64,000 nucleotides of DNA, taken from the NCBI GenBank assembly GCA_021768085.1, contig JAETOJ010000013.1:2448-66447 (forward strand), in the 5' to 3' direction. The translations under genes and the position numbers were made by a program. This document shows positions 1 to 64,000 of this stretch, piece after piece. Positions within the stretch are counted from its first letter, which is position 1. The number at the start of each line of letters is the position of its first letter. The notes beneath the pieces were generated by a model, which saw only the letters and a list, made by a program, of their open reading frames with translations, did not search any database and was not told where the DNA came from. The stretch is from Bacillota bacterium (GTDB lineage: Bacteria > Bacillota > Clostridia > Oscillospirales > Oscillospiraceae).

Positions 1-209
1 GGCTCAAGGGCTGGGGGTTGGATGCTATCGAGTGCTATTACCCCAAATACACGCCAGAGCAGCAGGAATTCTATCTTCACCTGACGGAAAAGTACCAGCT
101 CCATCAGACCGGTGGCAGCGATTTCCACGGCGAGAGGGTAAAGCCGGACGTGGAGCTGGCGGCATTGGACTTGAAGTTTGACTGGTTATTGGATGAAACC
201 GTTTCGTGA
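1..209 (+). CDS. PHP-domain phosphoesterase (TrpH/YciV-like), C-terminal part; 5' end outside window
   Basis: Frame open from the window start; GLDAIECYY...TGGSDFHG is the PHP-family C-terminal metal motif. Confidence 0.85.
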   Translation, partial: LKGWGLDAIECYYPKYTPEQQEFYLHLTEKYQLHQTGGSDFHGERVKPDVELAALDLKFDWLLDETVS

Positions 210-598
210 AGGTTATGGTGTGAGAGCAAGGAGCAGCAATCTCTGCGATTCAAGGTGCTAAAAATGGAAAGGACGTGAGCAATTGCAGCGTTGCTCGCGC
301 CCTTTTTGCATATAGAAACCACTCGCTGGGCACGTGGTTCAAAAGGCGCCAAATGCTGATAATGTAGACAGGGGACCTCGAGCTCAGCATGGAGGCAGGC
401 ATTTCTTTGGAATATCGCTCGCTTTCATAGTTCAATTTCTAAAAAACATTTTTTGTTTGAGAACAGTTTCCTGTCCCCAAGTGCCCTGGTTAGGACATAA
501 CACATATGAAAATGCTCCGCGATGGCTGGCCCGTGGCTGTGTGGGGATACTTTTGGGGGACGCGCCATTTCAGCCGGACCCAAGCAGGAGGTGATTGG

Positions 599-1084
599 GT
601 GGCGCCCAGCGAACCGTGGAAGCTCGAGATAGAAAAGCTGTATAAGGAGATGTACCCGGCGCTCTACACTTATGCCCTGCGTGTTCTGAAAAACCCCGCC
701 TTGGCGGAGGAGGCTATTCAGGACGCCTTCTGCATCGCCTGTGCAAAGCGGGATCAGGTTCTATCCAACCCTAAACCTCAGGGCTGGATCATGATGACGC
801 TAAAGCACGTGATGCAGAATAAGCTCCGCCTCCAGCAGAAGCTCCAGCGGATGCTATCCCTCAGCGACGGAGAGGAGTTGCCCACCGAAAAGCCGGAGCT
901 GCTGAACGTGGATCTGTTGTTCGGCAACGTGTCGGACAGCGAGGACTTCCAGCTCCTTAAACGTATGGCCCTGGAACAATGCACCATACCGGAGCTGGCG
1001 CAGGAACTGGGTATCTCTGTGGAGGCCTGCAAAAAGCGGGTGCAGCGGGCCAGGAAGCGGCTGCAAAAAAAACTGAAGGTCTGA
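599..1084 (+). CDS. ECF-type RNA polymerase sigma-70 factor
   Basis: Region 2 (LYTYALRVL..AEEAIQDAF..W) and region 4 HTH (ELAQELGISVEACKKRVQRARKRL). GTG at 599 follows AGGAGG, so it is preferred to the ORF-track start at 506. Confidence 0.88.
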   Translation: MAPSEPWKLEIEKLYKEMYPALYTYALRVLKNPALAEEAIQDAFCIACAKRDQVLSNPKPQGWIMMTLKHVMQNKLRLQQKLQRMLSLSDGEELPTEKPELLNVDLLFGNVSDSEDFQLLKRMALEQCTIPELAQELGISVEACKKRVQRARKRLQKKLKV

Positions 1085-1112
1085 AGATGTCCGTAGGAAG
1101 GAGGGACTCTGT

Positions 1113-2021
1113 GTGCACAAGGCCGAAAAATGGAACCATCTTAATCCTGCCGATTTAGAGCAAATGAGTACCGCCAATCTGGAGAAGCTGCTTCTCCAGG
1201 ACTTCCAGGATCCGGAGAGCGGAGAAGAACACATGGACGAACTCTACTATGCCGCCCGGCTGCTGGCAGAACGGAACCCGGATTCCAACCCCGCACCGAA
1301 CCAGGCCTGGGAGATCTTTCAGGAGAAGTACCTCCCTTTTGCTGAGGCCCGCAGCGCCTGTTCTGAGGACGGTGTGGCACCGTCCTCAGACGCCGCCCCG
1401 GGGCGGCGTCAGCCCCGCTTCCGGCGATGGGGGGTGCGGGGAATTCTGGTTGCCGCGGCGTTGGCGGCCCTTCTGCTCTCTGCCTCCGTTGCCGCTGCCG
1501 CCGCCGGCCATGACCTGTGGCGGATGCTGGCCCGGTGGACAGACGAGGTGATCAGCATCGCGCCAGGTCAAGTCACTCGAGTAGATCCAGATGAAATACG
1601 CATACCCGAGGAGGGTACAGAATACTCCAATCTCCAGGAGGCGCTGGATGACTGCGGCTTGACCTTGCCTGTCGCCCCCAAGTGGATTCCGGAGGGCCTT
1701 GAGCTGATCCAACTGATCGTGGACACCAACGATCCCACCTCACTGGCTTTTGTGACGTATTACCATGGGGATGACACCACGCTCCTCATATCTCTCCATA
1801 TTTTCCTCACCCGTGAGGACGGAGGCCATGGAGGCTATGGCGACTTCCAAAAGGACGAAGGCGACCCCATCCCCTACGAGGCGGGGGGCATAACCCACCT
1901 GCTGTCCACCAACGCCGGACGGCCCATCGCACTGTGGGTCAATGGCCCTGTGGAGGGTTCCATCATCGGGGATATCACCATGGACGAGCTGAAACAGATC
2001 ATCGACTCCATCTACGAATGA
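1113..2021 (+). CDS. Putative anti-sigma factor: one TM helix plus DUF4367-like extracytoplasmic domain
   Basis: Directly downstream of the ECF gene; hydrophobic helix ILVAAALAALLLSASVAAAAA; C-terminal PKWIPEGLEL...GDITMDELKQIIDSIY is typical of DUF4367 proteins. Confidence 0.7.
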   Translation: MHKAEKWNHLNPADLEQMSTANLEKLLLQDFQDPESGEEHMDELYYAARLLAERNPDSNPAPNQAWEIFQEKYLPFAEARSACSEDGVAPSSDAAPGRRQPRFRRWGVRGILVAAALAALLLSASVAAAAAGHDLWRMLARWTDEVISIAPGQVTRVDPDEIRIPEEGTEYSNLQEALDDCGLTLPVAPKWIPEGLELIQLIVDTNDPTSLAFVTYYHGDDTTLLISLHIFLTREDGGHGGYGDFQKDEGDPIPYEAGGITHLLSTNAGRPIALWVNGPVEGSIIGDITMDELKQIIDSIYE

Positions 2022-2028
2022 AGAAAAA

Positions 2029-2133
2029 GGGCCCGCACGCGATGCGTGCGGGCCCCAGCCTGTCGAAGAACCCGGATACTCTTTTCGAGTATCCGGGTTC
2101 TTCGACAGGCTGCACCCCCGGCTTCGCCGGGGG
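2029..2133. repeat. Three tandem inverted repeats (12-bp, 26-bp and 8-bp arms); terminator and/or palindromic element
   Basis: gggcccgcacgc-gat-gcgtgcgggccc (2029-2055); cagcctgtcgaagaacccggatactc-ttttc-gagtatccgggttcttcgacaggctg (2056-2112); cccccggc-ttc-gccggggg (2115-2133). Confidence 0.9.
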
Positions 2134-2238
2134 TTGTTTACTCTTTGTCCTCCTCATAAAATTTTATGTGATTTCATCACAGTAAAAAGTAGGTTCGCCA
2201 GTATAATAGACTTACCAAATCCAAGAGGGGGTTCCGGC

Positions 2239-2445
2239 ATGGAAACGAGAATCAAGCGGCGGGCTGTTGTAGACGGTTCCGCCTGTGTTGCCTGCGGCTG
2301 CTGCGCGAAGGTGTGCCCGCTGTCCGCCATTCAGATCTGGCGCGGCGTCAGGGCGGTGGTTAACGCGGACAAGTGTGTGGGCTGCGGCAAATGCGCAAAG
2401 GAGTGTCCCGCGTCGGTCATTGAGATTCAGGAGGTGCGGCCATGA
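2239..2445 (+). CDS. 2[4Fe-4S] ferredoxin
   Basis: Two CxxCxxCxxxCP motifs (CVACGCCAKVCP, CVGCGKCAKECP); ATG at 2239 after a G-rich RBS. Confidence 0.9.
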   Translation: METRIKRRAVVDGSACVACGCCAKVCPLSAIQIWRGVRAVVNADKCVGCGKCAKECPASVIEIQEVRP

Positions 2446-3041
2446 AAAAGCGCTGGTATGATTACCTGTGGATCGTCGAGCTGACCTATCTGGTGCTGGG
2501 ATTCTTCAATATCCTGTTCGCCTGGATGGGTCTGCTGTTCTTTTTTATCCCGCTGATCATTGCCGCCGCCCGGGGCACAAAAGGGTACTGCAACCGCTAC
2601 TGTGGCAGGGGACAGATATTCGGCCTGCTGGGCGGGCGGTTCGGCCTGTCCCGGAAAAAGGATATACCCCGGTGGATGAAAAGCAAATGGTTCCGCTATG
2701 GTTTCCTGATTTTCTTCTTTATCATGTTCTTCCAGATGTTGTGGAATACTTACCTGGTGTTTGCCGGCGCGCAGGATCTGCGGCAGGTGGTGACGCTGCT
2801 CTGGACATTCAAGCTCCCCTGGAACTGGGCCTATCACGGGACGCTGTTCCATCCCGGCGTGGCACAGTTCGCGTTTGGGTTCTACAGTGTTATGTTGACC
2901 TCCACCGTTCTCGGCCTGATTACGATGGTACTGTTTAAACCCCGGAGCTGGTGCGTCTACTGCCCCATGGGGACGATGACGCAGCTGATTTGCAGGGCGA
3001 AAAACCGGAAGGGCGACCTTGCCACAGAACAAAAGGGATAG
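2442..3041 (+). CDS. Membrane 4Fe-4S binding protein (NapH/MauN-like CxxxCP motifs)
   Basis: YCNRYCGRG and WCVYCPMGT motifs plus several TM segments; overlaps the ferredoxin stop (ATGA coupling). Confidence 0.8.
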   Translation: MKKRWYDYLWIVELTYLVLGFFNILFAWMGLLFFFIPLIIAAARGTKGYCNRYCGRGQIFGLLGGRFGLSRKKDIPRWMKSKWFRYGFLIFFFIMFFQMLWNTYLVFAGAQDLRQVVTLLWTFKLPWNWAYHGTLFHPGVAQFAFGFYSVMLTSTVLGLITMVLFKPRSWCVYCPMGTMTQLICRAKNRKGDLATEQKG

Positions 3042-3124
3042 TCTGGCTATGATAGAGCCATCATGCAACAAAAAGGGAACAGATGCCTTCTGATGGGATG
3101 GAAGCTATACGAGCTGTGAAAGAG

Positions 3125-3158
3125 ACCGCCCCGGACGTTACATCGCGTCCGGGGCGGT
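3125..3158. terminator. Bidirectional terminator hairpin
   Basis: accgccccggacg-ttacatcg-cgtccggggcggt between convergent genes. Confidence 0.7.
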
Positions 3159-3260
3159 TATACCGCATGGGATATTCGGCCGGCACTGCCAGCCGCGCTG
3201 CGCATCTGACTGCTTGGCCTATATGGGGAAGCGGCCCTAAAGCTCCATATTGTGTGGATC

Positions 3261-3635
3261 TTACGCCTTCCAGAGGCTGTGCAGATTGCAGTAGGCGTAG
3301 ACGGCTTCCACCTCGTCCCCCTCACACAGAGCGAAGCAGGCGGCGGGCTCATCCCCCGGATGCAGAACCTTGCGCTGGTTGCCCTGCTTGGTTTGGAGGG
3401 AGATCCATTCAATGTAGTGCTCCGGCAGCATGGGGTGATCCACCGAACCAACCCGAACCTTGACCAGATTGCCCTCCACCTGGTATACGGGGATGTGCTT
3501 CTCCGTGGCGGCCTCGGTGGTGCCGGGAACCAGCTCGGTCATCTTCTGCCCGCAGCACATCACGGGGACGCCAGCGTTTTTGACCATGGCAATGATGTTG
3601 CCACAGTGCTCGCAGATATAAAATTTCTGTTCCAT
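3261..3635 (-). CDS. dfx: Desulfoferrodoxin / superoxide reductase
   Basis: CEHCGN...VMCCG, EKH, HPM...HYIEWI and YCNLHSLW motifs; ATG at 3635 with AGGAGG RBS. Confidence 0.92.
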   Translation of the reverse strand: MEQKFYICEHCGNIIAMVKNAGVPVMCCGQKMTELVPGTTEAATEKHIPVYQVEGNLVKVRVGSVDHPMLPEHYIEWISLQTKQGNQRKVLHPGDEPAACFALCEGDEVEAVYAYCNLHSLWKA

Positions 3636-3672
3636 TGTTCTGTTCCTCCTGATTTTATATTGGGAGCGGCCA

Positions 3673-4431
3673 TTATCCGCCGCAGTTTCCCCCGCAGCCG
3701 TGTTTATTCTCTCCGCAGTGCCCATGTGCTCCATGATGCTCATGGTGCTCACAGTGGATCTCCGCGCTGTAGTCCAGAGTCCCCGCCAGGAAATTCCGAA
3801 CCGCGTCGTCGGCAGCTCCGGCAACGCCACCATAGAGCTTGATTCCGGCCTGAGCCAGCGCCTGCTGGGCGCCACCGCCGATGCCGCCGCAGATCAGCAC
3901 GTCCACGCTCAGCCCGGACAGGAACCCAGCCAAAGCTCCGTGGCCGCTGCCGGTGGTATCTGCGATCTGCTCGTTAATGATGTTTCCACCTTCCGCATCG
4001 TAGATCTTCATTTGGCCGGTGTGTCCAAAATGCTGGAACACCTGGCCGTTCTCATAGGGAACCGCAATTCTCATAGTAGCTTCTCCTTTCTTTGCCTGCA
4101 AGGTCCACTGGCAGTTCCGCCCGCAGCCCCGTTCCCGGTCGCCTTGGCAAACCTGGTAATGCCCGCCGTCAATTACCAGCGCTTTTCCGTTGACAAGGCT
4201 GTCAGACAGCTTGAACCGAGCGTTTTCGTAAATCTCCGTCACCGTTGTCCGGGAAATCTGCATCTGAGCTGCGCACTGCTCATGGGTACGCTTTTCGTAA
4301 TCCACCAGTCGGATCACCTCGTACTCGTCCACGGTCAGGATGACCATGCCCGTCTCAGGCGCGGGCTGGGGGGCAAAGCCGCGGCACGTTGGCTCTGCGC
4401 AGATCCGGCGGCAGCGAGTGGGTCTGGCCAT
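3673..4431 (-). CDS. DUF134 HTH domain fused to NifB/NifX-family (FeMo-co biosynthesis-like) domain with His/Cys-rich tail
   Basis: N-terminal MARPTRCRRI...EYEVIRLVD...MQISRTT (DUF134); C-terminal RIAVPYENGQVFQHFGH...ICGGIGGGA (NifX-like). Confidence 0.85.
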   Translation of the reverse strand: MARPTRCRRICAEPTCRGFAPQPAPETGMVILTVDEYEVIRLVDYEKRTHEQCAAQMQISRTTVTEIYENARFKLSDSLVNGKALVIDGGHYQVCQGDRERGCGRNCQWTLQAKKGEATMRIAVPYENGQVFQHFGHTGQMKIYDAEGGNIINEQIADTTGSGHGALAGFLSGLSVDVLICGGIGGGAQQALAQAGIKLYGGVAGAADDAVRNFLAGTLDYSAEIHCEHHEHHGAHGHCGENKHGCGGNCGG

Positions 4432-4503
4432 GCTGTCATTCCCCTCTCACAGAAAATTACCGGCATATGTCGTTAATAGAATACTCCTTATCGCAAAAAA
4501 AGT

Positions 4504-4538
4504 CAAGCCCCGCGCTTCGCATGGAAGCGTGGGGCTTG
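4504..4538. terminator. Terminator-like hairpin
   Basis: caagccccgcgcttc-gcatg-gaagcgtggggcttg, with an A-tract shortly upstream. Confidence 0.55.
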
Positions 4539-4628
4539 TTTATAGGATACGTTGCTTTTTGCGTTGAAAACAAAGTATATCGGGCAGAAAGCAACTCTTA
4601 GTACTATTTCGGACAAACTCACTTGAAG

Positions 4629-4919
4629 TTAAATTTTCCATGCAGATGCTTCTTTCCCATGCAGCGGTTTGATCGAGTGGTGTAAAAAGACGCTGGCGCT
4701 CTGCCTTGGGGGAGGGCATACCCGCATCTGGGTGAAGTGCTCCCCGTCCTGGGAACACTCAATGCAGTAGTCGTCCTCTCTGCGGCTGAACCGATACCAC
4801 ATGGTTTTCACTTGGGAGGGGATTGCGGTGGTGGCCCAGTCGGAGTATCCATGGTTGGTGATTACACTGCACCGCTCCGGTGTCCGGAGCCACTCCAATT
4901 TGTTGACGTCAAATTTCAT
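4629..4919 (-). pseudogene. Degraded DUF1349-family gene (internal deletion, C-terminus lost)
   Basis: MKFDVNKLEWLRTP joined directly to SVITNHGYSDWATT...MWYRFSRREDDYCIECSQDGEHFTQMRVC, segments that I recall lying far apart in intact DUF1349 proteins; unrelated sequence follows. Confidence 0.6.
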
Positions 4920-4931
4920 TGGCCCGGCACC

Positions 4932-5600
4932 CTATTTCCACTGGAAGTTTTCTTTCCCGGCGCCCACTTCAAAGTGGTATTTGACGATGCCCAGATCCAG
5001 CTTCACATAAAAGGCATGGCCCGGCTGGACGGATACCCTGCCGTCCTCCTCCAGCGTAAACAGGAACTTCTGCTGGTTTAGCGCCGTGGGGGCCAGCAGG
5101 ACGGCCTCCATCCCGGCCCGGAACCAGTTGGGCGCAGGGTCTGCCGCTCTGGCAACCTCCTCCATAGGCTTGGACTTGTGGGGAATGCCCTGGGTTTTGC
5201 CGTGCCCCAGGGCGATGACGGCGGTTAGCTTCTCCCCGTCGCCCAGGGTGTAGGCCGACTTCACCTTGGTGAAGGTCAGCGCCACCCAGCAGGTGTTTAG
5301 CCCCATCTGCTGGGCCCTCAGCACCAGCCGCTCTCCCCAGTAGCCGCATTGTTCCTGCAAATCAGGTCCGGCCTTGCCCACCAGGGCGAAGTAGTTCTGC
5401 ACCCCGCTGAATTTGCCGTACCGGGCCATGGCGCCCTCAAACGCCTTTGCTTCATTGATCACCAGCTGAATGTGCAGACCACTCTCCCGGTTGCAGGCGT
5501 CCACCTCTGCCCGGAGCTGGGTTAGCTCATCGGGCTTCAGGGGCTTGTTCAAATATTGCCGGACGCTGTGCCGCGTCCGAATGGCTTCCAATTCTGTCAT
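4932..5600 (-). CDS. Nitroreductase family protein (TM1586-like)
   Basis: AIRTRHSVRQY FMN-binding start; LLAPTALNQQKF second motif. Confidence 0.88.
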   Translation of the reverse strand: MTELEAIRTRHSVRQYLNKPLKPDELTQLRAEVDACNRESGLHIQLVINEAKAFEGAMARYGKFSGVQNYFALVGKAGPDLQEQCGYWGERLVLRAQQMGLNTCWVALTFTKVKSAYTLGDGEKLTAVIALGHGKTQGIPHKSKPMEEVARAADPAPNWFRAGMEAVLLAPTALNQQKFLFTLEEDGRVSVQPGHAFYVKLDLGIVKYHFEVGAGKENFQWK

Positions 5601-5760
5601 GTGCACGTATCCTCCTGATCAAGCGTTCCCTCATTATAACATACGTGAGTCAAAAAGGAAATCCAAAGATCGCCGCAGCAAAGGATTGGCGAAATTCAAA
5701 TGGAGCCGCGTCAAATGGCCTCTGAGCTATTGCAACGCATACCTAAGTTTTTTCTACAGC

Positions 5761-5789
5761 TTGACTTTTCCCTCCAGTTGAATTAAAAT
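5761..5789 (+). promoter_or_regulatory. SigA-type promoter
   Basis: TTGACT-17 bp-TAAAAT. Confidence 0.6.
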
Positions 5790-5988
5790 CAAATGCCGCG
5801 GTCTGCTAATCGGGTTCTCAGGCGGACGGCGGTTTCGGGTGTGCCTGGCGGTTTTTCCGCCTGCGGAGGAGAGATCAAAGAAAAGCGCCGCGTAGTTCGG
5901 CGCTTTTTCCCTGTGCGGCGGTGGGGCTGAGGAAAGACTTGGATCGAGCCGTTCGGAACAGAGCGGACGGGAGGGGAGGGTCAAAGGC

Positions 5989-6507
5989 GTGACGGCACTT
6001 TACGGCACAAGGGGAGAGGACGGCAGACGGTTGGCCTGGCCTCTGTTGGCGTGGGCGGCCCGGGATTGCTGGGGATGGCCGTCCCTGCCCCCGGTGGAGC
6101 GTTCCCCCCGGGGCAAGCCCTTCTTTCCGGTGACGGAGAACCGGTGGTTTTCGCTGTCCCACAGCGGGGGATTGGCTCTGTGTGCACTGTCCGATGACGG
6201 CCCGGTGGGGGCGGACATAGAGCTGGAGCGCCCCCGAAGGGCGAACCTGCCCGCCTATGCCCTTAGCCCCAGTGAGCTGGCCAGGTTTGACGGAAGCTGG
6301 GCGGCGTTCTTCCGGCTGTGGACGCTGAAGGAGAGCTGGTGCAAACGGGAAGATACCCCCCTGTTCCCCCCCAGCCAGGTGGAGACGCCGCCTCCATGCC
6401 CCTACAAAAGCTACGCCGGAGCGGGCTGGCAGGGGGCGATCTGCTGTTCCGGGCTGCCGCCGGAGGAGATCCGCTGGGTGGCAGCGGAGATCTTAAAGGA
6501 TTCTTAA
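5989..6507 (+). CDS. 4'-phosphopantetheinyl transferase (short Sfp/Gsp-like)
   Basis: GKPF, FSLSHSGG, VGADIE and WTLKESWCK motifs. Confidence 0.85.
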   Translation: MTALYGTRGEDGRRLAWPLLAWAARDCWGWPSLPPVERSPRGKPFFPVTENRWFSLSHSGGLALCALSDDGPVGADIELERPRRANLPAYALSPSELARFDGSWAAFFRLWTLKESWCKREDTPLFPPSQVETPPPCPYKSYAGAGWQGAICCSGLPPEEIRWVAAEILKDS

Positions 6508-6541
6508 AAAAGTTCTCACCAAAAGCTAAAGGTGATCTCCC

Positions 6542-6569
6542 TTGAAACTGAAGATTTGTCCTTTATAAT
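6542..6569 (+). promoter_or_regulatory. SigA-type promoter
   Basis: TTGAAA-16 bp-TATAAT. Confidence 0.55.
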
Positions 6570-6766
6570 TGGAAACAGTAGGATAAGAAGTGGCAAATTC
6601 CACCCCGCGGCGTTTGCTGCGCCGGGAAAACGGCAATGCTTTCCTGTATGGCGGGAGCCCCGGGAAGGGCTGACAGCGGCTGCGGGGGAGGAGACACAGC
6701 GGGGAGGTCCCCGGGCCTGCGCCGCCCGTGGGCGTGGCTTGTGTGGACGACAGGAGGGAGATCTTC

Positions 6767-7837
6767 GTGAAGATTTTGATTTTAACCGGGAAATTCGGCA
6801 TGGGACATTTGTCCGCCGCCCAGGCGCTGCAGGAGCAGCTCCGGCAGGCGGGCCACCGGGCCGACACCGTGGATCTGTTTGAATACGCCCTGCCCGGCCG
6901 GGCGGCCGCCATGTACTGGTGGTTCAACGTGCTGGTGACCTACGGCGGCGTGTTCTACAATATCTACCATGACCTGACGGTCAACGACCCCGGGGACAGC
7001 CGGGGGGACGAGCTGCTGGGCGGCCTGGATCGCCTGCTGGACGAGTATGCCCCCGACGTGGTGGTGTCCACCCACCCCATCTGCTCCGCAGCCATGGCCC
7101 GGTACAAGGAGGACGGCCCCTCCGGCATCCCCCTGGTCACCTGCGTCACCGACGTGACCTGCCACAGCGAGTGGATCCACCCCGGCACCGACTGCTACCT
7201 GGTGGCAGGGGAGAGCGTCCGGCGGGGACTGGCCGCCAAGGGTGTGGATCCGGACACCGTGGTGGTGTCCGGCATCCCGGTGAGCGGAAGGTTCCGGCCC
7301 GCCCCGCGGGATCGCTCCGGGCGGCGGGAGCTGTTGATCATGGGCGGCGGCCTGGGCCTGATGCCCCGGCGGGACTCCTTCTATCAGGGGCTGGACACCC
7401 TGCCTGGGGTGCATACCACCATCCTCACGGGGAAGAACGAGAAGCTGTACCAGCGCCTCCACGGCCGGTATGAGAACATCGAGGCCGTCCCCTTCACCCG
7501 GGAGGTGGAAAAGTACATGGCCCGGGCCCACCTGATGCTGTCCAAGCCCGGGGGGATCACCTGCTTCGAGGCCATCGCCGCCCGCCTGCCCATTCTGGCG
7601 TGGCAGCCTTTCCTGAAGCAAGAGCAGGAAAACGCTGACTTCCTGGTGAGCCACGGCATGGCCCGCATCGCCGCCAAGGAGGAGGCCGCCTGCCTGGCCG
7701 CCATCCGGGAGACGATCTACGACGATAAGGCCCTGTCCGCCATGGAGCGGGCCATGGAACAGACCTCCAACCAGCTGACCCGGGCCGCGGTCTGCCGGGT
7801 GGTGGACGAGCTGGCGGGAGAGAGGGTGTCCGCGTGA
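6767..7837 (+). CDS. MGDG synthase / UgtP-like diacylglycerol glycosyltransferase (GT28)
   Basis: GKFGMGHLSAAQAL, VVSTHP, VTCVTD, SGIPVS and KPGGITCFEA motifs; GTG at 6767 after AGGAGG. Confidence 0.88.
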   Translation: MKILILTGKFGMGHLSAAQALQEQLRQAGHRADTVDLFEYALPGRAAAMYWWFNVLVTYGGVFYNIYHDLTVNDPGDSRGDELLGGLDRLLDEYAPDVVVSTHPICSAAMARYKEDGPSGIPLVTCVTDVTCHSEWIHPGTDCYLVAGESVRRGLAAKGVDPDTVVVSGIPVSGRFRPAPRDRSGRRELLIMGGGLGLMPRRDSFYQGLDTLPGVHTTILTGKNEKLYQRLHGRYENIEAVPFTREVEKYMARAHLMLSKPGGITCFEAIAARLPILAWQPFLKQEQENADFLVSHGMARIAAKEEAACLAAIRETIYDDKALSAMERAMEQTSNQLTRAAVCRVVDELAGERVSA

Positions 7838-8952
7838 AAAAGCAACTGAAAAACTTTCTGTGCATGGGGGCGGTGCTGGCCCTGCTGGGCTGGACGGTGC
7901 ACACCATCCTGAAGCAGCAGACCCCGGGCCAGCTCGCCGACGCCCTGCTCAGCGCGGATGGCTGGATGCTGCTGCTGGGCTTGCCGCTGATGGCCTTGTT
8001 CCTGTGCTGCGAGGCCGCCGCCACCTATGCCATCCTGCGCTCCCTGGGCTGCGGCCAGCCCTTCCGCCGCTGCGCCTACTACTCCTGCACCGGTTTCTTT
8101 TTCAGCACCATCACCCCCTCCGCCACCGGCGGGCAGCCCGCCCAGATCCTGGCCATGGGTAAGGACGGGGTGCCCACCGCCTCCGGCGCGCTGGATATGC
8201 TGCTGGTCACCATCGGCTACAACACCGCCGCCATGGGCTGGGGAATCTTCGCCCTGGCCACTGCCGGCAGCTTCACCGAGCAGCTGGGCGGCCAGGTGGG
8301 GCTGCTGCTGGGGGTGGGCCTGGCGGTGTTCGCCCTCATTGACGCGGCCATGTTGATGTTCTTGTTCCTCCCCGGCCCCGCCCGTCGGCTGCTGTACGGC
8401 TGCATCGCCCTGGCGGTACGGCTATGCCCCCGCCTGGACAAGGCGGCGCTGGAGGCCAAGGCTGACGCCCACATCGCCGAGTACCGCCGGGGAGCCCAGC
8501 TCATCCGGAAGGCCCCCGGCCTGCTGGCCTGGGTGCTGGGGCTCAGCGCCCTTCAGCTGGCTTGTTCCTATGCCATGCCCTATGTGGTGTACCGGGCCTT
8601 CGGGTTGTCCGGCTTCTCCCTGGGGCAGGCCGTCGCCCTCCAGGCCCTGTGCTCCCTGGCGGTGGGCTACCTGCCCCTGCCCGGATCCGCCGGGGCGGCG
8701 GAGAACGTCTTTCTGCGGAGCTTCCTGCTGATCTTTGGGGAGGGGCTGGTGGCCCCCGCCATGATTTTAAGCCGCACCCTGAACTGCTATCTGGTGCTCA
8801 TTGCCACCGCCGTGGTGCTGCTGGTGGGCCGCACGCTGCGCAGCCGCCGGATCGTCCGGGCGACCGCTCCCGAGGCCGAACCCGCCGCCCCCAAGAGTTC
8901 CGCGGTGAAGCGGGCGGCGCCCCCGGTCAAGGGCTGCCCCGACCGTGTCTAA
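7834..8952 (+). CDS. Lysylphosphatidylglycerol-synthase TM domain / UPF0104 flippase-like membrane protein
   Basis: GFFFSTITPSATGGQP and LPLPGSAGAAE motifs, multiple TM helices; overlaps the upstream stop codon. Confidence 0.82.
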   Translation: MKKQLKNFLCMGAVLALLGWTVHTILKQQTPGQLADALLSADGWMLLLGLPLMALFLCCEAAATYAILRSLGCGQPFRRCAYYSCTGFFFSTITPSATGGQPAQILAMGKDGVPTASGALDMLLVTIGYNTAAMGWGIFALATAGSFTEQLGGQVGLLLGVGLAVFALIDAAMLMFLFLPGPARRLLYGCIALAVRLCPRLDKAALEAKADAHIAEYRRGAQLIRKAPGLLAWVLGLSALQLACSYAMPYVVYRAFGLSGFSLGQAVALQALCSLAVGYLPLPGSAGAAENVFLRSFLLIFGEGLVAPAMILSRTLNCYLVLIATAVVLLVGRTLRSRRIVRATAPEAEPAAPKSSAVKRAAPPVKGCPDRV

Positions 8953-8970
8953 GCGGAAAGGAGTGAAACC

Positions 8971-9192
8971 ATGGCGAAAAAAGCCGCTGCGGGGATGTTC
9001 GCGATATTGCTCGCCGCCCTTCTGATCCCCATCCCCAACCATTTGAAGGATGGGGGCACCGTTCAATACCGTGCGGTTCTCTACAGCGTGGAAAAACTCC
9101 ATAAGCTGAACCCGCCGGGCTCCCAGTCGGAGTATCAAAAGGGGACGGTGGTGGAGATCCTGGGGATCGAGGTTTTTAACAATACAAAATAG
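8971..9192 (+). CDS. Small hypothetical membrane-anchored protein
   Basis: AAAGGAG RBS; N-terminal hydrophobic stretch then IPIPNHLKDGGTVQYRAVLY. Confidence 0.65.
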   Translation: MAKKAAAGMFAILLAALLIPIPNHLKDGGTVQYRAVLYSVEKLHKLNPPGSQSEYQKGTVVEILGIEVFNNTK

Positions 9193-9269
9193 GTGTCATT
9201 TCCCTGGCCCCTTCCGCATATACTGATTTGTATGGGCAAACTGTATGTGCAGAAAAAGGAGCGATTCTG

Positions 9270-9371
9270 ATGAAGAAAGACAAACGGTTTCAGTCCCCCG
9301 GCAATCCGCCCCAGGACGTGGACGACCTGATCTTCTCCGGGCAGACCGACGCCCGGATCAGCCAGCGGTAA
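9270..9371 (+). CDS. Candidate 33-aa small protein (MKKDKRFQSPGNPPQDVDDLIFSGQTDARISQR), below the ORF-track cutoff
   Basis: AAAGGAG RBS, own promoter-like motif upstream and a terminator directly downstream. Confidence 0.5.
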   Translation: MKKDKRFQSPGNPPQDVDDLIFSGQTDARISQR

Positions 9372-9380
9372 ACCGCCGTC

Positions 9381-9412
9381 GCCCCGCCCCGGTCTGGGGC
9401 GGGGCGGTTTTT
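9381..9412 (+). terminator. Intrinsic terminator
   Basis: gccccgcccc-ggtct-ggggcggggc followed by ggttttt. Confidence 0.65.
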
Positions 9413-9417
9413 CCCGC

Positions 9418-9446
9418 TTGACATTTTTCGGGCCGGGTGATATACT
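9418..9446 (+). promoter_or_regulatory. SigA promoter of the thrS leader
   Basis: TTGACA-17 bp-TATACT. Confidence 0.85.
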
Positions 9447-9451
9447 GCACC

Positions 9452-9697
9452 TGTCAAACCGGCACTGACGGAGAAGAAACCGCAAAGCGGCGCACAGAGA
9501 GGGACGCGCATTGGTGGAAGCGCCCCGCGCAAGGCGGCGGCCGTACCACTCCCGAGCCGCCCGCGAGGAGCGGGACGGGGCCTTCCCGTTACAGAAGGAC
9601 ACAAAGCGGCGGTCGCAGATCGCAAGCAGGGTGGAACCGTGGGACGGATAATCGCGTCTCACCCCTGAACTTCATCAGGGGTGAGGCGTTTTTGTTT
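9452..9697 (+). ncRNA. T-box riboswitch (Thr specifier)
   Basis: AGAGAG and GGTGGAAG stem I motifs; probable ACC specifier at 9545-9547; T-box AAGCAGGGTGGAACCGTG at 9624-9641; terminator cgtctcacccctga...tcaggggtgaggcg-ttttt; upstream of thrS. Confidence 0.9.
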
Positions 9698-9722
9698 TAC
9701 CCCAACACAAGGAGGAATCATC

Positions 9723-11483
9723 ATGAGCGAGGAAAACAATCTGTATACGTTTGAAAACGAGGCGTACCGCAAAACCTATTGGCACACCTGCTCCCACGTG
9801 CTGGCCCAAGCCATGAAGCGGCTCCACCCGGAGGTGAAGCTGGCCATCGGCCCGTCCATCGACAACGGCTTCTATTACGACTTCGACACCCCCGAGCCCT
9901 TCACTGAGGGCCAGTTGGCGGAGCTGGAGGCGGAAATGCGCAAGATCTGCAAGGAGAAGCTGAAGCTGGAGCGGTTCGAGCTGCCCCGGGCGGAGGCTGT
10001 CCAGTTCATGGAGGAGAAAGGCGAGCCCTACAAGGTGGAGCTGATCCACGACCTGCCCGAGGACGCGGTGATCTCCTTCTACAAGCAGGGCGACTTTACC
10101 GACCTGTGCGCCGGCCCCCACCTGGACTCCACCGGGCGGATCAAGGGCAACGCCATCAAACTCACCGCCTGCAATGCTGCCTACTGGCGGGGGGACTCCA
10201 GCCGGCAGACCCTCCAGCGGATCTACGGCGTGGCTTTCCCTAAGAAAGAGGAGCTGGACGAGTATCTGGCCAAAATTGAGGAGGCTAAGAAGCGGGATCA
10301 CCGCAAGCTGGGCAAGGAGCTGGGCCTGTTCATGTTTCGGGACGAGGGCCCCGGTTTCCCCTTCTTCCTGCCCAAGGGCATGGTGCTGAAAAACACCCTC
10401 ATCGACTACTGGCGGCAGGTTCACAAGAAGTACGGCTATGTGGAGATCTCCACCCCCATCATGCTCAACCGGCAGCTCTGGGAGCGCTCCGGCCACTGGG
10501 ATCACTATAAGAACAATATGTACACCACCGTCATCGACGACGTGGACTTCGCCGTCAAGCCCATGAACTGCCCTGGCGGGATGCTGGTGTACGCCAGCGA
10601 GCCCCACTCCTACAAGGAGCTGCCCCTGCGGGTGGCGGAGCTGGGCCTGGTTCACCGCCACGAGCTGTCCGGTGCACTTCACGGCCTGTTCCGGGTACGC
10701 TGCTTCACCCAGGACGATGCCCACGTGTTCATGACCCAGGATCAGATGAAGGATGTGATCCAGGAGACGGTGCGCCTGTTCGATGAGGTATACAACGTAT
10801 TCGACCTGAGTTACGAGATCGAGCTGTCCACCATGCCGGAGGATCACATCGGCACCGTGGAGGAGTGGGAACGCAACCAGGACATCCTCAAGGACGCGAT
10901 TACCAGCATGGGTAAGAAGTTCGTCATCAACGAGGGGGACGGGGCGTTCTACGGGCCCAAGCTGGACTTCCATCTGGCCGACTCCCTGGGGCACACCTGG
11001 CAGTGCGGCACCATCCAGCTGGACAGCCAGCTGCCCGAGCGGTTCGAGCTGGAGTATACCGGCGAGGACGGCCAGAAGCACCGCCCCGTCATGATCCACC
11101 GTGTGGTGCTGGGCTCCATCGAGCGGTTTATTGGCAGCATCACCGAGCACTTCGCCGGGGCCTTCCCGGTGTGGCTGGCCCCGGTGCAGGTGAAGGTGCT
11201 GCCCGTCACCGACCGGGCGGAGGAGTATGCCAAGGAAGTGGCCGCCAAGCTGGAGGCCCAGGGCTTCCGCTGCGAGGTGGACGAGCGCAATGAGAAGATC
11301 GGCAAGAAGATCCGGGAGGCCACCCTGGAAAAGGTGCCCTTCATGCTGGTGGTGGGCGACCGGGACATGGAGAACGGCACCGTTTCCCCCCGCCGCCGCT
11401 CCGGCGAGGATCTGGGTGCCATGGCGCTGGACGCCTTCGCCGCCCTGTTGGGGGACGAGGTGTCCTCCAAAGCCATCAAATAA
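9723..11483 (+). CDS. thrS: Threonine--tRNA ligase
   Basis: HTCSHVLAQA, DLCAGPH, RDHRKLG, KPMNCP, GLFRVRCFTQDDAH, AFYGPKLD and GSIERF motifs. Confidence 0.98.
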   Translation: MSEENNLYTFENEAYRKTYWHTCSHVLAQAMKRLHPEVKLAIGPSIDNGFYYDFDTPEPFTEGQLAELEAEMRKICKEKLKLERFELPRAEAVQFMEEKGEPYKVELIHDLPEDAVISFYKQGDFTDLCAGPHLDSTGRIKGNAIKLTACNAAYWRGDSSRQTLQRIYGVAFPKKEELDEYLAKIEEAKKRDHRKLGKELGLFMFRDEGPGFPFFLPKGMVLKNTLIDYWRQVHKKYGYVEISTPIMLNRQLWERSGHWDHYKNNMYTTVIDDVDFAVKPMNCPGGMLVYASEPHSYKELPLRVAELGLVHRHELSGALHGLFRVRCFTQDDAHVFMTQDQMKDVIQETVRLFDEVYNVFDLSYEIELSTMPEDHIGTVEEWERNQDILKDAITSMGKKFVINEGDGAFYGPKLDFHLADSLGHTWQCGTIQLDSQLPERFELEYTGEDGQKHRPVMIHRVVLGSIERFIGSITEHFAGAFPVWLAPVQVKVLPVTDRAEEYAKEVAAKLEAQGFRCEVDERNEKIGKKIREATLEKVPFMLVVGDRDMENGTVSPRRRSGEDLGAMALDAFAALLGDEVSSKAIK

Positions 11484-11496
11484 AGCGGAATATGGA

Positions 11497-11530
11497 AAAG
11501 CGGCCCGTCCCGGGAGGGACGGGCCGCTTT
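11497..11530. terminator. Bidirectional terminator
   Basis: aaagcggcccgtccc-ggga-gggacgggccgcttt between convergent thrS and permease. Confidence 0.85.
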
Positions 11531-11548
11531 GCGCTTGTGGGGAGGGGG

Positions 11549-12415
11549 TTAGCCCTTCACGCCACCGGAGGCGAGGCCGCTGACCAGATTCTTCTCAATG
11601 CACATGAACAGGATCACCACCGGGATGATGGCGAAGATGGAGGCGGCAAACAGATATTGCCACTCAATCATGTTATAGCCGTTGAAGGTGTTGATGCCCA
11701 CCGTCAGGGGTTTCAGAGTGTCGGTGGAGATCAGGCACAGGGCCACGGTGTACTCGTTCCAGGCGTTGATGAAGATGAAGATCAGGGTGGTGACGATGCC
11801 GGGGGCGGCTACGGGCAGCAGCACCCGCATCATGGCCTGCACCCGATTGCAGCCGTCAATGGTGGCGGCCTGCTCCATTTCGGCGGAGATGCCAATAAAC
11901 GTCCCCCGGAGCAGCCAGATGGTAAAGGCCTGGTTGAAGGCGGCGTTGATAAAGACCAGGCCCAGGATGCTGTCCGTCAGGCCCAGAACCTGCATCACCT
12001 GGTAGATGCCGATGAGCAGCACCACGGGGGCGAACATCTGGGAGACGATGACGAAGCCCAGGAACGCGGTCTGGCCTTTGAACTTCATGCGGGCCAGGGC
12101 GTAGGCGGCGGGAATACCGCACAGCATGGCGATCACGGTGGAGCCGCCCGCGATGAGGACAGAGTTAAGCAGGTAGCGGGCCATGGGTGCACGGCTCCAG
12201 ATCTCGATGAAGTTGGACCACAGGGCGGTGACGGGCAGGATAGTGTTGCCGGAGAAGATCTCCACCCGGTTTTTCAGCGCCGTGCACAGCATAGCGAAGT
12301 AGGGGTAGAGGGTGATGACGCACACGTCCAGCACCACAAAGTACAGCAGCACCCGCAGAATGACCTTTTTCACCGAGACCGGCTTTTTGACGGCGTTGGC
12401 GGCGGGATTACTCAT
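11549..12415 (-). CDS. Carbohydrate ABC transporter permease (MalG-like)
   Basis: EAA loop EMEQAATIDGC; six TM segments. Confidence 0.92.
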   Translation of the reverse strand: MSNPAANAVKKPVSVKKVILRVLLYFVVLDVCVITLYPYFAMLCTALKNRVEIFSGNTILPVTALWSNFIEIWSRAPMARYLLNSVLIAGGSTVIAMLCGIPAAYALARMKFKGQTAFLGFVIVSQMFAPVVLLIGIYQVMQVLGLTDSILGLVFINAAFNQAFTIWLLRGTFIGISAEMEQAATIDGCNRVQAMMRVLLPVAAPGIVTTLIFIFINAWNEYTVALCLISTDTLKPLTVGINTFNGYNMIEWQYLFAASIFAIIPVVILFMCIEKNLVSGLASGGVKG

Positions 12416-13353
12416 AGATCGCCATCTCCTTTCCGCAGGGTGTAAATCATGTACGCGCTGGCGCAGATCAGCAGGATCAGGAAGCCGATGACGGAGACCG
12501 CCGCCGCCTCCCCCTGCCGGCCGTTGTAGAAGGCCAGCTTATACAGGTAGGTTACCAGGGTGTCGGTGCGGTTGGCCGGGTCACCCTTTGTCATGGTCCA
12601 GATGATGGGGAAGGAGTTGAACACATAGATGATGTTCAGCACGGTGGACACCGTCAGGGAGGACTTTACCAGCGGCAGGGTAATTTTAAACAGCTTTTGC
12701 CAGTAGGTGGCCCCGTCCACCGTGGCGGCCTCGTAGTAGGAGCCGTCGATGCTTTGTAGCCCCGACAGGACGCAGAAGGTGACAAAGGGGATGGTGACGA
12801 AAATACCGCAGGCGATCTCCCAGCCGAAGTAGGCTTCCGGGGTGGGGGTCCAGTTCACCGGTTCGCTGATGATCCGCAGCTTCATCAGCAGGGTGTTCAG
12901 GGTGCCGTAGTCCTTATTGATGATGAAGCCCCAGGCGCTGGCCTGGATCACCAAGGTGGTGGCCCAGGGGAACACCACGATGGCCCGGGCGATCTTCCGG
13001 CCGCGGAACTTGTTGTTCAGCACCAGGGCCAGCATAAAGCCCAGCACGGTGGACAGCACCACCACCGCGATGGTCCACACCAGGGTGTTCTTCAGCACCA
13101 TGGCAAAGGCAGGGGTTTTGATGATCTTGGTGAAATTGGCGAAGTTGTTGAAGCCCCTGAGCTGGCCTGTTTTGCTCACGTTGTTCAGCGCCATCCGGAA
13201 CACGGAGATAATGGGGATCAGGATGAAAATAGCCATCAAAATGACGCTGGGGGCGATCCAGATATACGGCTCAACTTTACGGAGAACCCGCTTGCCGGAA
13301 TAGGGGTCCTTTTTGGTGGTGGAGACGGCTTTTGGCGCGGTTGCTTTACTCAC
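12412..13353 (-). CDS. Carbohydrate ABC transporter permease (MalF-like)
   Basis: EAA loop YYEAATVDGA; LVTYLYKLAF. Confidence 0.92.
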   Translation of the reverse strand: MSKATAPKAVSTTKKDPYSGKRVLRKVEPYIWIAPSVILMAIFILIPIISVFRMALNNVSKTGQLRGFNNFANFTKIIKTPAFAMVLKNTLVWTIAVVVLSTVLGFMLALVLNNKFRGRKIARAIVVFPWATTLVIQASAWGFIINKDYGTLNTLLMKLRIISEPVNWTPTPEAYFGWEIACGIFVTIPFVTFCVLSGLQSIDGSYYEAATVDGATYWQKLFKITLPLVKSSLTVSTVLNIIYVFNSFPIIWTMTKGDPANRTDTLVTYLYKLAFYNGRQGEAAAVSVIGFLILLICASAYMIYTLRKGDGDL

Positions 13354-13444
13354 GGGGACACCTCCCTATTTTCTCCCGCACAGGCTCCTTTCGGCCGCTT
13401 TCAAAACGCGGAAGCCTTCCGCACTTTGAGAACGGCTGAAAGAA

Positions 13445-13479
13445 GCCGCGGGCCAGGCCGCTCTGGCCTGGCCCGTGGC
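13445..13479 (-). terminator. Hairpin after the SBP gene (terminator or mRNA stabiliser)
   Basis: gccgcgggccaggcc-gctct-ggcctggcccgtggc. Confidence 0.6.
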
Positions 13480-13514
13480 AGTGCGTTGTTTCGATTTTGA
13501 ATGTGCTGGGACGA

Positions 13515-14840
13515 TTAGCCGGCGATTTCAGCCTGGAGGTTATCCAGCAGCTCCTGGACGTTGCCGCCCAGCAGGGCCTGCTGCTCCACGTTGATGACGC
13601 CCTGCTTCACGTCGGCCCACTCGGCCTTGGCGGTGGGATAGAACTTGCAGGAGCCCACGATGTCAACCCAGGGGGCCATGGCGGGGTCGGACGCGGCCAC
13701 GATCTCGCCGCCGGCAGAGGTGGCGGGCAGGAAGCCCTCCATCAGCACCCAATCGGAGTACCGGTTATCCTCATAGAAGAAATCGAAGAAGGTCTTGATG
13801 GCCTCGATCTTCTCAGCGGAGTGGTTGTTGTCGAAGCACATAAAGCGATCCATAACGCCAGCGGAGACGGAGGCATTGCCGCCGTTGGTGGGGATGGCCG
13901 CGAAGGCGTAGTTGATCTGCTCCTCCTTGGGGGTGTTGGCCTTGGCATAGTTGTCAGCGATGTAGGTGGGGATGGAGTTGGGGCCGATGACCATGGCCAG
14001 CTTGCCGGCGCCGAACAGATCTTGCAGATTGTAGCGGGTCTCGTTGGCGGGGTCGGAGTTCGTCAGGCCGTCATTGACCAGGCCAATGGCGTACTCAATG
14101 GCTTCCACGTTCTTCGGATCGTTGAGGATCCAGTTGCCGTTGGCATCGGTGAAGTCACTGCCGTTGTTCCAGACGTAGTAGGCGAAAGCGGCCTGGCCCT
14201 CGTCAGTAGTCATGTCAATGCCCCAGGGATAGATGCTGGAGTCATAGGCCTTGATCTTCTCGCAGGCGGCCTTCAGCTCATCCCAGGTGGTGGGGACCTT
14301 GTCCACGCCGGCGGCCTCGAGGATGTCCACGTTGTAGTACATGGCGCGGGCGGAGGCCAGATCGGGGATGGCCCACACGGTGCCGTCCACCACGGACTGA
14401 TCCAGGAAGGCCTCGTAGAACTTGGCGTAGGTCTCCTCGGACACGTAGTCCTTGGCGGGCAGGAGCAGGTCGTCGGCCTGATAGTCGGCGAACACGTCGA
14501 TGTTCAGGATGTCGGGAGCGTTGTTGCCGCCCAGACGGGTGTTCACCACGGTATAGATGTCGTTCCAGGACACGACCTCCACCACCAGGTTGATGTTCTC
14601 ATAGGCCTTGTTGAACTCGTCCTGGAAGTCAGCCCACCACTGCTTGGTGTTCTGGCCGTACTCGGCGGCGATGACGTTGATGTCGATCTTGTCACCGGCG
14701 GGCTGGGGATCGGCGGGCTTCTGGGTCTCCTGGGTGCCGGCGTTGGGATCCTTGGTGGGATCCGGGGTGTTGCTGTTGGCGCAGGCCACGAGAGAGAGCG
14801 CCATGGCCAGGGCCAGCAGCAGTGCAAGAATCTTTTTCAT
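13515..14840 (-). CDS. Sugar ABC transporter solute-binding lipoprotein (family 1)
   Basis: Lipobox MKKILALLLALAMALSLVAC; PDI, YYNVDILEAAG, PTTWDEL motifs; RBS AAGGAG spaced correctly for the ATG at 14840. Confidence 0.92.
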   Translation of the reverse strand: MKKILALLLALAMALSLVACANSNTPDPTKDPNAGTQETQKPADPQPAGDKIDINVIAAEYGQNTKQWWADFQDEFNKAYENINLVVEVVSWNDIYTVVNTRLGGNNAPDILNIDVFADYQADDLLLPAKDYVSEETYAKFYEAFLDQSVVDGTVWAIPDLASARAMYYNVDILEAAGVDKVPTTWDELKAACEKIKAYDSSIYPWGIDMTTDEGQAAFAYYVWNNGSDFTDANGNWILNDPKNVEAIEYAIGLVNDGLTNSDPANETRYNLQDLFGAGKLAMVIGPNSIPTYIADNYAKANTPKEEQINYAFAAIPTNGGNASVSAGVMDRFMCFDNNHSAEKIEAIKTFFDFFYEDNRYSDWVLMEGFLPATSAGGEIVAASDPAMAPWVDIVGSCKFYPTAKAEWADVKQGVINVEQQALLGGNVQELLDNLQAEIAG

Positions 14841-15049
14841 TTTCATTCTCCTTCTCAATGATGTTCTTCCTCCCGCAGTCCAGGCGGAAATGCCTGGAAA
14901 AAGGAGGCCGAGTACGTTGGCAAATTTCACAAACGTACTCTGTTGATACTGATTATACTTAGGCGTTCTGCAAATAAATAGGTGAAAACGTCCGGGTTAT
15001 AGAAAAATCGTACGAACATGAAAATTCGTACGATTTTTCTGAAAATTTG

Positions 15050-15904
15050 TCATTCGGTCAGAGGGGCAGGGCGGGCGCTTTTCCGGTACTGGCTGGGGGT
15101 GGTGCCGGCCACAGAGCGGAACACCTTGGAGAAATAGTTGTAGTCGCTGATGCCCACCGCCTCCGCCACGGCGGAGACGGGCAGGCTGCTCTGGATCAGC
15201 AGGCGCTTGGCCGCGTCGATGCGCCGCTGGGCGATGAGCCAGGACAGGGTGTGCCCGCCGGACAGCTCCTTGGCCAGGGCGCACAGCTTGGTGCGGCCGA
15301 TGTGGAGCTGCCGGGAGAGCTGGGCCAGGGAAAGCTTCTCCATATAGTGCTGATCCAGGTAGCCCTCCAGCCGCTCCAGGTCGCTCTGCTCGGCGGACTG
15401 GATCAGGCCCTCCAGCCGGATATAGGCGGCCAGGGCCTCCAGGGTTTCGGAGTAGGCCCGCAGTTCCTCCCCGGAGCACTGGCGGAACTGAAAAAAGGCC
15501 CGGCGGAGCTCCTCCACGTCCCCGGGCCACCAGTCCAGCAAGGGACGGGTGTTCTCCCACTGCTCCTCCACGGGGGAATCATCCAGGTAGCAGCCGAACA
15601 CCAGCCAGGCCAAGGGCTCCTCTTTGCTGTAGAGGGGCATGAGGGCCTCGCAGACGCCCAGATGGCAGCGGTAATACTGAAATCCGCCGTCTCCGGCGTA
15701 GCTGTTTACTTTCCAGGCATCGCAGGCCACACAGCGGGCATGGCCCTCGGGGTTGGCGTTGACGATGCGACAGAACGGGGGATGGCCGCTGAACAGCCGG
15801 ATATCCCGGCCGGTGACGTCCAGAATGTTGGCGGGCACGCCGGTGAGGATATCCAGGTTGGCAATGAGCCTGCTCAGCCGTTTTTCATCGAACAGGGTAT
15901 TCAA
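15050..15904 (-). CDS. AraC-family regulator with PocR-like sensor domain
   Basis: GHPPFCRIVN...YRCHLGVCEALMP N-terminal domain; AVGISDYNYFSKVFR...TPSQYRK AraC HTH; TTG start after GGAGG. Confidence 0.88.
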   Translation of the reverse strand: MNTLFDEKRLSRLIANLDILTGVPANILDVTGRDIRLFSGHPPFCRIVNANPEGHARCVACDAWKVNSYAGDGGFQYYRCHLGVCEALMPLYSKEEPLAWLVFGCYLDDSPVEEQWENTRPLLDWWPGDVEELRRAFFQFRQCSGEELRAYSETLEALAAYIRLEGLIQSAEQSDLERLEGYLDQHYMEKLSLAQLSRQLHIGRTKLCALAKELSGGHTLSWLIAQRRIDAAKRLLIQSSLPVSAVAEAVGISDYNYFSKVFRSVAGTTPSQYRKSARPAPLTE

Positions 15905-15995
15905 TTGGCGCGCCTCCTCTCCCCAATTTGCCGCTTTGCCGTAAGGCAAAGCGCACACGGGGCGTACGCCCCGTGTGCGTGATGGTTGTTTTCGC

Positions 15996-17111
15996 TCAGC
16001 CCTTCCGGTATTTCGACACGATGCCCTCCAGCTCGCTCCAGTGGGCCTCCATGTCGGACACCAGCTTGCACTGGGTACGGCAGCGATCCAGGTTGTGCCC
16101 CTCCCGGGCGATGTGGAAGTACACGTCCCCCACCAGGTAGTCGGTGAGGAAGCGGATGCCGCACTCCAGCGTCATCAGCTTGGCCCCCCAGGGCAGGTAC
16201 TCCACCTCGCTGTCGGTGAGGGCGTCCCCCGCCTCGCTGAGGAAGGCCTCGGTGTAGGCGGCGAACAGGTCCAGATCCAGGTTCACCTTGGACAAGTCCG
16301 TCTCATCCTCGGCGCAGTGGTTGGCGCCAAAGCGGATGGAGTCGCCGAAGTCGTTGATGGACAGGCCAGGCATGACGGTGTCCAGGTCGATGATGCACAC
16401 GCCCTCGCCGGTTTTGTCGTCCATGAGGACGTTGTTCAGCTTGGTGTCGTTGTGGGTGACCCGCAGGGGCAGCGTCCCCGCCCGCAGGGCAGACAGGGCC
16501 ACGGAGCAGTCCGTCTCCCGATCCAGCATGAACCGGATCTCCGGCTGACAGCTCGCCGCCCGGCCCAGGGGATCAGCCTCAATAGCCGCCTTCAGCTTGG
16601 CCAGCCGATCCTCGGTGTCGTGGAAGTGGGGGATGGTTTCGTACAGGGTGTCCGCCGGGTAGTCCCGCAGCAGCTTCTGGAACCGGCCGAAAGCCCGTCC
16701 GGAGGAGGCGAACAGCTCGGGTGTCTCGGCGGACTGATAGCAGATGGTGTGCTCCACAAAGGGGTACAGCCGCCAGGCGCCCCCTTGGCTGTCGGTGAAA
16801 TAGGGCTGGCCGTTTTTGGGGCGGAGCACCTCCAAGGCCTCCCGGCTGCGGTCGCCGCCGTTCTTCTGGATCTCCCGGCCCAGATAGTCGGTGACGCCGA
16901 TGATGTTCTCCATGAGCTGATCGGGCCGCTTGAAGGCGGCGGGGCTCATGCGCTGGAGGATGAACCGGCGGCAGCACAGATTTTCCGGCTGGGTATGTAC
17001 TACAAAAGTGTCGTTGATGTGGCCCTGGCCGAAGCGGATGGCTCCCACCACCGGGGCGCCGAAGTCAAAGGCGTCCAGCGCCTCGTGCAGGGCGGTGTCA
17101 AGGTCTGCCAT
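15996..17111 (-). CDS. N-acetylhexosamine 1-kinase-like phosphotransferase (APH fold, NahK/LnpB-like)
   Basis: GQGHINDTF, HNDTKLNN, IDLDTVMPG, DFGDSIR and TLECGIRFLTDYL motifs. Confidence 0.82.
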   Translation of the reverse strand: MADLDTALHEALDAFDFGAPVVGAIRFGQGHINDTFVVHTQPENLCCRRFILQRMSPAAFKRPDQLMENIIGVTDYLGREIQKNGGDRSREALEVLRPKNGQPYFTDSQGGAWRLYPFVEHTICYQSAETPELFASSGRAFGRFQKLLRDYPADTLYETIPHFHDTEDRLAKLKAAIEADPLGRAASCQPEIRFMLDRETDCSVALSALRAGTLPLRVTHNDTKLNNVLMDDKTGEGVCIIDLDTVMPGLSINDFGDSIRFGANHCAEDETDLSKVNLDLDLFAAYTEAFLSEAGDALTDSEVEYLPWGAKLMTLECGIRFLTDYLVGDVYFHIAREGHNLDRCRTQCKLVSDMEAHWSELEGIVSKYRKG

Positions 17112-17117
17112 GTCGTC

Positions 17118-18041
17118 TCAAGCCTCCCACAGGTGGTCGGGGTAGAGCCCCGCCTTTGTCTTTTCTGCAATGGCGGCCACCACGGTGGGCTTGTCCTCCC
17201 GGTAGGTGACGCCGTACCACTTGTCCTCGCTGACAAGCACCCGCACCTGGGCCTTGTTCTCCTGGATCAGCTGCTCCACCACCATGGGCAGGAAATACTC
17301 CGCCTTGGTGGGATTCTCTGCCAGCGCCTTGTCCAGGAAGGCGGGGAAGCGGGCCAGGGCCTCGTCCAGAAAGCTGCGGGTGAAGCCCCACATATTCATG
17401 GACACGGTGGTGTTCCCGGGCAGGGGCGTCCAGGTCTGGCCGCCGTCCTCGGTGAAGCGGGCGTCGTCCCCGTCCTTCTCGATGGTGGTGCGCTCCTGGA
17501 TGTCCCGGAGGATGTGCTCCCCGTCCACGGTGCACACGCCCCGGGCCACGGAGCCGTGCTCGGTGACGGTGTTCTTCAGCAGGTAACCCACCATCACGTA
17601 CTCGTACAGATCCCCGTCGGGGTGGGCGCACAGGTAGTCGTAGATGAGCTGGTACGCCTCGGGGCCGTAGTAGTCGTCGGCATTGATGATGGCGAAGGGG
17701 CCGTCCACCAGCTCCCGGGCGGACAGGGCAGCCTGGGCGGTGCCCCAGGGTTTGGTGCGCCCCTCCGGGACGGCGTAGCCGGCCGGCAGGTCGTCCTTGC
17801 GCTGGAAGGCGTACTTCACGTCCATCACCTTGGACACCCGGTCACCGATGCAAGCGCGGAAGTCGGCTTCGATCTCCTCCTTGATCACGAAGATCACGGT
17901 GTCAAAACCGGCCCGGTGGGCGTCGTAAATGGAGTAGTCGATGATGAGCTGGCCGTGGTTGCCCACGGGATCCAGCTGCTTGAGGCCGCCGTACCGGCTG
18001 CCCATGCCGGCGGCCATGATCACTAAAACAGGCTTTTTCAC
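17118..18041 (-). CDS. Sugar-1-phosphate nucleotidyltransferase (NTP_transferase family)
   Basis: MAAGMGSRYGGLKQ, KPWGTA, INADDYYG motifs. Confidence 0.9.
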   Translation of the reverse strand: MKKPVLVIMAAGMGSRYGGLKQLDPVGNHGQLIIDYSIYDAHRAGFDTVIFVIKEEIEADFRACIGDRVSKVMDVKYAFQRKDDLPAGYAVPEGRTKPWGTAQAALSARELVDGPFAIINADDYYGPEAYQLIYDYLCAHPDGDLYEYVMVGYLLKNTVTEHGSVARGVCTVDGEHILRDIQERTTIEKDGDDARFTEDGGQTWTPLPGNTTVSMNMWGFTRSFLDEALARFPAFLDKALAENPTKAEYFLPMVVEQLIQENKAQVRVLVSEDKWYGVTYREDKPTVVAAIAEKTKAGLYPDHLWEA

Positions 18042-18114
18042 TGTCTGCCATCCTCCTTAAATCTCTTAAATCTGCATGTAGAGGCGCATGCCGCGCCCGT
18101 TTGGATTTTACCGC

Positions 18115-19134
18115 TTACCCCTTGTAGCCGTTGGGGTTCATGGACTGCCACTTCCAGGAGGAGGCACACATCTCCTCGATGCCCAACTGGGCCGTCCAGC
18201 CCAGCTCGTCCCGAGCCTTGGCCGGGTCGGCGTAGCAGGCGGCGATGTCGCCGGGACGGCGGGGGTCGATGACGTAGGGCAGCTCATGGCCGCAGGCCTT
18301 CTCATAGGCGTGGAGCACGTCCAGCACGGAGTAGCCGTTGCCGGTGCCCAGATTGCACACGAACAGACCGCAGTTGGTGGCCAGCTTTTTCAGCGCCGCC
18401 ACGTGGCCCTTGGCCAGATCCACCACGTGGATATAGTCCCGCACGCCGGTGCCGTCGGGGGTGTTGTAGTCGTTGCCGTAGACGTGTACCTTCTCCAGCT
18501 GGCCCACCGCCACCTTGGCAATATAGGGCACCAGGTTGTTGGGAATGCCGTTGGGGTCCTCACCGATGAGGCCGCTCTCGTGGGCGCCGATGGGGTTGAA
18601 GTACCGCAGCAGGGCCACGTTCAGCTCGGGGTCGGCGGCGCAGATGTCCATGAGGATCTTCTCCTGGAACAGCTTGGAGGTACCGTAGGGGTTGGTGGTG
18701 CCGCCGGTGGGGAAGTCCTCCTGAATGGGGACGGTATGGGGGTCGCCGTACACCGTGGCGGAGGAGGAGAACACGAAGTTCTTCACCCCGTGACGGCGCA
18801 TGGCCTGGAGGAGGTACAGGGTGCTGATCAGGTTGTTGGAGTAGTACTCCAGGGGCTTGGCCACGCTCTCGCCCACCGCCTTCAGGCCGGCGAAGTGGAT
18901 CACGGAGTCGATGTCCGGGTGCTGGGCGAACAGGGCCTCCACCTCGTCCTCATGGCACAGCTCGGTCTTGACGAAGGGGATCTGTTTGCCGGTGATCTTT
19001 TCCACCCGCTTCAGGGCCTCCTCGCAGGAGTTGTAGAGGTTGTCCGCCACCACGATGTCGTAGCCCGCTTGGATCAGCTCCACGCAGGTGTGGCTGCCGA
19101 TATAGCCGGCCCCGCCGGCGACCAGAATAGACAT
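18115..19134 (-). CDS. galE: UDP-glucose/UDP-GlcNAc 4-epimerase
   Basis: GGAGYIGSH, HFAGLKAVGES, FSSSATVYG, YGTSK, LLRYFNPIGAH motifs. Confidence 0.96.
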   Translation of the reverse strand: MSILVAGGAGYIGSHTCVELIQAGYDIVVADNLYNSCEEALKRVEKITGKQIPFVKTELCHEDEVEALFAQHPDIDSVIHFAGLKAVGESVAKPLEYYSNNLISTLYLLQAMRRHGVKNFVFSSSATVYGDPHTVPIQEDFPTGGTTNPYGTSKLFQEKILMDICAADPELNVALLRYFNPIGAHESGLIGEDPNGIPNNLVPYIAKVAVGQLEKVHVYGNDYNTPDGTGVRDYIHVVDLAKGHVAALKKLATNCGLFVCNLGTGNGYSVLDVLHAYEKACGHELPYVIDPRRPGDIAACYADPAKARDELGWTAQLGIEEMCASSWKWQSMNPNGYKG

Positions 19135-19253
19135 AATAAAGACTCCTTTCAATTTTGAGGACTACTGGTGATCCGCTTCGTTGGAACCTGCCCCTATAGT
19201 CAAGGCACTTCAAAAGAGGCGACATACCTCTTGCATTTCTTCAAATGCGTTGG

Positions 19254-20225
19254 CTATATTGTAAGCGGGCCAGGGCGGAAAGGGAATATGCTATCGTGTA
19301 CATTATTTGCACAATCGTCCGGCAAAGGCCCGCCCTCAGACAGCATCTTTACGCTGCGCTCATACTCGCTGGGGGACATTCCCGTGGCCTGCCGGAACCG
19401 GCGGGAGAAGTAGTGTACCGACTGGAAGCCCAGCCGGGCAGCGATCTGGGTGAAGTTCAGCCGTCCCTCCCGGATCAGCCGCTTGGCGGACTGGATTTTC
19501 AGATCGCCGAACCAGGCCATCACACCGCCGCCAGTGTGGGCGTGGAACAGCTTTTGCAACTGGCTACGGCCCACCAGGTTGTCCCGGCAGATCTGCTCCA
19601 GGGTGAGGGGCTGATCCACCCGCCGTTCCAGGTAGTCCATCACCTGGGCCACCACGCCGTCCCCCTCTGGCCGCCCGTCCGAGCCAGGCTGGGGGGAGCC
19701 CTCCCGACGGATCAGCCGGATCAGCAATTCTTCCAGGGCGGCGCACAGCAGCTGCTCCCCCCCGAAGGGGGCCGCCCCTCGACGCTCCAGCCGGGTGAGG
19801 TTGGACAGATTCAGCGGTGCGGAGAAGGCGGCGGCGCTCTCTGCCACAACTCGGCCCAGCAGGGCCCGCTCCTCCCCGCGGATGGCGATGGTGCGATCTC
19901 GGAAGAAGTCCATGGCGGGGCTGTCGCAGCCGAAGCCCACCACCACCAGGTCGGGGGCCACCCCGGCGGCGGAAAAGGCGTGGAACTCCCCAGGGGCGTG
20001 GAACACCGCCTGTCCCTGCTCCAGGCGCAGCCGCCGCTCCCCGGCGGTGACCAGCAGGGAGCCCTTGTCCACGTATAAAAGCTCCCAGAAGTCGTGGCGT
20101 TCGCCGGGGTAGGCGTAGCTGCCGGTATACTCGAAGTAGTGCACAGAATAGAGCTTGTCCACCGCCACCGGGCGGCGGGGGATCAGGGGCCGGTAGTCCA
20201 GCCCGGCGGGGGCCTGTCCGCCCAT
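19254..20225 (-). CDS. AraC-family regulator with cupin sensor domain
   Basis: GERHDFWELLYVDKG cupin; LGFQSVHYFSRRF...SPSEY HTH. Confidence 0.9.
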   Translation of the reverse strand: MGGQAPAGLDYRPLIPRRPVAVDKLYSVHYFEYTGSYAYPGERHDFWELLYVDKGSLLVTAGERRLRLEQGQAVFHAPGEFHAFSAAGVAPDLVVVGFGCDSPAMDFFRDRTIAIRGEERALLGRVVAESAAAFSAPLNLSNLTRLERRGAAPFGGEQLLCAALEELLIRLIRREGSPQPGSDGRPEGDGVVAQVMDYLERRVDQPLTLEQICRDNLVGRSQLQKLFHAHTGGGVMAWFGDLKIQSAKRLIREGRLNFTQIAARLGFQSVHYFSRRFRQATGMSPSEYERSVKMLSEGGPLPDDCANNVHDSIFPFRPGPLTI

Positions 20226-20256
20226 GGGTATCCTCTCCTTTGCGCCGGGTTGGGCC

Positions 20257-20913
20257 TCAGCGGCCCCGCCAGTTTACCATCTTGGAGATGTCGTCAGGTC
20301 GGCCCGCTGCCATGATGTGGGTGTCGGCGGCAAAGATGAAATCGGGAGCGATGGGCAGGATGGCCCCGTCCTCCTTGCGGCCGATGACGTTCACGTTCCA
20401 CTTGCGGCGGATGTCCAGATCGATGAGGGTGAGCCCCGCCCAGTGATCAGGCACGTCCAGCTCAAAGATAGCATACCCCGGAGCCAGCTCCACATACTCC
20501 AGGGCCCCGTTCACGCTGAAGCGCATGGCGGTGCGCTGGGCCATGTCCCGCTCGGGGAACACCACCTCGTCCGCGCCGATCTTCAGCAGCAGCCGGGCGT
20601 GAAGATCTCGGTCGGCCTTGGCCACCACCATGGGGGCCCCCAGCTCCTTGAGTAGGGAGGTGATCTCCAAGGAGGACTGGAAGTTCTCGCTGATGCACAC
20701 GAAGCAGAAGTCGAAGCCGTCCACCCCTAAAGAGGCCAGCACCTCCTCGTCCATGCAGTCGCCCACCTTGGCCTGGGTGACGTGTGGGGCGATGTGGCTG
20801 ACGGCCTCCTCGCTGCTGTCAAGCACCATCACCTCGTTGCCCTGATCCATGAGCCGCAGGGCCAGGTTGGTGCCGAAGCGGCCCAGGCCGATCACCAGGA
20901 ATGTGGCGGCCAT
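20257..20913 (-). CDS. ktrA: Ktr/Trk potassium uptake regulatory (RCK) subunit
   Basis: VIGLGRFG NAD-binding motif; LLKIGADEVVFPERDM. Confidence 0.9.
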   Translation of the reverse strand: MAATFLVIGLGRFGTNLALRLMDQGNEVMVLDSSEEAVSHIAPHVTQAKVGDCMDEEVLASLGVDGFDFCFVCISENFQSSLEITSLLKELGAPMVVAKADRDLHARLLLKIGADEVVFPERDMAQRTAMRFSVNGALEYVELAPGYAIFELDVPDHWAGLTLIDLDIRRKWNVNVIGRKEDGAILPIAPDFIFAADTHIMAAGRPDDISKMVNWRGR

Positions 20914-20951
20914 TCTGATCACACCTTTCCATTTTTAGTATAACTGCGCCG

Positions 20952-22289
20952 TCACCCGATGGTGATGCGCTCTATGGGGTCCTTGACCCGGGGGGGCAGG
21001 CGCTCCGCCAGGGCCATCATCATGGTGAGGCTGCCGATCCGCCCGCAGTACATCATCACCAGGATCAGCACCCGGTTGAGGGGGGACAGGGCCCGGGTGA
21101 TGCCGGTAGACAGCCCCACGGTGCTCATGGCGGAGAACACCTCGAACAGGGCGTCCTGGAGGGGGAAGGGCTGGGTGGCCAGCAGGGCGAAGCCCCCCGC
21201 CATGGCCAGGGTCAGGTAGAGGGTAACCCCCGCCGCTGAGCGGTGGATCTGGCCCTCGTCCAGCCGGCGGTTGAAGGCTCCCACCTCCCGCCTGCCCTGG
21301 ATATAGGCCCACAGGGTGAGCAGGCAGACGGCCACGGTGGTGACCTTGACGCCCCCGCCGGTGGAGCCGGGGCCCGCCCCGATGAACATGAGCACGATGG
21401 TGAGCAGCCCCCCCGCGCTGGTGAGGGAGGCCAGATCCACGGTGTTGAACCCCGCCGTCCGGGGGGACACCGCCTGGAACAGGGAGGCCAGGGCCTGCTC
21501 CCCTGGGGCCATGCCGGCCAGCAGATTGTCCCGCTCCGCCAGCCAGAACAGCACCGCGCCCCCCAGGGTGAGAATCAGGGTGGCGGACAGCATGATCTTG
21601 GCGTGGAGGGAATACCGGCGCAGGCGCAGGCCCTTCTCCCACACCTCCCGCCACACCAGAAAGCCCAGCCCGCCCAGCAGAACCAGGGCGCACACGGTGA
21701 GGTTCACCAGGGGGTCGTCGGCGTAGTAGGTGAGGGAGCTATAGGGTTCCCGGAAGCCCATCAGGTCGAAACCCGCGTTGCAGAAGGCGGACACGCTGTG
21801 GAACACCGCGTACCACAGCCCCCGGCCCAGGCCCAGCTCAGGCACGAAGCGAACGGCCAGCAGGGCCGCCCCGGCGCACTCGATGACGGCGGTGCCGCAT
21901 AGGATATAGCGCAGGAGGATATACACATCGCTGAGCCGCTCGGCGCTGACGCTCTCCAGCATGAGATCCCGCTGGCGCAGGCTGATCTTCCGGCCCAACA
22001 GCATGGAGGCCATCAGCACCATGGTCATATAGCCCAGCCCCCCCACCTGGATGAGCAGCAGCAGGATGAGCTGACCCAAGCCGTTGAACTGGGTCCAGGT
22101 GTCCGCCGCCACCAGGCCGGTGACGCAGGTGGCGGAGGTGGAGGTGAACAGGCAGTCCAAAAAGGGGAGGGGGCGGCCTGTCCGGTTGGCAAAGGGCAGG
22201 GACAGCAGCACCGCGCCGGCCAGGATAATGCCCAGAAAACCCACGGCCAGAATACGGCCAGGGGTGAGCTTGACGGGTTTCTTCTTCAC
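20952..22289 (-). CDS. ktrB: Ktr/Trk potassium uptake membrane subunit
   Basis: SATCVTGL, SAFCNAGF, PRTAGFN, SAMSTVGLSTG and MYCGRIG pore motifs. Confidence 0.92.
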   Translation of the reverse strand: MKKKPVKLTPGRILAVGFLGIILAGAVLLSLPFANRTGRPLPFLDCLFTSTSATCVTGLVAADTWTQFNGLGQLILLLLIQVGGLGYMTMVLMASMLLGRKISLRQRDLMLESVSAERLSDVYILLRYILCGTAVIECAGAALLAVRFVPELGLGRGLWYAVFHSVSAFCNAGFDLMGFREPYSSLTYYADDPLVNLTVCALVLLGGLGFLVWREVWEKGLRLRRYSLHAKIMLSATLILTLGGAVLFWLAERDNLLAGMAPGEQALASLFQAVSPRTAGFNTVDLASLTSAGGLLTIVLMFIGAGPGSTGGGVKVTTVAVCLLTLWAYIQGRREVGAFNRRLDEGQIHRSAAGVTLYLTLAMAGGFALLATQPFPLQDALFEVFSAMSTVGLSTGITRALSPLNRVLILVMMYCGRIGSLTMMMALAERLPPRVKDPIERITIG

Positions 22290-22522
22290 GGGCGGCGGCC
22301 CCCTTTTCCTGGAAGGTTTATGTTATATTATACCTGCCTGGAGGATAGTTTGCAAGGGGAAAGGCATCCCCTCCGCGGATCTCCTCTCCGGGCTCCGCGA
22401 AACGACAAATTTCTTGCGTGAAAAGTGAAAGACAGGGGGTGCGGGACAGAGATAAGGTATGCTATAATAATATGATCAATCAGGAACACTTCCGCGGAGA
22501 GAACGGGAGAGGGGGACTTTGG

Positions 22523-24550
22523 ATGGGCTTGATGGACTACAGTCTGCTGGCGTGGGAAGGGATACGGTTTCTCACGTTCCTGCTGGTGTGCGGGCTGCTG
22601 ATGGAGGATCGCGTTCCCCGCCGGATCGCCTGGGTGGCAAAGGTGGGCTTCCTGGTGGCGGAGGTGGTGGTTCAGGCTGGAGTGCTCCTGCTGGGGGGAA
22701 GCTATGTCCTGATGCTCTCCCTGCTGGCGGCGACGGCCTATGTTCCTGCCATCGTCTACGTCCACATCCTCTCTAAAAACGGATTCATCCAGACCTGTAC
22801 GGTGTGGATGGCGGGGCTGTTGACGGCCCTTACCCTGCGCTGCCTGTACCAGGTGACGGCCGTGGCGGCCGGCTGGCTGGAGGAGGGGCCATGGCGGGTG
22901 CTGTTGCTGCTGGGCACGCCGCTGCCTGCGGCGGCGGTGCTGACGGTGCTGGCCGGATTCCTGCGCCGGCCGTTCCAAGCCTGCCTGCGGGAATACTCCG
23001 GAGGCTGGCTGCCGCTGCTATTTCCCACGTCCATCGTGTTCCTGCTGCTTTCCCACATCGGGAACAACACGGCGGATCCGGGGACGGTGGTGCTGATCCT
23101 CCTGGCCACCCTGTCCATGCTGCTGGTGGTGAGCCGGCTGATCCTGCTGTCCGCGTCCATCGCCCGGACAGAGGAGGCCGATCGGGCGGCGGCGCAGCAG
23201 CTGGCCATCCAGCGCCAGGATTACGAGGCCCTTCAGAAAAAGTTGGAGCTGGGCCGGGCCTACCGCCACGATATGCGCCACCACCTGAGCACGCTGGACA
23301 GCCTGCTCCAGCAGGGGGAGACGGACAGCGCGCGGCAGTACATCGGCCGGCTGGCGGGCCAGCTCACCGCCGTGGAGGGGGAGACCTGGTGCGGCAACCC
23401 GGCGGTGAACGCGGTGCTGGCCGCCCAGATCAGCCGGGCCAGGGAGTGCGGCTGCACCGTAGAGGCGGACGTGCGTATTCCGGATGAGCTCCCCTTTAAT
23501 GAGGCGGATCTGTGCGTGATTTTCGCCAACGCCTTGGAAAACGCCGTCCACGCCTGCCAGGCCATCCCCGGGGGAGGGGAGCGCCGGATCCGGCTGAGCG
23601 CCCGGCTCAATGACAATCGGAGGCTCACCATCGCCGTGGACAACTCCTGCCCCACGCCAGTGGAGCTGGACGGGGAGGGTATGCCCACCGCGCCCCGGGA
23701 GAAGGGCCACGGCTACGGCCTGCGCAACGTCCAGGCGGTGGTGCGGAGATACAACGGCCTGCTCCAGTGCGAATGGGCCGAAGGGGAGTTCCGCCTCCAT
23801 GTGGTGCTGTTCGACTCGGTGGAGCGCAGAAGCGCCCACAGACGCAGGGCCGTCTGGCCTGCGGTGGCGCTGACGGCGCTGTTTCTGGGGTGCTTCACGG
23901 CCAACAGCCTGTCCGAGACGGTGCGGGTGGCCCGGGAGATGCAGGCCGCCTCTGTGGTGGACGGGGCGGTGTGGCTGCTGGGGGCTCACAGCTTGTCAGG
24001 AAGCGGGGAGGAGCCCGGGGGGGACGGGACGCCCGGCGTCCCGGAGCTGGAAAAACTGGCGTGGGACTCTTTTTTGCAGTACGTATCCCGAACCTACGGC
24101 ATCTATACGGACATGGATGTGGGGTATACTGTGGTGAGGGACGACGCCGCCCTGCTGGTGGTGCGGTTCGACGGGGTGGTGAACCGGGGCAGCTCCGGCC
24201 AGTTCAACCGGTTCCTCAACTATGACAAGAGGAAGAACCGGGCGCTGTCGCTGTCCGATCTGCTGAGCGAGGGCTATGTGGAGGCCATCAGTGAGGAGAT
24301 CCTGCGGCAGATGATCGACCGGCAGGCCAAGGGGGAGGGGGACTATTACGCTCCCGGCGGGATTTGGCGGGAGGACGAGTGGTTCCAGACCATCGCCCCG
24401 GATCAGAATTTTTACATCAACGGGGACAGCCAGCTGGTGATCGCTTTCGACGAGTGCCAGGTGGCGCCGGGGAGCATGGGCGCGCCGGAATTTATCATCC
24501 CCGCTCAGGTGCTGGAAGGCCTTCTTGTCCAGCCGTCTATTCTGGATTAA
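22523..24550 (+). CDS. AgrC/VirS-like GHKL sensor histidine kinase with C-terminal TM helix and RsiV/DUF3298-like domain
   Basis: Multi-TM N-terminus; H-box YRHDMRHHL; N-box NALENAVHAC; G-box GHGYGLRNV; then a TM helix and WFQTIAPDQNFYINGDSQLVIAFDECQVAPGSMGAPEFIIP (DUF3298-like). Confidence 0.8.
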   Translation: MGLMDYSLLAWEGIRFLTFLLVCGLLMEDRVPRRIAWVAKVGFLVAEVVVQAGVLLLGGSYVLMLSLLAATAYVPAIVYVHILSKNGFIQTCTVWMAGLLTALTLRCLYQVTAVAAGWLEEGPWRVLLLLGTPLPAAAVLTVLAGFLRRPFQACLREYSGGWLPLLFPTSIVFLLLSHIGNNTADPGTVVLILLATLSMLLVVSRLILLSASIARTEEADRAAAQQLAIQRQDYEALQKKLELGRAYRHDMRHHLSTLDSLLQQGETDSARQYIGRLAGQLTAVEGETWCGNPAVNAVLAAQISRARECGCTVEADVRIPDELPFNEADLCVIFANALENAVHACQAIPGGGERRIRLSARLNDNRRLTIAVDNSCPTPVELDGEGMPTAPREKGHGYGLRNVQAVVRRYNGLLQCEWAEGEFRLHVVLFDSVERRSAHRRRAVWPAVALTALFLGCFTANSLSETVRVAREMQAASVVDGAVWLLGAHSLSGSGEEPGGDGTPGVPELEKLAWDSFLQYVSRTYGIYTDMDVGYTVVRDDAALLVVRFDGVVNRGSSGQFNRFLNYDKRKNRALSLSDLLSEGYVEAISEEILRQMIDRQAKGEGDYYAPGGIWREDEWFQTIAPDQNFYINGDSQLVIAFDECQVAPGSMGAPEFIIPAQVLEGLLVQPSILD

Positions 24551-24563
24551 GGAGGAAATCCCA

Positions 24564-25280
24564 TTGCTAAAGCTGTGTATCTGTGACGACGACCCGGGGG
24601 ATTTGGAGCGGCTGGAGACCTTCACCGGCGAGTTCTTCCGCAGCCGCCCCGATGTGCCCGCCACGGTGGAGACCTTCCGCTCGCCCTATGATCTGCTGGA
24701 GCGGCTGGAGGAAAGGGGCGGATTCGACCTCTATCTGCTGGACATCCTCATGCCCCATATGTCCGGGCTGGAGCTGGCCCGGAAGATCCGGGAGCGGGGG
24801 GAGACCGCCCAGATCCTGTTCCTCACCTCGTCCCGGGAGTTCGCCCTGGACGCCTTTTCCGTCAACGCTGCGGGCTACCTGCTCAAGCCGGTGGAGCGGG
24901 ACGCCTTCTGCAAGGCCATCCTGGCGGCGGTACAGGCCCTTACCCCGGCGGACGATCTGCATCTGCTGTTGAAAACCAGGGAGGGCATCCGGAAGATCCG
25001 CCTGCGGGAGCTGGTGTTGGTGGAGAGCTTTGACCACAGCCGGGTGTGCACTCTGTCCAACGGCATGGTGCTGGAAACCCCGGCCACCCTCACCTCCCTG
25101 CTGGAGCGGCTGGAGGGGGATGCGCGGTTCTTTTCCCCCCACCGGGCCTATATTGTCAACCTGGAATTCGTCAACGGGCTGGCGGGCAGCGAGCTGCTGC
25201 TGTTTAACGGGCGACGGCTGCCTGTGTCCCGAAAACTGGCGTCTCAGCTGAAAAAGGCCTACATGAGGTACGCGTTTTAG
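24564..25280 (+). CDS. LytTR-family response regulator
   Basis: ICDDD, LLDILMPHMSG, LLKP receiver motifs; FFSPHRAYIVNL LytTR domain; TTG start after GGAGG. Confidence 0.93.
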   Translation: MLKLCICDDDPGDLERLETFTGEFFRSRPDVPATVETFRSPYDLLERLEERGGFDLYLLDILMPHMSGLELARKIRERGETAQILFLTSSREFALDAFSVNAAGYLLKPVERDAFCKAILAAVQALTPADDLHLLLKTREGIRKIRLRELVLVESFDHSRVCTLSNGMVLETPATLTSLLERLEGDARFFSPHRAYIVNLEFVNGLAGSELLLFNGRRLPVSRKLASQLKKAYMRYAF

Positions 25281-25433
25281 ACAAGGCGCCCGAGGGATGA
25301 TTGCTCCCCGGGCGCCCCGGTTGCTTTCCACGCAGAAAATCAGGCATTTCAAGAAAAAATAAACACAAGGGTCTGGAAATATGATACAATGCGTGGTACA
25401 ATCTGGCTGTGTGAACTGCCAAAAAGATGGGCT

Positions 25434-25736
25434 TCATCGCGAGGGGGATTGTGAATTGTGCCCCAACTTGTCCACCAGGGCGATGACCAGGGCGGCGGAG
25501 CTGTCATCCAGGGCGGACAGATCCACATACCTGGGCGCGTCCACGCACACCAGATAGTCCACCGTCACCCCCAGCACCCGGGACAGACGGATCAGCACTT
25601 CCAGGGAGGGTGCCTTGCTGGCGGTCTCATAGGCGCTGATCATCCCCTTGGTGACCCCCACTCGATGGGCCAGCTGCTCCTGGGTCAGGTGCTTGCCTGC
25701 CCGAAGCTGGCGAAGCTTTTCGCTGCAATCGATCAT
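25434..25736 (-). CDS. XRE-family HTH transcriptional regulator
   Basis: LRQLRAGKHLTQEQLAHRVGVTKGMISAYETASKAPS; AGGAGG RBS. Confidence 0.9.
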   Translation of the reverse strand: MIDCSEKLRQLRAGKHLTQEQLAHRVGVTKGMISAYETASKAPSLEVLIRLSRVLGVTVDYLVCVDAPRYVDLSALDDSSAALVIALVDKLGHNSQSPSR

Positions 25737-25811
25737 GTAGTATCCCCTCCTTTCCGCTATCAGTGTAACAAAAAGAAGTTTTCCCATAGTGTACTTGGGT
25801 AATACTACCGG

Positions 25812-25840
25812 TTGACTTTCCGCCTTTCCTATAGTATTAT
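25812..25840 (+). promoter_or_regulatory. SigA-type promoter facing the pilus operon, overlapped by an 8-bp inverted repeat
   Basis: TTGACT-17 bp-TATTAT; IR arms taatacta (25800-25807) and tagtatta (25832-25839). Confidence 0.55.
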
Positions 25841-25947
25841 TTAATTTCATGGAAGCTATGAGCTTGCAGGCGCAAGGCGGACACAGAGGAGGCCGGCAGG
25901 CTGTGAAATCCTCCTTGATGCGTTTGGCACTTTGCGCAAAAAGGGGA

Positions 25948-25976
25948 TTGTCAAAAAGCATAAGCTGGTGTATGAT
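25948..25976 (+). promoter_or_regulatory. Second SigA-type promoter upstream of the giant pilin gene
   Basis: TTGTCA-17 bp-TATGAT, about 80 nt before the ATG. Confidence 0.6.
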
Positions 25977-26055
25977 AACCTAACGGAAGTAAATGAACGT
26001 TTACGCCCCCGTTTTTCAGGTTCAAGCCCGTGCCGTTATAGTAAGGAGCGTCGCT

Positions 26056-29000
26056 ATGAAGTTCAAAGCAAGCAAAAAACGGAACAACGGATTCACCTTG
26101 GTAGAGATGTTGGCGGTGACGGCCATTGTGGCCATCCTGCTGGCGATAGGGATAGTGGCGGTGGTGTACTATGCCCGCTGGCTCCACATCACCGAGCTGG
26201 ACAATACCGCCCGGGAGATCTACCTGGCTGCGGAGAACCGGGCGGTGCTGCTGTCCGCCGGCGGACGGCTGGAGGAGCAGGTGAAGGCGGCGGCGGGCGG
26301 TGCGGAGCAGACGGTGACGCCCCCGGACAAGGACAAGAGTGCCACCCCCCTGGCGGCGGGCGGCGGCGCGGCGAACGCCGAGTACCGCTACATATACTAC
26401 AGCGGTAGCGCCAACCAGCTGGAGGATCTGCTGCCCGTGGGGACGATTGACCCGGCGCTGCGTGAGGGCTATTTCTATATTGTGTATGAGGTGAACATGG
26501 GGAGCGTCACCGACGTGTTTTACGCCGAGGATGGCAACCTGTTGGACAATAATAATGATTTCCAGGACTTTTATGAGACGTGGCGGGGTTCCTCCCGGCA
26601 GAAGCGGCTGGATGAGAAGCGGATGATCGGCTACTACGGCGGCGAGGCGGCGGGAAATGATAAGACCGACGCGCTGAGGGCGCCCATCCTCCGGGTGTTC
26701 AACGAGGAGGAGCTGTGGGTGGAGCTCTCCTATGAGGTACCGACGGGGGAGACGCGGACGCCGCAGGTGCGGCTGTACCACGTCGAGGGCGAGAATAAGA
26801 AGTACGAGATAGATCTCAGCGATCTGAGTGGGTGGACAAAGACAACAACAACGGGCATAAACGGCACAACGTATACTTATACCCGGGTGCTGGATTCGCT
26901 GGAAACGGGCAAGCAGTTTCAAAATCTGTATCAGAATAATAGTGTTGTTACAGGCGAAAAGCCGGCCTCTTTCGGGTGGGACTTTACTGTGGAGGCATGG
27001 ACCGAGGGCGGTACTGTGCGCAGCACCTCCGCGTACGACACGGGGAACAGCCTGTTTGCCAGCAGGAAGGAGGAAGGCGATGGAGACGGCCCCGTTGCCT
27101 ACATCGGGAACCTGCGGCACTTGCAAAACCTGGACGAGGAGTTTTCCAAGGTAGAGGACAAGACGGCGGCGGTGCAGATCGCCGATATTGAGCAGAGCTC
27201 CAGCGAGCTTGATTATTATCGAAACTACGAGTTTAAGCCCATCAAAAATTCTGAACTGAAGTCCTATTGTGGTTCCTACGGGGCGAATGAGGCTGACTCT
27301 GTCGTGCACTTTATCAAGGGGCTGACGGTGACTGCTGCCAGCGTGACCGGAAAGCCCGCCGGTGGCCTGTTTGCCACTGTGCAAGGATCGGAGGGGGCAC
27401 CCTGGAAATTTAAAGATGTCCGCCTGATCAATACCCGGGTAAAGATGATAGAAGAAGGCACGGGACAAAGCTTGCCCGCTGGTGCCTTGGTGGGACAGGC
27501 GGGAAATGCCAGCTTTGACGGTTGCTGGGTCTACTGGGAGGGCGAGGCGCTGGAGACGCTGAAGGCTTCCATAATACCGGAGACTGGGTTGGAAGATATG
27601 CACTATCAGATCACGGGCAGCAGCGCTGGCGGGCTGGTGGGTGAGCTGAGCGAAGGAACGATCAAGGACTGCTTTGCGGCCACGCTGGTGAAGGGGACAA
27701 GTGTCGCGGGCGGGCTGGTGGGAATGGCAAATGACACTGTGATCGTGCAGAACTCCTATGCGGACTGCTATCTTACCGCATCCAATGCCGCCGCTGGTTT
27801 GATTGGGACTACCAATGGGACGGTCGATTTTACGAATGTTTACGCCGCCGGATTTGTTGATAATGCAAAGAAAAATGCGGCCGGGCTGTGCTGCAAGAGA
27901 GAAGGCGCGAGCGTTACGGTGACGGCGCAAAACGCCTATTCCGCCATGCACTATAAGAACACAGGGGAAAATGTTATCATTGTACCGCTGGCAGAAGATT
28001 TGGATGTGACCGAAGGTGATAATTCCCATTGCTATTTCCTGCAATACAGTAACGGAACGGGCGGGAGTGCCTACGAAGATATGATCAAAGTGGAGTTCCT
28101 TACGAAGGTAAACAACGGGGGGAACAACTTTGAGTGGAAGTACAGTGACAGCTACCCCTACAGCCTGCTGATGAATTTGACCGCGTATCCCTTCCCGGGG
28201 CTGGTGGGCCTGCCCCACTATGGGGACTGGAACGCTGAATTTGTCAAGCCTGCCCTGGTGTACTTCGAGAAGTACAAGCCAATCGAGGGCGGGACGGATC
28301 AATACGGCTTTTATGTCGATGGCGTGGATACTTTGAAGAAAGATACGGAGATAGAGGGGAGCTACACGGTTCCTCTGGATGGGTATGCCGTGGCGTTCCG
28401 GGAAGAGGATCTTGGGAGCAATAACGCAAATCTTACGATTACATTTACTTACTGGGATGAGGCTGAGAAAGTGCAGACGATATCCCAGGACTATAAGAAG
28501 ACCGGAGGCGGAAATCCCCATGATAATTTTCTGAAGGTAGAACACGATGGAAAAACCTATTACTTGGCAATCCTGCCGGATGGGTTGATCAACCGTGATT
28601 ACGCTTCGAAGAATTTCTATCAGCGCCTGAGCTTCCAGGTGAAGAACGACCCTACAACCACGTGGGCTGCCTACTGCCCCCACTTCGCCAAGACGGCAAG
28701 GCCCATTTCCGAGGGAATGACAGACCAGGAGCTCGCCAACATGGCGAAGCAGGCGCGCGGCTATGTGCGTACACCCCGGCACCTGCGGGCGCTGAGCCAG
28801 TTTGAGACGTATGCCTACGGGGGGAAGATCGAGGAGATCAACGGGAAAAATACCTGGGTCAGCCACACATATACTTATATCCAGGAGCTGGATCTGGATT
28901 ATACGGCCTATGAAGGGTATAATTGGGCTGGTAGTTGGGATAAAGACCTGTATACCCAGGAGCCCATCGGCAAATTCGGCGCGCCCTTCAACGGCAATTA

Positions 29001-32000
29001 CAACGGCGGGTGCCATACCATTCAAAATGTGAAATTCAAGCTACCCGAGGAGAGTGCCCGGCAGTATGCCGGTCTGTTCGGCCTGTCCGCCGGTAATCTG
29101 CAAAATATCGTCTACCTCGTGAATCCGAAGGAGACTATCTCCGTGGCGAGAACGGGTGTGACGCTGTACCTGGGCGCGCTGGCTGGAGGAAGCAGCGGTA
29201 CCATTACCAACTGCGCCGTGGCCGGGGCCGATCTCCAGGGCACGATCTACAACAAGGCCGAGGCATATGTGGGCGGCCTGGTGGGGATCAACAATGGCGC
29301 CATCCAAAACTGCGCTGCCGAGGTGGCCAGCCTGAAGGCCCGCGGGGAAGATTTCTCCACGGCCCGTGCTGGGGGCCTGGTGGGGCGGAACAATGGAACG
29401 ATCAGAACGTCCTACGCCGTGGGCCACATCAGCGGCGAGGCGCAAAATGACTCCTCGGCCCGGGTGTGCGGCTTTGTGGGCTATAACACCGGAACCATTT
29501 CATATAGCTACACAGCGGCCTGGCTGGAGTCCAGCGGAGCCGGGGTGGAGACCTTTGGCTTCTGTGGCGAGCGACTGGGCAGCCAGGATCATACCTACTT
29601 TGTGGACAGCGGCAACTTCACTTACCGGGAGGAGCCCTATAACGGCACCTATTCCACCGGAACGGAGCGGGCGACCCCTATTTCCTACCGGGTGATGACC
29701 GGCGGCGAGCTGGCCGCAGGCGAGAAAAAGCCGGAGTTGGTGGACAATGGCATGAATCAGGGGGGAACAGCCAAGAAGGGTAACGAAGATACACTCCTGG
29801 CGGATCAGTTCCCCCTGCCCACCGGCGTGACGAAGAACGGCGAGCCCGTCCACTATGGTCAGTGGCCCGAGGTGCTGGATCTGGGCGATATGGGGATGTA
29901 CTACTGGGAGAGGATGGAGTTGCCCGGGGCTAACGGAGTCCGAGAAGTCTACGGCGTCAGTATGCTGCGCGTGGATGCTGAAAAAAAGGAAGTGACTGAC
30001 GTCTCCACCCTGGCCACCGCTCATAGCGATGGCGGTGTGGTGGTAGATTATGGGTATGGGTTCTATTGCAGTAAGGGTATAGCAGATGAGGTGAACGTTA
30101 ATACCGAGGGAGTTCGTTACACTCAGGACGGAGTTACAGCGTTTGAGACGTATTACGGAAATCCAATGTATGATCTGGTTTGGTGGATGACCCCTCTGAG
30201 TCAGCTGTCTGATAAAGTAATGGATGAGACGGTAAATGTGAGCTTGAATCAACTAATGGAGCAGTACGAGTTTTTTTCCTACCATAGCTTTGTACCCAAC
30301 TCTGACCCAAATAAACGAGAAGAATCTTATATCCGAGATGGATTGTATCCATTTGCCAAAGAGGATCAGGGCGCTAATGTAGTGGTCAATATGTCGCTGA
30401 GTGGAGACGAGGAAGATCCCGACGGCGTGAAAGTCATGTTTAAATTCAATCCCCACTTTGCGAATGCGTTGTCTGTAGAAGCAGTTGGTTCGGGGAGCGA
30501 CAAGGGTGAGAGCATTGCTGATGATTGGAATGTCAATTCATTGGATAAGGAACCGGGGACGGAGGGCAACCCCTACGAAGTCCGCGCCATGGGCCAGCTG
30601 TCCGCCATCAACTGGAACAGCGAGAATCTGGATACCAAGACGGTGATTGATGGGGAGAGTAACAATACACAATTCCCCTATTTGTCCTATGGAGGACATA
30701 CCAGAGACTATGTTTGGGTGCAGACCCACGATATCCATGGCAACAGCAAAACATATACCCCCATCGCGGAGTACTATGACTACATAAGTCAACCAATTGG
30801 CAGATTGGCGGGTTGGTTCGGTGGATCTTTCAATGGGGACGACTATGTGATCGAAAACGTCAATATCCAGGGCCAGACGTCCTCCGTGGCGGGGTTGTTT
30901 GGGGTGGTGTTCAATGGCTCTTTGAGGAACATTGTGCTCTATAGCTCTGACGGGGCGGGAACAATTTCCAACACCGATAAGAGTGGAGTCAATCACACAA
31001 AGAGTCTGTGGTATTCCATGGGAACTCTGGCCGGCATTGCGGCGGCCAAAGAGAATGCGGATGGATACAAAGGTAACGTGGTGGAAAATTGCTCTGCTTC
31101 GGGATATACCATTCAGTACGGAACCTACAACAAAGTGGATAATGGAGCCGCAAATGATGGTAAAGGCGGCGGCAGTACGATAGGCGGGCTGCTGGGCTCA
31201 TCAGATATGGCGTTGAAAAACTGCACCGCTGCGACCAAAATCCAGATTTTTAAGGGGAAAGCCACGAAAACATTAGGAAATGACAATCTCCGCGCGGGCG
31301 GTCTGACCGGTGTGTGCCAAAACGCAATCACGAACTGCTATGTCGGAGGAAGCATTAAAGTCGAGAATGGCGTGATTGTAAAAAGTGGAAATGCCCTTTA
31401 TTTGGGGGGAATTGTTGGAGGCGGTTATTTCAAGCCTTTATCTGTAAAAGGAGCAAACAAAGGTAAGGATATTGAAATTGGGGGTGGCGGAAGCGGAGTA
31501 TCAGGAAGCGCAACGCTGACTAACTGCTACTCATATGTGGAACTGCCCAGTAAGAGTACGACGGTTTATACGACGCAAGGAGGTTTTGTGCCAAGCGAGG
31601 ACCCTGCACAGGGCGCGAATGAGGATAAAATCAAGGCATTGTATGCGATCGGCGGGCAGGGGGACGGCGACACCGACTATAGTGCCACCAACTGCTATTA
31701 TCTGGAAAGCGAGGTTATGAAGAACAACCTTAATGGGTTCAGCGGAGTGAATGCGACGGATATTCCGTATGTTGGCCGAACTGTGACATTGAGTGACGGA
31801 AGTACTCGAACGCTAACCCCAGACAATGTAGGAGATATTTATGATGTCAGTCCTGCCGTATACAGGAACTTTTATTCTAATGTAAGGGTTAATACTGGTG
31901 GCACTGAGATAACTATCAGATGTCGTATTCAAAATAGTAACGTTGTCGGCGAACCGTTATTTGTGTTTGTGGATGAGAACAATGAGTACTTTGACAATGG

Positions 32001-33690
32001 GAGCCAGGCTCCAGGGAGCGTAAGGGCCAGGTTTTTAGGGTGGATAAAAACCCCAATATCGGGTGGGGGTGGCAGCTGCGAAGTGACCAATGACCCCACA
32101 ATGCTTTATTCCGACCTCATACCCCTTACCTATAAGCAGCTGGCGGGGACGGATCAGATTGAAAAAAATGGAGAGCCGCAAGACATCTATGACTTGCTTC
32201 CCGACTTCGACCCCGTCACCGACACCGAGGACGGCTTCGCGGTTCCCGGCAAGTACAGCTACAACACGAAGATGAGGCCGGAGCTACAGGGTCTGCGCTA
32301 TCCCTTCCCTACCATCCTGACCCGGGACGCGGATGGCAAGAGGGTGCACGTCCACTACGGCGACTGGCCGCTGAACGGCATCGAGCGCGTGACCGGCGGC
32401 GCACCCATCCGTCTGGATCTGCTGAAGGTGGGCGGTGAAGTCAAGACGGAGACACTGACGCTGAGCGCAGAGGTGCCCGAAGGCGGTACGTGGAAGATCG
32501 AGAAGAAGACGCCGGCAGAGGGGGAGCAGTCCCAAAAGTCCATCATTGAGGCTTATTTGGGCGATGTGGAGGGGAATACCACGGCCTCCGATAACAATAG
32601 AAGCTGCAATCTGACAGTAAAGGGGCTTGAGCTGGGCCAGACGGAAGTGACGGTGGTGTACGAGAAGGGCGATGTGGAATATGGCAGGGTGACGATCACC
32701 GTCAATGTGACCGCGACGCTGCGGGTGAGGTCCGAGTTTTCGCCCATCTACGTGTTCCCCGGAGCCAAGAACATCGTGGTGCCGCTGGTGCTGTGCGATG
32801 ACGAGTGGAAGGAACTGAGCCAGGAAAAGCAGGCGGACGTGGAAATCGACCTGCGTAAGAGCAGATGTAGATGGCCCGAAGATCTGCTGAGCAATGCGCA
32901 GCTGGCGGGGCAGAACGGGGACTATTATCTGCTCCTGGAGGCAGTGGACAACCCGGAGGAGGAGAAGTTCAATGAACCACAGGCCATAACGGTCAGTGTG
33001 CCATACACCTACAACGGGGCGGAAATCGAGGCTGAGCACAGTATGCTGTCGGTAGAGATGAGGCCCCTACCGAAGCCAGAGATCAACGAAGAAACGGGTG
33101 TTACCCTGATTACATTCCCGGAGATTCCCCTCGGGAAGGACCAGGATGAGAGTGAGATTACGGTCGTGACCACTGTGAAACAGGCTGAGGTGGATGATGT
33201 TAAGAAACCGGCTTCCGGGAGTTCTGATGATCAGACGACGGATCCTGACACCACAGAGGAGCCAGAAGGCAGGGTAACATATGAAGATAATGTTGTATCG
33301 CTGGAGAATTACGCCCCAGGCAGCGAGGTAACGCTGACGCTGACGCTGGAGCTGAGCCGGAGCAACGCCACAGAGGGTGAGCAGTCCATGACCCAAACTG
33401 TCCCAATGACTGCGATCATTTTGGCGCTGTCTGAGAGCCCGGAGGATGGTGATCAGGGTGCTGAGAACCCCGGGGGCGGGGAAACAAATTCGGAGGCGAA
33501 GCAGGCGGAAAGTCAGGAGACCGTGCAGGCCGCCGAGCCGGAGCAGATTCAAGATCCGGAGCTCCCTGTGGGCGAGAGAGCGAAGCTGCCGGAGGGGCCG
33601 GATCCTGCCCTCCCGGTGGAGGAAAAAACAGACCCCGTCCCGGAGAAAGACGCCGGGACGGGGGAGGATGGGACGGAGCCGGAGCAGTAG
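26056..33690 (+). CDS. Giant (2544 aa) type IV pilin-like protein with GLUG-type repeat modules; putative pilus adhesin
   Basis: Class III signal MKFKASKKRNNG/FTLVEMLAVTAIVAILLAIGIV with Glu+5; repeated GGLVG/GLFG/GGLLG motifs; acidic Pro-rich tail; AAGGAG RBS before ATG 26056. Confidence 0.88.
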   Translation: MKFKASKKRNNGFTLVEMLAVTAIVAILLAIGIVAVVYYARWLHITELDNTAREIYLAAENRAVLLSAGGRLEEQVKAAAGGAEQTVTPPDKDKSATPLAAGGGAANAEYRYIYYSGSANQLEDLLPVGTIDPALREGYFYIVYEVNMGSVTDVFYAEDGNLLDNNNDFQDFYETWRGSSRQKRLDEKRMIGYYGGEAAGNDKTDALRAPILRVFNEEELWVELSYEVPTGETRTPQVRLYHVEGENKKYEIDLSDLSGWTKTTTTGINGTTYTYTRVLDSLETGKQFQNLYQNNSVVTGEKPASFGWDFTVEAWTEGGTVRSTSAYDTGNSLFASRKEEGDGDGPVAYIGNLRHLQNLDEEFSKVEDKTAAVQIADIEQSSSELDYYRNYEFKPIKNSELKSYCGSYGANEADSVVHFIKGLTVTAASVTGKPAGGLFATVQGSEGAPWKFKDVRLINTRVKMIEEGTGQSLPAGALVGQAGNASFDGCWVYWEGEALETLKASIIPETGLEDMHYQITGSSAGGLVGELSEGTIKDCFAATLVKGTSVAGGLVGMANDTVIVQNSYADCYLTASNAAAGLIGTTNGTVDFTNVYAAGFVDNAKKNAAGLCCKREGASVTVTAQNAYSAMHYKNTGENVIIVPLAEDLDVTEGDNSHCYFLQYSNGTGGSAYEDMIKVEFLTKVNNGGNNFEWKYSDSYPYSLLMNLTAYPFPGLVGLPHYGDWNAEFVKPALVYFEKYKPIEGGTDQYGFYVDGVDTLKKDTEIEGSYTVPLDGYAVAFREEDLGSNNANLTITFTYWDEAEKVQTISQDYKKTGGGNPHDNFLKVEHDGKTYYLAILPDGLINRDYASKNFYQRLSFQVKNDPTTTWAAYCPHFAKTARPISEGMTDQELANMAKQARGYVRTPRHLRALSQFETYAYGGKIEEINGKNTWVSHTYTYIQELDLDYTAYEGYNWAGSWDKDLYTQEPIGKFGAPFNGNYNGGCHTIQNVKFKLPEESARQYAGLFGLSAGNLQNIVYLVNPKETISVARTGVTLYLGALAGGSSGTITNCAVAGADLQGTIYNKAEAYVGGLVGINNGAIQNCAAEVASLKARGEDFSTARAGGLVGRNNGTIRTSYAVGHISGEAQNDSSARVCGFVGYNTGTISYSYTAAWLESSGAGVETFGFCGERLGSQDHTYFVDSGNFTYREEPYNGTYSTGTERATPISYRVMTGGELAAGEKKPELVDNGMNQGGTAKKGNEDTLLADQFPLPTGVTKNGEPVHYGQWPEVLDLGDMGMYYWERMELPGANGVREVYGVSMLRVDAEKKEVTDVSTLATAHSDGGVVVDYGYGFYCSKGIADEVNVNTEGVRYTQDGVTAFETYYGNPMYDLVWWMTPLSQLSDKVMDETVNVSLNQLMEQYEFFSYHSFVPNSDPNKREESYIRDGLYPFAKEDQGANVVVNMSLSGDEEDPDGVKVMFKFNPHFANALSVEAVGSGSDKGESIADDWNVNSLDKEPGTEGNPYEVRAMGQLSAINWNSENLDTKTVIDGESNNTQFPYLSYGGHTRDYVWVQTHDIHGNSKTYTPIAEYYDYISQPIGRLAGWFGGSFNGDDYVIENVNIQGQTSSVAGLFGVVFNGSLRNIVLYSSDGAGTISNTDKSGVNHTKSLWYSMGTLAGIAAAKENADGYKGNVVENCSASGYTIQYGTYNKVDNGAANDGKGGGSTIGGLLGSSDMALKNCTAATKIQIFKGKATKTLGNDNLRAGGLTGVCQNAITNCYVGGSIKVENGVIVKSGNALYLGGIVGGGYFKPLSVKGANKGKDIEIGGGGSGVSGSATLTNCYSYVELPSKSTTVYTTQGGFVPSEDPAQGANEDKIKALYAIGGQGDGDTDYSATNCYYLESEVMKNNLNGFSGVNATDIPYVGRTVTLSDGSTRTLTPDNVGDIYDVSPAVYRNFYSNVRVNTGGTEITIRCRIQNSNVVGEPLFVFVDENNEYFDNGSQAPGSVRARFLGWIKTPISGGGGSCEVTNDPTMLYSDLIPLTYKQLAGTDQIEKNGEPQDIYDLLPDFDPVTDTEDGFAVPGKYSYNTKMRPELQGLRYPFPTILTRDADGKRVHVHYGDWPLNGIERVTGGAPIRLDLLKVGGEVKTETLTLSAEVPEGGTWKIEKKTPAEGEQSQKSIIEAYLGDVEGNTTASDNNRSCNLTVKGLELGQTEVTVVYEKGDVEYGRVTITVNVTATLRVRSEFSPIYVFPGAKNIVVPLVLCDDEWKELSQEKQADVEIDLRKSRCRWPEDLLSNAQLAGQNGDYYLLLEAVDNPEEEKFNEPQAITVSVPYTYNGAEIEAEHSMLSVEMRPLPKPEINEETGVTLITFPEIPLGKDQDESEITVVTTVKQAEVDDVKKPASGSSDDQTTDPDTTEEPEGRVTYEDNVVSLENYAPGSEVTLTLTLELSRSNATEGEQSMTQTVPMTAIILALSESPEDGDQGAENPGGGETNSEAKQAESQETVQAAEPEQIQDPELPVGERAKLPEGPDPALPVEEKTDPVPEKDAGTGEDGTEPEQ

Positions 33691-33721
33691 ACGGCCCGGA
33701 ACAGGGAAGGGAGGACGTCCC

Positions 33722-34456
33722 ATGAAGAAAATACGGGAAAAGCTGCGCAGTGAGAGTGGGGCGTCCATCCTTCTGGCTCTGCTGTTCTTCCTGCTGTGCG
33801 CAATGGTGGGGGCGTCGGTGCTGATGGCGGCGGCGTCCAACGCTGGAAAGAGCCGCAGCAACCGGGAGGAGCAACAGAAGTACCTAACGCTGTCCTCGGC
33901 GCTACAACTGGTATGCGACGAGCTGACGGCGGCGGAGTATAAGGCGAGCTTTGCCTGGACAAAAACCGAAGAGATCATGAAAAATGTTGGGACAGTGGAT
34001 AAGCCAAATTTGGTGGTAGACCATTACAAACATTACTACGAACAAAAAACTGGTGAGTATACAGGGAAATTCCCGGAAGGTGTGCTACCTTTGCGAAACA
34101 CGCTGGACAGCCTGTTTGCCAAAACCCTCCCGCTCCCGAAGACGTTTGAAAATACGGATGAGTACATTTATCAAGTCGGATCCGGCGTGACGGTTGCACC
34201 AGGCGGAACGTTTGAACTGACTCTGACTGTGGACGCGGATGACAAGCCGGGGCTGGCCCAGCCGGTAAAGGTGGAGGTAACGCTGGACGAGAATTACCGT
34301 CTATCCCTCAAGGCCTGGCTGGAAAACGATTCAACCTATACCATGTATGGGACGTTTTTGACCACCGGAACGCCAGAGCTCACGGCGGGGGCGACGAGCT
34401 CTACTGCCATTGGCTGGACGCTGGGTCAGATCACCCGGGAGGAGGCCAAGGGATGA
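33722..34456 (+). CDS. Minor pilin, PilX/GspK-like (no Glu+5)
   Basis: MKKIREKLRSESG/ASILLALLFFLLCAMVG class III signal lacking E5. Confidence 0.75.
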   Translation: MKKIREKLRSESGASILLALLFFLLCAMVGASVLMAAASNAGKSRSNREEQQKYLTLSSALQLVCDELTAAEYKASFAWTKTEEIMKNVGTVDKPNLVVDHYKHYYEQKTGEYTGKFPEGVLPLRNTLDSLFAKTLPLPKTFENTDEYIYQVGSGVTVAPGGTFELTLTVDADDKPGLAQPVKVEVTLDENYRLSLKAWLENDSTYTMYGTFLTTGTPELTAGATSSTAIGWTLGQITREEAKG

Positions 34457-34770
34457 GACGCAAATTAAAAGACAACCGGGGCGAGACCCTGGTGGAGATG
34501 CTGGCCTCCATTCTGATCGCGGCGCTGGCGGTGGCTCTGCTGTTCACCTGCTGCATGGTGTCGGTGCAGATGGGCGGCCAGGCCCGGGCAGCGGACGAGA
34601 GGTACTATGAGAACTTGTCTGCGGCGGAGGGTAAAACAGGAGCATTAGAAAATGGCCAAGTGAATGTGGCGGGAGACGCCAGCAACGTTAAGATTGAGAT
34701 CCAACTTTACGGCGGCGAGGGGACGTACTCCTACCAGTGGAAAAAGGAGGGGGTTTCCGGTGGCCCGTAA
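34453..34770 (+). CDS. Minor pilin (PilV-like)
   Basis: MRRKLKDNRG/ETLVEMLASILIAAL. Confidence 0.8.
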   Translation: MRRKLKDNRGETLVEMLASILIAALAVALLFTCCMVSVQMGGQARAADERYYENLSAAEGKTGALENGQVNVAGDASNVKIEIQLYGGEGTYSYQWKKEGVSGGP

Positions 34771-35293
34771 GTGGAAGGACAGCCGGGGCCTGACCCTGGT
34801 GGAGATGCTGTGTGCGGTGGCCATTCTGGTGCTGCTGGGGCTGCTGATCAACACAGGACTACAGCTGGCCGTGCACAGCTACCAGGACATCACCGCCCAG
34901 GAGGAGCTGGAACTGCTGGCGGCCTCCCTTAGCAACGCCCTGGCGGACGATCTGCGTTACGCCAAATTTCCGGAGACTGGCGCCGGCAAGAGTTTGCGGA
35001 ATTACCACAGTGAGCGGTATAACGGCAATCAGATGCACACGGTGCTGTCCATAGGGACAGGCGACGAGAACGACGGAAAAGACAAAGGGCAACTTTACGC
35101 CAACGACTACCGGATGCTCCCCAGCGGGGCCTATGGAAGTGGGGGAGCCTACGTCATCCCGGAGGATGGCCTTAAAATCACATATGAAAACGGAATATTT
35201 ACCGTGAACTTGACGGTGAAGCAGGCAGCGGGGGAGCTTTCGGCCCAGGCGCATTTCACCGTCCGGTGCCTAAATCCTGGGGCAAAAAGATAG
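34760..35293 (+). CDS. Minor pilin (PilW/PilJ-like)
   Basis: GTG start; KWKDSRG/LTLVEMLCAVAILVLLG. Confidence 0.8.
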   Translation: MARKWKDSRGLTLVEMLCAVAILVLLGLLINTGLQLAVHSYQDITAQEELELLAASLSNALADDLRYAKFPETGAGKSLRNYHSERYNGNQMHTVLSIGTGDENDGKDKGQLYANDYRMLPSGAYGSGGAYVIPEDGLKITYENGIFTVNLTVKQAAGELSAQAHFTVRCLNPGAKR

Positions 35294-35305
35294 GGGGCGG
35301 GAGCC

Positions 35306-37027
35306 ATGGCAATGAAATACAATCGGCTGGGCGACATTCTGATCGAGAGCGGCGCCATCACAGAGGAACAACTCAAGAAGGCGCTGGAGATCCAGGCTGG
35401 CAGCGGCGAGCGCCTGGGCACGGTGCTGCAAGCCCACGGCTTCATCACGGAAAAGCAGCTCATTGACACGCTGATGAACCAGCTGGGTGTGGAGTACATA
35501 GACCTGAACTCCCTGTCCATCCCGTCGGAGATGGCCCAGATCCTGCCCAAGAACGTGGCCAAGAAACACATGGTGGTGCCCGTGAAGGCCACCCGCACGG
35601 ACGTACACCTGGCCATGGCTGACCCGCTGAACTTCGTGGCGGTGGAGGAGGTGCGGGCCATTACCCGCCGGCGGGTGATCCCGCTGATCGCCACCACCGC
35701 CGCCGTGGAGCGGGCGGTGCAGAACTTGTACAGCAACCAAGGAGCCATGCGTGCCATCGAGGAGATGCAGCGGGATCTGATCGGCGGGCAGTACGGCTCC
35801 AACGCTCTGGCGTCCGCTGGAACCCAGAGCGTAACGGTGGACGAGGACGAGGCGGACGCTGCCCCCGCCATCCGCCTGGTGAACTCTATCATTGACCGGG
35901 CTTACACCGAGCGGGCCAGTGATATCCACATGGAGCCCGGCGAGGATCACATGAAGATCCGGATGCGGATCGATGGGACGCTGCGCACCATCATTCAGGT
36001 GCCCCGGGAGCTGCAAAACTCCGTGATCTCCCGCATGAAGATCATGGCGCGGATGGATATTGCCCAGAAACAGATCCCCCAGGACGGCCGGGCCAACGTC
36101 ACCGTCCAGCAGGAGACGCTGGATCTGCGTATCTCCACCCTGCCCACCACCTACGGAGAAAAGGTGGTAGTGCGTCTGCTGCGCAAGACGGCGGAGTTGT
36201 CCACCCTGGACGGCATCGGCCTGCAGGGGGAGAACCGGGAGCGGTTCCTGCGACTACTGGACAACACCACCGCCGGCGTGATCCTCATGGTGGGGCCCAC
36301 CGGCTCGGGTAAGACCTCCACCCTGTATACCATGATCCAGCGGCTGAAAAGCGAGGAAGTGAACCTGGTTTCCCTGGAGGATCCGGTGGAGTACTACATC
36401 GAAGGGGCCTGCCAGGTGCAGATCAACGAAAAGACAGGGCTGACCTTCGCCAATGTGCTGCGCTCCGTGCTGCGGCAGGATCCGGACATCATCGCCGTGG
36501 GCGAGATCCGGGACGGTGAGACCGCCGAGATCGCCATGCGGGCCGCCATGACGGGCCACCTGGTGCTGTCTACGGTACATACCAACAACGCCGTCTCCTC
36601 CATCGACCGTCTGCTGGATATCGGTGTGGAGCCCTACCTCATCGCCGGGGCGGTGAAGGGGATCATCTCCCAGCGGCTGGTGCGCAAGGTGTGCCCCCAC
36701 TGCCGCAAGGCGTATACGCCCAGCGAGGAGGAGCTGGCCCTCATGGGGCTGGAGCATTCGTCGGCGCCCGTCCAGTTCTACCGGGGCACAGGCTGCGGTG
36801 AGTGCTTCAATACCGGCTACCGGGGGCGCACCGGCGTGTTTGAGATCCTCAACGTCACCCCTGCCATTCGCCATGCCATCCATTCCCGATCCATTGCCAA
36901 GCTGGAGGAGGCGGTGGGGCAGGCCGACTTCCAGCCCATCTGGGAGGATTGCCGCCGCCTGGTGCTGGAGGGTGCCACCTCCGCCGAGGAGGTGCACCGC
37001 GTCCTGGGCGGACAGGTGGTCTATTGA
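35306..37027 (+). CDS. pilB: Type IV pilus extension ATPase (GspE/PilB family)
   Basis: N-terminal MshEN-like RLGDILIESGAITEEQLKKALEIQ...RLGTVL; ASDIH; Walker A GPTGSGKT; LRQDPD; tetracysteine CPHC...CGEC. Confidence 0.95.
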   Translation: MAMKYNRLGDILIESGAITEEQLKKALEIQAGSGERLGTVLQAHGFITEKQLIDTLMNQLGVEYIDLNSLSIPSEMAQILPKNVAKKHMVVPVKATRTDVHLAMADPLNFVAVEEVRAITRRRVIPLIATTAAVERAVQNLYSNQGAMRAIEEMQRDLIGGQYGSNALASAGTQSVTVDEDEADAAPAIRLVNSIIDRAYTERASDIHMEPGEDHMKIRMRIDGTLRTIIQVPRELQNSVISRMKIMARMDIAQKQIPQDGRANVTVQQETLDLRISTLPTTYGEKVVVRLLRKTAELSTLDGIGLQGENRERFLRLLDNTTAGVILMVGPTGSGKTSTLYTMIQRLKSEEVNLVSLEDPVEYYIEGACQVQINEKTGLTFANVLRSVLRQDPDIIAVGEIRDGETAEIAMRAAMTGHLVLSTVHTNNAVSSIDRLLDIGVEPYLIAGAVKGIISQRLVRKVCPHCRKAYTPSEEELALMGLEHSSAPVQFYRGTGCGECFNTGYRGRTGVFEILNVTPAIRHAIHSRSIAKLEEAVGQADFQPIWEDCRRLVLEGATSAEEVHRVLGGQVVY

Positions 37028-37042
37028 GAGGAGGAGACAGCC

Positions 37043-38146
37043 TTGACGATAACACAGCTGATCGAGAAGGCCCGGGCAGACCGGGCGTCCGATGTGCATT
37101 TGGTGTGCGGACTCACCCCCCGGTACCGGGTGGACGGCTCCATCCGGGAAATGGGCGGGGAACGGCTCACCCCGGAGCAGTGCCTGGACTACGTCCGGGA
37201 GCTGGCCGGCGAACAGTTCGACGCCATGGTGGAGGTGGGCGAGGCCGACCTGGCCAAGACGCTGGCCGGGGTGCGCTGCCGTCTGAACCTGTTCCGGCAG
37301 CAGGGAAACTGGTCTGCCGCCATCCGCCTGCTCAATGAGCACATACCCGATATGTCCGAGCTGGGCCTGCCCAAGGCAGTGCAGGAGTTCCCCGGCTACA
37401 GCCAGGGCCTGGTGCTCATCACCGGGGAGACCGGGTCGGGCAAGTCCACCACCCTGGCCGCCGTGCTCAATGAGATCAACAAAACCCAGACGAAGCACAT
37501 CCTCACCCTGGAGGATCCGGTGGAGTACGTCTACACCCCCGACAAGTGCGTCATCAACCAGCGGGAGGTGGGTAAGGACACCCGCTCCTTTGCCGCCGGG
37601 CTGCGGGCCGCCCTCCGGGAGGATCCCGACGTGATCCTGGTGGGCGAGATGCGCGACCTGGAAACCATCGAAACTGCCCTCACCGCCGCCGAGACGGGAC
37701 ACCTGGTGTTCGGCACCGTCCACACCAACTCCGCCGCCGACTCCATCGACCGCGTGGTGGACGTGTTCCCCGCCGAGCGGCAGCAGCAGATCCGCCTCCA
37801 GCTGTCCATGACGCTGAAGGCCGTGCTGTCCCAGCAGCTGCTGCCCAGGGCCTCGGGCAAGGGCCGGGTGCTGGCCTGCGAGGTGATGAAAACCGATGGC
37901 GCCATCCGAAACCTCATCCGGGAGGGCAAAACCCCCCAGATCATCAACTCTATCCAGACCACCGGCTCCATCGGCAACATCCTCATGGAGCGGGCCCTGC
38001 AAAACCTGCTCAACGCCGGAACCATCACCCGAGAGACCTATGAGCAGGCCCTGCCTGGGGGCACCGTTCAGGCTAAGGACATGGGGATGGCCGGAGGGCC
38101 CGGCCAGAACCAGCGCCGCGGCTTCGGCCAGAGCCTGGGCTTGTAA
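37043..38146 (+). CDS. pilT: Type IV pilus retraction ATPase
   Basis: GETGSGKSTT, LEDPVE, INQREVG, ALREDPD, AETGHLVFGTVHT and AIRNLIRE motifs. Confidence 0.96.
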   Translation: MTITQLIEKARADRASDVHLVCGLTPRYRVDGSIREMGGERLTPEQCLDYVRELAGEQFDAMVEVGEADLAKTLAGVRCRLNLFRQQGNWSAAIRLLNEHIPDMSELGLPKAVQEFPGYSQGLVLITGETGSGKSTTLAAVLNEINKTQTKHILTLEDPVEYVYTPDKCVINQREVGKDTRSFAAGLRAALREDPDVILVGEMRDLETIETALTAAETGHLVFGTVHTNSAADSIDRVVDVFPAERQQQIRLQLSMTLKAVLSQQLLPRASGKGRVLACEVMKTDGAIRNLIREGKTPQIINSIQTTGSIGNILMERALQNLLNAGTITRETYEQALPGGTVQAKDMGMAGGPGQNQRRGFGQSLGL

Positions 38147-38161
38147 AGGAGGCGCGCCGTC

Positions 38162-39370
38162 ATGCCCACATATAAATACGAGGGGGCCTATGCCGGAGGC
38201 GAGAAGGTATCCGGCGTGGTGGAGGCCGCCAGCCGCCAGGAGGCGGTGGCCCAGATCCGCCAGAACTGCGAGATCGTGCTCAGCCTGAAGGAGATCCCCA
38301 AGTCCTTCACCCAGCGGCCCGCCGCCGCCATGATGCAGAAGATCAGCCCCAAGGCCCTGGCCCTGGCCTGCCAGCAGTTTGCCATCGTGCTCAAGGCGGG
38401 CCTGCCCCTGGTGCAGACCGTGGATCTGGTGGCGGGACAGTGCAGCGACAAGGCCCTCCAGCGCCTGCTGCGGCAGGTGTCCGAGGACGTGTCCAACGGC
38501 TGGAGCCTGAGCTACAGCCTGGATCAGCGGGGGGGTAAGCTGCCCGTCACCTTCCGGGAGACCATCCGCGCCGGCGAGGAGTCCGGCGACCTGATCTCCG
38601 CCTTCGACCGGATGGCCAAGTACTACGACCGCACCGCCAAAACCCACGCCAAGGCCATCAGCACCATGACCTATCCCGCCTTCGTCATCGTGGTGGCGGT
38701 GGTGGTGGTGTTCGTCATCATGAAATACGCCGTGCCCGCGTTCATCAGCACCTTCGCCGACATGGACGTGGAGCTGCCCGCCGTCACGGTGGGGCTCATC
38801 GCCGTGTCCAACTTCTTCGCCAGATTCGGCGTGCTGGTGCTGGCGGTGCTGGTGGCCATCATTGCCGCGTGCTGGCTCTACAGCCGCACCGAGAAGGGTG
38901 GACTGCTATTTAGCCGCCTGCGGCTGGGTTTGCCCGTGCTGGGCGAGATCGGCCGCATGGCCGGAGCCAGCCAGTTCGCCCACACCATGTCCGCCATGCT
39001 GGCCGCCGGCGTGCCTATTTTGCAGTCCATCGCCGTGTCCAGCCGATCCATGTCCAGCCTGGTGATGGCCCAGGAGGTCATGGAAAGCGTGGCCGGGGTG
39101 GAGGCGGGCCGGGGTCTGGGCGACAGCATGGCGGGCGCCCGGGAGCTGCCCCAGATGCTCATCCAGATGACCGCCGTGGGCGAGAGCGCCGGCGCGTTGG
39201 AGTCCACGCTGAACGTGCTGGCGGAGTACTACGACAACGAGGTGGACGTGCGCACCGAACGGGCGCTGGCCCTGCTGGAGCCCATCATCATTGTCTGCCT
39301 GGCGGTGTTCGTGGTGCTCATCCTGTTCGCGGTGTATCTGCCGCTGTTCAGCCTCTATAACAACATCTGA
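38162..39370 (+). CDS. pilC: Type IV pilus platform protein (T2SS-F family)
   Basis: Two T2SSF repeats (AGEESGDL; VGESAGAL) and three TM segments. Confidence 0.93.
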   Translation: MPTYKYEGAYAGGEKVSGVVEAASRQEAVAQIRQNCEIVLSLKEIPKSFTQRPAAAMMQKISPKALALACQQFAIVLKAGLPLVQTVDLVAGQCSDKALQRLLRQVSEDVSNGWSLSYSLDQRGGKLPVTFRETIRAGEESGDLISAFDRMAKYYDRTAKTHAKAISTMTYPAFVIVVAVVVVFVIMKYAVPAFISTFADMDVELPAVTVGLIAVSNFFARFGVLVLAVLVAIIAACWLYSRTEKGGLLFSRLRLGLPVLGEIGRMAGASQFAHTMSAMLAAGVPILQSIAVSSRSMSSLVMAQEVMESVAGVEAGRGLGDSMAGARELPQMLIQMTAVGESAGALESTLNVLAEYYDNEVDVRTERALALLEPIIIVCLAVFVVLILFAVYLPLFSLYNNI

Positions 39371-39508
39371 GGGGCGCGGCCCCCATCCAACCGCTTTTTG
39401 CCTTGCCGCCCGTTGGCAAGTGAAAAAGATATTCCCCGGCTTCGCCAACCCGGTCGGTGAATATATAGAAATCCTGATTCAGGAAGGAAAGGAGGAAAAT
39501 TTCCTGAT

Positions 39509-39979
39509 ATGAATGGGTTGAGGGAAAAATTCCGTAATAAGAAAGGCTTTACGCTGATTGAGATGCTGATCGTGGTGGCGATTATCGCCATTTTGATCGC
39601 TGTGTCTATTCCGCTGGTGTCCAATGCGCTGGAGAAAACAAAGCATGCTACCGATGCGGCCAACGAGCGAGCTGCGAAAGCGGAGTTTATGGTTCAATAT
39701 CTTTCGGATGCAGATGCTACTATTGATGGAGCTAAGGGCAAAATCTCCATCGACACCGCATATTTTTATGATGCGCCTAATGGATCCTTAGTAACTACAG
39801 GGCCAAAGGTTTCCAAGGCATATGGACAGCATGGGGATCATGTAAACAAATATTTAGCCATTGGGATAAATGATAAAGGCGAAGTAAAAATGATTTGGAC
39901 GACTTCAAATGGCGGCACAGCTTTTACTAATTTGACGAATACGGGGTTGTGCAGCAATCAAGAAGTGAACCATAGCTAA
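39509..39979 (+). CDS. Type IV major pilin 1
   Basis: NKKG/FTLIEMLIVVAIIAILIAVSIP; strong AAAGGAGG RBS. Confidence 0.92.
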   Translation: MNGLREKFRNKKGFTLIEMLIVVAIIAILIAVSIPLVSNALEKTKHATDAANERAAKAEFMVQYLSDADATIDGAKGKISIDTAYFYDAPNGSLVTTGPKVSKAYGQHGDHVNKYLAIGINDKGEVKMIWTTSNGGTAFTNLTNTGLCSNQEVNHS

Positions 39980-40226
39980 CTAATCAGCCATAAGCCAAAC
40001 GAAAAAACCAAACACAATCCCTCAGCCAAGACCTGGGTTGGCGAACCGTAAGGCTGGGGGAGCGTACCCGTCAAACGGGAGAACAACTGAATCTCCTTCC
40101 CACGGAAGGCACAAAGCAATTGCTTTGTCGTCTACCCGTGGGTAGACGATGGGAACCTCCCCCAAGAAAATTTGGGCGGCAGGCCCCGCGATGCCCGGCC
40201 TGTCCCAAGAAAAGGAGAAGATTTTC

Positions 40227-40697
40227 ATGAAGAACCTGAAAGCGAAGCTGCGCAAGAACGGCGGCTTTACTCTGATCGAAATGCTGATCGTGGTGGCGAT
40301 TATTGCCATTTTGGTGGCGGTGTCCATTCCGCTGGTAAGCAACGCTTTGGAAAGAACCCGTCATGCCACCGACGAAGCTAATGAACGTGCCGCAAAGGCC
40401 GAGCTGTTAGTGCAATATTTGGCTGATGAGGATGCAACTATTGATAACAAAAATGATCAGAAGATAGGGGTTGGCACGGTTTACTACTACAATGCCGCAA
40501 CGGGCGGTATTGAAACCACACCCAACAGCATCACTCCTTATGGTAAACACCATCATGATAATGCATACCTTGCTCTTAAAATCGATGACACTGGGAGGGT
40601 ATCGATGTTTTGGGCATCTGCCGCGGCAGGCGTTGATGGGAATACGAGTTGGGATGGCAATCTGTGCGGCGGAAAAGATGTCGCAAATTGTAAGTAA
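40227..40697 (+). CDS. Type IV major pilin 2
   Basis: RKNGG/FTLIEMLIVVAIIAILVAVSIP; AAGGAG RBS; C-terminal Cys pair (NLCGGKDVANCK). Confidence 0.92.
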   Translation: MKNLKAKLRKNGGFTLIEMLIVVAIIAILVAVSIPLVSNALERTRHATDEANERAAKAELLVQYLADEDATIDNKNDQKIGVGTVYYYNAATGGIETTPNSITPYGKHHHDNAYLALKIDDTGRVSMFWASAAAGVDGNTSWDGNLCGGKDVANCK

Positions 40698-40755
40698 TTA
40701 TAGGTTCATTCCGGGATCTATTTATATCCACAGGCACCCGTGCCACCCGCGCGGG

Positions 40756-40799
40756 CGCCCTCCAAAGCCCGCCGCCTCGGGGGCGGGTTTTGGAGGGCG
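40756..40799 (+). terminator. Hairpin downstream of the pilin genes
   Basis: cgccctccaaagcccgcc...ggcgggttttggagggcg. Confidence 0.6.
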
Positions 40800-40896
40800 G
40801 ACGCCCAACCTCCGCCCTGACCTTCCTCCAGGCCCCGCCGTCCCCCACGGCGGGGCCCCGGGGGACAAAAAACCTTTTGTGTATTTCCTGTGCGGC

Positions 40897-40964
40897 GGGC
40901 CGGTGAGGACACCGGCCCCTACAACCGGGGCCATATCCGTAGGGGCCGATGTCCCCATCGGCCC
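40897..40964. repeat. Inverted pair of GTAG-type REP-like elements
   Basis: gggccggtgaggacaccggcccctac (reverse complement gtaggggccggtgtcctcaccggccc) and gtaggggccgatgtccccatcggccc. Confidence 0.75.
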
Positions 40965-41007
40965 TTGCCATCCTCGCCGCTTTATGTTAAGCTAAAGGAG
41001 ACCCGCC

Positions 41008-41784
41008 ATGAACCCGGACGCCCTGCTGACAATTTATCTCTGCGTATGGCTCTTTGTGGCCGGGGCGGTGCTGGGCAGCTTCCTGGACTGCGCCGTGTGG
41101 CGCTGGGCCCGGGGGGAGGCCATGTTCCGGGGGCGCTCCCACTGCGGCTCCTGCGGGAAAACCCTGTCCCCCCGGGAGCTGGTGCCGGTGCTGTCCTACC
41201 TGTTTTCCCGGGGAAAGTGCCGCCACTGCGGGGCGAAGATCCCGGCGGAGTGCCTGTGGGCGGAGCTGGCGGGGGGTGTGGGCTTTGTGTGCTTCGGTGT
41301 GAAGTTTGGCCTGTCCCTGGAGCTGGCCCAGTGGCTGGTTTTGGGGGCGCTGCTGCTGGCGGTGGCCCTGACGGACGGGGCGAAGCAGATCATCCCCGAC
41401 CGGCTGCTGGTGGCCATGGCGGCCAACCGGATCGTGTGGCTGTTTGCGCTGCGGCAGCCCCTGTGGGACACGGGTAAGGGGATGCTGATCAGCTGCCTTG
41501 TGCCGGCGGCGCTGCTGGCCTTTGTGCTGCTGGCGGAAAAGGTGATGAAGAAGGAGGCCATGGGCGGCGGCGACATCAAGCTGCTGCTGGCGCTGGCGCT
41601 GTACCTGAGCTGGCCGGAGCTGCTGCTGACGCTGCTGCTGGGCTGTGTGCTGGGCATACTGGCGGCGGTGGCGGGGCGGAACCGGGGCCCGTTTCCCTTT
41701 GGGCCCAGCCTGGCCGCAGCGGCGGTGTTGGCGGCGTGCTTCGGCGGGCCGCTGGTGGACTGGTACCTGGGCCTGCTTGGGTAG
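41008..41784 (+). CDS. pilD: Prepilin peptidase / N-methyltransferase
   Basis: RSHCGSCG...GKCRHCG Zn sites; LTDG...IIPD; MGGGDIKL; PFPFGPSL. Confidence 0.93.
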   Translation: MNPDALLTIYLCVWLFVAGAVLGSFLDCAVWRWARGEAMFRGRSHCGSCGKTLSPRELVPVLSYLFSRGKCRHCGAKIPAECLWAELAGGVGFVCFGVKFGLSLELAQWLVLGALLLAVALTDGAKQIIPDRLLVAMAANRIVWLFALRQPLWDTGKGMLISCLVPAALLAFVLLAEKVMKKEAMGGGDIKLLLALALYLSWPELLLTLLLGCVLGILAAVAGRNRGPFPFGPSLAAAAVLAACFGGPLVDWYLGLLG

Positions 41785-41804
41785 AAATTGAGGGAGGACT
41801 GGAC

Positions 41805-42785
41805 ATGGGGAAGATCAAGGTGGGCTTCGATATCGGCGGAAGCTCCATGAAGGTGGCGGCGGTTCAGGGGAACGGCTTCCGGGTGGAGACGGTGCGCCTG
41901 CCGGAGAAGCTGGTGGACGAGAACGGGATCACGATGCCCAACGCGTTCACCCAGTTTTTGAAGCAGACGGTAAAGGAGCTGCGGCTGCCCCATGGGCCGG
42001 CGGCGCTGGCGCTGCCTGCCAGCCAGGTGATCTGCCGCCTGGTGAGTATGCCGGAGATGAGCCAGGAGCAGTTGCTGATGAACCTGCCCTATGAGTTTGC
42101 GGACTTCATCCAGGGCGCGCCGGATCAGTACCATTGCGACTACGCCATGTGCGACCGGCTGGAGGGCGACGAGGAGGGCTCCATGCCCATGATGGCGGCG
42201 GTGGCCTCCAAGCGGCAGCTGGAGGCGTACATCCGGATGTTTGCCAAGGCGGGGGTGCGGCTGAAGAAGCTGGTGCCCCAGGAGATGGCGCTGATTGAGC
42301 TGTGCCGGGCCCAGCCTGCCGGGGAGGGGCCGGGGGAGTATTGCATTGTGGACTTGGGCCACCAGCAGACGCGGATCACGGTGGTGTTAGGGGATCGGGT
42401 GCAGGCCACCCGGCGGCTGAACTTCGGCGGGCGGGACATGGATCTGGCCGTGGCGGAGGAGCTGGGGGTGGACGCCTTCCTGGCGGGCACCTACAAGATG
42501 GCGGGGCAGCAGGCTGCCCTGTCGGTGCCGGCGGTGGCGGACGTGTGCGAGCGGCTGGCGGTAGAAATCCTGAAGGTGGTGAACTTCTACCAGTTTACCT
42601 ATCGCTCCAGCAATCTGACGGGGGTGTATCTGGTGGGGGGCGGCGCGGGGCTGGAGCCCCTGCGGGACGCCATTGAGAACACAGCGGGGCTGACGCTGCT
42701 GGATCCGGGGACGCTGCTGTCCGCGGCGTCCGGCACGGCGGCGGACGGCATCTTCGCGGCGGGCGCCGCCATGGGAGGGGTATGA
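41805..42785 (+). CDS. pilM: PilM-like actin-fold pilus assembly protein
   Basis: VGFDIGGSSMK, IVDLGHQQT, YLVGGGA motifs. Confidence 0.85.
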   Translation: MGKIKVGFDIGGSSMKVAAVQGNGFRVETVRLPEKLVDENGITMPNAFTQFLKQTVKELRLPHGPAALALPASQVICRLVSMPEMSQEQLLMNLPYEFADFIQGAPDQYHCDYAMCDRLEGDEEGSMPMMAAVASKRQLEAYIRMFAKAGVRLKKLVPQEMALIELCRAQPAGEGPGEYCIVDLGHQQTRITVVLGDRVQATRRLNFGGRDMDLAVAEELGVDAFLAGTYKMAGQQAALSVPAVADVCERLAVEILKVVNFYQFTYRSSNLTGVYLVGGGAGLEPLRDAIENTAGLTLLDPGTLLSAASGTAADGIFAAGAAMGGV

Positions 42786-42786
42786 C

Positions 42787-43347
42787 ATGGGGAAAAAGCT
42801 GAAAAGCGCCCCCACCAAGCGGAGCATGAACCTGTACTTCAAGCCCGACCGCACCACCAAGCCGGCCACAGTGGCGCTGTATACGCTATTTGTGGTGGTG
42901 GTGCTGCTGGGCTTGTCCAAGGTGCTGGTGTACGATCTGTGGGTGAAGGTGGACGGGGCGCGCACGGCGCTGGCGGCGGTGGAGAGCCGGTTGGACGGGG
43001 TGATGGAGGAGCTGTCCGACTACTCGGAGGTAAAGGAGAAGTACCAGCGGTATTCCGCCACCGACGAGGAGCGGGAGCTCATTGACCGCATGGAGGTGCT
43101 GGCTCTGCTGGACGAAGCCATCGGCTCCACCGGGCAGTTGAGCAGCGTGGCGGTGAACGGCCAGGTGGTACAGGTGCAGTTCAGCCAGGTGACCCTGGCC
43201 CAGACGGCGGAGATCGTCCGGCGGCTGGAGGAGTCCCCCATTGTGGAGCGCACCACGGTAAACACGGCGGCCACCACGGAGGAGAACGGGGATCTGGTGT
43301 CGGCCAGCATCCTGATCCAGCTTCAGAAGGAGGGAGAGGGCGAATGA
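42787..43347 (+). CDS. PilN-like alignment protein
   Basis: N-terminal MNLYFKP motif, one TM helix, coiled coil; position after pilM. Confidence 0.7.
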   Translation: MGKKLKSAPTKRSMNLYFKPDRTTKPATVALYTLFVVVVLLGLSKVLVYDLWVKVDGARTALAAVESRLDGVMEELSDYSEVKEKYQRYSATDEERELIDRMEVLALLDEAIGSTGQLSSVAVNGQVVQVQFSQVTLAQTAEIVRRLEESPIVERTTVNTAATTEENGDLVSASILIQLQKEGEGE

Positions 43348-43883
43348 AACGGCAGTTGACGGCCCGGGAGCTCATTCTGCTGGGGATGCTGCTGGTGCTG
43401 GTGCTGGTGGGCGGCTATGTGATGCTGTACTATATGCCCATGACAGCAGAGCTGGATCGGCTGGAGCAGGAGAAGCTCTCCTGTGAGGATCAGCTGGCAG
43501 TGGCCCAGATCCAGGTGGAGGACAAGCGCCGCATGGAGCGGGAGCTGGAGGAGATCTTCGCGGCCAACCCCAATCCACTGAGCATTGCGCCCTATGACAA
43601 CCTCCAACCGGTGATGTTCGAGCTGAACGGCATTTTGCAGTCCACGCCGGAGTACTCCCTGTCCTTCGGCACGGTGAATACAGAGGAGACCATCGTCCGG
43701 CGGCAGATCCTGCTGAGCTACACCAGCGGCAGCTATGAGGCGGCCAAGCGGGTGCTCCAGCAGCTCCACGACAGTGCCTACCGCTGTATGCTGGACAACG
43801 TGAGCATCTCCATCGGGGAGCGGGACGAGGGGAACGTGTCGGTGAGCGCATCTCTGGTGTTCTTCGAGTATCAACAAGGATAA
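43344..43883 (+). CDS. PilO/GspM-like alignment protein
   Basis: LTARELILLG, one TM helix, coiled coil, ferredoxin-like C-terminus; position after PilN-like gene. Confidence 0.7.
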   Translation: MKRQLTARELILLGMLLVLVLVGGYVMLYYMPMTAELDRLEQEKLSCEDQLAVAQIQVEDKRRMERELEEIFAANPNPLSIAPYDNLQPVMFELNGILQSTPEYSLSFGTVNTEETIVRRQILLSYTSGSYEAAKRVLQQLHDSAYRCMLDNVSISIGERDEGNVSVSASLVFFEYQQG

Positions 43884-43888
43884 CGATC

Positions 43889-43925
43889 CGGGGACAGGCG
43901 GGGGCCTGTCCCCGGCGCTTTTTGG
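43889..43925 (+). terminator. Terminator ending the pilus operon
   Basis: gggacaggc-gggg-gcctgtccc followed by a T-tract. Confidence 0.65.
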
Positions 43926-44000
43926 AAAGCGGTTGTTTTATGTCCCCGGTTGTGGTATAGTGTCGGGGCTGAACTATTTCAACCAAAAAAGGAGCAAGTC

Positions 44001-45605
44001 ATGATCACAGTTACCGATTTGAGCTTAAACTACAGCGGCACGCCGCTGTTCGCCCACGTGGATCTACAGTTTGACCGGGGCAACTGCTACGGCATCATCG
44101 GCGCCAACGGCGCGGGCAAGTCCACCTTCCTGAAGATCCTCTCCGGCGAGCTGGACTCCACCTCTGGCGAGGTGTCCATACTGCCCAACGTGCGTATGTC
44201 CGTGCTGAAGCAGGATCAGAACGCCTATGATGCCTATCCCGTCATGGACACGGTGATCATGGGCAACCAGCGGCTGTATGACATCGGGAAGGAGAAGGAG
44301 GCCCTCTACGCCAAGGAGGAGATGACCGACGAGGACGGCCTGCTGGCCTGCCACCTGGAGGAGGAGTACGCCGAACTGGGGGGCTGGGAGGCGGAGAGCA
44401 ACGCCAGCCGGATCCTCCAGGGGCTGGGTGTGGGCACCGAGTTCCACGGGACGCTCATGGCGGAGCTGGATCCCCGGCTGAAGGTGAAGGTGCTGCTGGC
44501 CCAGGCCCTGTTCGGGGAGCCCGACCTGCTGATGATGGACGAGCCCACCAACAACCTGGACATCGACGCGGTGAACTGGCTGGAGGACTTCCTGCTGGAC
44601 TTCGAGGGCACCGTCATCGTAGTGTCCCATGACCGGCACTTCCTCAACACCGTGTGCACCCACATTGTGGACATCGACTACGGCAAGATCAAGATGTACG
44701 TGGGCAACTACGACTTCTGGTACGAGTCCTCCCAGTTGGTGCAGCAGCTTGTCAAAAATCAGAACAAGCGCAACGAGGAGAAGATCAAGGAGCTCCAGGA
44801 CTTCATCTCCCGGTTTTCCGCCAACAAGTCCAAGTCCAAGCAGGCCACCGCCCGGCGCAAGTTACTGGACAAGCTGACGGTGCAGGAGATGCCCGCCTCC
44901 TCCCGGCGCTACCCCTTCGTGGGCTTCACCCCCGACCGGGAGGTGGGCAAGGACATTCTGTTCGTTACCGACGTGTCCAAGACCATCGGCGGGGTGAAGG
45001 TGCTGGACAAGGTGTCCTTCATCGTGGGCCACGACGAGAAGATCGCCTTTGTGGGGGACAACGAGAACGCCCACACTGCCCTGTTCAAAATCCTGGCCGG
45101 GGAGCTGGAGCCGGACGAGGGCACGGTGAAGTGGGGTCAGACCGCCACCTTCTCCTACTTCCCCAAGGACAACACCCCCTATTTCCAGGACTGCGAGGAC
45201 GACCTGGTGCAGTGGCTGCGGCAGTTCTCCAAGGATCCCCAGGAGCAGTACCTCCGGGGCTTCCTGGGCCGAATGCTGTTCTCCGGGGAGGAGGTTAACA
45301 AGCCGGTGAAGGTGCTGTCCGGCGGGGAGAAAGTGCGGTGTATGCTGTCCCGGATGATGCTGTCCGGGGCCAACGTGCTCATGCTGGATCAGCCCACCAA
45401 CCACCTGGATCTGGAGTCCATCGCCGCGCTGAACAAGGGGCTGGAGGCGGTGGGCTGCAATGTGCTGGTGGCCTCCCACGACCACCAACTGATCCAGACC
45501 GTGTGCAACCGGGTGTTTGATTTCACCCCGGAGGGGAAGCTCATCGACAGCAAGACCACCTACGACGAATACCTGGCCCGCCAGCGGGAGCAGGGGGTCC
45601 TGTAA
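44001..45605 (+). CDS. ABC-F family ribosome-associated ATPase (YbiT/YkpA-like)
   Basis: Two ABC domains (GANGAGKST; DEPTNNLD; LSGGEKVR; DQPTNHLD) and no TM segments. Confidence 0.93.
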   Translation: MITVTDLSLNYSGTPLFAHVDLQFDRGNCYGIIGANGAGKSTFLKILSGELDSTSGEVSILPNVRMSVLKQDQNAYDAYPVMDTVIMGNQRLYDIGKEKEALYAKEEMTDEDGLLACHLEEEYAELGGWEAESNASRILQGLGVGTEFHGTLMAELDPRLKVKVLLAQALFGEPDLLMMDEPTNNLDIDAVNWLEDFLLDFEGTVIVVSHDRHFLNTVCTHIVDIDYGKIKMYVGNYDFWYESSQLVQQLVKNQNKRNEEKIKELQDFISRFSANKSKSKQATARRKLLDKLTVQEMPASSRRYPFVGFTPDREVGKDILFVTDVSKTIGGVKVLDKVSFIVGHDEKIAFVGDNENAHTALFKILAGELEPDEGTVKWGQTATFSYFPKDNTPYFQDCEDDLVQWLRQFSKDPQEQYLRGFLGRMLFSGEEVNKPVKVLSGGEKVRCMLSRMMLSGANVLMLDQPTNHLDLESIAALNKGLEAVGCNVLVASHDHQLIQTVCNRVFDFTPEGKLIDSKTTYDEYLARQREQGVL

Positions 45606-45712
45606 CCGGGCCAAATCCGCCCAAAAGAGCCAAAAAGCGGAAAACCGCTGGACTGCGCCCCTGGTTTTGGTGTATACTATATGGTAAAAAAGACCGTGGG
45701 AGGCCGTTCAAC

Positions 45713-46810
45713 TTGGAACTGACCCTGCAATCCCAACATGAATACGACAAGCTCCGATCCGGAGAGATGACCCCGGCCATGGCGGCGGAGTACCTCCGGG
45801 ACGGGAAGATCCGCACCCGGGGATTCGCCGAAACTCTGCGGCAGCTCTGCCCGGAGGGCAACCTCCAGGCCCGGATCACCGCCGCCCTCCAGGAGGACGA
45901 GCCGGAGGCCAACCCGGAATCGGTGGCCCGCCGGGTACGCAACTGGCTGTCCGGCCAGAACCAGCCCGTCAACCGGGAGGACATCTTCCGCATTGCCTTT
46001 GCCCTGGGGCTGAGCGAGGGGGACGCCAGCCTGCTGCTGGGGCTGTGCACGGGCTACGGCATCCATTACCGGGACGGCCGGGACGTGGTGTACGCCTGGT
46101 TTTTGCGGATGGGGCGGAGCTATGCCCAGGCCCGGGACTTCTTCGCCGATCTGCCCCCGGTGCCCAGGCCGGACAGCCCTCCGGAAACGGTGTCCAGCCA
46201 ACTGACCCACGAGCTGCAAAACCTCTTTCTGCGGGCCCAGACCCAGGAGGATCTGCGGGAGTGCTACATCGCCAGCCTGGACAAGCTGGGGGCGCTGCAT
46301 ATGCGGGCCTACTTCTACTTTGAGAAATACCTGGATCAGTTGGTGCGCCCAGCCCCCGCCTGGGGAGGCCTGCGGGAGCCGGACTACTCCATGGAGGCCA
46401 TCATGCGGCAGTATTTCTCCCTCCATATGCCCTCCGGCCGGAACCGGCAGGGCTATTCCGTGGTCCAGAAGCTGATCAAGCAGAACTGGCCCAACGCCAC
46501 CGCCCTAAAGAACATCCGCCAGCATAAGGAGGACGTGACCCGAAAGCTGCTCCTGCTGCTATACGTGGTGACGGAGAACGTGGTGGACGGGGAGTACCAT
46601 GAGATAGACGAGGAATACGTCAGCGCCCAGGAGCGGCTGGAGGATCACTGGTGGACGCTGAACGCCATTTTGAACGACTGCGGCATGCCCGCCCTGGATC
46701 TGCGCAACAGCTTCGACTGGCTGGTGGTGTACGCCATCACCGCCGAGGACGAGGCCATGAGCGAGCGGATGGAGCGGGTGATCGACGAGCTGTTTTCCGA
46801 TGTGAGATAA
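45713..46810 (+). CDS. Hypothetical protein with probable HTH-like DNA-binding region
   Basis: SVARRVRNWLSGQNQPVNREDIFRIAFALGL resembles an XRE-type HTH; codon style matches host genes; own terminator. Confidence 0.7.
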   Translation: MELTLQSQHEYDKLRSGEMTPAMAAEYLRDGKIRTRGFAETLRQLCPEGNLQARITAALQEDEPEANPESVARRVRNWLSGQNQPVNREDIFRIAFALGLSEGDASLLLGLCTGYGIHYRDGRDVVYAWFLRMGRSYAQARDFFADLPPVPRPDSPPETVSSQLTHELQNLFLRAQTQEDLRECYIASLDKLGALHMRAYFYFEKYLDQLVRPAPAWGGLREPDYSMEAIMRQYFSLHMPSGRNRQGYSVVQKLIKQNWPNATALKNIRQHKEDVTRKLLLLLYVVTENVVDGEYHEIDEEYVSAQERLEDHWWTLNAILNDCGMPALDLRNSFDWLVVYAITAEDEAMSERMERVIDELFSDVR

Positions 46811-46811
46811 C

Positions 46812-46848
46812 AAGCGCCCTCCCCCGGCAAGGCCGGGGGAGGGCGCTT
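46812..46848. terminator. Bidirectional terminator
   Basis: aagcgccctcccccggc-aag-gccgggggagggcgctt. Confidence 0.85.
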
Positions 46849-46884
46849 TCACGTCATAGGGGGGGGAGGGAACCGCGCCCAGGC

Positions 46885-47568
46885 TCATGCCGGAGGATAC
46901 TCCGTGCACAGCAGCCGGTAGGGGGGCTCGTCCTCCTCAATGACGGGGAACCGGCCCACAGGCGGGTTGAAGCGGTTGTCCGTGTTGTCGTCGTTGCACT
47001 GGCTCACCTCGCCGATGAGTACGTTGCCGGTGCCGGGCTCCACCTGGAAGTCGTGGTAGAGCCGGGGCTGAATGGAGATGCTCATGCCCGGCTCCAGCCG
47101 GAGCTGAGTGCCCGCCGGCACGGTGCGAACACAGCCGTCCAGATGAACCGTAACCTCACTCTCCCGGTCGATCTCCTCGTCGGTCAGGGAGTTGAACACC
47201 CGGATCAGCAGCACGCCGCCCCCACGGTTGATGATGTCCTCCATTTTGTACCAATGGAAGTGGTTGGGGGAATACTGGCCCTCCTTCAGAAACAGCAGCT
47301 TCTCTGCATAGGGCTTCCGGTACTTATCCGCCAATTTCAGGTTGCCGTTGCGCAGGGTGATCAGGGAGAAGCCCACCTCGTCAAAGCGGCCCAGGCCGTA
47401 GTCCGTGATGTCCCAGCCCAGCATATTGTCCCGAACCTCGTCATATTCGTGACCCTTGTGGGCCCAGTCCTCCGGCGTGAAGCGGCAGAAGGGGGGCAGG
47501 GCGAACCGGCAGTCCCGGATCATCCCCTCCATCTCCCGGAGGGCGGCGTTGATCTCGCTTCGTTTCAT
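46885..47568 (-). CDS. D-lyxose/D-mannose family sugar isomerase (cupin)
   Basis: MKRSEIN, GWDITDYG, YAEKLL, PNHFHWYKMEDIINRGGG, GEVSQCNDDNTDNRF motifs. Confidence 0.88.
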   Translation of the reverse strand: MKRSEINAALREMEGMIRDCRFALPPFCRFTPEDWAHKGHEYDEVRDNMLGWDITDYGLGRFDEVGFSLITLRNGNLKLADKYRKPYAEKLLFLKEGQYSPNHFHWYKMEDIINRGGGVLLIRVFNSLTDEEIDRESEVTVHLDGCVRTVPAGTQLRLEPGMSISIQPRLYHDFQVEPGTGNVLIGEVSQCNDDNTDNRFNPPVGRFPVIEEDEPPYRLLCTEYPPA

Positions 47569-47593
47569 CGTGTCAACCTTCCTTTCCGGCGGC

Positions 47594-48043
47594 TCACAGC
47601 CTGAATTTGACCACGGCCCGGCTCACCGGCATGGCCTCCCCCAGCTGCACCTTGACCATGTGGGCGTCCTCGGGGAATACGATGAGCACATCGTCCGCCG
47701 CCATGGAGTACCAGCTGCGCACCGGGCCCTCAAAGCCCAGGAAGTCCTCATCGTCCTTTCGGACAGTCTGGGTCAGCTCCGAGGCGTCGGACACGCCGAT
47801 CCGCTCCTGCCCCGTGATCATGATGTGGATGTCGCCATAGTGGGCATGGCCCTCCCAGGCGGCCTGTTTCTCCGGAATGGTGGTGTAGTCCAGCCGGTTG
47901 ATGTAGACGTTGTCGCCGTCCACCTCGTTGCGGCCCGGGGCCAGGCTGGCCAGATCTGCCTGGGCCAGGTGCCGGATGGCGGTGTCCAGGGCGGGGCACA
48001 GGCCCAGGTAGCGATCCAGGTGCGCGCGCTTCACATAGATCAT
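47594..48043 (-). CDS. YhcH/YjgK/YiaL family protein (NanQ-like)
   Basis: WEGHAHYGDIH and FPEDAHM motifs. Confidence 0.88.
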   Translation of the reverse strand: MIYVKRAHLDRYLGLCPALDTAIRHLAQADLASLAPGRNEVDGDNVYINRLDYTTIPEKQAAWEGHAHYGDIHIMITGQERIGVSDASELTQTVRKDDEDFLGFEGPVRSWYSMAADDVLIVFPEDAHMVKVQLGEAMPVSRAVVKFRL

Positions 48044-48247
48044 GGAAAAATTCTCCCTTCTTGACAGCGCGGCCCATGCCGGAAGGCGGTTTTGCCCCGG
48101 CAGATCCGCGGATTTCCATAAAAGGATAGCACAGTTTTCTCCGATTTTCAATAGCTTGCGGCACCGGATCCCGGTTGAGGTGAAAAGAAGTGCACAAGAG
48201 AGGGAGGGTACCCAACGGCAGAACTTGTAGAAAAAGTAAAATAATGT

Positions 48248-48276
48248 TTGACACTATGCGCAATATGGTGTATGAT
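48248..48276 (+). promoter_or_regulatory. SigA promoter of the Opp-type/NanA operon
   Basis: TTGACA-17 bp-TATGAT. Confidence 0.8.
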
Positions 48277-48379
48277 GAATACGTTGAGAGGCCGTTCTTT
48301 GGTGAAGTTGCCAAGAACGTCGGCCATCTCCTCTGACGGCTCAGGCCGCCACACGGAAAACCATAAGGAGGAAGAATTG

Positions 48380-50032
48380 ATGAAAAGAATTGCGTCTCTG
48401 CTGCTCGCCCTGTGCATGGTGCTTGCGCTGTGCGCCTGCGGCGGCACCCCCAGCGGCAACAACCCCAGCAATCCGCCGGCAAACAACAGCCAGTCCGGCG
48501 GGCAGCCCTCCGGCAATGAGGGCGTGGGCGGCACCGCCTACCCCAACCCCCTCCAGGACGTGCGCGTCCGTCAGGCCCTGTGGTATGCCATTGACATGGA
48601 CGCCATTGTGGACGGTCTGTGGAGCAACACCGTCATCGCCGCCCACAAGTCCCTGGTGCCTGAGGGCGCCTGGCAGGCGGACGGCCTAACCGAGTACAAG
48701 TACGACCCCGAGAAGGCCAAGGAACTGCTGGCTGAGGCGGGCTGGGACGGCAGCTACACCCTGAAGGCCGTCTACTACACCGGCAACCTGCTGGACACCA
48801 TCACCGCCATCAAGGGCTATTGGGAGGCCGTGGGTGTGAAGATGGAGTTCGATCTCCTCACCGACAACCTGACGGTTCTGCTGTGGACTCCCTCCCCCGA
48901 CGGCGTCAAGTCCGGTGTTGACTGGGATCTGTGCTTCGCGGGCACTAACGCCCTGACCCTGGGCGAGCTCTACAACCGCCACCACTCCACCGCCAACAAC
49001 AACTCCACCGTGCTGTGGGACAAGGATCTGGACGCCCTCATCGACAAGGCCAAGGTAGCGGTGACCACCGAGGATCAGAAGGCGGCCTACGACGCCATCC
49101 AGAAGTACGAGAACGAGAACGTGGAGACCATCCCCCTGTTCTACATCCCCTCCTGGATCATCACCTCCAAGCATCTGGACATGAAGGGCAACGCCCCCGG
49201 CAACGATCAGTTCTGCTATCAGAAGAACATTCTGGACTGGACCATCGACCGCGCCGACAAAACCATGTACACCAACACGGGCGCTGTCAATGCCCTGGAG
49301 CACACCGCCACCAACCCCGGCCTGTTCTGGCACCAGGAGATCGTGTTTGACCGTTTGCTGAACGCCGACACCAGCCTGACCGCCTCCGACGGGATGCTGG
49401 CCGAGAGCTATGACGTGTCCGATGACGGCAAGGTCATCACCTTCAAGCTCCGCGAGGGCGTGAAGTGGCACGACGGCGAGCCCTTTACTGCCGAGGATGT
49501 GAAGTGGACCTTCGAGTACTACTGCACCGTACCTGGCGCCAACACTGTGCTGACCGACGTCATTAACGATGCCTCCTCCATCGAGGTGGATGGGAACACC
49601 GTCACCTTCACCTTCAACAACCCGCAGCCCAACGCCCTGACTGTGTTCTCCCAGTGGTCCGTGCTGCCCAAGCACTGCCTGGAGAATGTGACCCCGGAGA
49701 ACTTCGCCGCCGACACCTTCTGGCAGAATCCCATCGGCACCGGCCCGTTCAAGGTGGAGAGCGTCAAGCTGGGCGAGTATACCACCCTGGTGCGCAACAA
49801 CGACTACTTCAAGCCTGGCACCGGCAATATCGAGAAGATCTATATGTATCCGTCCAGCGACGCGGGCGATGAAAACCTCATCACCAACGCCATGGCCGAC
49901 AAAATTGACTACGCCTTCTGTAAGGATTCCTCCCAGGTGCAGCAGGTGCAGGATATGGCCGGCTTCAATGTGGACACCGTCAATGTGACCTTCCCGCGGT
50001 ACATCTTCCTCAATATGTTTGAGCGCAGCTAA
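48380..50032 (+). CDS. Family 5 (Opp/Dpp-type) ABC solute-binding lipoprotein, circularly permuted
   Basis: Lipobox LALCAC; DVRVRQAL..AID and YDPEKAKELLAEAG come before LAESYDVSDDGKVITFKLREGVKWHDG and PIGTGPF. Confidence 0.88.
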   Translation: MKRIASLLLALCMVLALCACGGTPSGNNPSNPPANNSQSGGQPSGNEGVGGTAYPNPLQDVRVRQALWYAIDMDAIVDGLWSNTVIAAHKSLVPEGAWQADGLTEYKYDPEKAKELLAEAGWDGSYTLKAVYYTGNLLDTITAIKGYWEAVGVKMEFDLLTDNLTVLLWTPSPDGVKSGVDWDLCFAGTNALTLGELYNRHHSTANNNSTVLWDKDLDALIDKAKVAVTTEDQKAAYDAIQKYENENVETIPLFYIPSWIITSKHLDMKGNAPGNDQFCYQKNILDWTIDRADKTMYTNTGAVNALEHTATNPGLFWHQEIVFDRLLNADTSLTASDGMLAESYDVSDDGKVITFKLREGVKWHDGEPFTAEDVKWTFEYYCTVPGANTVLTDVINDASSIEVDGNTVTFTFNNPQPNALTVFSQWSVLPKHCLENVTPENFAADTFWQNPIGTGPFKVESVKLGEYTTLVRNNDYFKPGTGNIEKIYMYPSSDAGDENLITNAMADKIDYAFCKDSSQVQQVQDMAGFNVDTVNVTFPRYIFLNMFERS

Positions 50033-50051
50033 GTGACCTTGATGTGAAACG

Positions 50052-50082
50052 CACGGGGGCCGGCGTTTTGCCGGCCCCCGTG
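50052..50082 (+). terminator. Hairpin after the SBP gene
   Basis: cacgggggccggc-gtttt-gccggcccccgtg. Confidence 0.65.
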
Positions 50083-50138
50083 ATGTACTTCACAATGTAA
50101 ATTTTTAGAAAAGAAAGTTGGAGGAAAGGGGCGGTTCC

Positions 50139-51089
50139 ATGCTGAATTTTACACTGCGCAAGCTGATCGGAATGATTCCCATGCTGATCATCATCACCTT
50201 TCTGATCTACTGGGGGATCGAGCTGATGCCTGGCGACGTCATCGACTTTCTGATCCCCATGGATCAGCTGGCGGAAATGTCGGCGGAGGAAATCGCCGCC
50301 TTCAAGGCGGCCAAGGGGCTGGATGGCCCCATGATCGTCCGGTACCTGAGCTGGCTCAAGGACGTGTGTACCGGAAACCTGGGCTTTTCCCTGCAGAACA
50401 ATATGCCCGTGAGCGAGCTGATGATGCAGAAGCTGCCCGCCACCATTGAGCTGTCCCTGGCGGCGCTGGTGATCTCCACCGTGCTGGGCATCCTCCTGGG
50501 CGTAGTCTCCGCCCTGAAAAAGGGGAAGATCGCCGATAATGTGCTGACCGTGGCCGGCATGATCGGCGTGGCCATCCCCCAGTTCCTGTTTGGTATCTTC
50601 TGCATTATCCTGTTCTGCCTGACGCTGAACTGGTTCCCGGTGGGCCAGCGGGGGGACGGCGGGCTGCTCAGCGAGCTGCATCACCTGTTCTTACCCGCCT
50701 TTGTGCTGGGCATCTCCCAGACGGCGGGCGTCATGCGGTACTCCCGCTCCAGTATGCTGGACTCCATGAACCGGGACTATGTAAAGACCGCCCGGGCCAA
50801 GGGCCTGCCGGAGTGGAAGGTCAATATGTACCACGGCTTCCGTGTGGCCTGTACGCCCGTGATGGTGCTGATCGGTTTCCGTCTGCCCACCCTGATCAGC
50901 GGCGCCATCGTGATTGAGAACATTTTCCAGTGGCCCGGCGTGGGCCGTTGGTTTACCGACGCGATCAAGACCCAGAATACCCCCATCATTATGTCGGTTG
51001 GTTTATTTATGGTGCTGATGGTGCTGTTGTCCTCCCTGCTGGTGGACATCCTCACCGCAGTGCTCGACCCGAGGGTGAAGCTATCATGA
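50139..51089 (+). CDS. Opp/Dpp-type ABC permease (OppB-like)
   Basis: GNLGFS, PATIEL, DYVKTARAKGL, FQWPGVG, DPRVK motifs. Confidence 0.92.
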   Translation: MLNFTLRKLIGMIPMLIIITFLIYWGIELMPGDVIDFLIPMDQLAEMSAEEIAAFKAAKGLDGPMIVRYLSWLKDVCTGNLGFSLQNNMPVSELMMQKLPATIELSLAALVISTVLGILLGVVSALKKGKIADNVLTVAGMIGVAIPQFLFGIFCIILFCLTLNWFPVGQRGDGGLLSELHHLFLPAFVLGISQTAGVMRYSRSSMLDSMNRDYVKTARAKGLPEWKVNMYHGFRVACTPVMVLIGFRLPTLISGAIVIENIFQWPGVGRWFTDAIKTQNTPIIMSVGLFMVLMVLLSSLLVDILTAVLDPRVKLS

Positions 51090-52024
51090 ACATGAAAACG
51101 AAAAAAACGGCCCTTGACCGCAAGCTGGACAAAATTCGGGTTGCGGAAGAAAGCGGAAAGCTGGGCACCAAGCTGACCAACCGGACGCTGCGCAAGCTGA
51201 CGTCCAACAAGCTGGCGGTCTTCGGTGCGATCCTGTTTGTGGTGATCTGCGTGCTGTGCTTTGGCGCTCCCCTGTTCACCAGGTATTCCCCCACGGAGTT
51301 CTCCCTGACGGAGATCCAGGCGAAGCCCTCCCTGGCCCACATCTTCGGCACCGATCAGATGGGCCGGGATATCTGGAGTCGTATGCTCTACGGCGGCCGG
51401 ATCAGTATCATCGTCGGCCTGGGCAGCGCTCTGGGCGCCGCCCTGCTGGGGGTCACCCTGGGGATGTACGTGGGCTACCTGGGCGGATGGGTGGACAAGA
51501 TTTTGATGAAGCTCGCGGATATCTTCATGTCCATCCCCCAGATGGTGATGATCATCATCATCGTGGCCCTGGTGGGCCAAAGCCTGCAAAACCTGATCAT
51601 CATCTTTATCCTCACCGGCTGGCCCTCCATGTACCGTATGGCCCGGAGCAAGGTGCTCTCCCTCCGGGAGGAGGAATTCGTCCAGTCCCTGCGGGCCTTC
51701 GGCATCTCCCGGACGAAGATCGCCTTCAAGCATATGCTGCCCAACGCCCTGGGCCCCATTGTGGTGAACATCACCCTGTCCACCGCCATGTTCATCCTTC
51801 AGGAGGCGTCCCTGTCCGTGCTGAACTACGGCGTGCCCATGGAGCTGGCCACCTGGGGCAATATTATCAGCGTGATTACCAACTCTGGCACCATCCGGTT
51901 CGACTGGCTGGACAAGTGGTGGATGTGGCTGCCCTGCTCCATCATGCTGATCCTGTTTGTGCTGTCCATCAACTTCATCGGGGATGGTATGCGGGACGCG
52001 TCCGATCCCACCCAGATCGGCTGA
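51086..52024 (+). CDS. Opp/Dpp-type ABC permease (OppC-like)
   Basis: HIFGTDQMGRDIWSRMLYGGRISI; EEFVQSLRAFG; HMLPN motifs. Confidence 0.92.
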   Translation: MNMKTKKTALDRKLDKIRVAEESGKLGTKLTNRTLRKLTSNKLAVFGAILFVVICVLCFGAPLFTRYSPTEFSLTEIQAKPSLAHIFGTDQMGRDIWSRMLYGGRISIIVGLGSALGAALLGVTLGMYVGYLGGWVDKILMKLADIFMSIPQMVMIIIIVALVGQSLQNLIIIFILTGWPSMYRMARSKVLSLREEEFVQSLRAFGISRTKIAFKHMLPNALGPIVVNITLSTAMFILQEASLSVLNYGVPMELATWGNIISVITNSGTIRFDWLDKWWMWLPCSIMLILFVLSINFIGDGMRDASDPTQIG

Positions 52025-52037
52025 GAGGTGAACGAAT

Positions 52038-53063
52038 ATGAGTGAAAGCCAGAACAACGTCGTATTGAGCGTGAAGGATCTGCACGTCTATTTCTACACC
52101 AACCAGCGGTGCAACAAGGTGCTGCGGGGGGTCAGCTTCGACGTGAAGCGGGGCCGGACGCTGTGCATCGTGGGCGAGTCCGGCTGCGGCAAGTCGGTGA
52201 CCGCTAACTCCATCCTGCGCCTGCTGCCTGAACTGAGCCGCATTGAGGAGGGCTCCATCACCTACTACAAGGAGGATGGCACTGAGATCCGCCTGGATCA
52301 GCTGGAGAAGAACGGCAAGGAGATGCGCGCCATTCGAGGCCAGGACATCGCCATCATCTTCCAGGATCCCATGACCGCCCTGAACCCGGTGTTCACCGTG
52401 GGCTACCAGATTGAGGAGATGCTCCGCCAGCACAAGCCGGGGCTGTCCAAGGAGCAGTACAAGAAGGAGGCCATTGAGGATCTGGCCGACATGGGCATCC
52501 CCGCCCCAGACATCCGGTACGGCGAGTATCCCCACCAGTTCTCCGGCGGGATGCGGCAGCGCTCCATGATCGCCATGGGTATGTCCTGCGACCCCAAGAT
52601 CCTGTTGGCCGACGAGCCCACCACCGCTCTGGATGTGACCATCAGCGCTCAGATCTTCGACCTGATGAACGACCTGAAGCGGGAGCATGACACCGCCATC
52701 ATGATGATCACCCACAACATGGGCGTAGTGGCCGAGATGGCCGACGAGGTGGCCGTCATGTATATGGGCAACATCGTGGAGTACGGCCCGGTGGAGGACA
52801 TCTTCACCAACCCGGCCCACCCCTATACCAAGGCGCTGCTGCGCTCCATCCCCGTGCTGGGCAAGGGCAAGAATCAGCAGCTGGAGCCCATCCGGGGCTC
52901 CACGCCCGACCCCTTCAACCGCCCCAAGGGCTGCCAGTTCTGCCCCCGGTGCGACTATGCCTGCCCCCGCTGCGAGGAGGAGATGCCCGACGAGGAGTGG
53001 GTCAAGGAGGGGCACTATACCCGCTGCTTCAACTACAGGGAGGTGATGGCAGATGGCAAATAA
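52038..53063 (+). CDS. Opp/Dpp-type ABC ATPase (OppD-like)
   Basis: GESGCGKS, YPHQFSGGMRQR, DEPTTALD, HPYT, C-terminal Cys cluster. Confidence 0.94.
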   Translation: MSESQNNVVLSVKDLHVYFYTNQRCNKVLRGVSFDVKRGRTLCIVGESGCGKSVTANSILRLLPELSRIEEGSITYYKEDGTEIRLDQLEKNGKEMRAIRGQDIAIIFQDPMTALNPVFTVGYQIEEMLRQHKPGLSKEQYKKEAIEDLADMGIPAPDIRYGEYPHQFSGGMRQRSMIAMGMSCDPKILLADEPTTALDVTISAQIFDLMNDLKREHDTAIMMITHNMGVVAEMADEVAVMYMGNIVEYGPVEDIFTNPAHPYTKALLRSIPVLGKGKNQQLEPIRGSTPDPFNRPKGCQFCPRCDYACPRCEEEMPDEEWVKEGHYTRCFNYREVMADGK

Positions 53064-54102
53064 CGAGAAGGAGATCCTGCTGAAGGTGCGGGGGGCCAAG
53101 ACCTATTTCCCCATCAAGAAGGGCCTGATGAAGCGCACGGTGGGCTATGTGAAGGCGGTGGACGATATCAGCCTGGACGTGTACCGGGGCGAGACCCTGG
53201 GCCTGGTGGGCGAGTCCGGCTGCGGCAAGACCACCCTGGGCAAGTCCATCCTCCAGCTGGTGCCCGTCACCGAGGGCAGCATGGAGTATAAGTTTGAGGA
53301 CGGCTTCAAGGATCTGCGCAAGCTGCCCCGGAAGGAGCTGGATGACGCCCGGCAGAAGATCCAGATTGTGTTCCAGGACCCCTACTCCTCCCTGAACCCG
53401 GCCTTTACCATCTTCGGCTCCCTGGAGGATCCGCTGATCAAGTTCGGCATGAAGGATAAGCAGGAGCGAATCAAGAAGATCGGCGATCTGCTGGAGTCCG
53501 TCAACCTGCCTCGGGACTACATGACTCGTTATCCCAACGAGTTTTCCGGCGGACAGCGCCAGCGTATCGGCATTGCCCGGGCGCTGTCCGTGGGGCCGGA
53601 GCTCATCATTTGCGACGAGGCCGTGTCCGCTCTGGACGTGTCCATCCAGGCCCAGGTGCTGCGGCTGCTGAACCAGCTGAAGGAAGAATACAAGCTGACC
53701 TACATCTTCATCACCCACGACCTGTCGGTGGTGGAATACCTGGCCGACCGGATCGCGGTGATGTACCTGGGGCGCATTGTGGAGCTGACCACCTCGGAGG
53801 AGCTGTTCGCCAACACCCTGCACCCCTACACCAAGGCCCTGCTCAGCGCCATCCCCGTGGCCGATGTGGCCCAGAAGAAGCACCGCATCCCCCTCCAGGG
53901 GGACGTGCCCTCTCCGGCCAATCCGCCGTCTGGCTGCACCTTCCACCCCCGCTGTCCGGAGTGCCAGGAGCGGTGCAAGAACGAGCGGCCCGTGCTGGAG
54001 GAATATATCATTGACGGCGTTAGCCACTTTGTCTCCTGCCACAAGGTAAAGGAGATGATGGAGGCAAAGGGCGCGGTGAAAAAGGAGAGCGTATCAGAAT
54101 GA
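53053..54102 (+). CDS. Opp/Dpp-type ABC ATPase (OppF-like)
   Basis: GESGCGKT, YPNEFSGGQRQR, DEAVSALD, PSGCTFHPRC motifs. Confidence 0.94.
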   Translation: MANNEKEILLKVRGAKTYFPIKKGLMKRTVGYVKAVDDISLDVYRGETLGLVGESGCGKTTLGKSILQLVPVTEGSMEYKFEDGFKDLRKLPRKELDDARQKIQIVFQDPYSSLNPAFTIFGSLEDPLIKFGMKDKQERIKKIGDLLESVNLPRDYMTRYPNEFSGGQRQRIGIARALSVGPELIICDEAVSALDVSIQAQVLRLLNQLKEEYKLTYIFITHDLSVVEYLADRIAVMYLGRIVELTTSEELFANTLHPYTKALLSAIPVADVAQKKHRIPLQGDVPSPANPPSGCTFHPRCPECQERCKNERPVLEEYIIDGVSHFVSCHKVKEMMEAKGAVKKESVSE

Positions 54103-55034
54103 GTCGTGATATCCGTGATTTCAAGGGCGTGATCCCGGCGGTTCTGTCCATCTTTGACCAGGACGAGAACCTGGACGAGGCGGGCACCCGGGACTTTATC
54201 CGCTACCTGCTGTCCTTTGATATCGGGGGGCTGTACCTCACCGGATCCACCGGCGAGACCTTCTTGATGAATTCCGAGGAGCGGATGCACCAGGTGGAGA
54301 TTGTGATGGAGGAGGTGGGCGACAAGGTTCCGGTGGTGGTGCATGTGGGCGCCATGTCCACCCGGGCCTCCATCGAGCTGGCCAAGCACGCCGAACAGTG
54401 CGGTGCGGCAGGCATATCCAGCGTGCCCCCCTTCTACTTCAAGTTTAATGAGGATCAGATCTTCCACTACTATGAGGATCTGGCGGGCTCTACCAGCCTG
54501 CCCATGATCGTCTACAACATCCCCCTGGCGGGGCTGATGACGGTGGAACAGGTCATCCGTCTGTCGGAGATTGAGAACGTCAAGGGTGTGAAGTACACTG
54601 CTACCGCCCTCTACGAGGTGCCCCTGATCCGGGAGAGCTGCAAGCCCGGGTTCCAGATCTACGGCGGCTGCGACGAGCTGGGCAGCTCCAACATCGCCCT
54701 GGGGGTGGATGGGATCATCGGCTCGTTCTACAATGTGATTCCGGATCTCTACCTGAAGATCTGGCAGGCGGTGAAGGCATCCGACGTATCCACTGCCGCC
54801 CAGCTTCAGGGCAAGGCGGTGCACATCATCATGGCGGGTCTTCACAGCGGCAGCATGATGGCCTGCATCAAGGTGTGGCTGCGTGGGGGCGGCGTGCCAG
54901 CTGGGTACGCCAGAAGGCCCTTCTCCAACTTTACGCCGGAGGAGGAGCGGAAGCTGTTGGATGAGCTATGCGCCATTGATGAGACGGACGGGCTGGGCCT
55001 GGATATTGTCCGGCGGATCAAGGCCCGCGCATAA
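54099..55034 (+). CDS. N-acetylneuraminate lyase-like aldolase (DHDPS/NanA family)
   Basis: GLYLTGSTGE (NAL-type Ser rather than the DHDPS GTTGE), VYNIP, Schiff-base GVKYT. Confidence 0.8.
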   Translation: MSRDIRDFKGVIPAVLSIFDQDENLDEAGTRDFIRYLLSFDIGGLYLTGSTGETFLMNSEERMHQVEIVMEEVGDKVPVVVHVGAMSTRASIELAKHAEQCGAAGISSVPPFYFKFNEDQIFHYYEDLAGSTSLPMIVYNIPLAGLMTVEQVIRLSEIENVKGVKYTATALYEVPLIRESCKPGFQIYGGCDELGSSNIALGVDGIIGSFYNVIPDLYLKIWQAVKASDVSTAAQLQGKAVHIIMAGLHSGSMMACIKVWLRGGGVPAGYARRPFSNFTPEEERKLLDELCAIDETDGLGLDIVRRIKARA

Positions 55035-55080
55035 CGGAACAAATGAAAACGTGAGACGCCGCTGAGCGCGGCGGTGTAGC

Positions 55081-55120
55081 CATGCGAAAAAGTCTGCCCT
55101 CGGGCAGACTTTTTTGCATG
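55081..55120. terminator. Long inverted repeat / terminator after the lyase gene
   Basis: catgcgaaaaagtctgccc-tc-gggcagacttttttgcatg. Confidence 0.75.
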
Positions 55121-55257
55121 GGCGGGAAGGGGGGGCGGGCATTTGCGGTCAACCGGCGCCCCTGTGTGGGGCGGGCGGAAGGGACAAGGGTCGTCATTCA
55201 GAAGGAGCAGGCAGGGGACTGATCTTCCGTCGCCATTGGAAAAGGCTTGTTAGGGTA

Positions 55258-55286
55258 TTGAAAATCAGCGCCTCTTGTGATATGCT
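55258..55286 (+). promoter_or_regulatory. SigA-type promoter of the dlt-like operon
   Basis: TTGAAA-17 bp-TATGCT. Confidence 0.55.
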
Positions 55287-55424
55287 GTTGAGAGCCAAAA
55301 GGGAGCATATTTGGCGGATAAGTACCTTTTTTTGCAGCTGAATCGGTGAAAAGGGCGCGCCGTTCTGCCATGTGGTGCGCGAGATCGGCCGCTCCCTGAA
55401 CCAGACCCATCATAGGAGAGTGCG

Positions 55425-56954
55425 ATGGTTTACAATGTGACGTCCTGTTTGGACAATTCCGCCGGAGCCTATCCCGACAAAATTGCAGCGGCGGACGGGC
55501 AGGCTGCGCTGACCTATGGGCAGCTACTGGATCAAGCCCGCCGGATCGGAACCGCGCTGGCCGGCAGGCTGGACGGCGCCCGAGGCAAGCCGGTGTTCAT
55601 TTGCATCGGCCGCTGGGTGGAGTGCCTGCCCGCGTTTTTCGGCACTGCCGCCAGTGGCAATTTTTATGTGCCCATCGATCCCAGCCTGCCCGACCGGCGG
55701 CTGGCGGAGATCTATGCCACCATGAAGCCCCGGGTGGTTGTCACCACCCGGCGGGATACCCGGCCCCTGCCCTTCCCCGGCGCAGAGATCCTGTCCCTGG
55801 AAGAGCTGCTTTTGACCCCGCCGGACGAGCCGCTGCTCCGCCGGATCGGGGTAGAGATCACCGGAGAAAACCCGCTGTACTGTATCTTCACCTCCGGCTC
55901 TACCGGCGTGCCCAAGGGCGTGCTGGTGAGTCACCGCTCCGTCCTCAACATGACGGAGCAGTTCACCGAGGCCTTCGGGCTGGATCACACGGCGGTGTTC
56001 GGCAATCAGGCCCCTTTTGACTTTGACGTCTCAGTGAAGGATATCTACCTTACCATCCGAACCGGCGCCAGGCTGGAGATCCTGGAAAAGCCGCTGTTCT
56101 CCTCCCCTCGGCGGTTGATCGAGCGGATGGACGAGCGGGGCGTGAACACCATCATCTGGTCTGTCTCCGCTATGAAGATTCTCTCTGCGCTGAAGACCTT
56201 TGAGACGGTTCGGCCCAGCCATCTGCGCCGGGTAATGTTTTCCGGCGAGGCCATGCCCTGCAAGGTGCTCAACGACTGGATGCGTCATCTGCCGGAGGCC
56301 CGCTTTGTCAACCTGTACGGACCTACAGAGATCACCTGCAACTGCGCCTATTATCCGGTGGATCGGGCCTTTGATGACAGCGAGGCGCTGCCCATCGGCG
56401 GGGCCTTTCCCAACACCCAGGTGTTTTTGCTGGATGGGGATCGGGCGGTCACCGGGCCCGGCGAGCCGGGGGAGATCTGCGTGGCCGGAACCTGCCTGGC
56501 CCTGGGCTACTACAATAACCCGGAGCGCACTGCCGCGGTCTTCTGCCAGAATCCGCTGCAGACGGCCTGGCCGGAGAAAATTTACCGCACCGGAGATCTG
56601 GGCAGCTGGAACGAGCGGGGCGAGCTGATGTTTTTGGGCCGGGCGGACTCCCAGGTCAAGTATATGGGGTTCCGCATCGAGCTGGGTGAGATCGAGACGG
56701 CGGCCAATGCCGTCCCCTTTGTATCCTCCGCCTGCTGCCTGTTCGACGCTGACCGGGAGCAGCTGTGCCTGTTCTACCAGGCGGAGGGGCAGGACGACAA
56801 GGGGCTCATCGCCGCCCTGCGGGAGGCGCTGCCCCGGTTTATGGTGCCCGCGCGGCTATACTGGTTTGAGCGGCTGCCGGAGAACCGCACCGGAAAAATT
56901 GACCGCGCCGCGCTCCGGCGCGACTATATTGAGCAAACGATCAGGAGGAACTGA
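55425..56954 (+). CDS. Stand-alone adenylation domain protein (DltA-like AMP ligase)
   Basis: A3 FTSGSTGVPKG, A4 FDVSV, A5 NLYGPTE, A7 YRTGDL, A8 GRADSQVK..GFRIELGEIE, A10 GKIDR. Confidence 0.92.
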   Translation: MVYNVTSCLDNSAGAYPDKIAAADGQAALTYGQLLDQARRIGTALAGRLDGARGKPVFICIGRWVECLPAFFGTAASGNFYVPIDPSLPDRRLAEIYATMKPRVVVTTRRDTRPLPFPGAEILSLEELLLTPPDEPLLRRIGVEITGENPLYCIFTSGSTGVPKGVLVSHRSVLNMTEQFTEAFGLDHTAVFGNQAPFDFDVSVKDIYLTIRTGARLEILEKPLFSSPRRLIERMDERGVNTIIWSVSAMKILSALKTFETVRPSHLRRVMFSGEAMPCKVLNDWMRHLPEARFVNLYGPTEITCNCAYYPVDRAFDDSEALPIGGAFPNTQVFLLDGDRAVTGPGEPGEICVAGTCLALGYYNNPERTAAVFCQNPLQTAWPEKIYRTGDLGSWNERGELMFLGRADSQVKYMGFRIELGEIETAANAVPFVSSACCLFDADREQLCLFYQAEGQDDKGLIAALREALPRFMVPARLYWFERLPENRTGKIDRAALRRDYIEQTIRRN

Positions 56955-56957
56955 ACC

Positions 56958-57185
56958 ATGGAAAAGCTGCTGCGTATTCTGGAGGAAAACTGCCCCGGGA
57001 TCGACGTTCTGGGGAGTGACCGGCTGATTGACGACGAGATTTTGACCTCTCTGGATGTGGTGGTTCTGGTGGGGGAGCTCAATGACGCCTTCGGCGTGTC
57101 CATCACGGTGGACGACCTGGTGCCGGAGAATTTTAACTCCGTTCAGGCCATGTATGATCTCATCTGCCGGCTCGGGGGCAAGTAA
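56958..57185 (+). CDS. Carrier protein (DltC/ACP-like)
   Basis: 75 aa, acidic; ILTSLDVV contains the phosphopantetheine Ser; PENFNSV. Confidence 0.88.
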   Translation: MEKLLRILEENCPGIDVLGSDRLIDDEILTSLDVVVLVGELNDAFGVSITVDDLVPENFNSVQAMYDLICRLGGK

Positions 57186-57188
57186 GCG

Positions 57189-58766
57189 ATGTCAGTCAAC
57201 AGCGCCGCCTTCCTGCTGTTTTTGGCCGTGGCGGTGGCCGTCTATTACCTGGTGCCCAAGCGAGGGCGGTACCTGGTACTGCTGGCGGCCAGCGCGTTCT
57301 TCTACCTGTGCTACAGCCTGAAGGCCGCGATCTATCTGCTGTTTACCGTGGCGGCCACCTATGGCGCCGCCCTGGGTCTGGGCGCCCTGCGCCGCAGGGA
57401 GCGGGCAGAAGCGGCGGCGGAAGGGGCGGACGCAGCGGCTGTCAGGCGGGTCTGGCTGAGGCGCCGGCGGCTGGCGTTGACCGCCATTTTGGTGCTGAAC
57501 TTTACCACGCTGGCCCTGTTCAAGTATCTGGACAGCTGGCTGGGAACCGCCAACAGCGTGCTGGCGCTGGCAGGGCTGTCCTTCCGGTTCCGGCCGCTGG
57601 AGCTGCTGCTGCCGCTGGGGATCTCCTTTTATATCTTCCAGACCTCCGGCTACCTCATCGATGTCTACCGGGGAAAAGTGGAGCCGGAGCGGCACTTTCT
57701 GAAGTACGCGCTCTTTGCCGCCTACTTTCCCCAGATGATCCAGGGGTCCATCAACCGCTTCCAGAAGCTCCAGCCCCAGCTGATTGGGGGAAACGAGTTC
57801 TCCGCCGATCAGTTCAAGTACGGCGTGCAGCTGATGATTTGGGGAATGCTGAAAAAGCTGCTCATCGCGGACACCCTGGCCCCGGCGGTGACCGAGGTGT
57901 TTGACCACTTCACCCAGTACAGCGGCGCGGTGATTCTGCTGGCCGTCGTCCTCTACTGCCTCCAGCTCTACTGCGATTTCTCGGGGGGCACCGATTTAGT
58001 CCGAGGCGCCTCCCAGCTGTTCGGGGTGGAGATGATGGAGAACTTCCGCCGCCCCTACTTTGCCCATACCGTGGACGAGTTCTGGCGGCGGTGGCACATC
58101 TCCCTGGGGGAGTGGATGAAGGACTACCTCTTTTATCCCCTGGCCCTATCTAAGGGGCTGAACCGGCTGGGGAAGGCCCTGCGCCCGGTGGTGGGTCCCC
58201 GGCTGGGCAAGCTGGCGGTGCCCTGCATTTCCACTTTGGTGGTGTTCCTGATGGTGGGCATCTGGCAGGGACCCGGTCTGAGCAACATCGCCTATGGGTT
58301 GTGGAACGGCGGACTGATGTCCCTGGCTATGATAGCCCAGCCGGCGTCGGTGAAGCTCCGGGAGCGGCTGGGGATTGGGCACGAAACCCGGTGGTTCCGC
58401 GTGGTTCAGGTGGCCCGCACCTTCGCGCTGGTGGTGGTGGGGCGGTATTTCTCCCGCTCCAGCCAGCTGCTCCAGGCCCTGCGGATGCTCAAGCGGACGG
58501 TGTGCAGCTTCGGCTGGCGCTCCCTGGGCCCGGACGCGCTGTTCAGCTTCGGCCTCACTCCGGTGAATTGGGCCGTCCTGCTGATCTCTACGGCGGTTCT
58601 GGTGGCGGTCAGCGCCCTTCAGGAGCGGGGGATCCCCATCCGGAAGACCCTGGAGAAAAAGCACTGGGCCATTCAATTCACGGTGCTTTTTGTGGGAATT
58701 CTGGTGATTTACGTCTTTCTCAGCGGAGATTACATCCCCGCGGGCTATGTGTACGAAAGCATTTAG
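57189..58766 (+). CDS. MBOAT family acyltransferase (AlgI/DltB-like)
   Basis: PLGISFYIFQ, YFPQ, YCDFSG, NFRRPYFA...FWRRWHISL; VGIWQG at the position of the usual GxWHG. Confidence 0.92.
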   Translation: MSVNSAAFLLFLAVAVAVYYLVPKRGRYLVLLAASAFFYLCYSLKAAIYLLFTVAATYGAALGLGALRRRERAEAAAEGADAAAVRRVWLRRRRLALTAILVLNFTTLALFKYLDSWLGTANSVLALAGLSFRFRPLELLLPLGISFYIFQTSGYLIDVYRGKVEPERHFLKYALFAAYFPQMIQGSINRFQKLQPQLIGGNEFSADQFKYGVQLMIWGMLKKLLIADTLAPAVTEVFDHFTQYSGAVILLAVVLYCLQLYCDFSGGTDLVRGASQLFGVEMMENFRRPYFAHTVDEFWRRWHISLGEWMKDYLFYPLALSKGLNRLGKALRPVVGPRLGKLAVPCISTLVVFLMVGIWQGPGLSNIAYGLWNGGLMSLAMIAQPASVKLRERLGIGHETRWFRVVQVARTFALVVVGRYFSRSSQLLQALRMLKRTVCSFGWRSLGPDALFSFGLTPVNWAVLLISTAVLVAVSALQERGIPIRKTLEKKHWAIQFTVLFVGILVIYVFLSGDYIPAGYVYESI

Positions 58767-58775
58767 GAGGTGCCC

Positions 58776-60611
58776 ATGTCTTCTAAAAAATGGCTCGTCA
58801 TGCTCCCTCTCACCCTTCTGCTGGTCATGGGCTGCTGCGCGGTGTTCAATATGCTCATTGACCCCTTCGGGGTATTCGGTGACCCCATTTTGGACTGGTA
58901 CAGCTACAATGAAACCAACAATCCCCGGGTGGCCAAGCTGGCCTGGTTGGATGAGCACTACCAGCAGTACGACTCCTATGTGATCGGCTCCTCCTCCGCG
59001 GCCTCCTACAACGTGGAGGAGCTCAACGACTATCTGGACGCCAGCTTCTACAACCTGTTCGTCTATGGCTGCGACACCAGAGATTATCGGGATTTTGCCG
59101 CCTATGTACTGGAGCACTACACGGTGAAAAATATTGTGCTCAACCTGGGTATCAATGAGGCTGTCTATTACGACGAGGGGGAGGACGACCTTAACGGCAG
59201 GATGCACGCCAAGGCCAGTGGTAGAAGCCTTCCGCTGTTCTACCTGGAATACGCGCTGACTACCACCCTACAATCGGTGGAAAAGCTGGCGTTCCGGCTT
59301 CGGGACACGGAGCTGCCACAGGTGTTCGACGTGTTCCTGGTGGAATCGGGATGCTACGACAAGCGGGTGCGGGACGTGGAGAAAATCGGCGATCCCGCCG
59401 TCTATGATCGGGCCTACACCGGGGAGTTTTCCACCTCGGAACAAGGGGGACAACTTCCCTATGTCAAGGAGTGCGCCCAAATGGTGGCCGAGATCCGGGA
59501 TCTGTGCGCGGAGCGTGGGGTCAATTTGATGGTGATCACCTCCCCCGTCTACGCGGGCCAGTGGAATGCCTATGAGGAGAGCGCCCTGAGAGCCTACAAG
59601 ACGGCGTTGGCCGAAGTGACAGATTACTGGGACTTCAGCTGTACCCCCATCTCCTATGACAACCGCTATTTTTACGATCAGACCCATTTCCGCAACGCGG
59701 TAGGTACCATGGTGCTGGCGGAGATCTTCGGGAACGACCAGGTCTGGCGGCCGGAACGGTTCGGAGCCTGGATCACCGCGGGCAACTGCCAGACCTATCT
59801 GGACGGGCTCTTCTCTGATCCCCCCACGGCGAAGGTGGAGGACTACACGGCGGACGTTCCGGTGCTGCTTTACCACAGCATTGTGGAGGAGCCGGGCAGC
59901 TATTTAGAGGTGTCCCCGGAGACCTTTGACGCGCAGATGCGATTTCTGGCGGAAAATGGCTATCACGCGGTCACAACCCAGGAGCTTATTGACTATGTCT
60001 ATCACGGAGGAGAGTTGCCAGACAAGCCGGTGCTCATCTCCTTTGACGACGGCTATCAGAACAACTATGACTATGCGTGGCCCATTTTGAGGGAGCACGA
60101 CCTGAAGGCCACGATATACGCCATCGGCGTATCGGTGGGCCATGACCGCTATAAGGACACTCAGTTTGAGATGACCCCCCACTTTGGCTTTGAGGAGGCC
60201 CGTCGGATGGTGGAATCCGGCGTGATCGACGTGCAGTCCCACACCTATGATATGCACCAGTGGCCCCCCTTTGAGTCGGGGGATCGGATCCGGCAAACCA
60301 TGGCCCCGCTGGAGGGCGAGATCTATGATGACTATGCCGCTGCCCTGAACAGGGATGTCGCCGCCTACAACCAAATCGCAAAAAAAGAGCTGGGCTATGA
60401 GTTCACATCCCTGGCCTTCCCCGGCGGCGACTATACGACGCTGACCGAGGTGCTGGTGCACCAGGCGGGCATCCCGGTGACGATGTCCACCCGGACGGAC
60501 AGTCGCAATATCCTGGTGCGGGGCTTGCCCCAAAGCCTCTATGCGCTGTCCCGCTGGTCTGTTATGGAGGAAACCACCCAGGCTGACCTGCTGGAGGTGC
60601 TGAACGGATAG
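58776..60611 (+). CDS. Membrane-anchored SGNH-like (DltD/AlgJ-type) domain fused to a CE4/NodB polysaccharide deacetylase (IcaB/PgaB-like)
   Basis: N-terminal TM, IGSS and DQTH motifs; C-terminal PVLLYH, ISFDDGY, SHTYDMH, LAFPGG. Confidence 0.82.
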   Translation: MSSKKWLVMLPLTLLLVMGCCAVFNMLIDPFGVFGDPILDWYSYNETNNPRVAKLAWLDEHYQQYDSYVIGSSSAASYNVEELNDYLDASFYNLFVYGCDTRDYRDFAAYVLEHYTVKNIVLNLGINEAVYYDEGEDDLNGRMHAKASGRSLPLFYLEYALTTTLQSVEKLAFRLRDTELPQVFDVFLVESGCYDKRVRDVEKIGDPAVYDRAYTGEFSTSEQGGQLPYVKECAQMVAEIRDLCAERGVNLMVITSPVYAGQWNAYEESALRAYKTALAEVTDYWDFSCTPISYDNRYFYDQTHFRNAVGTMVLAEIFGNDQVWRPERFGAWITAGNCQTYLDGLFSDPPTAKVEDYTADVPVLLYHSIVEEPGSYLEVSPETFDAQMRFLAENGYHAVTTQELIDYVYHGGELPDKPVLISFDDGYQNNYDYAWPILREHDLKATIYAIGVSVGHDRYKDTQFEMTPHFGFEEARRMVESGVIDVQSHTYDMHQWPPFESGDRIRQTMAPLEGEIYDDYAAALNRDVAAYNQIAKKELGYEFTSLAFPGGDYTTLTEVLVHQAGIPVTMSTRTDSRNILVRGLPQSLYALSRWSVMEETTQADLLEVLNG

Positions 60612-60740
60612 GAGGTGGGCTGCCGTGGCCATCACCTACGCCCTTTCCCCCAAACGACCTGGACGATGTGAAGGCATTGCCCCCAAAGGGCGTCTATGTG
60701 GGCTGCGATCAGGTCGTACCAGCCCTGCCCAATAGTGAGT

Positions 60741-60784
60741 AAAATCAACCGGCGGCGGGCAATGCCCGCCGCCGGTTGATTTTT
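60741..60784. terminator. Bidirectional terminator
   Basis: aaaatcaaccggcggcgggc-aat-gcccgccgccggttgatttt. Confidence 0.9.
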
Positions 60785-60856
60785 GCTATAAACAGAAAAA
60801 TGTTGCAGGCTGCCCGTATCAGGAGACAGTGTGCCCGTTGTGCTCTGCCCCAGCGA

Positions 60857-61699
60857 TCATGATGCCGACCCCGTATGGCAATCCTCAAGCGGGCCGGCGT
60901 CCGCTCCCCAGACCTCTATCTGCGTCAACGCGGGGAACGGAGAGGGATCGTCCTCGTCCTTGATCAGCCGCTCCAGCTTCAGCCAGCGCACCACCCGTGG
61001 CGCAAGATCAATCTGCTGAGGTTCGCCGGTTTTGACAAACTCCGCTCGGATCTGTGAGCCATCGGAAAACTGGACGCTGCACTGCTTCCACCAGTTGTCA
61101 TGGGGAAAGTCCGCCCGAAGCGTAAACACCAGGCGATCCACCCGCACCTCGCGCCCGAACTCCAGCAACAGCTCCGCCTCCGGATCCCGGTTGATCCCCC
61201 AGCTCTGGTAGGGCCAGGCGCCGTGGCTGCTGTTGGCGTAACAGCCGTCAATGGCGTTGCGGGCGGCAAAGACCGATTCCCCCCGTGTTTCCACATTGGC
61301 CGAAGCGTGGGGGAAAAATCCCGTGTTGTCATGGCTGTCCAGGGGGTTGAGCGCCAGATTCCGGTAGGCGCCTGCCTCCCGGGGGCTGGCCTGCCTGGCC
61401 CACAGTAGATGGACGTCCCCCGTAAAGGATTTGGGGGAATAGCTCACCCGCTTTTCCCCAAAGGGCACCGCCAGGCAGAACTCGCCGGACAGGTAGCCAA
61501 AGGTTTCCGCCATGCTGTCCTCCAGCAGGGCCACCACATAGCCAGGGGCGCTGCCGCTCATGCGGATCACATCCCCCTCCACATAAGGCGCGGCGTACAC
61601 CAGGGTCACATGATCCCGCCCGCTGGCCTGGGCCTTTACCTGTCCATCCGCCCCGGTAATTGTAATGCTCAGTTCCATTGTGCTGTGCTGAATCTCCAT
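60857..61699 (-). CDS. Carbohydrate-binding protein (galactose-binding/discoidin-like fold)
   Basis: YRNLALNP, FAARNAIDG, SWGINRDPEAELLLEFGR, LRADFPHDNWW; GGAGG RBS. Confidence 0.7.
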   Translation of the reverse strand: MEIQHSTMELSITITGADGQVKAQASGRDHVTLVYAAPYVEGDVIRMSGSAPGYVVALLEDSMAETFGYLSGEFCLAVPFGEKRVSYSPKSFTGDVHLLWARQASPREAGAYRNLALNPLDSHDNTGFFPHASANVETRGESVFAARNAIDGCYANSSHGAWPYQSWGINRDPEAELLLEFGREVRVDRLVFTLRADFPHDNWWKQCSVQFSDGSQIRAEFVKTGEPQQIDLAPRVVRWLKLERLIKDEDDPSPFPALTQIEVWGADAGPLEDCHTGSAS

Positions 61700-61729
61700 A
61701 AGAGCCCTCCTATCATGGTTTGTCCATCT

Positions 61730-63460
61730 CTATACGCTGCCTGTCACCAGGGTGACCAGCCGATGGGTTCCCGCCTCCAAATGCAGGCGGATTGTCGGGA
61801 TACGGGTAAGGGGGTGAAGCAGGTTGGTGTTGGGCCAGGCCTTCACCAGCACCGGGCTCCCGCCGCCCTGCTCGCACCGAATGCCGCTGACGCCCCAGGG
61901 GAAGCGGGCGGTGACCCCGTCCTGCGTCCACTCCACCATGTCCTCGGAATAGGGCAGGCCATCCTGCTCCGCCGGAATGGCGAAGCCGCCGTCGGCCACG
62001 TCGATGGGCCGGTCGGTGGTGATCACATAGCTGCGCCGGTGGCTGGGGAAGCAGGGCGTCACCGTAACCTCCACCGTCACCCCACGCAGGGGGGAAAAGC
62101 GGCGCCAGATATGATCCGGTTCCGCCCGGAAGCCGTCAAACCCCCGCTGCATCCGCCAGTGCTCCTCCCCCGCCTCGCTCACCGCCAGGCAGTTGTCAAA
62201 GGCCCCTTCCTCCAGGCTGTCCCCCCGGGGCACGGAGAACCCAAAGCGGCTGGAATAGACCAGCTTTTCATACTTAGCTGCCACCTGCCCCAGCTGATTG
62301 ACGCACATCTGCCCCGCCGGGAACAACTGCACCTGGTTGGGGGCGCGGGCCGCCAGCATCCGGGCCTGTGGGAGGAGCTTCTGCTCCGCCAGCTCCGGGA
62401 TCTCCTCCCGTGCCTGCCAGAAGGGGTGCTCCTCGGGCAGCGCCAGACACAGAAACGCCTTCAGCCCCCAATAGGGTGAGCCGGGGGCGTTGTACGCTTC
62501 GCTCATGAACAGGTTCGGGTAGCCGTAGCCCACGGTCAAAAGCCCGCTGGAGTCAAAAATCGGCTGGGCCAGCCAGTCCCGTAGGTTGCCCAGAAGCCGC
62601 GATTTGAGCACCCCCCAGGGCAGGCACTCCACCCCCGCGAAGGCCAGCGCGGCAAAGAATGCGCCTTGCCCAAACCGGTAGGTTAGGCTCCGCCCAAAGG
62701 GCACCGCCCGCCCGCAGTCCTCAAACCAGTACAGATAGTCCCGGGCAAACTCTGCCGCCCGCTCCTTGAACCGGCGGCTGCGCTCGGGATCTTCCTTCTC
62801 CATGCACCAGGCGTAGATCAGGCCGTAGTAGTGCATTCCAAAGGGAATATAATAATCCATCTGGGTGGGCTCACCGTCGCAGTACCAGCCGCCGCCCAGA
62901 TACCAGCCCTCCAGCCGCCCAAGGTCGTCCTCCAGCCGCTCCGCGTCCCAATCCCAGCCCATGCGCCGGAAGGCGGCCTGGATCAGCACCCGGAAAAAGA
63001 GCCAGTTGTTTTGGGGCAGTCGTAGCTCCAGCGTGGCGGATAGCCACCGGTGCAGGTTCCGGGCCTCCCGCTCCGACAGTGCCAGCCGATCCCCACAGAG
63101 CATCAGCGTGACGGAGATGGCCGCCATCTCCACGATTTTCTGATCGCAATCGAAGGGATCCCCCCAGTAGGCGGGATGCTCCGGATCGGTGCCGTTTACC
63201 AGTCCCTCCCGGAACAGGGGCAGCCACGATTCCCCCCCGCCTTGGCTCCACAGGGGGCCCAGCCCCCACAGCATTCGGGAAAACGCCTCCATCCGGGCGG
63301 AGCGCTCCCCATAGTGGGCGGCGTGATCCCCCAGGTGCAGCCCGGCGTTTCCGGTGGTAAAGCGGCCCCTGATCGGCTCTAAAAGCCGTAAAAGGGCCCG
63401 CTCCACATCCCCGCGGGTGCGCAAGGGATTTTGAGAAAGTGGCAGATCAAATCGTTCCAT
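61730..63460 (-). CDS. DUF2264 domain-containing protein
   Basis: MEAFSRMLWG, GTDPEHPAYWG, DQKIVEMA, NNWLFFR, GWYCDG, GRSLTYRF, ESYN/EAYNAPGSPYW motifs; GGAGG RBS. Confidence 0.88.
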   Translation of the reverse strand: MERFDLPLSQNPLRTRGDVERALLRLLEPIRGRFTTGNAGLHLGDHAAHYGERSARMEAFSRMLWGLGPLWSQGGGESWLPLFREGLVNGTDPEHPAYWGDPFDCDQKIVEMAAISVTLMLCGDRLALSEREARNLHRWLSATLELRLPQNNWLFFRVLIQAAFRRMGWDWDAERLEDDLGRLEGWYLGGGWYCDGEPTQMDYYIPFGMHYYGLIYAWCMEKEDPERSRRFKERAAEFARDYLYWFEDCGRAVPFGRSLTYRFGQGAFFAALAFAGVECLPWGVLKSRLLGNLRDWLAQPIFDSSGLLTVGYGYPNLFMSEAYNAPGSPYWGLKAFLCLALPEEHPFWQAREEIPELAEQKLLPQARMLAARAPNQVQLFPAGQMCVNQLGQVAAKYEKLVYSSRFGFSVPRGDSLEEGAFDNCLAVSEAGEEHWRMQRGFDGFRAEPDHIWRRFSPLRGVTVEVTVTPCFPSHRRSYVITTDRPIDVADGGFAIPAEQDGLPYSEDMVEWTQDGVTARFPWGVSGIRCEQGGGSPVLVKAWPNTNLLHPLTRIPTIRLHLEAGTHRLVTLVTGSV

Positions 63461-64000
63461 CCCACATCGACCTCCAATCAGTATCAATAGTTGCATTTGT
63501 AATAAAGTAGATGGAACAGAGGTTCCACGAATAGTAATCTCCCGGTTGTGGGAAATAGGATGCGTCCCGAGGAGGAGCAGGCTCGCGCCCGCCTGGTGTC
63601 TTGTAGCACCGCCGCCAGGCAACAGAACAAGCCGTGTCCGAATATCCGCCAGCTCCCATATACTCGTAAAGTAACTATATAATACCTGAAAAAAAGGAGG
63701 TTGTCCACTCAATATTTTCTGCTCGCGGGATAGCCTCCCTCTGCGTCCTTTTCTGGAAAGTAGCCGCGAGACGGGGCACAGCGCAGGGACATGATAGAGG
63801 GGCTTTCGTTGTCTGCCACGGATGCACCATCTACTGGAAGATGGGAAAAATGGTTGGACGAGGGAGAACTAATTATCTCCAGACAGGTGAAAACCCTCCT
63901 TCGGATCCGCTGCAATCAAAGCGTAATCAAACGAAGGAGGGGGTTCACTGGCAGAAACGGCATATCAATAAGGAGGTAAAAAGCGCAGGCAATATTGGCC

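What the first reader, a model, noticed from the sequence alone, without database searches (positions are those of the whole stretch)
22523..24550. Histidine kinase with an RsiV/DUF3298-like extracytoplasmic domain after its catalytic domain
Seen: one ORF with an AgrC-like membrane domain, HisKA and GHKL, then a further TM helix (AVWPAVALTALFLGCF) and a domain ending NFYIN...LVIAFDECQVAPGSMGAPEFIIP. Established: RsiV is the lysozyme-binding anti-sigma factor of SigV, and kinase sensors normally lie N-terminal to the catalytic core. Inference: a two-sensor kinase that has captured an envelope-stress or lysozyme receptor and signals through the adjacent LytTR regulator. The RsiV-like part appears shortened.
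Basis: partly seen in the sequence, partly recalled or inferred. Interest (0 to 1): 0.65.

Follow-up and report, generated by a model that had tools for sequence, protein, structure and literature searches.

The report
Sensor kinase carrying RsiV receptor module
A gut Clostridia two-component sensor kinase really does carry, after its catalytic domain, an extra membrane helix and an outside-the-cell domain derived from RsiV, the bacterial lysozyme receptor; this is a conserved and apparently undescribed way of wiring a host-defence receptor to a phosphorelay, although this copy has lost RsiV's cleavage switch.

Summary
One intact ORF (22523-24550, 675 aa) has seven N-terminal TM helices, an AgrC-class kinase core (H249; HATPase_c_5 326-429), an eighth TM helix (440-472) and a C-terminal DUF3298 domain (578-660). 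A LytTR regulator follows 14 nt downstream.

The fusion is not an artefact. At least 135 clusters at 32-93% identity share the architecture.

The C-terminal module is specifically RsiV-like. The best PDB match by sequence (E = 8.5e-21) and by fold (E = 2.6e-13) is RsiV bound to lysozyme. All kinase-fused domains form one clade nested among true RsiV proteins.

Typical members keep the whole RsiV cassette: TM helix, the mapped AQA site-1 motif, the protective amphipathic helices and the ectodomain. They conserve RsiV's best-conserved lysozyme-contact residues as often as true RsiVs do.

The window's lineage is a divergent variant. It lacks the AxA/helix switch and the first strand, and has Y255C and E256Q. 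Its globular domain is still under purifying selection (dN/dS = 0.19).

A conserved 9-bp direct-repeat pair upstream suggests autoregulation. Giant surface adhesin or pilin genes lie beside the system in 7 of 11 lineages.

The ligand and the signalling route are untested. I found no paper describing the fusion.

The parts
22396..22423 (+). Paired 9-bp direct repeat CGCGAAACG-N12-CGTGAAAAG (21-bp period), a putative LytTR-regulator operator about 37 bp upstream of the -10 element
   Evidence: Conserved in four syntenic loci and perfect in L010. The same pair lies upstream of kinases only 41% identical, in L015 and L016. It is the only match in the window (0.08 expected) and the only exact match in the genome.
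22460..22468 (+). Extended -10 promoter element TGCTATAAT of the kinase-regulator operon
   Evidence: Sequence read. It is invariant in the four-locus alignment, and similar TATGCTAT(A/G) elements lie upstream of distant relatives.
22523..23152 (+). Kinase residues 1-210: seven-helix membrane domain, N-terminus outside, very short outside loops
   Evidence: Hydropathy and the positive-inside rule. AlphaFold helices 3-26, 33-56, 61-83, 88-117, 123-157, 163-182 and 186 onward. Invariant Y73 and P75.
23153..23827 (+). Kinase residues 211-435: DHp helix hairpin with H-box YRHDMRHH (H249) and GHKL ATPase domain (N336/N340, GHGYG 395-399)
   Evidence: Pfam HATPase_c_5 at 62 bits. Invariant catalytic motifs across the family. 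The only PDB match is the AgrC kinase module 6e52, with the H-box aligned. dN/dS = 0.08.
23840..23938 (+). Kinase residues 440-472: eighth transmembrane helix, running inside to outside, preceded by ERRSAHRRR
   Evidence: It is homologous to the RsiV TM helix in typical members (RsiV profile from position 42). Constraint is relaxed in this lineage (dN/dS 0.55-1.0).
23939..24037 (+). Kinase residues 473-505: degenerate juxtamembrane segment and disordered linker. It occupies the place of the RsiV site-1 (AxA) motif, amphipathic helices and first beta-strand (WGDT), all of which are lost here.
   Evidence: Motif census of 135 members, alignments, pLDDT below 50 for residues 475-505, dN/dS 0.53-0.93.
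24038..24547 (+). Kinase residues 506-675: RsiV-like globular ectodomain (DUF4163-like part plus DUF3298)
   Evidence: Pfam DUF3298. 5jen_A at E = 8.5e-21. Foldseek 5jen at E = 2.6e-13, 33% identity. NCBIfam RsiV at 124 bits. dN/dS = 0.19.
24564..25280 (+). LytTR-family response regulator (238 aa, TTG start, RBS AAGGAGGA), 14 nt after the kinase stop codon
   Evidence: Pfam Response_reg + LytTR. Best NCBIfam matches are BtsR, LytR and AgrA, all below cut-off. Regulators next to relatives are the same length.
25308..25320 (+). Terminator-like hairpin after the regulator gene (CCGGGCGCCCCGG followed by a T-rich tail)
   Evidence: It is conserved in the syntenic loci.
25434..25736 (-). Small XRE-family regulator (100 aa from MIDCSEKL...), a conserved neighbour lying between the two-component system and the giant pilin gene
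   Evidence: Pfam HTH_3. Synteny in L009, L010 and L011. A homologue lies beside the system in L015.
26056..33690 (+). Giant GLUG-type type IV pilin gene (context only; a candidate output of the system)
Evidence: N-terminal GFTLVEML motif. A homologous 2,201-aa N_methyl + Glug pilin lies beside the 41%-identical kinase in L015.

Best explanation
The gene encodes an intact AgrC-class (HATPase_c_5, LytTR-partnered) membrane histidine kinase. One ancestral fusion gave it the membrane anchor and extracytoplasmic receptor of the anti-sigma factor RsiV at its C-terminus.

Shown here: the topology puts the kinase core in the cytoplasm and the RsiV-like domain outside the cell. The domain has the RsiV fold and keeps S169, P259, G260 and an acidic residue at 225 (RsiV numbering). 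The kinase and the LytTR regulator form one operon behind a conserved pair of 9-bp boxes.

Inferred: the ectodomain is the system's ligand-binding sensor. Its ligand is most likely a lysozyme-type muramidase or another cell-wall-active protein (about 40% for lysozyme itself in typical members, lower for this copy). Ligand occupancy changes kinase output, the phosphorylated LytTR regulator activates its own operon through the CGYGAAAYG-N12-CGTGAAAYG site, and the system probably also influences the adjacent giant-adhesin or pilus genes.

Typical family members retain the RsiV AQA site-1 motif and protective helices, so ligand-gated shedding by signal peptidase is plausible for them. In the window's lineage that switch and the first beta-strand are lost and the linker evolves almost neutrally, while the globular domain stays under purifying selection. 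This copy therefore most likely works as a flexibly tethered binding domain that acts on the 7-TM bundle or TM8 by contact, not by regulated proteolysis.
For: Real and conserved fusion: 120 listed clusters, all with PF14501 + PF11738; 46 representative clusters at E below 1e-30, nearly all 590-880 aa with the match at the C-terminus; short hits are fragments.

RsiV specificity: 5jen_A E = 8.5e-21 against 4.5e-6 for generic DUF3298; Foldseek top hit 5jen, 33-34% identity, TM-score 0.63-0.66; NCBIfam RsiV equivalog: 124 bits here, 168 bits over profile positions 42-281 in P0077; AQA|L aligns with RsiV A64-Q65-A66|M67.

Single origin: (all 54 kinase-fused rows in one clade, SH-aLRT 99).

Topology: plus Pro/Thr/Ser-rich linkers in the long variants.

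Contact residues: (Y255 95%, E256 79%, P259 95%, G260 98% and S169 98% in the kinase clade, equal to or above true RsiV), using Table 2 of PMC5014341.

Selection: (globular domain 0.19, kinase core 0.08, juxtamembrane segment 0.62).

Intact catalytic motifs.

Operon and operator.

Adhesin association.
Against: No binding, topology or phosphorylation experiment exists.

This copy has C at RsiV position 255 and Q at 256. These are two of the most conserved lysozyme contacts, and Y255 touches the lysozyme catalytic residue E35. It also lacks strand 1, which carries contacts E88 and S93.

Y261 is Ser in 86% of the kinase clade, although 25% of true RsiV-sized proteins also have Ser there.

No lysozyme-resistance genes (deacetylase, OatA, dlt) lie directly beside the system in any of 11 contexts.

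The box pair occurs nowhere else in this genome, including the pilin promoter, so control of the pilus locus is only correlative.

How a domain on a disordered linker would signal to the kinase is unexplained. The full-length model has pTM 0.48, so domain packing is not predicted with confidence.
Confidence: 0.55

Rival explanations
1. The ectodomain is a sensor, but its ligand is not lysozyme. After the fusion the RsiV scaffold was retuned to another extracellular cue, such as muropeptides or wall polymers, a bacterial or phage muramidase, or a host or microbial protein. Signalling is otherwise as in the best explanation.
For: Positions that are variable or different in RsiV are fixed to new residues in the kinase clade: T165 to N (96%), A167 to G (100%), S168 to G (87%), H139 to Y (94%), Y261 to S (86%). 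The RsiV authors showed that not all DUF4163/DUF3298 proteins bind lysozyme (Rv1980c; PMC5014341). No lysozyme-resistance genes are adjacent in 11 contexts. The stem branch of the kinase clade is long (0.68).
Against: The residues that true RsiVs conserve best, and that contact the lysozyme active-site cleft, are kept at the same frequencies in the kinase clade. S169, which contacts the catalytic residue D52, is nearly invariant. RsiV is far closer than any generic DUF3298 protein.
Confidence: 0.3
2. The kinase, including this copy, is controlled by RsiV-style regulated proteolysis. Ligand binding exposes a site next to TM8, signal peptidase sheds the ectodomain, and a site-2 protease then cuts TM8, irreversibly switching the kinase.
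For: Of 135 members, 101 keep the RsiV-type juxtamembrane helix motif, and 73 of those have a small-x-small triplet (AQA, ADA, VQA) in the position of the mapped RsiV A64-Q65-A66 site. In RsiV this region's only known role is gated site-1 cleavage (PMC6066255). Five of 22 members weakly match DUF4179.
Against: The window's lineage lacks the AxA motif, the P-x-L-G helix and the WGDT strand, and this segment evolves with dN/dS 0.5-1.0. The mechanism therefore cannot be assumed for this protein. No cleavage of any member has been observed, and the consequence of cutting a kinase's C-terminal helix is unknown.
Confidence: 0.1
3. In this lineage the RsiV-like module is a vestige. The kinase senses through its 7-TM domain alone, and the C-terminal part is only a tolerated appendage.
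For: The switch region and first strand are lost, there are changes at positions 255 and 256, and the linker is disordered and evolving nearly neutrally.
Against: The globular domain has dN/dS = 0.19 against the closest relative and 0.39-0.43 at greater distance, similar to the 7-TM domain. The reading frame is intact in four diverged loci. The 7-TM domain has almost no extracellular surface to sense with.
Confidence: 0.1
4. The single ORF is an assembly or annotation artefact (a missed stop or frameshift) joining a kinase gene to a separate RsiV-like gene.
For: None found.
Against: The same continuous architecture is present in at least 135 clusters from independent assemblies down to 32% identity. 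It is intact in all loci fetched. The kinase-fused domains are monophyletic. No genome sampled has the two parts as neighbouring genes.
Confidence: 0.01

Closest known systems
RsiV, the anti-sigma-V factor and lysozyme receptor of Bacillus subtilis, Clostridioides difficile and Enterococcus faecalis (PDB 5JEN; PMC5014341, PMC6066255, PMC4183432)
   Same: The C-terminal module is homologous to the RsiV TM helix, juxtamembrane switch and DUF4163/DUF3298 ectodomain. RsiV is the best PDB hit by sequence and by fold. Typical family members align from RsiV residue 60 to 279, including the AQA site-1 triplet and the amphipathic-helix positions. The best-conserved lysozyme contacts (S169, Y255, E256, P259, G260) are retained in the family.
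   Different: The sigma-V-binding N-terminal domain is replaced by a complete 7-TM histidine kinase. The partner is a LytTR response regulator, not an ECF sigma factor. Scores stay below the RsiV equivalog cut-off. Several contact positions are refixed (N165, G167, G168, Y139, S261). The window's copy also lacks the site-1 motif, the helices and strand 1, and has C255 and Q256.
AgrC/AgrA-type (HPK10, HATPase_c_5 + LytTR) quorum-sensing two-component systems (AgrC kinase module, PDB 6E52)
   Same: It has a polytopic N-terminal membrane domain whose last helix continues into the DHp helix, an RHD-type H-box, a HATPase_c_5 ATPase domain, an adjacent LytTR regulator, and 9-bp direct-repeat boxes with a 12-bp spacer upstream of its own promoter.
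   Different: There are no agrB/agrD or other peptide-pheromone genes nearby. The outside loops are very short. An eighth TM helix and a folded extracytoplasmic domain follow the catalytic domain, an arrangement not described for AgrC-type kinases. Similarity to AgrC is weak (E = 0.006 in the PDB search, and no equivalog match for this protein).
Generic DUF3298 / DUF4163 (PdaC-type) proteins of unknown function (PDB 3CYG, 4E72, 3S5T)
   Same: They share the fold and match the Pfam DUF3298 model.
   Different: They are much more distant (19-21% identity, E of 1e-5 to 1e-9, against 33% and 1e-13 to 1e-21 for RsiV). They carry a GGAHG-type loop where RsiV and this family have Ser at the S169 position.

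Membership tests
RsiV anti-sigma-V factor (NCBIfam NF052658 equivalog) | Whole-protein score at or above the curated cut-off (250 bits) | tested here: not met
   P0001 scores 123.8 bits, P0077 168.1 bits and P0022 182.6 bits. Stand-alone 283-293-aa relatives score 275-293 bits.
RsiV anti-sigma-V factor (NCBIfam NF052658 equivalog) | N-terminal cytoplasmic sigma-V-binding domain and an adjacent sigV gene | tested here: not met
   Profile positions 1-41 are unmatched and replaced by the kinase. The neighbour is a LytTR regulator. The genome holds only this one DUF3298 gene.
RsiV anti-sigma-V factor (NCBIfam NF052658 equivalog) | Single TM helix followed by a signal-peptidase site-1 (A-x-A) motif and protective amphipathic helices (RsiV residues 64-86) | tested here: not met
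   Absent in the window's protein and in P0002-P0004. Present in typical family members: 101 of 135 have the helix motif, 73 of those also have small-x-small, and P0077 aligns AQA|L with A64-Q65-A66|M67.
RsiV anti-sigma-V factor (NCBIfam NF052658 equivalog) | Extracytoplasmic DUF4163 + DUF3298 domain with the RsiV fold | tested here: met
   5jen_A at E = 8.5e-21. Foldseek 5jen at E = 2.6e-13 with TM-score 0.63-0.66. The first strand of the DUF4163 part is missing in this copy.
RsiV anti-sigma-V factor (NCBIfam NF052658 equivalog) | High-affinity binding of C-type lysozyme through S169, Y255, P259 and Y261 | not testable with these tools
   By sequence only: S169, P259 and G260 are kept, while Y255 is C, E256 is Q and Y261 is S in this protein. 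A binding assay is needed.
AgrC-class (HPK10) histidine kinase with LytTR partner | HATPase_c_5 GHKL domain with intact N and G boxes | tested here: met
   Pfam PF14501 at 62.4 bits. N336, N340, H396, G397 and G399 are invariant.
AgrC-class (HPK10) histidine kinase with LytTR partner | DHp helix with phospho-acceptor His in an RHD-type H-box | tested here: met
   R248-H249-D250 is invariant and aligns with the FRHDY H-box of AgrC in 6e52. There is no match to Pfam HisKA.
AgrC-class (HPK10) histidine kinase with LytTR partner | Polytopic (6-7 TM) N-terminal membrane domain | tested here: met
   Seven helices by hydropathy and by AlphaFold, with positive-inside topology N-out, C-in.
AgrC-class (HPK10) histidine kinase with LytTR partner | Cognate LytTR response regulator in the same operon | tested here: met
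   The regulator is also present in L002, L007, L008, L009-L012 and L015-L018. It is absent next to L004 and L006.
AgrC-class (HPK10) histidine kinase with LytTR partner | Linked autoinducing-peptide genes (agrB/agrD or equivalent) | tested here: not met
   None in the window flanks or in the relatives' contexts. Only L018 has a C39-peptidase ABC exporter downstream.
DUF3298 (Pfam PF11738) | Score above the gathering threshold (24.1 bits) | tested here: met
   53.1 bits at residues 578-660. All 22 aligned members match.

The most novel reading that the evidence does not exclude
In typical members of this family, host lysozyme is read as a 'near the mucosa' cue by a kinase that is switched by regulated proteolysis. 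Lysozyme binds the RsiV-derived ectodomain and unmasks the conserved AQA site. Signal peptidase sheds the domain and a site-2 protease then cuts the eighth helix. The LytTR regulator in turn drives giant surface adhesins or type IV pili encoded next door. The window's lineage would be a derived form that kept the receptor and the pilus link but replaced proteolytic gating with reversible contact signalling.
Probability: 0.15. Interest if true: 0.85.

Novelty: new variant of a known kind. Interest (0 to 1): 0.62.

Why it matters
Sensor domains of histidine kinases almost always precede the catalytic core. Here a complete receptor cassette from a different signalling paradigm (ECF sigma/anti-sigma regulated proteolysis) is attached after it, across an extra membrane pass. 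If it is functional, three things follow. First, a receptor module can be moved between sigma-factor control and phosphorelay control. Second, it gives a candidate route by which abundant, uncultured gut Clostridia sense lysozyme or another wall-active host factor. Third, in typical members it raises the testable possibility that a two-component kinase is controlled by signal-peptidase cleavage.

The recurrent adjacency to giant adhesin and pilin genes suggests an output related to attachment. The family also offers a natural comparison between copies with the RsiV switch and copies, like this one, without it.

Tried and rejected
(1) Frameshift or missed-stop artefact: rejected on conservation.

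(2) The GTG start at 22418: rejected, because it lies upstream of the conserved promoter.

(3) RsiV-sized or odd-sized proteins inside the kinase clade as evidence of separate genes: rejected. They are N-truncated gene calls that still carry kinase-core sequence or linker. P0142 remains unresolved.

(4) Regulon search with the paired box. Only the operon's own promoter matches in the window and genome, and 1-mismatch hits equal the reversed-pattern control. No regulon could be defined here.

(6) The small conserved proteins that follow the regulator in other lineages (86-100 aa; the 236/241-aa lipoprotein; the 77-91-aa Cys-rich protein) have no counterpart in the window or its genome. They are not part of this locus.

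(7) G040 initially looked like an orphan kinase. That was an error of my ORF picker: the regulator is present with a TTG start.

(8) Literature searches for DUF3298 or RsiV together with histidine kinase or LytTR found no description of the fusion.

Full report
OBSERVATION

A longer GTG-initiated frame from 22418 exists, but the ATG at 22523 is the supported start. It follows an RBS and a conserved extended -10 element (TGCTATAAT, 22460-22468), and both lie downstream of the GTG.

Pfam places HATPase_c_5 at residues 326-429 (62 bits) and DUF3298 at 578-660 (53 bits against a gathering score of 24.1). There is no match to Pfam HisKA. The His domain is an AgrC-class H-box (YRHDMRHH, H249), and the only solved-structure match to the kinase core is the AgrC kinase module 6e52, with the H-box aligned.

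The next gene is a Response_reg + LytTR regulator. Its likely start is the TTG at 24564, behind the RBS AAGGAGGA and 14 nt after the kinase stop. This gives 238 aa, the same length as the regulators beside relatives.

IS THE FUSION REAL?

A search of 5.8 billion proteins returned 151 hits. All 120 listed (32-93% identity, 638-877 aa) carry PF14501 and PF11738 in one chain.

A search with the C-terminal 171 residues alone against 1.84 billion cluster representatives gave 46 hits at E below 1e-30. Nearly all are 590-880 aa with the match at their C-terminus. The short high-identity hits are truncated gene calls that still contain kinase-core or linker sequence.

Every locus I fetched has the uninterrupted frame.

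TOPOLOGY

Hydropathy and the positive-inside rule give seven N-terminal helices with the N-terminus outside. The Arg/Lys-rich loops (28-40 and 147-157) are cytoplasmic. The kinase core is cytoplasmic, followed by the cluster ERRSAHRRR and an eighth helix (about 440-472) that runs from inside to outside.

The AlphaFold model built from 46 homologues (mean pLDDT 79.8) shows the same layout. Helices span 3-26, 33-56, 61-83, 88-117, 123-157 and 163-182, and helix 186-263 runs continuously from TM7 into the DHp helix. The CA domain covers 293-430 and TM8 covers 440-472. A short helix (476-487) and a disordered stretch (488-505) precede a folded domain at 506-664.

The ~800-aa relatives differ only by a Pro/Thr/Ser-rich low-complexity insert within the C-terminal module. 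Such inserts are typical of exported segments in Gram-positive bacteria. The outside loops of the 7-TM domain are only about 3-10 residues long, so the C-terminal domain is the only sizeable extracytoplasmic part.

WHAT THE C-TERMINAL MODULE IS

By sequence, the best PDB match is RsiV in complex with lysozyme (5jen_A, E = 8.5e-21). The generic DUF3298 structures 3cyg, 3s5t and 4e72 match at 4.5e-6 or worse.

A model of residues 440-675 (mean pLDDT 81.7) finds 5jen first by Foldseek (E = 2.6e-13, 33-34% identity, about 180 aligned columns, TM-score 0.63-0.66), and then the same generic DUF3298 entries.

Results against NCBI's curated 'anti-sigma-V factor RsiV' equivalog (286 positions, cut-off 250 bits) were as follows:
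- The window's protein scores 124 bits over profile positions 137-283.
- A typical family member (P0077) scores 168 bits over positions 42-281. That covers the TM helix, the juxtamembrane region and the whole ectodomain.
- Stand-alone 283-293-aa relatives score 275-293 bits, so they are true RsiV.

A direct alignment of P0077 with the 5jen chain (E = 3.9e-30) places its A-Q-A|L on RsiV A64-Q65-A66|M67. That is the experimentally mapped signal-peptidase site (PMC6066255). Its I-P-A-L-G-P-A-I-R-V-V-D-L aligns with the protective amphipathic-helix region, I70 to F82.

A maximum-likelihood tree of 131 domains puts all 54 kinase-fused copies in one clade (SH-aLRT 99, stem length 0.68), nested among RsiV-sized proteins. 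The module was therefore captured once, from an RsiV-like ancestor. Everything came with it except the sigma-V-binding N-terminus.

LYSOZYME-CONTACT RESIDUES

I used Table 2 of PMC5014341 and compared 59 true RsiV-sized proteins with 148 kinase-fused ones. True RsiVs vary at many contact positions. The ones they conserve strongly are kept in the kinase clade at the same or higher frequency:
- Y255: 96% in true RsiV, 95% in the kinase clade.
- E256: 79% and 79%.
- P259: 96% and 95%.
- G260: 96% and 98%.
- Acidic residue at 225: 69% and 86%.
- S169 (contacts the lysozyme catalytic residue D52): 40% and 98%.
- Site-1 residues: A64 at 94% and 70%, A66 at 74% and 60%.

Other positions are refixed in the kinase clade: N165, G167, G168, Y139 and S261. 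Ser at 261 also occurs in 25% of true RsiVs.

Lysozyme binding is therefore plausible for the family, but it has not been shown.

THE WINDOW'S COPY IS A DIVERGENT VARIANT

In a census of 135 members, 128 have the WG-x-[ST] first strand and 101 have the juxtamembrane helix motif. Of those 101, 73 also have a small-x-small triplet just upstream. Only five members have neither the strand nor the helix motif: the window's protein, its three closest relatives (P0002-P0004) and P0125. The same lineage is the only one with Cys at the Y255 position, and it has Gln at the E256 position.

Codon-level comparison with three syntenic relatives shows that the module is not decaying as a whole. Against the closest relative, dN/dS is:
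- 0.19 for the globular domain;
- 0.22 for the 7-TM domain;
- 0.08 for the kinase core;
- 0.55 for TM8;
- 0.62 for the juxtamembrane segment and linker, rising to 0.8-1.0 at greater distances.

So the binding domain is maintained while the RsiV-type switch has been released from constraint. In this lineage RsiV-style gated cleavage is unlikely, and a tethered binding domain acting by contact is the more economical reading. This last step is inference.

OUTPUT SIDE

Footprinting of four syntenic loci reveals a conserved pair of 9-bp direct repeats with a 21-bp period. In the window it is CGCGAAACG-N12-CGTGAAAAG at 22396-22423, and in L010 the repeat is a perfect CGTGAAACG twice. It ends about 37 bp upstream of the -10 element. 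Nine-bp repeats with 12-bp spacers are the classic arrangement for LytTR regulators (my knowledge of AgrA- and ComE-type sites).

The same pair lies upstream of the kinase genes in L015 and L016, whose kinases are only about 41% identical to the window's. That is strong evidence for a conserved autoregulatory operator.

In the window and in its whole genome, this promoter is the only convincing occurrence.

In G040 (L012), two further pairs flank a 1,978-aa GLUG/Flg_new_2/SLH adhesin gene. One sits directly after the regulator's stop codon and terminator, in front of a TATGCTATGGG -10-like element that precedes the adhesin operon.

GENOMIC CONTEXT

In the window's lineage the order is TrkH (-), kinase and regulator (+), a small XRE regulator (-), then a giant GLUG-type type IV pilin (+). 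This order is conserved down to 57% kinase identity. In L015 a homologous XRE regulator and a homologous giant pilin (39% identity over about 1,900 aa) again lie beside the system, although rearranged.

Across 11 independent contexts, 7 have a secreted or surface protein of at least 1,276 aa within a few genes:
- two giant pilins (the window's lineage and L015);
- SLH/Flg_new_2 (L006);
- GLUG/SLH (L012);
- Cna_B/SpaA pilus (L007);
- Flg_new/YDG (L008);
- one unannotated protein with a signal peptide (L018).

In the window's genome only 8.8% of positions lie within 6 kb of any open frame of at least 1,250 aa. That gives P of about 1e-5 for 7 of 11, and 8e-3 even if the true rate were 25%.

There are caveats. 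I treat this as a real but correlative lead that the system's output concerns large adhesins or pili.

No lysozyme-resistance genes are directly adjacent in any context.

DISTRIBUTION

In species-representative genomes the fusion is rare and patchy. It occurs in 2-3 of 151 genomes of the same GTDB family and in 4 of 401 of the order, across three families. About 6% of genomes carry RsiV-sized genes. No sampled genome has both, and the two same-genus genomes lack it. The window's genome has no other DUF3298 gene (completeness 90.6%). Named relatives are annotated only as 'GHKL domain-containing protein' from Acutalibacteraceae or Oscillospiraceae MAGs.

KNOWN OR NEW?

Full-text searches for DUF3298 or RsiV together with histidine kinase or LytTR found no description of the fusion.

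Two earlier notes of this scan (e1-2077706 and e1-3700104) describe the same family in other genomes and read it the same way. They are AI notes, not independent evidence. I re-derived the core claims here and added the following:
- the single-origin tree;
- the contact-residue comparison with true RsiVs;
- the selection analysis showing that this lineage has lost the switch but kept the domain;
- the conserved operator;
- the adhesin association.

The system works partly like RsiV (receptor) and partly like AgrC/AgrA (transmitter). It is a full member only of the AgrC-class kinase group and of Pfam DUF3298. It fails the RsiV membership tests on score, on the N-terminal domain and on the sigV partner, and this copy also fails on the site-1 switch.

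VERDICT

This is a new variant of known kinds: a real, conserved and apparently undescribed kinase architecture. This particular copy is an intact but derived member. The ligand, the signalling route and the regulon remain untested.

Noticed in passing
L002:11299-11574, L007:10390-10650, L008:11571-11873: A conserved small cytoplasmic protein (86-100 aa, 46-53% identical, no Pfam match; MK..RKRK..SL.FEDAARFN..LDTN...) follows the LytTR regulator in three distant, long-linker members of the family. It is absent from the window and its genome.
   Followed up: partly
L002:11578-12288 and L017:9577-10302: A homologous lipoprotein of unknown function (236 and 241 aa, 63% identical, signal peptide plus Cys) lies downstream of the kinase-regulator pair in two long-linker lineages.
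   Followed up: partly
L012:7659-7889 (-) and L015:7550-7822 (-): A small Cys-rich protein (77-91 aa; ...SVWP.Q.CP.F...ECWFC..ADFH...; 56% identical over 54 aa) sits next to the system in two lineages. In G040 it lies between the box pair and the giant adhesin gene.
   Followed up: partly
window 25737-25860 (XRE/pilin divergent promoter region): A strongly conserved non-coding block across four loci contains CAGTGTAAC...N17...TAGTGTAC and a TTGACT-17-TATTAT promoter facing the giant pilin gene. It may be the XRE operator and the pilin promoter. It carries no LytTR-type box pair.
   Followed up: partly
L018:11149-18223: Downstream of one family member's kinase-regulator pair lies a bacteriocin/RiPP-like cluster: a C39-peptidase ABC exporter, a second ABC transporter, an ECF sigma factor, small ORFs and a radical SAM enzyme. 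This is the only context that resembles classical LytTR quorum-sensing loci.
   Followed up: no
L008:9436-10158: The LytTR regulator beside P0097 is called as two pieces (46 aa + 175 aa). The 46-aa piece matches the N-terminus of the window's regulator, so this is a probable frameshift or sequencing error in that contig.
   Followed up: partly
window 18088-29025, several frames: There are long antisense 'shadow' ORFs typical of high-GC DNA, for example the 1,024-aa frame at 25951-29025 (-) opposite the giant pilin gene and the 323-aa frame at 23018-23989 (-) opposite the kinase. They are not genes.
   Followed up: no
P0142 (284 aa): One RsiV-sized protein with an anti-sigma-like N-terminus (MSEAMQTRFLLFMSAVDDDLLEEAL) falls inside the kinase-fused clade on a long branch. 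It could be a secondary separation of the module or a misplacement.
   Followed up: no
G445, G470 and G154 (same genus g138): Within one genus, one species carries the kinase fusion (726-aa frame) and two carry RsiV-sized genes (294 and 302 aa). The two forms may be alternatives within closely related organisms.
   Followed up: no

Follow-up and report, generated by a model that had tools for sequence, protein, structure and literature searches.

The window analyzed here, a stretch of 64,000 nucleotides, comes from the MAG (90.6% complete) of a gut Oscillospiraceae bacterium, and its positions 46885-55034 hold eight genes arranged in two divergent sets. On the minus strand lie lyxI (46885..47568; PF07385), which encodes a predicted D-lyxose/D-mannose isomerase of the cupin type with 227 aa, and a yhcH-like gene (47594..48043; PF04074) for a DUF386 protein of 149 aa, whose start was set to the Met at the beginning of the Pfam match. 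The plus-strand set encodes an Opp-type ABC importer and then a NanA-like lyase. It begins with a family-5 (Opp/Dpp/Nik-type) SBP lipoprotein of 550 aa (48380..50032; SBP_bac_5) and an OppB-type permease of 323 aa (50118..51089; BPD_transp_1 and BPD_transp_1_N, Opp/Nik B models), followed by an OppC-type permease (51086..52024; OppC_N and BPD_transp_1) whose start, taken from the translation, overlaps the preceding permease stop by 4 nt. Two ATPases with ABC_tran and oligo_HPY domains come next, one OppD-type (52038..53063; 341 aa) and one OppF-type (53053..54102; 349 aa), and the set ends with a NAL-like class I aldolase of 311 aa (54099..55034; PF00701). All the genes named in the sequence-only reading (NanA-like lyase, Opp-type ABC, YhcH and D-lyxose/D-mannose isomerase) were recovered where it had placed them.

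The genes of the importer and the lyase overlap or abut, the lyase start overlapping the stop of the OppF-type ATPase gene, and a terminator-like hairpin with a T-run stands 3' of the lyase gene (55092..55115, +). On the opposite strand, only 25 nt separate the yhcH stop from the lyxI start downstream, and the two genes probably form a single operon. The divergent control region (48044..48379) contains a sigma-70-like TTGACA-17-TATGAT site (11/12) at 48248-48276 (+), 5' of the SBP gene, and a weaker promoter-like site at 48151-48123 (-), 5' of yhcH; together with the gene spacing and the terminator, this region points to a two-operon pattern. None of nanE, nanK, nagA and nagB is present inside the cluster (46885-55034), as the sequence-only reading had said of the first two. 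The same interval has no KDNase, regulator or kinase gene, which counts against the proposal, made in that reading, that the cluster serves the breakdown of KDN.

The window lyase matches PF00701 at 7e-71, and its best curated model is that of N-acetylneuraminate lyase, NF003164, at 246.9 bits, below the cut-off of 281; against TIGR00683 it reaches 207.6, also below the cut-off of 382. NanA2, a lyase encoded on contig C72 of the same genome and 32.5% identical to it, likewise falls below the NAL equivalog cut-offs. The top ~30 solved matches of the window lyase are all N-acetylneuraminate lyases (NanA; best E 1e-47), and the protein carries the motifs GSTGE, YNIP, VKYT with the Schiff-base lysine, and GCDE. 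Its VKGVKYT and VYNIP stretches align to the lysine and tyrosine of S. aureus NanA, so that the Schiff-base lysine (E. coli K165) and the catalytic Tyr137 within Y-N-I-P are both in place, as are the carboxylate-binding G-S-T/S-G-E motif and the sugar-binding G-x-D-E motif, the latter of which we take to be NAL-specific. An unusual GSFYN replaces the classical GSTYN, and this change is common to the lyases of the related loci L088, L090 and G691. Judged by these features, the enzyme looks like a NAL-like lyase of the sialic acid type. One residue has reportedly been linked to Kdn specificity in a study of a Sphingobacterium aldolase. The window lyase has the classical NAL motifs, and its sequence shows no recognizable KDN signature. 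The window lyase is also closer than NanA2 to characterized Neu5Ac lyases, which speaks against KDN and for an ordinary second system for Neu5Ac (or O-acetyl- or N-glycolyl-sialic acid), whose ManNAc would be finished by AGE, glucokinase, NagA and NagB encoded elsewhere.

The lyxI product covers PF07385 over its full length (328 bits, 2e-98, positions 1-222 of 222) and matches the D-lyxose isomerase of E. coli O157 (3KMH) with an E value of 3e-60; the HFHW..K.EDIINRGGG and LYH stretches, where we presume the cupin metal ligands to lie, are conserved in this alignment. Its score against the equivalog NF051472, a model built for Gram-negative enzymes, is 253.2 and below the cut-off of 350. The gene is present as a single copy in the host genome. 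LmuI of the E. coli O157 island OI-167 (3KMH), which belongs to the same Pfam family, supports growth of EHEC on mannose and lyxose brought in by an ABC importer (PMC10128022). However, LmuI is accompanied by a monosaccharide importer, a kinase and an FBP-type aldolase, whereas the partners of the window lyxI are YhcH and the sialic-type lyase. The yhcH product belongs to the DUF386 family (PF04074, 113 bits, 1.6e-32) and resembles the Neu5Ac anomerase NanQ (YhcH) of E. coli in family and in its setting in a lyase cluster, but stays below the cut-off of the NanQ equivalog NF040884 (69.9 versus 160); among solved structures it matches 9JRR (DUF386) alone, with an E value of 7e-10.

The SBP has its two SBP_bac_5 halves in swapped order, a circular permutation, and aligns in this swapped order with the non-permuted SBPs of the related genomes G691, G199, G094 and G630 at 37-38% identity. 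Among solved proteins it comes closest to those of the Nik/Dpp type (1e-30) and to the agropinic-acid binder AgaA, while the H. ducreyi SatA structures (5Z99, 5ZA4, 5YYB) give a weak partial match (E 1e-14). PMC8461474 describes the ST3 system SatABCD as a sialic acid ABC transporter of Haemophilus ducreyi, Corynebacterium and Bifidobacterium; neither its ST3 section nor a word search of its main text yields a mention of Clostridia, the group of the window host. As in ST3, the window encodes a family-5 SBP-dependent ABC importer beside a sialic acid lyase. However, SatC is a permease-ATPase fusion, whereas the window has four separate permease and ATPase genes, and in view of the missing fusion and the partial match of a permuted SBP to SatA, we rejected an assignment to ST3. 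The affinity of the SBP to Nik/Dpp-type proteins and AgaA rather than SatA, along with lyase and YhcH scores under the NanA and NanQ equivalog cut-offs, would suit the import of an opine, Amadori or peptide-like compound and a DHDPS-family enzyme whose substrate is a different 2-keto-3-deoxy acid. We regard this as very improbable: the lyase keeps the GxDE motif and has NanA proteins as its top ~30 solved matches, YhcH accompanies NAL-like lyases in all 29 typed clusters of the host's family, and orthologous importers are located in nan clusters with NagA, NagB and RpiR.

The assumption of a missing outlet for ManNAc proved wrong once the whole genome was considered. Contig C72 carries a complete AGE-RpiR-SBP_bac_1-permease-permease-NanA2-NagB-NagA cluster with CUT1-type permeases; this makes the window cluster a second system, and the separate Neu5Ac pathway makes another substrate plausible for it. 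A search of the genome (90.6% complete) gave no NanE (PF04131), and the sole ROK protein is glucokinase-like and lies in a glycogen cluster, so the kinase and the ManNAc-6-P epimerase of the canonical NanA-NanK-NanE pathway are both missing from what was searched. The Bacteroides-type (AGE) pathway, the route encoded on C72, consists of a NanL/NanA lyase, an N-acylglucosamine 2-epimerase, the RokA kinase, NagA and NagB. The window cluster shares with it a NAL-type lyase following the uptake of free sialic acid and the lack of NanE and NanK, but has no epimerase, deacetylase or deaminase and carries an aldose-ketose isomerase instead; moreover, its importer is Opp-type, in contrast to the SBP_bac_1/CUT1 importer of the AGE-type cluster on C72. 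An AGE epimerase is encoded elsewhere in all five genomes with a lyxI cluster, the host included, which suggests that ManNAc could be handled in trans, as a second Neu5Ac system would need. On that explanation lyxI would be a general free-mannose isomerase, either a mere neighbor or co-regulated on account of the common origin of sialic acid and mannose in host glycans. It fits less well that no mannose importer lies near the window cluster and that the window control region (48044..48379) lacks the candidate RpiR operator proposed for the C72 cluster.

The distribution of lyxI bears on this point. Among 400 genomes of the host's family, lyxI occurs in 91, DUF386 in 95 and NAL-like lyases in 172, and all 29 clusters combining yhcH with a lyase were typed. 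No lyxI lies within 10 kb of any of the 26 NanA2-type clusters, most of which also have AGE, RpiR or NagA/NagB, whereas all three clusters with a non-NanA2 lyase (the window, G691:C61 and G768:C3) contain lyxI and show no AGE, nagA or nagB in the DNA examined around them; Fisher's exact test gives ~3e-4 for this contrast, in which related genomes are not independent. A fourth case, the unrelated MAG L011, combines a lyase, a CUT1-type ABC importer, an FAD oxidoreductase, yhcH and lyxI, and in a related fifth cluster (G058) an Opp importer stands with yhcH and lyxI, a lyase not being found there. The linkage of lyxI, yhcH, lyase and ABC importer is thus seen in three lineages besides the window, with differing gene orders, such as the yhcH-X-lyase-lyxI run of G691 with a lyase-lyxI gap of 47 nt. 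In a tree of 84 lyxI sequences, 24 of which lie no more than 600 bp from a PfkB kinase gene, the cluster-linked copies fall at four separate places, each beside PfkB (fructokinase)-linked copies; as far as this tree can tell, they are independent recruits from a fructokinase-linked pool.

It seems, therefore, that lyxI beside the window lyase cluster is probably no chance neighbor, and the isomerase apparently serves a function in the cluster. The restriction of lyxI to clusters with a non-NanA2 lyase and without amino-sugar genes, together with its independent recruitment, supports a neutral aldose product such as mannose from KDN. A lyase cluster with a mannose-handling enzyme but no amino-sugar genes, recurring across lineages, is also the gene content expected of the proposed KDN system. 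A second Neu5Ac system leaves unexplained both this restriction and the at least four separate joinings of lyxI to lyase clusters with operon-tight spacing. On the other hand, the neighborhood of ~76 of the 80 closest lyxI loci contains no lyase, which agrees with a general mannose isomerase.

The nearest relatives of the module pull in more than one direction. These are L088 (lyase 80%, SBP 80%), L090 (73% and 77%) and L089, and none of the three has lyxI in the DNA examined (over ~8-10 kb on the assessable side for L088 and L090). Two CE7 acetyl-esterase genes accompany the module in L088 and in L090, the latter also having a nagB-like gene at a distance of two genes; a module of this content looks more like one for O-acetylated Neu5Ac. 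Furthermore, orthologous Opp importers (57-67% identical) are located inside NanA2/NagA/NagB clusters of G630, G199 and G094, and the SBP from the lyxI cluster of G691 shares 74-75% identity with those of G199 and G094, which lie with NanA2, NagA, NagB and RpiR, so this transporter family is not specific to KDN. Taking both sides together, a second Neu5Ac system is a serious contender, though we doubt that it is the correct account.

In the enlarged clusters of G691, G768, G058 and G630, an AspOx/fumarate-reductase-like flavoprotein gene directly follows that of the importer ATPase. G691 and G058 also encode an enzyme of the Gfo/Idh/MocA type, closest among solved structures to glucuronide-3-dehydrogenase 8TDI (E 1e-61 to 1e-66), G691 has two CE7 esterases, and in G058 a C-N hydrolase gene adjoins lyxI. 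The flavoprotein and Gfo/Idh/MocA enzymes hint at a modified substrate. Accordingly, the window could hold a trimmed version of these larger Opp-FAD-GFO-esterase clusters, acting on a modified or conjugated sialic-type compound (dehydrated, oxidized or a small glycoside) that would yield a neutral aldose by an undescribed route; the preference of Opp-type SBPs, which usually take ligands larger than a monosaccharide, would agree with this. We consider it unlikely, however, since the genome that carries the window lacks homologues of all three proteins (flavoprotein, GFO enzyme and CE7 esterase), the permuted SBP of the window belongs to a different group, and the chemistry is not yet assignable.

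KDN, the nitrogen-free sialic acid, has known routes of breakdown in other bacteria. E. coli NanA cleaves it, and KDN supports growth of E. coli through NanT and NanA (PMC13220900), while Sphingobacterium has a KDNase and a Kdn-specific aldolase (PMC10017367, PMC13220900). The window cluster would share with them the splitting of KDN into pyruvate and D-mannose by a NAL-family aldolase; a dedicated cluster of the aldolase with a mannose isomerase does not figure in the passages of these sources on the two KDN systems.

According to the above-described analysis, the part of the sequence-only reading that made the isomerase a working member of the cluster has gained from the tight yhcH-lyxI spacing, the recurrent linkage and the independent recruitment, while KDN as the substrate has lost ground to the classical NAL lyase, to L088 and L090 without lyxI, and to SBPs shared with NagA/NagB clusters. 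The gene content fits KDN breakdown without proving it, and for a KDN-like substrate we would put the chance a little short of even. The Opp-type importer with its permuted SBP lipoprotein would take up a free sialic-acid-type sugar acid, presumably set free by other members of the community (the host genome yielded no GH33 sialidase), and the YhcH-like protein may speed its ring opening or anomerization. The NAL-like lyase would then split the sugar acid into pyruvate and an aldose, which the presumably co-transcribed D-lyxose/D-mannose isomerase would convert to a ketose, and a PfkB kinase encoded elsewhere (C47, C20) could phosphorylate the ketose; type-I manA was not found in the genome. 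We infer that KDN (3-deoxy-D-glycero-D-galacto-nonulosonate) would be the natural substrate fitting these steps, passing through D-mannose and D-fructose to fructose-6-P. Tentatively, and with slightly more doubt than belief, we may therefore view the cluster as a second, non-canonical nonulosonate salvage system of this gut bacterium, from which the carbon skeleton would leave as a neutral hexose rather than an amino sugar.

The eight genes of the cluster span positions 46885 to 55034 exactly, as the sequence-only reading had described them, in a gut Oscillospiraceae MAG of 2.94 Mb (110 contigs, 90.6% complete). On the minus strand, the D-lyxose/D-mannose isomerase gene lyxI (46885-47568; PF07385, 328 bits, full length) is separated by 25 nt from a DUF386/YhcH-like gene (47594-48043, start set at the beginning of the Pfam match). 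Divergent from this pair, the plus strand carries a family-5 solute-binding lipoprotein (SBP, 48380-50032), two Opp-type permeases (50118-51089 and 51086-52024, the second start read from sequence), two Opp-type ATPases (52038-53063 and 53053-54102) and a DHDPS-family lyase (54099-55034), which overlaps the last ATPase by four bases. Given this gene order, a near-consensus sigma-70-like site upstream of the SBP gene (TTGACA-17-TATGAT, 48248-48276) and a hairpin with T-run at 55092, downstream of the lyase gene, the layout is that of two divergent operons, yhcH-lyxI and importer plus lyase. Convergent with lyxI lies a 365-aa ORF (45713-46810, plus strand) with no Pfam match, which is conserved (97%) in L005 and L086 alone, two contigs of the same lineage, and was not found in the congeners G080 and G183. 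By synteny comparison, neither congener has lyxI, the lyase or the flanking gene either, and both carry a dltA-like gene of just 44-45% identity whose neighbors are not shared.

The isomerase aligns end to end with 3KMH, the E. coli O157 D-lyxose isomerase structure (E 3e-60), with conserved HFHW..K.EDIINRGGG and LYH stretches. Because enzymes of this family act on D-lyxose and D-mannose, and KDN, a nitrogen-free sialic acid, is a natural nonulosonate giving D-mannose on aldol cleavage, KDN is the leading candidate substrate; Kdo yields D-arabinose, outside the substrate pattern of the family. The EHEC D-lyxose isomerase supports growth on both D-lyxose and D-mannose (PMC10128022), KDN is cleaved by the NanA of E. 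coli and supports growth of this species (PMC13220900), and Sphingobacterium has a Kdn-specific aldolase (PMC10017367).

By its sequence, the lyase looks like a classical N-acetylneuraminate lyase (NAL). That model is its best curated match (246.9 bits against a cut-off of 281), every one of its first 30 or so relatives of known structure is a NanA enzyme (E about 1e-47), and it retains the motifs GSTGE, YNIP, VKYT with the Schiff-base lysine, and GCDE; the sole distinctive change, GSFYN for GSTYN, is common to L088 and L090, two stretches from relatives, and to the genome G691. Such a classical look speaks against a clean KDN story and in favor of a second system for ordinary or O-acetylated Neu5Ac with a mannose isomerase merely co-located, an explanation that we regard as plausible, though less likely than KDN. 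Many relatives of the lyase exist at 76-94% identity; a strict-E-value search with the protein in 200 family and 400 class genomes matched the window alone, and this lyase type is rare among species representatives. The YhcH-like protein is a distant DUF386 member (NanQ equivalog score 69.9 versus 160) whose sole solved match is 9JRR.

The same organism has an ordinary Neu5Ac route on another contig, C72, where the pathway is complete and of the AGE type: N-acylglucosamine 2-epimerase (AGE), RpiR, SBP_bac_1, two CUT1 permeases, the lyase NanA2, NagB and NagA (2568-11072 of the stretch L003). Since the window lyase is only 32.5% identical to NanA2 and no GH33 sialidase was found in the source genome, the window cluster is an additional system, and the organism is a scavenger of free sugar acids. 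The lack of nanE and nanK, which the sequence-only reading had remarked on in the cluster, extends to the whole MAG (90.6% complete): NanE was not found, and the sole ROK protein is glucokinase-like and lies within a glycogen cluster. A type-I mannose-6-phosphate isomerase (manA) was not found in the source genome either, and two PfkB kinases, on contigs C47 and C20, are 41-42% identical to lyxI-linked kinases of other Clostridia. The C72 cluster itself has no yhcH gene. In most typed orthologues of the family, this gene is flanked by the second permease and NanA2. The genome has just two yhcH copies, that of the window and a paralogue on contig C4. In the C72 nan-cluster promoter regions, three exact or near copies of the palindrome GAAAATAATTTTC occur (L003 about 8850-8990 and 11150-11170), making up a candidate RpiR operator. 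This candidate operator, GAAAATNATTTTC, is absent from the window cluster, and no shared operator was found between the window control region and the C72 promoters; its absence argues weakly against co-regulation with the Neu5Ac pathway, and hence weakly against a second Neu5Ac system.

In 400 evenly drawn genomes of the family, lyxI, DUF386 and NAL-like lyases were located; they occur in 91, 95 and 172 genomes, respectively. All 29 clusters with yhcH beside a NAL-like lyase were typed. NanA2-type lyases occupy 26 of them; 23 of these clusters are ordinary, with SBP_bac_1 and CUT1 permeases and often AGE, RpiR, NagB or NagA (where the DNA sufficed), and the other three (G630, G199 and G094) have an Opp-type importer and RpiR, two of them also NagA or NagB. 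In no case among the 26 does lyxI lie within 10 kb, though nine of those genomes carry it elsewhere. The remaining three clusters, in the window, on G691 contig 61 and on G768 contig 3, have a different lyase, and all three combine it with an Opp-type importer and lyxI; AGE, nagA and nagB were not seen in any of them within the DNA covered. The contrast for lyxI (3/3 versus 0/26) gives about 3e-4 by Fisher's exact test, related genomes not being independent. Gene order differs in each case: in G691, yhcH, an unknown gene, the lyase and, 47 nt on, lyxI are all divergent from the importer, while in G768 lyxI faces a regulator-lyase-importer-flavoprotein-yhcH run. In a fifth genome, G058, a C-N hydrolase-lyxI pair converges on yhcH, a Gfo/Idh/MocA gene, a flavoprotein and an importer, and no lyase was found in this cluster.

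We also examined the neighbors of lyxI in the 80 genome loci whose lyxI is closest to that of the window (74-96% identical). The commonest neighbor of lyxI is a PfkB sugar kinase, adjoining it in 18 of the 80 loci by ORF clustering and lying within 600 bp in 24 of the 84 clostridial copies of the tree set (for example, L009 10588-11550); an aldose 1-epimerase adjoins it in 7 loci. This linkage suggests a route from mannose through fructose to fructose-6-phosphate that bypasses mannose-6-phosphate isomerase. YhcH and a NAL-like lyase are near lyxI in only 2 of the 80 loci, L005 from the same lineage and, picked up by an HMM rescan, L011 from an unrelated MAG, in which an FAD oxidoreductase-yhcH-lyxI run is faced by a CUT1-type importer and a lyase of another type. 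In the 84-protein tree, the cluster-linked copies occupy four distinct positions, with PfkB-linked copies next to them in every case. From these positions and the cluster typing, it follows that the same general mannose/lyxose isomerase was recruited repeatedly, and only into lyase clusters without amino-sugar genes, which is the strongest support for a neutral aldose as the lyase product. An AGE epimerase is present elsewhere in all five lyxI-cluster genomes, so that ManNAc could always be handled in trans, as the co-location explanation would have it. The isomerase as a substitute for the ManNAc epimerase was rejected, because AGE occurs in all these genomes and because cluster copies and fructokinase-linked copies belong to one and the same orthologue.

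The window SBP is circularly permuted. It has no close similarity to SatA, the family-5 protein known to bind sialic acid, which it matches only in part (E 1e-14, against 1e-30 for Nik/Dpp-type proteins). The SBPs form three groups: the permuted proteins of the window, L088 and L090 (the last two 77-80% identical to that of the window); the non-permuted proteins of G691, G199, G094 and G630; and those of G058 and G768. The non-permuted proteins (L100 6165-7952, minus; L126 12241-14052, plus; L129 4798-6633, minus; L124 6926-8782, minus) are 37-38% identical to the window SBP in two blocks of swapped order, which, with the shared permutation in L088 and L090, indicates that the permutation is real and confined to one clade of this sialic-cluster SBP family. 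Between the SBP of the G691 lyxI cluster and the SBPs of the G199 and G094 NagA/NagB clusters, identity is 74-75%; therefore, specificity for a nitrogen-free ligand is not a property of the importer family as a whole, another point on the side of a Neu5Ac system.

The same side is favored by the nearest relatives of the window module, L088 (lyase 80%, SBP 80%), L090 (73%, 77%) and L089, none of which has lyxI on the DNA covered. Two CE7 acetyl-esterases are encoded in L088 and two more in L090; those of L088 lie upstream of the SBP by BLAST, and in L090 a nagB-like gene stands two genes upstream. In L091 (2067-9105), a lyase 91% identical to that of the window is preceded by a different importer, whose ATPase has just 56% identity and whose putative SBP (599 aa) gives no Pfam hit, which suggests that the transporter was swapped ahead of the same lyase. 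Other relatives have an AspOx/fumarate-reductase-like flavoprotein directly after the Opp importer (L099 10447-19132; L100 422-7952 with L103 7480-10449; L101 6096-13898; L124 1073-8782). These clusters often include two CE7 esterases, yhcH and a Gfo/Idh/MocA enzyme whose best solved relative is the glucuronide-3-dehydrogenase 8TDI; this set of enzymes is undescribed and may act on a modified sialic acid. The additions point to modified substrates in the relatives, but the window genome has neither the flavoprotein nor the Gfo/Idh/MocA gene, and a modified substrate for the window cluster is unlikely.

Taken together, the data make it very probable that the isomerase works as part of a non-canonical cluster of the sialic type. 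The sequence-only reading, that the cluster may import and catabolize KDN or a related deaminated ulosonic acid and so feed fructose metabolism, is supported in part; as to the substrate, the most likely single reading is that the lyase releases a neutral aldose, mannose from KDN, with somewhat less than an even chance. In this scheme, the Opp-type importer with its permuted binding protein would take up KDN, the YhcH-assisted NAL-type lyase would cleave it and release mannose, and the isomerase would convert the mannose to fructose. It is conceivable, though less likely than not, that no KDN salvage pathway of gut Firmicutes was genetically defined before this one, and that its module came together on at least four independent occasions.

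No paper linking lyxose isomerase with sialic acid catabolism was found in the literature searched. In a transporter survey (PMC8461474), the main text does not mention the Oscillospiraceae-related names searched, and the ST3 section names only Actinobacteria and Pasteurellaceae. The split between lyxI-type and NagAB-type lyase clusters, like the variants of the relatives that combine Opp importer, flavoprotein and Gfo/Idh/MocA enzyme, is new and testable even if the substrate is Neu5Ac. If KDN or another nitrogen-free nonulosonate is the substrate, the Opp-type importer family in Clostridia would join the eight recognized sialic acid transporter families, and a NAL-like lyase with yhcH and lyxI, without nagA or nagB, would be a metagenome signature of the niche. 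Foraging for sialic acid influences which bacteria do well on the mucus of the gut, and nearly everything known about it concerns Neu5Ac; use of KDN or another nitrogen-free nonulosonate would mean that there is a second nutrient niche, which bacterial surface polymers bearing KDN, or the diet, might supply.

Follow-up and report, generated by a model that had tools for sequence, protein, structure and literature searches.

An MBOAT operon with its own carrier protein and a terminal SGNH-like–deacetylase fusion is related to, yet distinct from, the D-alanylation system

Bacterial envelope polymers are acylated outside the membrane mainly by MBOAT–SGNH relays. A DltA-like enzyme with a carrier protein also serves envelope targets other than teichoic acid, in the AlmEFG system of Vibrio cholerae (glycine onto lipid A) and in the Bordetella dra locus; AlmG acylates lipid A at the cytoplasmic face and does not belong to an MBOAT–SGNH relay. 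To our knowledge, neither AlmEFG nor dra has a CE4 fusion of the kind described below. In Bacillota, DltABCD together with DltX modifies teichoic acids by passing an acyl group from a thioester to a Tyr ester, then to a Ser ester and finally to the polymer. Experiments have established that DltX and PatA act by an acyl shuttle, and the shuttle motif is defined as FxYxxF (PMC12148441). The PatA/PatB, AlgI/AlgJ and WssH-type systems use acetyl-CoA and have neither a carrier protein nor an adenylation enzyme. In the current view a carrier protein is found only in Dlt, whereas in the other systems acyl-CoA is the donor and the MBOAT itself carries the shuttle motif (PMC12148441). The operon family described here breaks this division, as it brings a carrier-protein donor and a fused shuttle motif together.

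The operon lies in a stretch of 64,000 nucleotides from a Bacillota bacterium of the gut, a member of the Oscillospiraceae (GCA_021768085.1, JAETOJ010000013.1:2448-66447); we call this stretch the window. Four co-directional reading frames on the + strand, all intact and separated from their neighbours by gaps of 3 nt, span 55425-60611. They encode a stand-alone amino-acid adenylation enzyme of 509 aa (55425-56954), a 75-aa carrier protein (56958-57185), an MBOAT of 525 aa (57189-58766) and a fusion protein (58770-60611) composed of a transmembrane anchor, a DltD-like SGNH domain and a CE4 de-N-acetylase. The fusion protein measures 613 aa from GTG 58770, although comparison with homologues makes ATG 58776 the likely true start. 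A promoter-like site (TTGAAA-17-TGnTATGCT; 55258-55286, + strand), identified as a consensus match only, comes after a hairpin at 55092-55112 that resembles a terminator and belongs to the upstream gene, and an intrinsic terminator with a 17-bp G+C-rich stem, a 3-nt loop and a T run can be read at 60744-60785 (+ strand). The promoter-like site and terminator suggest that the four genes form a transcription unit of their own. Profile and fold searches bear out the relay of A domain, carrier, MBOAT and SGNH-like protein that the initial annotation had proposed. Judged by sequence, the operon is related to, yet distinct from, the dlt system. We consider it likely that the four genes encode a carrier-protein-dependent MBOAT–SGNH relay that acylates a GlcNAc-containing envelope glycan outside the membrane, built from Dlt-type and PatA/AlgI-type parts and ending in a bifunctional enzyme.

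The MBOAT, assigned by profile match, alignment and transmembrane prediction, scores 45.4 bits against PF03062 (cut-off 27). Among named models it is best described by DltB, at 142.4 bits against the TIGR04091 equivalog cut-off of 375. Its DltB-like core (residues 138-417), shared with the Dlt MBOAT, is followed by two extra C-terminal transmembrane helices, 459-477 and 494-512, and by a C-terminal hexapeptide of the form [F/Y]xYxx[F/I/V]; in both features the protein resembles the PatA/PatB, AlgI/AlgJ and WssH-type systems. The hexapeptide is YVYESI (58746-58763, + strand) as compared with FIYANF in those systems, and its Tyr522 is the predicted acyl acceptor. The loop between the extra helices, residues 478-493, is positively charged, which would place the YVYESI tail outside. 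All related MBOATs whose C-terminus is intact keep this Tyr, and among the 115 clusters of the Gln type discussed below it is present in 107; the residues flanking it deviate from FxYxxF. The initial annotation had pointed to the lack of dltX. Indeed, no dltX gene is present in the operon or its flanks, nor is there a small reading frame of the DltX kind within or beside it; a small frame 3' of the last gene was considered and rejected, being neither conserved nor hydrophobic. However, no part of the relay appears to be missing, since the MBOAT has the PatA/AlgI architecture with its own YVYESI tail. By analogy, this fused hexapeptide, carried on the MBOAT past the two extra helices, should do the job of DltX, which is a separate protein in a true dlt locus (L100:6643-6834).

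The fusion protein has one predicted transmembrane helix, at its N-terminus (residues 8-26, 58791-58847, + strand). Two near-invariant stretches, DPFGVFGD (58860-58883) and WYSYNET (58896-58916), follow 3' of the anchor on the same strand. Conserved residues further along fit the SGNH blocks: GSSS at residues 73-76 (58986-58997, + strand; family consensus G-[S/C]-S) for block I, with Ser75 as the predicted nucleophile; G100 for block II; G127-x-N-E130 for block III; and DQTH (59676-59687, + strand), in which D303 is invariant and H306 invariant or nearly so, as the predicted acid–base pair of block V. AlphaFold2 models the full-length protein with a pLDDT of 90.7 and a pTM of 0.89, and the N-terminal domain alone with a pLDDT of 86.7; Ser75 is found where strand 69-73 ends and helix 75-79 begins. 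When the N-terminal domain is searched against PDB folds, the best 12 matches are all DltD, followed by PatB and TesA-type SGNH proteins, with TM-scores of only 0.33-0.40. Sequence searches do not recover this likeness. The N-terminal 350 residues match no Pfam family even at an E value of 10, phmmer against the PDB finds nothing, hhalign to true DltD gives a probability of 0.8%, and PF04914 (DltD) matches neither the fusion protein nor anything else in the genome. The membrane-anchored SGNH protein of the initial annotation is thus upheld by its fold and block residues, whereas a match to AlgX or DltD sequence models is not obtained, and the domain is DltD-like by fold only. As in DltD, a predicted transferase of DltD-like fold, with its Ser, Asp and His, is held outside the cell by a membrane anchor; as in PatB, AlgJ and their counterparts, the partner of the MBOAT is a single-pass SGNH-like protein.

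The remainder of the fusion protein, residues ~360-613 (59847-60608, + strand), is a CE4 domain of the PgaB/IcaB/PplD de-N-acetylase type. Polysacc_deac_1 matches residues 415-569 with 67.2 bits (cut-off 23.1), and the fold matches PgaB, IcaB and PplD at an E value of 1e-15. As the initial annotation had read from the sequence, an IcaB/PgaB-like deacetylase sits on the same chain, as evidenced by H369, D426, D427, H491 and H496, which align with the PgaB/IcaB motifs and are invariant among homologues. The domain shares the motif order, the metal and catalytic residues and the extracytoplasmic location of PgaB, IcaB, BpsB and streptococcal PplD. It differs from them in its equivalog scores, which are far below the cut-offs (98.3 against 321.9 for PgaB, TIGR03938; 61 against 248 for IcaB, TIGR03933), and in being fused to an acyltransferase domain, as none of them is. 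A PNAG synthase does not accompany it either, the best PgaC_IcaA match in the genome (90.6% complete) reaching 64 bits against a cut-off of 422, and no glycan synthase is found in the operon or its flanks.

The initial annotation made its reading depend on the SGNH–CE4 fusion being kept in homologous operons, and our locus survey finds that it is. The full-length fusion protein occurs in at least 120 protein clusters; relatives are encoded in 400 species genomes, and of the 80 retained, almost all match the protein along essentially its full length. At least 60 species-level genomes, most of them from Oscillospiraceae, share both the fusion and the gene order, and the fusion is present in about 15 of the 151 sampled genomes of the same family. 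In about 60 of the 80 related loci the genes run adenylation enzyme, carrier, MBOAT, fusion, either directly or with a GNAT between the adenylation enzyme and the carrier, and genomes in which the last three lack an adjacent A domain have one A domain elsewhere. In six loci (L007, L014-L017 and L021) the fusion and an MBOAT occur together with an ACP and an FkbH-like loader. We had considered these six, in which the fusion precedes the MBOAT, as acetyl-CoA-type systems, and rejected this because the FkbH-like loader and ACP lie downstream in all six. A carrier-protein donor system therefore accompanies the fusion in nearly all complete loci. In line with the proposed relay, a homologue of the N-terminal domain that stands alone lies directly 3' of an MBOAT. 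With loaders of either the A domain plus GNAT or the FkbH plus ACP type in these sister operons, the fusion protein is, from sequence comparison, an acceptor-side module of general use for acyl groups borne on carrier proteins. At least three loading chemistries in the family point to surface acyl decorations beyond acetyl and D-alanyl. Clustering of the flanking reading frames of 81 loci gave no recurrent glycan-synthesis gene as a clue to the target polymer, a method limited by spurious antisense frames in this G+C-rich DNA. We found no published description, in envelope biology, of an MBOAT/DltD–deacetylase fusion or of FkbH together with an MBOAT. The family occurs widely in Oscillospiraceae, abundant commensals of the gut about whose wall chemistry almost nothing is known, and wall charge, lysozyme resistance and immune recognition hinge on modifications of this sort.

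In the relay that we favor, homology suggests that the A enzyme would activate an α-amino acid, probably not D-alanine, and load it onto Ser31 of the carrier. By comparison with DltB–DltX and PatA, the MBOAT would dock the loaded carrier on the cytoplasmic side of the membrane, then pass the acyl group to Tyr522 of YVYESI, held outside by the two extra helices. Gln360 stands here in place of the catalytic His, and the Glu beside the shuttle Tyr may, speculatively, supply the base. From acyl-Tyr the group would move to Ser75 of the membrane-anchored SGNH domain, so that the sequence of thioester, Tyr ester, Ser ester and polymer parallels that of Dlt. The CE4 domain, with its metal and catalytic residues intact, is predicted to de-N-acetylate a HexNAc of the same polymer, and the SGNH domain would then move the acyl group onto that polymer, at a hydroxyl or at the freed amine. 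The fusion thus offers a directly testable hypothesis, the coupling of deacetylation to acylation.

The freed amine as acceptor, raised as a possibility in the initial annotation, defines a sub-case of this relay, in which the CE4 domain exposes the amine of GlcNAc and the SGNH domain adds the carrier-borne aminoacyl group there as an amide, so that one N-acyl group is swapped for another. Every close homologue carries both domains on one chain (at least 120 clusters, 80 loci), and the pTM given above describes a two-domain model that is rigid and confident. Enzymes of consecutive steps are commonly fused, and by established chemistry an amine attacks an acyl-enzyme more readily than a hydroxyl does, which we apply here by inference. 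However, esters are the product of all characterized MBOAT–SGNH systems (PMC12148441). Moreover, the N-terminal domain is also common as a separate protein that lacks CE4, so that the transferase has no need of the deacetylase. We therefore regard the amide as unlikely. Taken to its furthest extent, the idea would be that gut Clostridia possess undescribed carrier-fed MBOAT relays performing extracytoplasmic "N-acyl editing," in which the last enzyme removes the N-acetyl group of a HexNAc in the wall and puts an amino acid on that residue instead (for sister operons, an N-acetyl-amino acid or an acid derived from glycerate), and in which the MBOAT of the window clade, without the supposedly universal His, has moved its base to the Glu by the shuttle Tyr. 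This whole scheme is conjecture, and we doubt that all of it holds.

A different reading is that of a divergent but ordinary dlt operon, which D-alanylates lipoteichoic or wall teichoic acid and carries the CE4 domain as an unrelated passenger. A stand-alone A enzyme and a small carrier are shared with Dlt. The A domain matches Pfam AMP-binding at an E value of 9e-65 and exceeds the cut-off of the amino-acid adenylation model TIGR01733 (350.6 against 317.4 bits), with the key residues of the NRPS type in D201 (FDVS; Asp235 equivalent) and K491 (GKIDR; Lys517 equivalent). Among named single-protein models it is best described by DltA, and it shares the contexts NQAPFxFDxSVxD and xMFxGE with DltA. 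The carrier scores 28.5 bits against PP-binding (cut-off 20.8), and aligns with true DltC by BLASTP (E value 3e-5, 30% identity), which places its predicted phosphopantetheine Ser31 (57048-57050, + strand; within ILTSLD) opposite the DltC Ser. Furthermore, no other dlt system is found in the genome (90.6% complete). Against this, the genome lacks a DltD and a second DltA, and the equivalog scores are far under their cut-offs, with 290.1 bits against 559.85 for DltA (TIGR01734) and 17.6 against 68 for DltC (NF003464) in addition to the DltB value above. The specificity code DVKIMSLCNK (D201, V, K205, I, M, S274, L, C, N, K491), derived by motif mapping alone, differs from that of three true DltA sequences (L091-L093) at positions 236, 239 (M/L to K), 278, 301 (C to S), 322, 330 and 331. 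The stretches FDFDVSVKD, VMFSGE and PTEITCNC replace the D-alanine signature FSFDLSV[M/L]D, FLFCGE and PTExTVAVT. These data indicate an A domain that is DltA-like in architecture and not a DltA equivalog, and the activated substrate is probably an α-amino acid, with D-alanine unlikely. The gene order (A-C-B-D), the shuttle motif on the MBOAT rather than on DltX, the Gln at the DltB catalytic His336 and a transferase without sequence homology to DltD but with a CE4 domain also depart from Dlt, and an FkbH or an added GNAT in sister operons would be senseless for D-alanine. We consider an ordinary dlt operon improbable, and the initial annotation's own proviso that the operon might prove canonical dltABCD falls with the scores, the code and the absence of PF04914. 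As to the substrate itself, an Asp/Glu racemase adjoins a related operon with the A-C-MBOAT-SGNH genes in L089 only and is absent from L098, while L090 is cut off; this linkage was set aside as too weak a clue. An Rfam search for riboswitches or T-boxes found none in the window leader or in eight related loci.

The fused CE4 domain could instead erase what the SGNH domain writes. In peptidoglycan O-acetylation, PatB and Ape1 form a writer/eraser pair, with genes clustered in the PatA/PatB/Ape1 locus. By this precedent the CE4 domain would hydrolyze the ester installed by the SGNH domain, or a competing O-acetyl group, giving turnover or editing with no de-N-acetylation. Some CE4 enzymes are O-acetyl esterases, and the acetylxylan esterases 2c71 and 2cc0 are among the weaker fold matches of the domain. 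However, its closest relatives by sequence and fold (PgaB, IcaB, BpsB and PplD) are all de-N-acetylases, with which it shares the PgaB-type motif order and the His-x4-His spacing. An eraser function accordingly seems to us quite unlikely, and de-N-acetylation is retained in the relay that we favor.

The catalytic His of MBOATs has been described as universally conserved and as required in DltB, PatA and others (PMC12148441). Alignment to DltB (6bug/8jem) places Gln360 of the window MBOAT (CAG codon, 58266-58268, + strand) opposite His336 in the GFWHG motif of DltB, while a second His, H303 in RRWH, is retained. Without this His, an MBOAT may lack activity or may operate in another way. Gln occupies this column in all clade I loci and in 115 of the 120 closest protein clusters, across which it is kept down to ~45% identity, and it co-varies with N366 and with an [Y/F]xYE tail in which Glu follows the shuttle Tyr. 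From this conservation and co-variation, the Gln variant is, on comparative grounds, a functional lineage and not the result of decay, and it offers a natural experiment on the mechanism of MBOAT catalysis. A catalytically dead MBOAT in a decaying or regulatory remnant, which the reported requirement for His would favor, is most improbable given four intact frames, Gln in 115 clusters with matching active-site and tail changes, and a gene order maintained in many genera, as expected where purifying selection preserves a variant that works.

The operon at 55425–60611 of the window is a real, conserved and apparently undescribed variant of the MBOAT–SGNH envelope acylation systems; we found no account of such an operon in the literature searched. 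Its four open reading frames all lie on the forward strand with 3-nt gaps between neighbors and encode an adenylation enzyme (509 aa, 55425–56954), a carrier protein (75 aa, 56958–57185), an MBOAT (525 aa, 57189–58766), and an SGNH–CE4 fusion protein (613 aa, 58770–60611). For the last gene, the ATG at 58776 is probably the true start, since homologues open with MSSKKW. A terminator-like hairpin (55092–55112) lies 3′ of the upstream DHDPS/NanA-family gene, a promoter-like site (55258–55286, forward strand) precedes the operon, and a strong intrinsic terminator (∼60744–60785, forward strand) lies 3′ of the last gene; these flanking signals mark the four genes as a self-contained unit. A search of the operon leader with Rfam returned neither a riboswitch nor a T-box.

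The initial annotation had considered that the operon might group with canonical dltABCD, which is not what we find: the DltA and DltB equivalogs (NCBIfam models with their own cut-offs) are not reached, and the specificity code of the adenylation enzyme differs from that of DltA. The enzyme matches AMP-binding (E 9e-65) and exceeds the cut-off of the amino acid adenylation domain model TIGR01733 (350.6 vs 317.4 bits), while scoring 290 bits against the 560 required by the DltA equivalog TIGR01734. Stachelhaus positions were assigned by motif from GrsA numbering, a mapping of our own, and three true DltA genes (L091–L093) served as a check on the motif blocks. Across positions 235, 236, 239, 278, 299, 301, 322, 330, 331, and 517, the code reads D V K I M S L C N K in the window enzyme, as compared to D L [M/L] T L C T V A K in true DltA. 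The retention of Asp235 and Lys517 leads us to expect an α-amino acid as the substrate. Lys239 is universal in the dlt-like enzymes compared and absent from DltA; this residue is typical of Glu-activating NRPS domains, and its presence hints at an acidic substrate. The carrier protein matches PP-binding with 28.5 bits, and its Ser31 aligns to the serine that bears the phosphopantetheine in a true DltC.

Two arrangements of one acyl-shuttle device are known from DltX and PatA. In the Dlt pathway, the MBOAT passes the acyl group to the Tyr of a C-terminal FxYxxF hexapeptide on the DltX microprotein, whereas in acetyl-CoA systems the motif is fused to the MBOAT behind two extra helices; in the known non-Dlt pathways, a carrier protein and adenylation enzyme together with a fused-motif MBOAT are stated not to be found (PMC12148441). 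Residues 138–417 of the window MBOAT align to the DltB structures 6bug and 8jem (E 9e-19), and the protein scores 142 bits with the DltB equivalog, which requires 375. Past the DltB core it carries two extra hydrophobic helices (459–477 and 494–512) with a Lys/Arg-rich loop between them, and it ends in YVYESI (58746–58763). The initial annotation was thus correct that there is no separate dltX, but nothing is missing, as the predicted shuttle tail is on the MBOAT itself. These features give the MBOAT the PatA/AlgI architecture, yet its operon also supplies a carrier protein and an adenylation enzyme. Unlike Dlt, the operon has its shuttle motif on the MBOAT while retaining a Dlt-type donor; unlike PatA/AlgI, with which it shares the fused tail, it adds the carrier and adenylation enzyme. 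The operon is a hybrid of a Dlt-type donor and a PatA-type relay that ends in a transferase–deacetylase fusion and, in this clade, employs a His-less MBOAT.

The column that holds the catalytic His of the MBOAT family (GFWHG in DltB) is occupied by Gln360 (GIWQG, codon 58266–58268). All MBOATs in related loci that are at least 52% identical have Gln and a YVYE[N/S][I/V] tail, and those that are ∼40% identical have His and a FIYxQF tail. The Gln clade is marked by H360Q, Y366N, Y353F, and T345P and, within the tail, by F520Y and I521V. Of the 120 nearest clusters in a database of 5.8 billion proteins, 115 have Gln, 113 have Gln with Asn366, and 107 end in [Y/F]xYE. As judged from these alignments, Gln360 is a trait of the clade rather than the result of damage. 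Gln co-varies with a Glu directly behind the shuttle Tyr (Tyr522), and this Glu may supply the base in place of the catalytic His. As an MBOAT that naturally lacks the "universal" His, the Gln-type protein merits separate study.

The fusion protein has one N-terminal transmembrane helix, and its AlphaFold2 model, built from 31 homologues, has a pLDDT of 90.7 and a pTM of 0.89. The N-terminal 350-residue domain has no Pfam match. Modeled alone (pLDDT 86.7), its best 12 fold matches are all DltD (6o93, 7dxm, 6pfx, and 3bma; probability 0.98–1.0, E ∼1e-4), followed by SGNH proteins, PatB and TesA among them, though the TM-scores are modest (0.33–0.40). Conserved residues are located at the expected SGNH positions: G-[S/C]-S75 at the end of strand 1, G100, G127-x-N-E130, and D303-x-x-H306. 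By sequence, no kinship to DltD is seen, as hhalign against true DltD gives a probability of 0.8% and PF04914 has no match anywhere in the window's own genome. The initial description of an SGNH protein thus stands on the modeled fold and the conserved S75, G100, N129-E130, D303, and H306, and "DltD-like" is a fold-level statement that does not extend to sequence models. A profile of the domain retrieves 2888 representative proteins among 1.84 billion, and 308 have E ≤ 1e-30; the nearest are fusions of ∼600 aa and the farther ones stand-alone proteins of ∼350 aa, one of which is encoded directly behind an MBOAT gene. The domain is therefore an unannotated family of MBOAT partners.

The proposal of an IcaB/PgaB-like CE4 deacetylase on the same chain is borne out. 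The C-terminal domain matches Polysacc_deac_1 (67 bits) and is best described by the PgaB and IcaB models, far under their equivalog cut-offs. Foldseek against the PDB returns de-N-acetylases (E ∼1e-15, target TM-scores ∼0.8), namely Aggregatibacter and E. coli PgaB, IcaB, PplD, and BpsB. H369, D426-D427, and H491/H496 align with the IcaB/PgaB motifs YH, FDDG, and SHTxxxH, and none of the five varies within the fusion-protein family.

Relatives of the fusion protein occur in 400 of 185,579 species genomes. The initial annotation had raised the prospect that the fusion would not be conserved; nearly all of the best 80 relatives match over essentially the full length. Within the same family, the fusion is present in ∼15 of 151 sampled genomes and is lacking from one genome of the same genus, so the trait is patchy and accessory. 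Among the best 80 loci, the Gln-type arrangement of the window is found in 12 (the window included), with five further loci having only the carrier, MBOAT, and fusion genes and three truncated. Five loci have the same four genes with a His-type MBOAT. In the commonest type (44 loci, e.g., L029:5356–6147; A gene on the contig in 41 of 44), the adenylation and carrier genes are separated by a gene for a 263-aa protein whose C-terminal domain is a GNAT, and the MBOAT has His and a FIYxQF tail; the GNAT protein may N-acetylate the carrier-bound amino acid. The remaining type (six loci: L007, L014–L017, and L021) combines the fusion and a His-type MBOAT (FIYA[G/N]F tail) with an FkbH-like loader and an ACP, a glyoxalase-family protein being encoded in three and a GDSL-like protein in one. 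The sister operon L007:2182–9177 contains all six genes (loader FkbH_N + HAD, ACP 79 aa). This type suggests that a glycerate-derived acyl group is delivered by the same relay, and the three FkbH-type genomes examined have no A domain at all. In the fusion-protein tree, the FkbH-type group is nested within the Gln-type clade (SH-aLRT 84–100), indicating that the donor module was exchanged and the acceptor-side enzyme kept.

In four genomes whose operon lacks an adjacent A domain, the single A domain is located elsewhere, in a second A–carrier–MBOAT–SGNH operon without CE4. Such a second, dlt-like operon (L089:3536–9237 on G152:C9, a contig of another genome; L090; L098) encodes a WHG- and FIYNQF-containing MBOAT and a 358-aa SGNH-like protein, with a lipoprotein gene in L089 and L090 and an Asp/Glu racemase gene behind the operon in L089. 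L080 (JBLMZJ010000113.1), a GNAT-type operon from a MAG labeled Deltaproteobacteria, groups with Syntrophomonadaceae (Bacillota) on the fusion-protein tree, a placement that points to mis-binning or horizontal transfer.

The window's own genome (2.94 Mb, 90.6% complete) contains no other DltA-like gene, no DltD, and no paralogue of the fusion protein. Three further MBOAT genes (C103:27542–30262, C67:112143–114770, and C25:16951–19468), with proteins ending in FLYFRF, FIYFQF, and FIYANF, respectively, are each followed by a gene for a 360–395-aa protein, probably the SGNH-type partner, which together with the operon gives four MBOAT relay systems.

Catalytic motifs are intact in all four operon proteins apart from the His-to-Gln change, the membrane topology is consistent with the MBOAT tail and the bifunctional enzyme both being outside, and the fusion co-occurs strictly with a carrier-protein loading system. 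By analogy with DltB–DltX–DltD and PatA–PatB, the acyl group would pass from the thioester to Tyr522 of the MBOAT tail, then to Ser75 of the SGNH-like domain, and finally to a polymer, where the acceptor would be a hydroxyl or an amine freed by the CE4 domain. Candidates for the polymer are peptidoglycan, a lipoglycan, and a wall polysaccharide or the linkage unit of one. No glycan-synthesis gene recurs beside the related operons surveyed. A PgaC/IcaA-type synthase is absent from the window's own genome, so PNAG made by such a synthase appears excluded as the target.

Directly upstream, beyond the terminator, the DHDPS/NanA-family lyase gene closes an Opp-type ABC transporter cluster (46885–55034) that is not kept beside the operon in other genomes. 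Downstream are two convergent genes, one for a 280-aa protein (60857–61699, reverse strand) whose sole match, to DUF7402, is weak and which adjoins the operon elsewhere only in the 95%-identical L001, and one for a DUF2264 protein (61730–63712, reverse strand). Pfam SBP_bac_5 matches two separate parts of the family 5 solute-binding protein (48248–50032). Residues 383–590 correspond to the N-terminal half of the profile, an arrangement compatible with a circular permutation.
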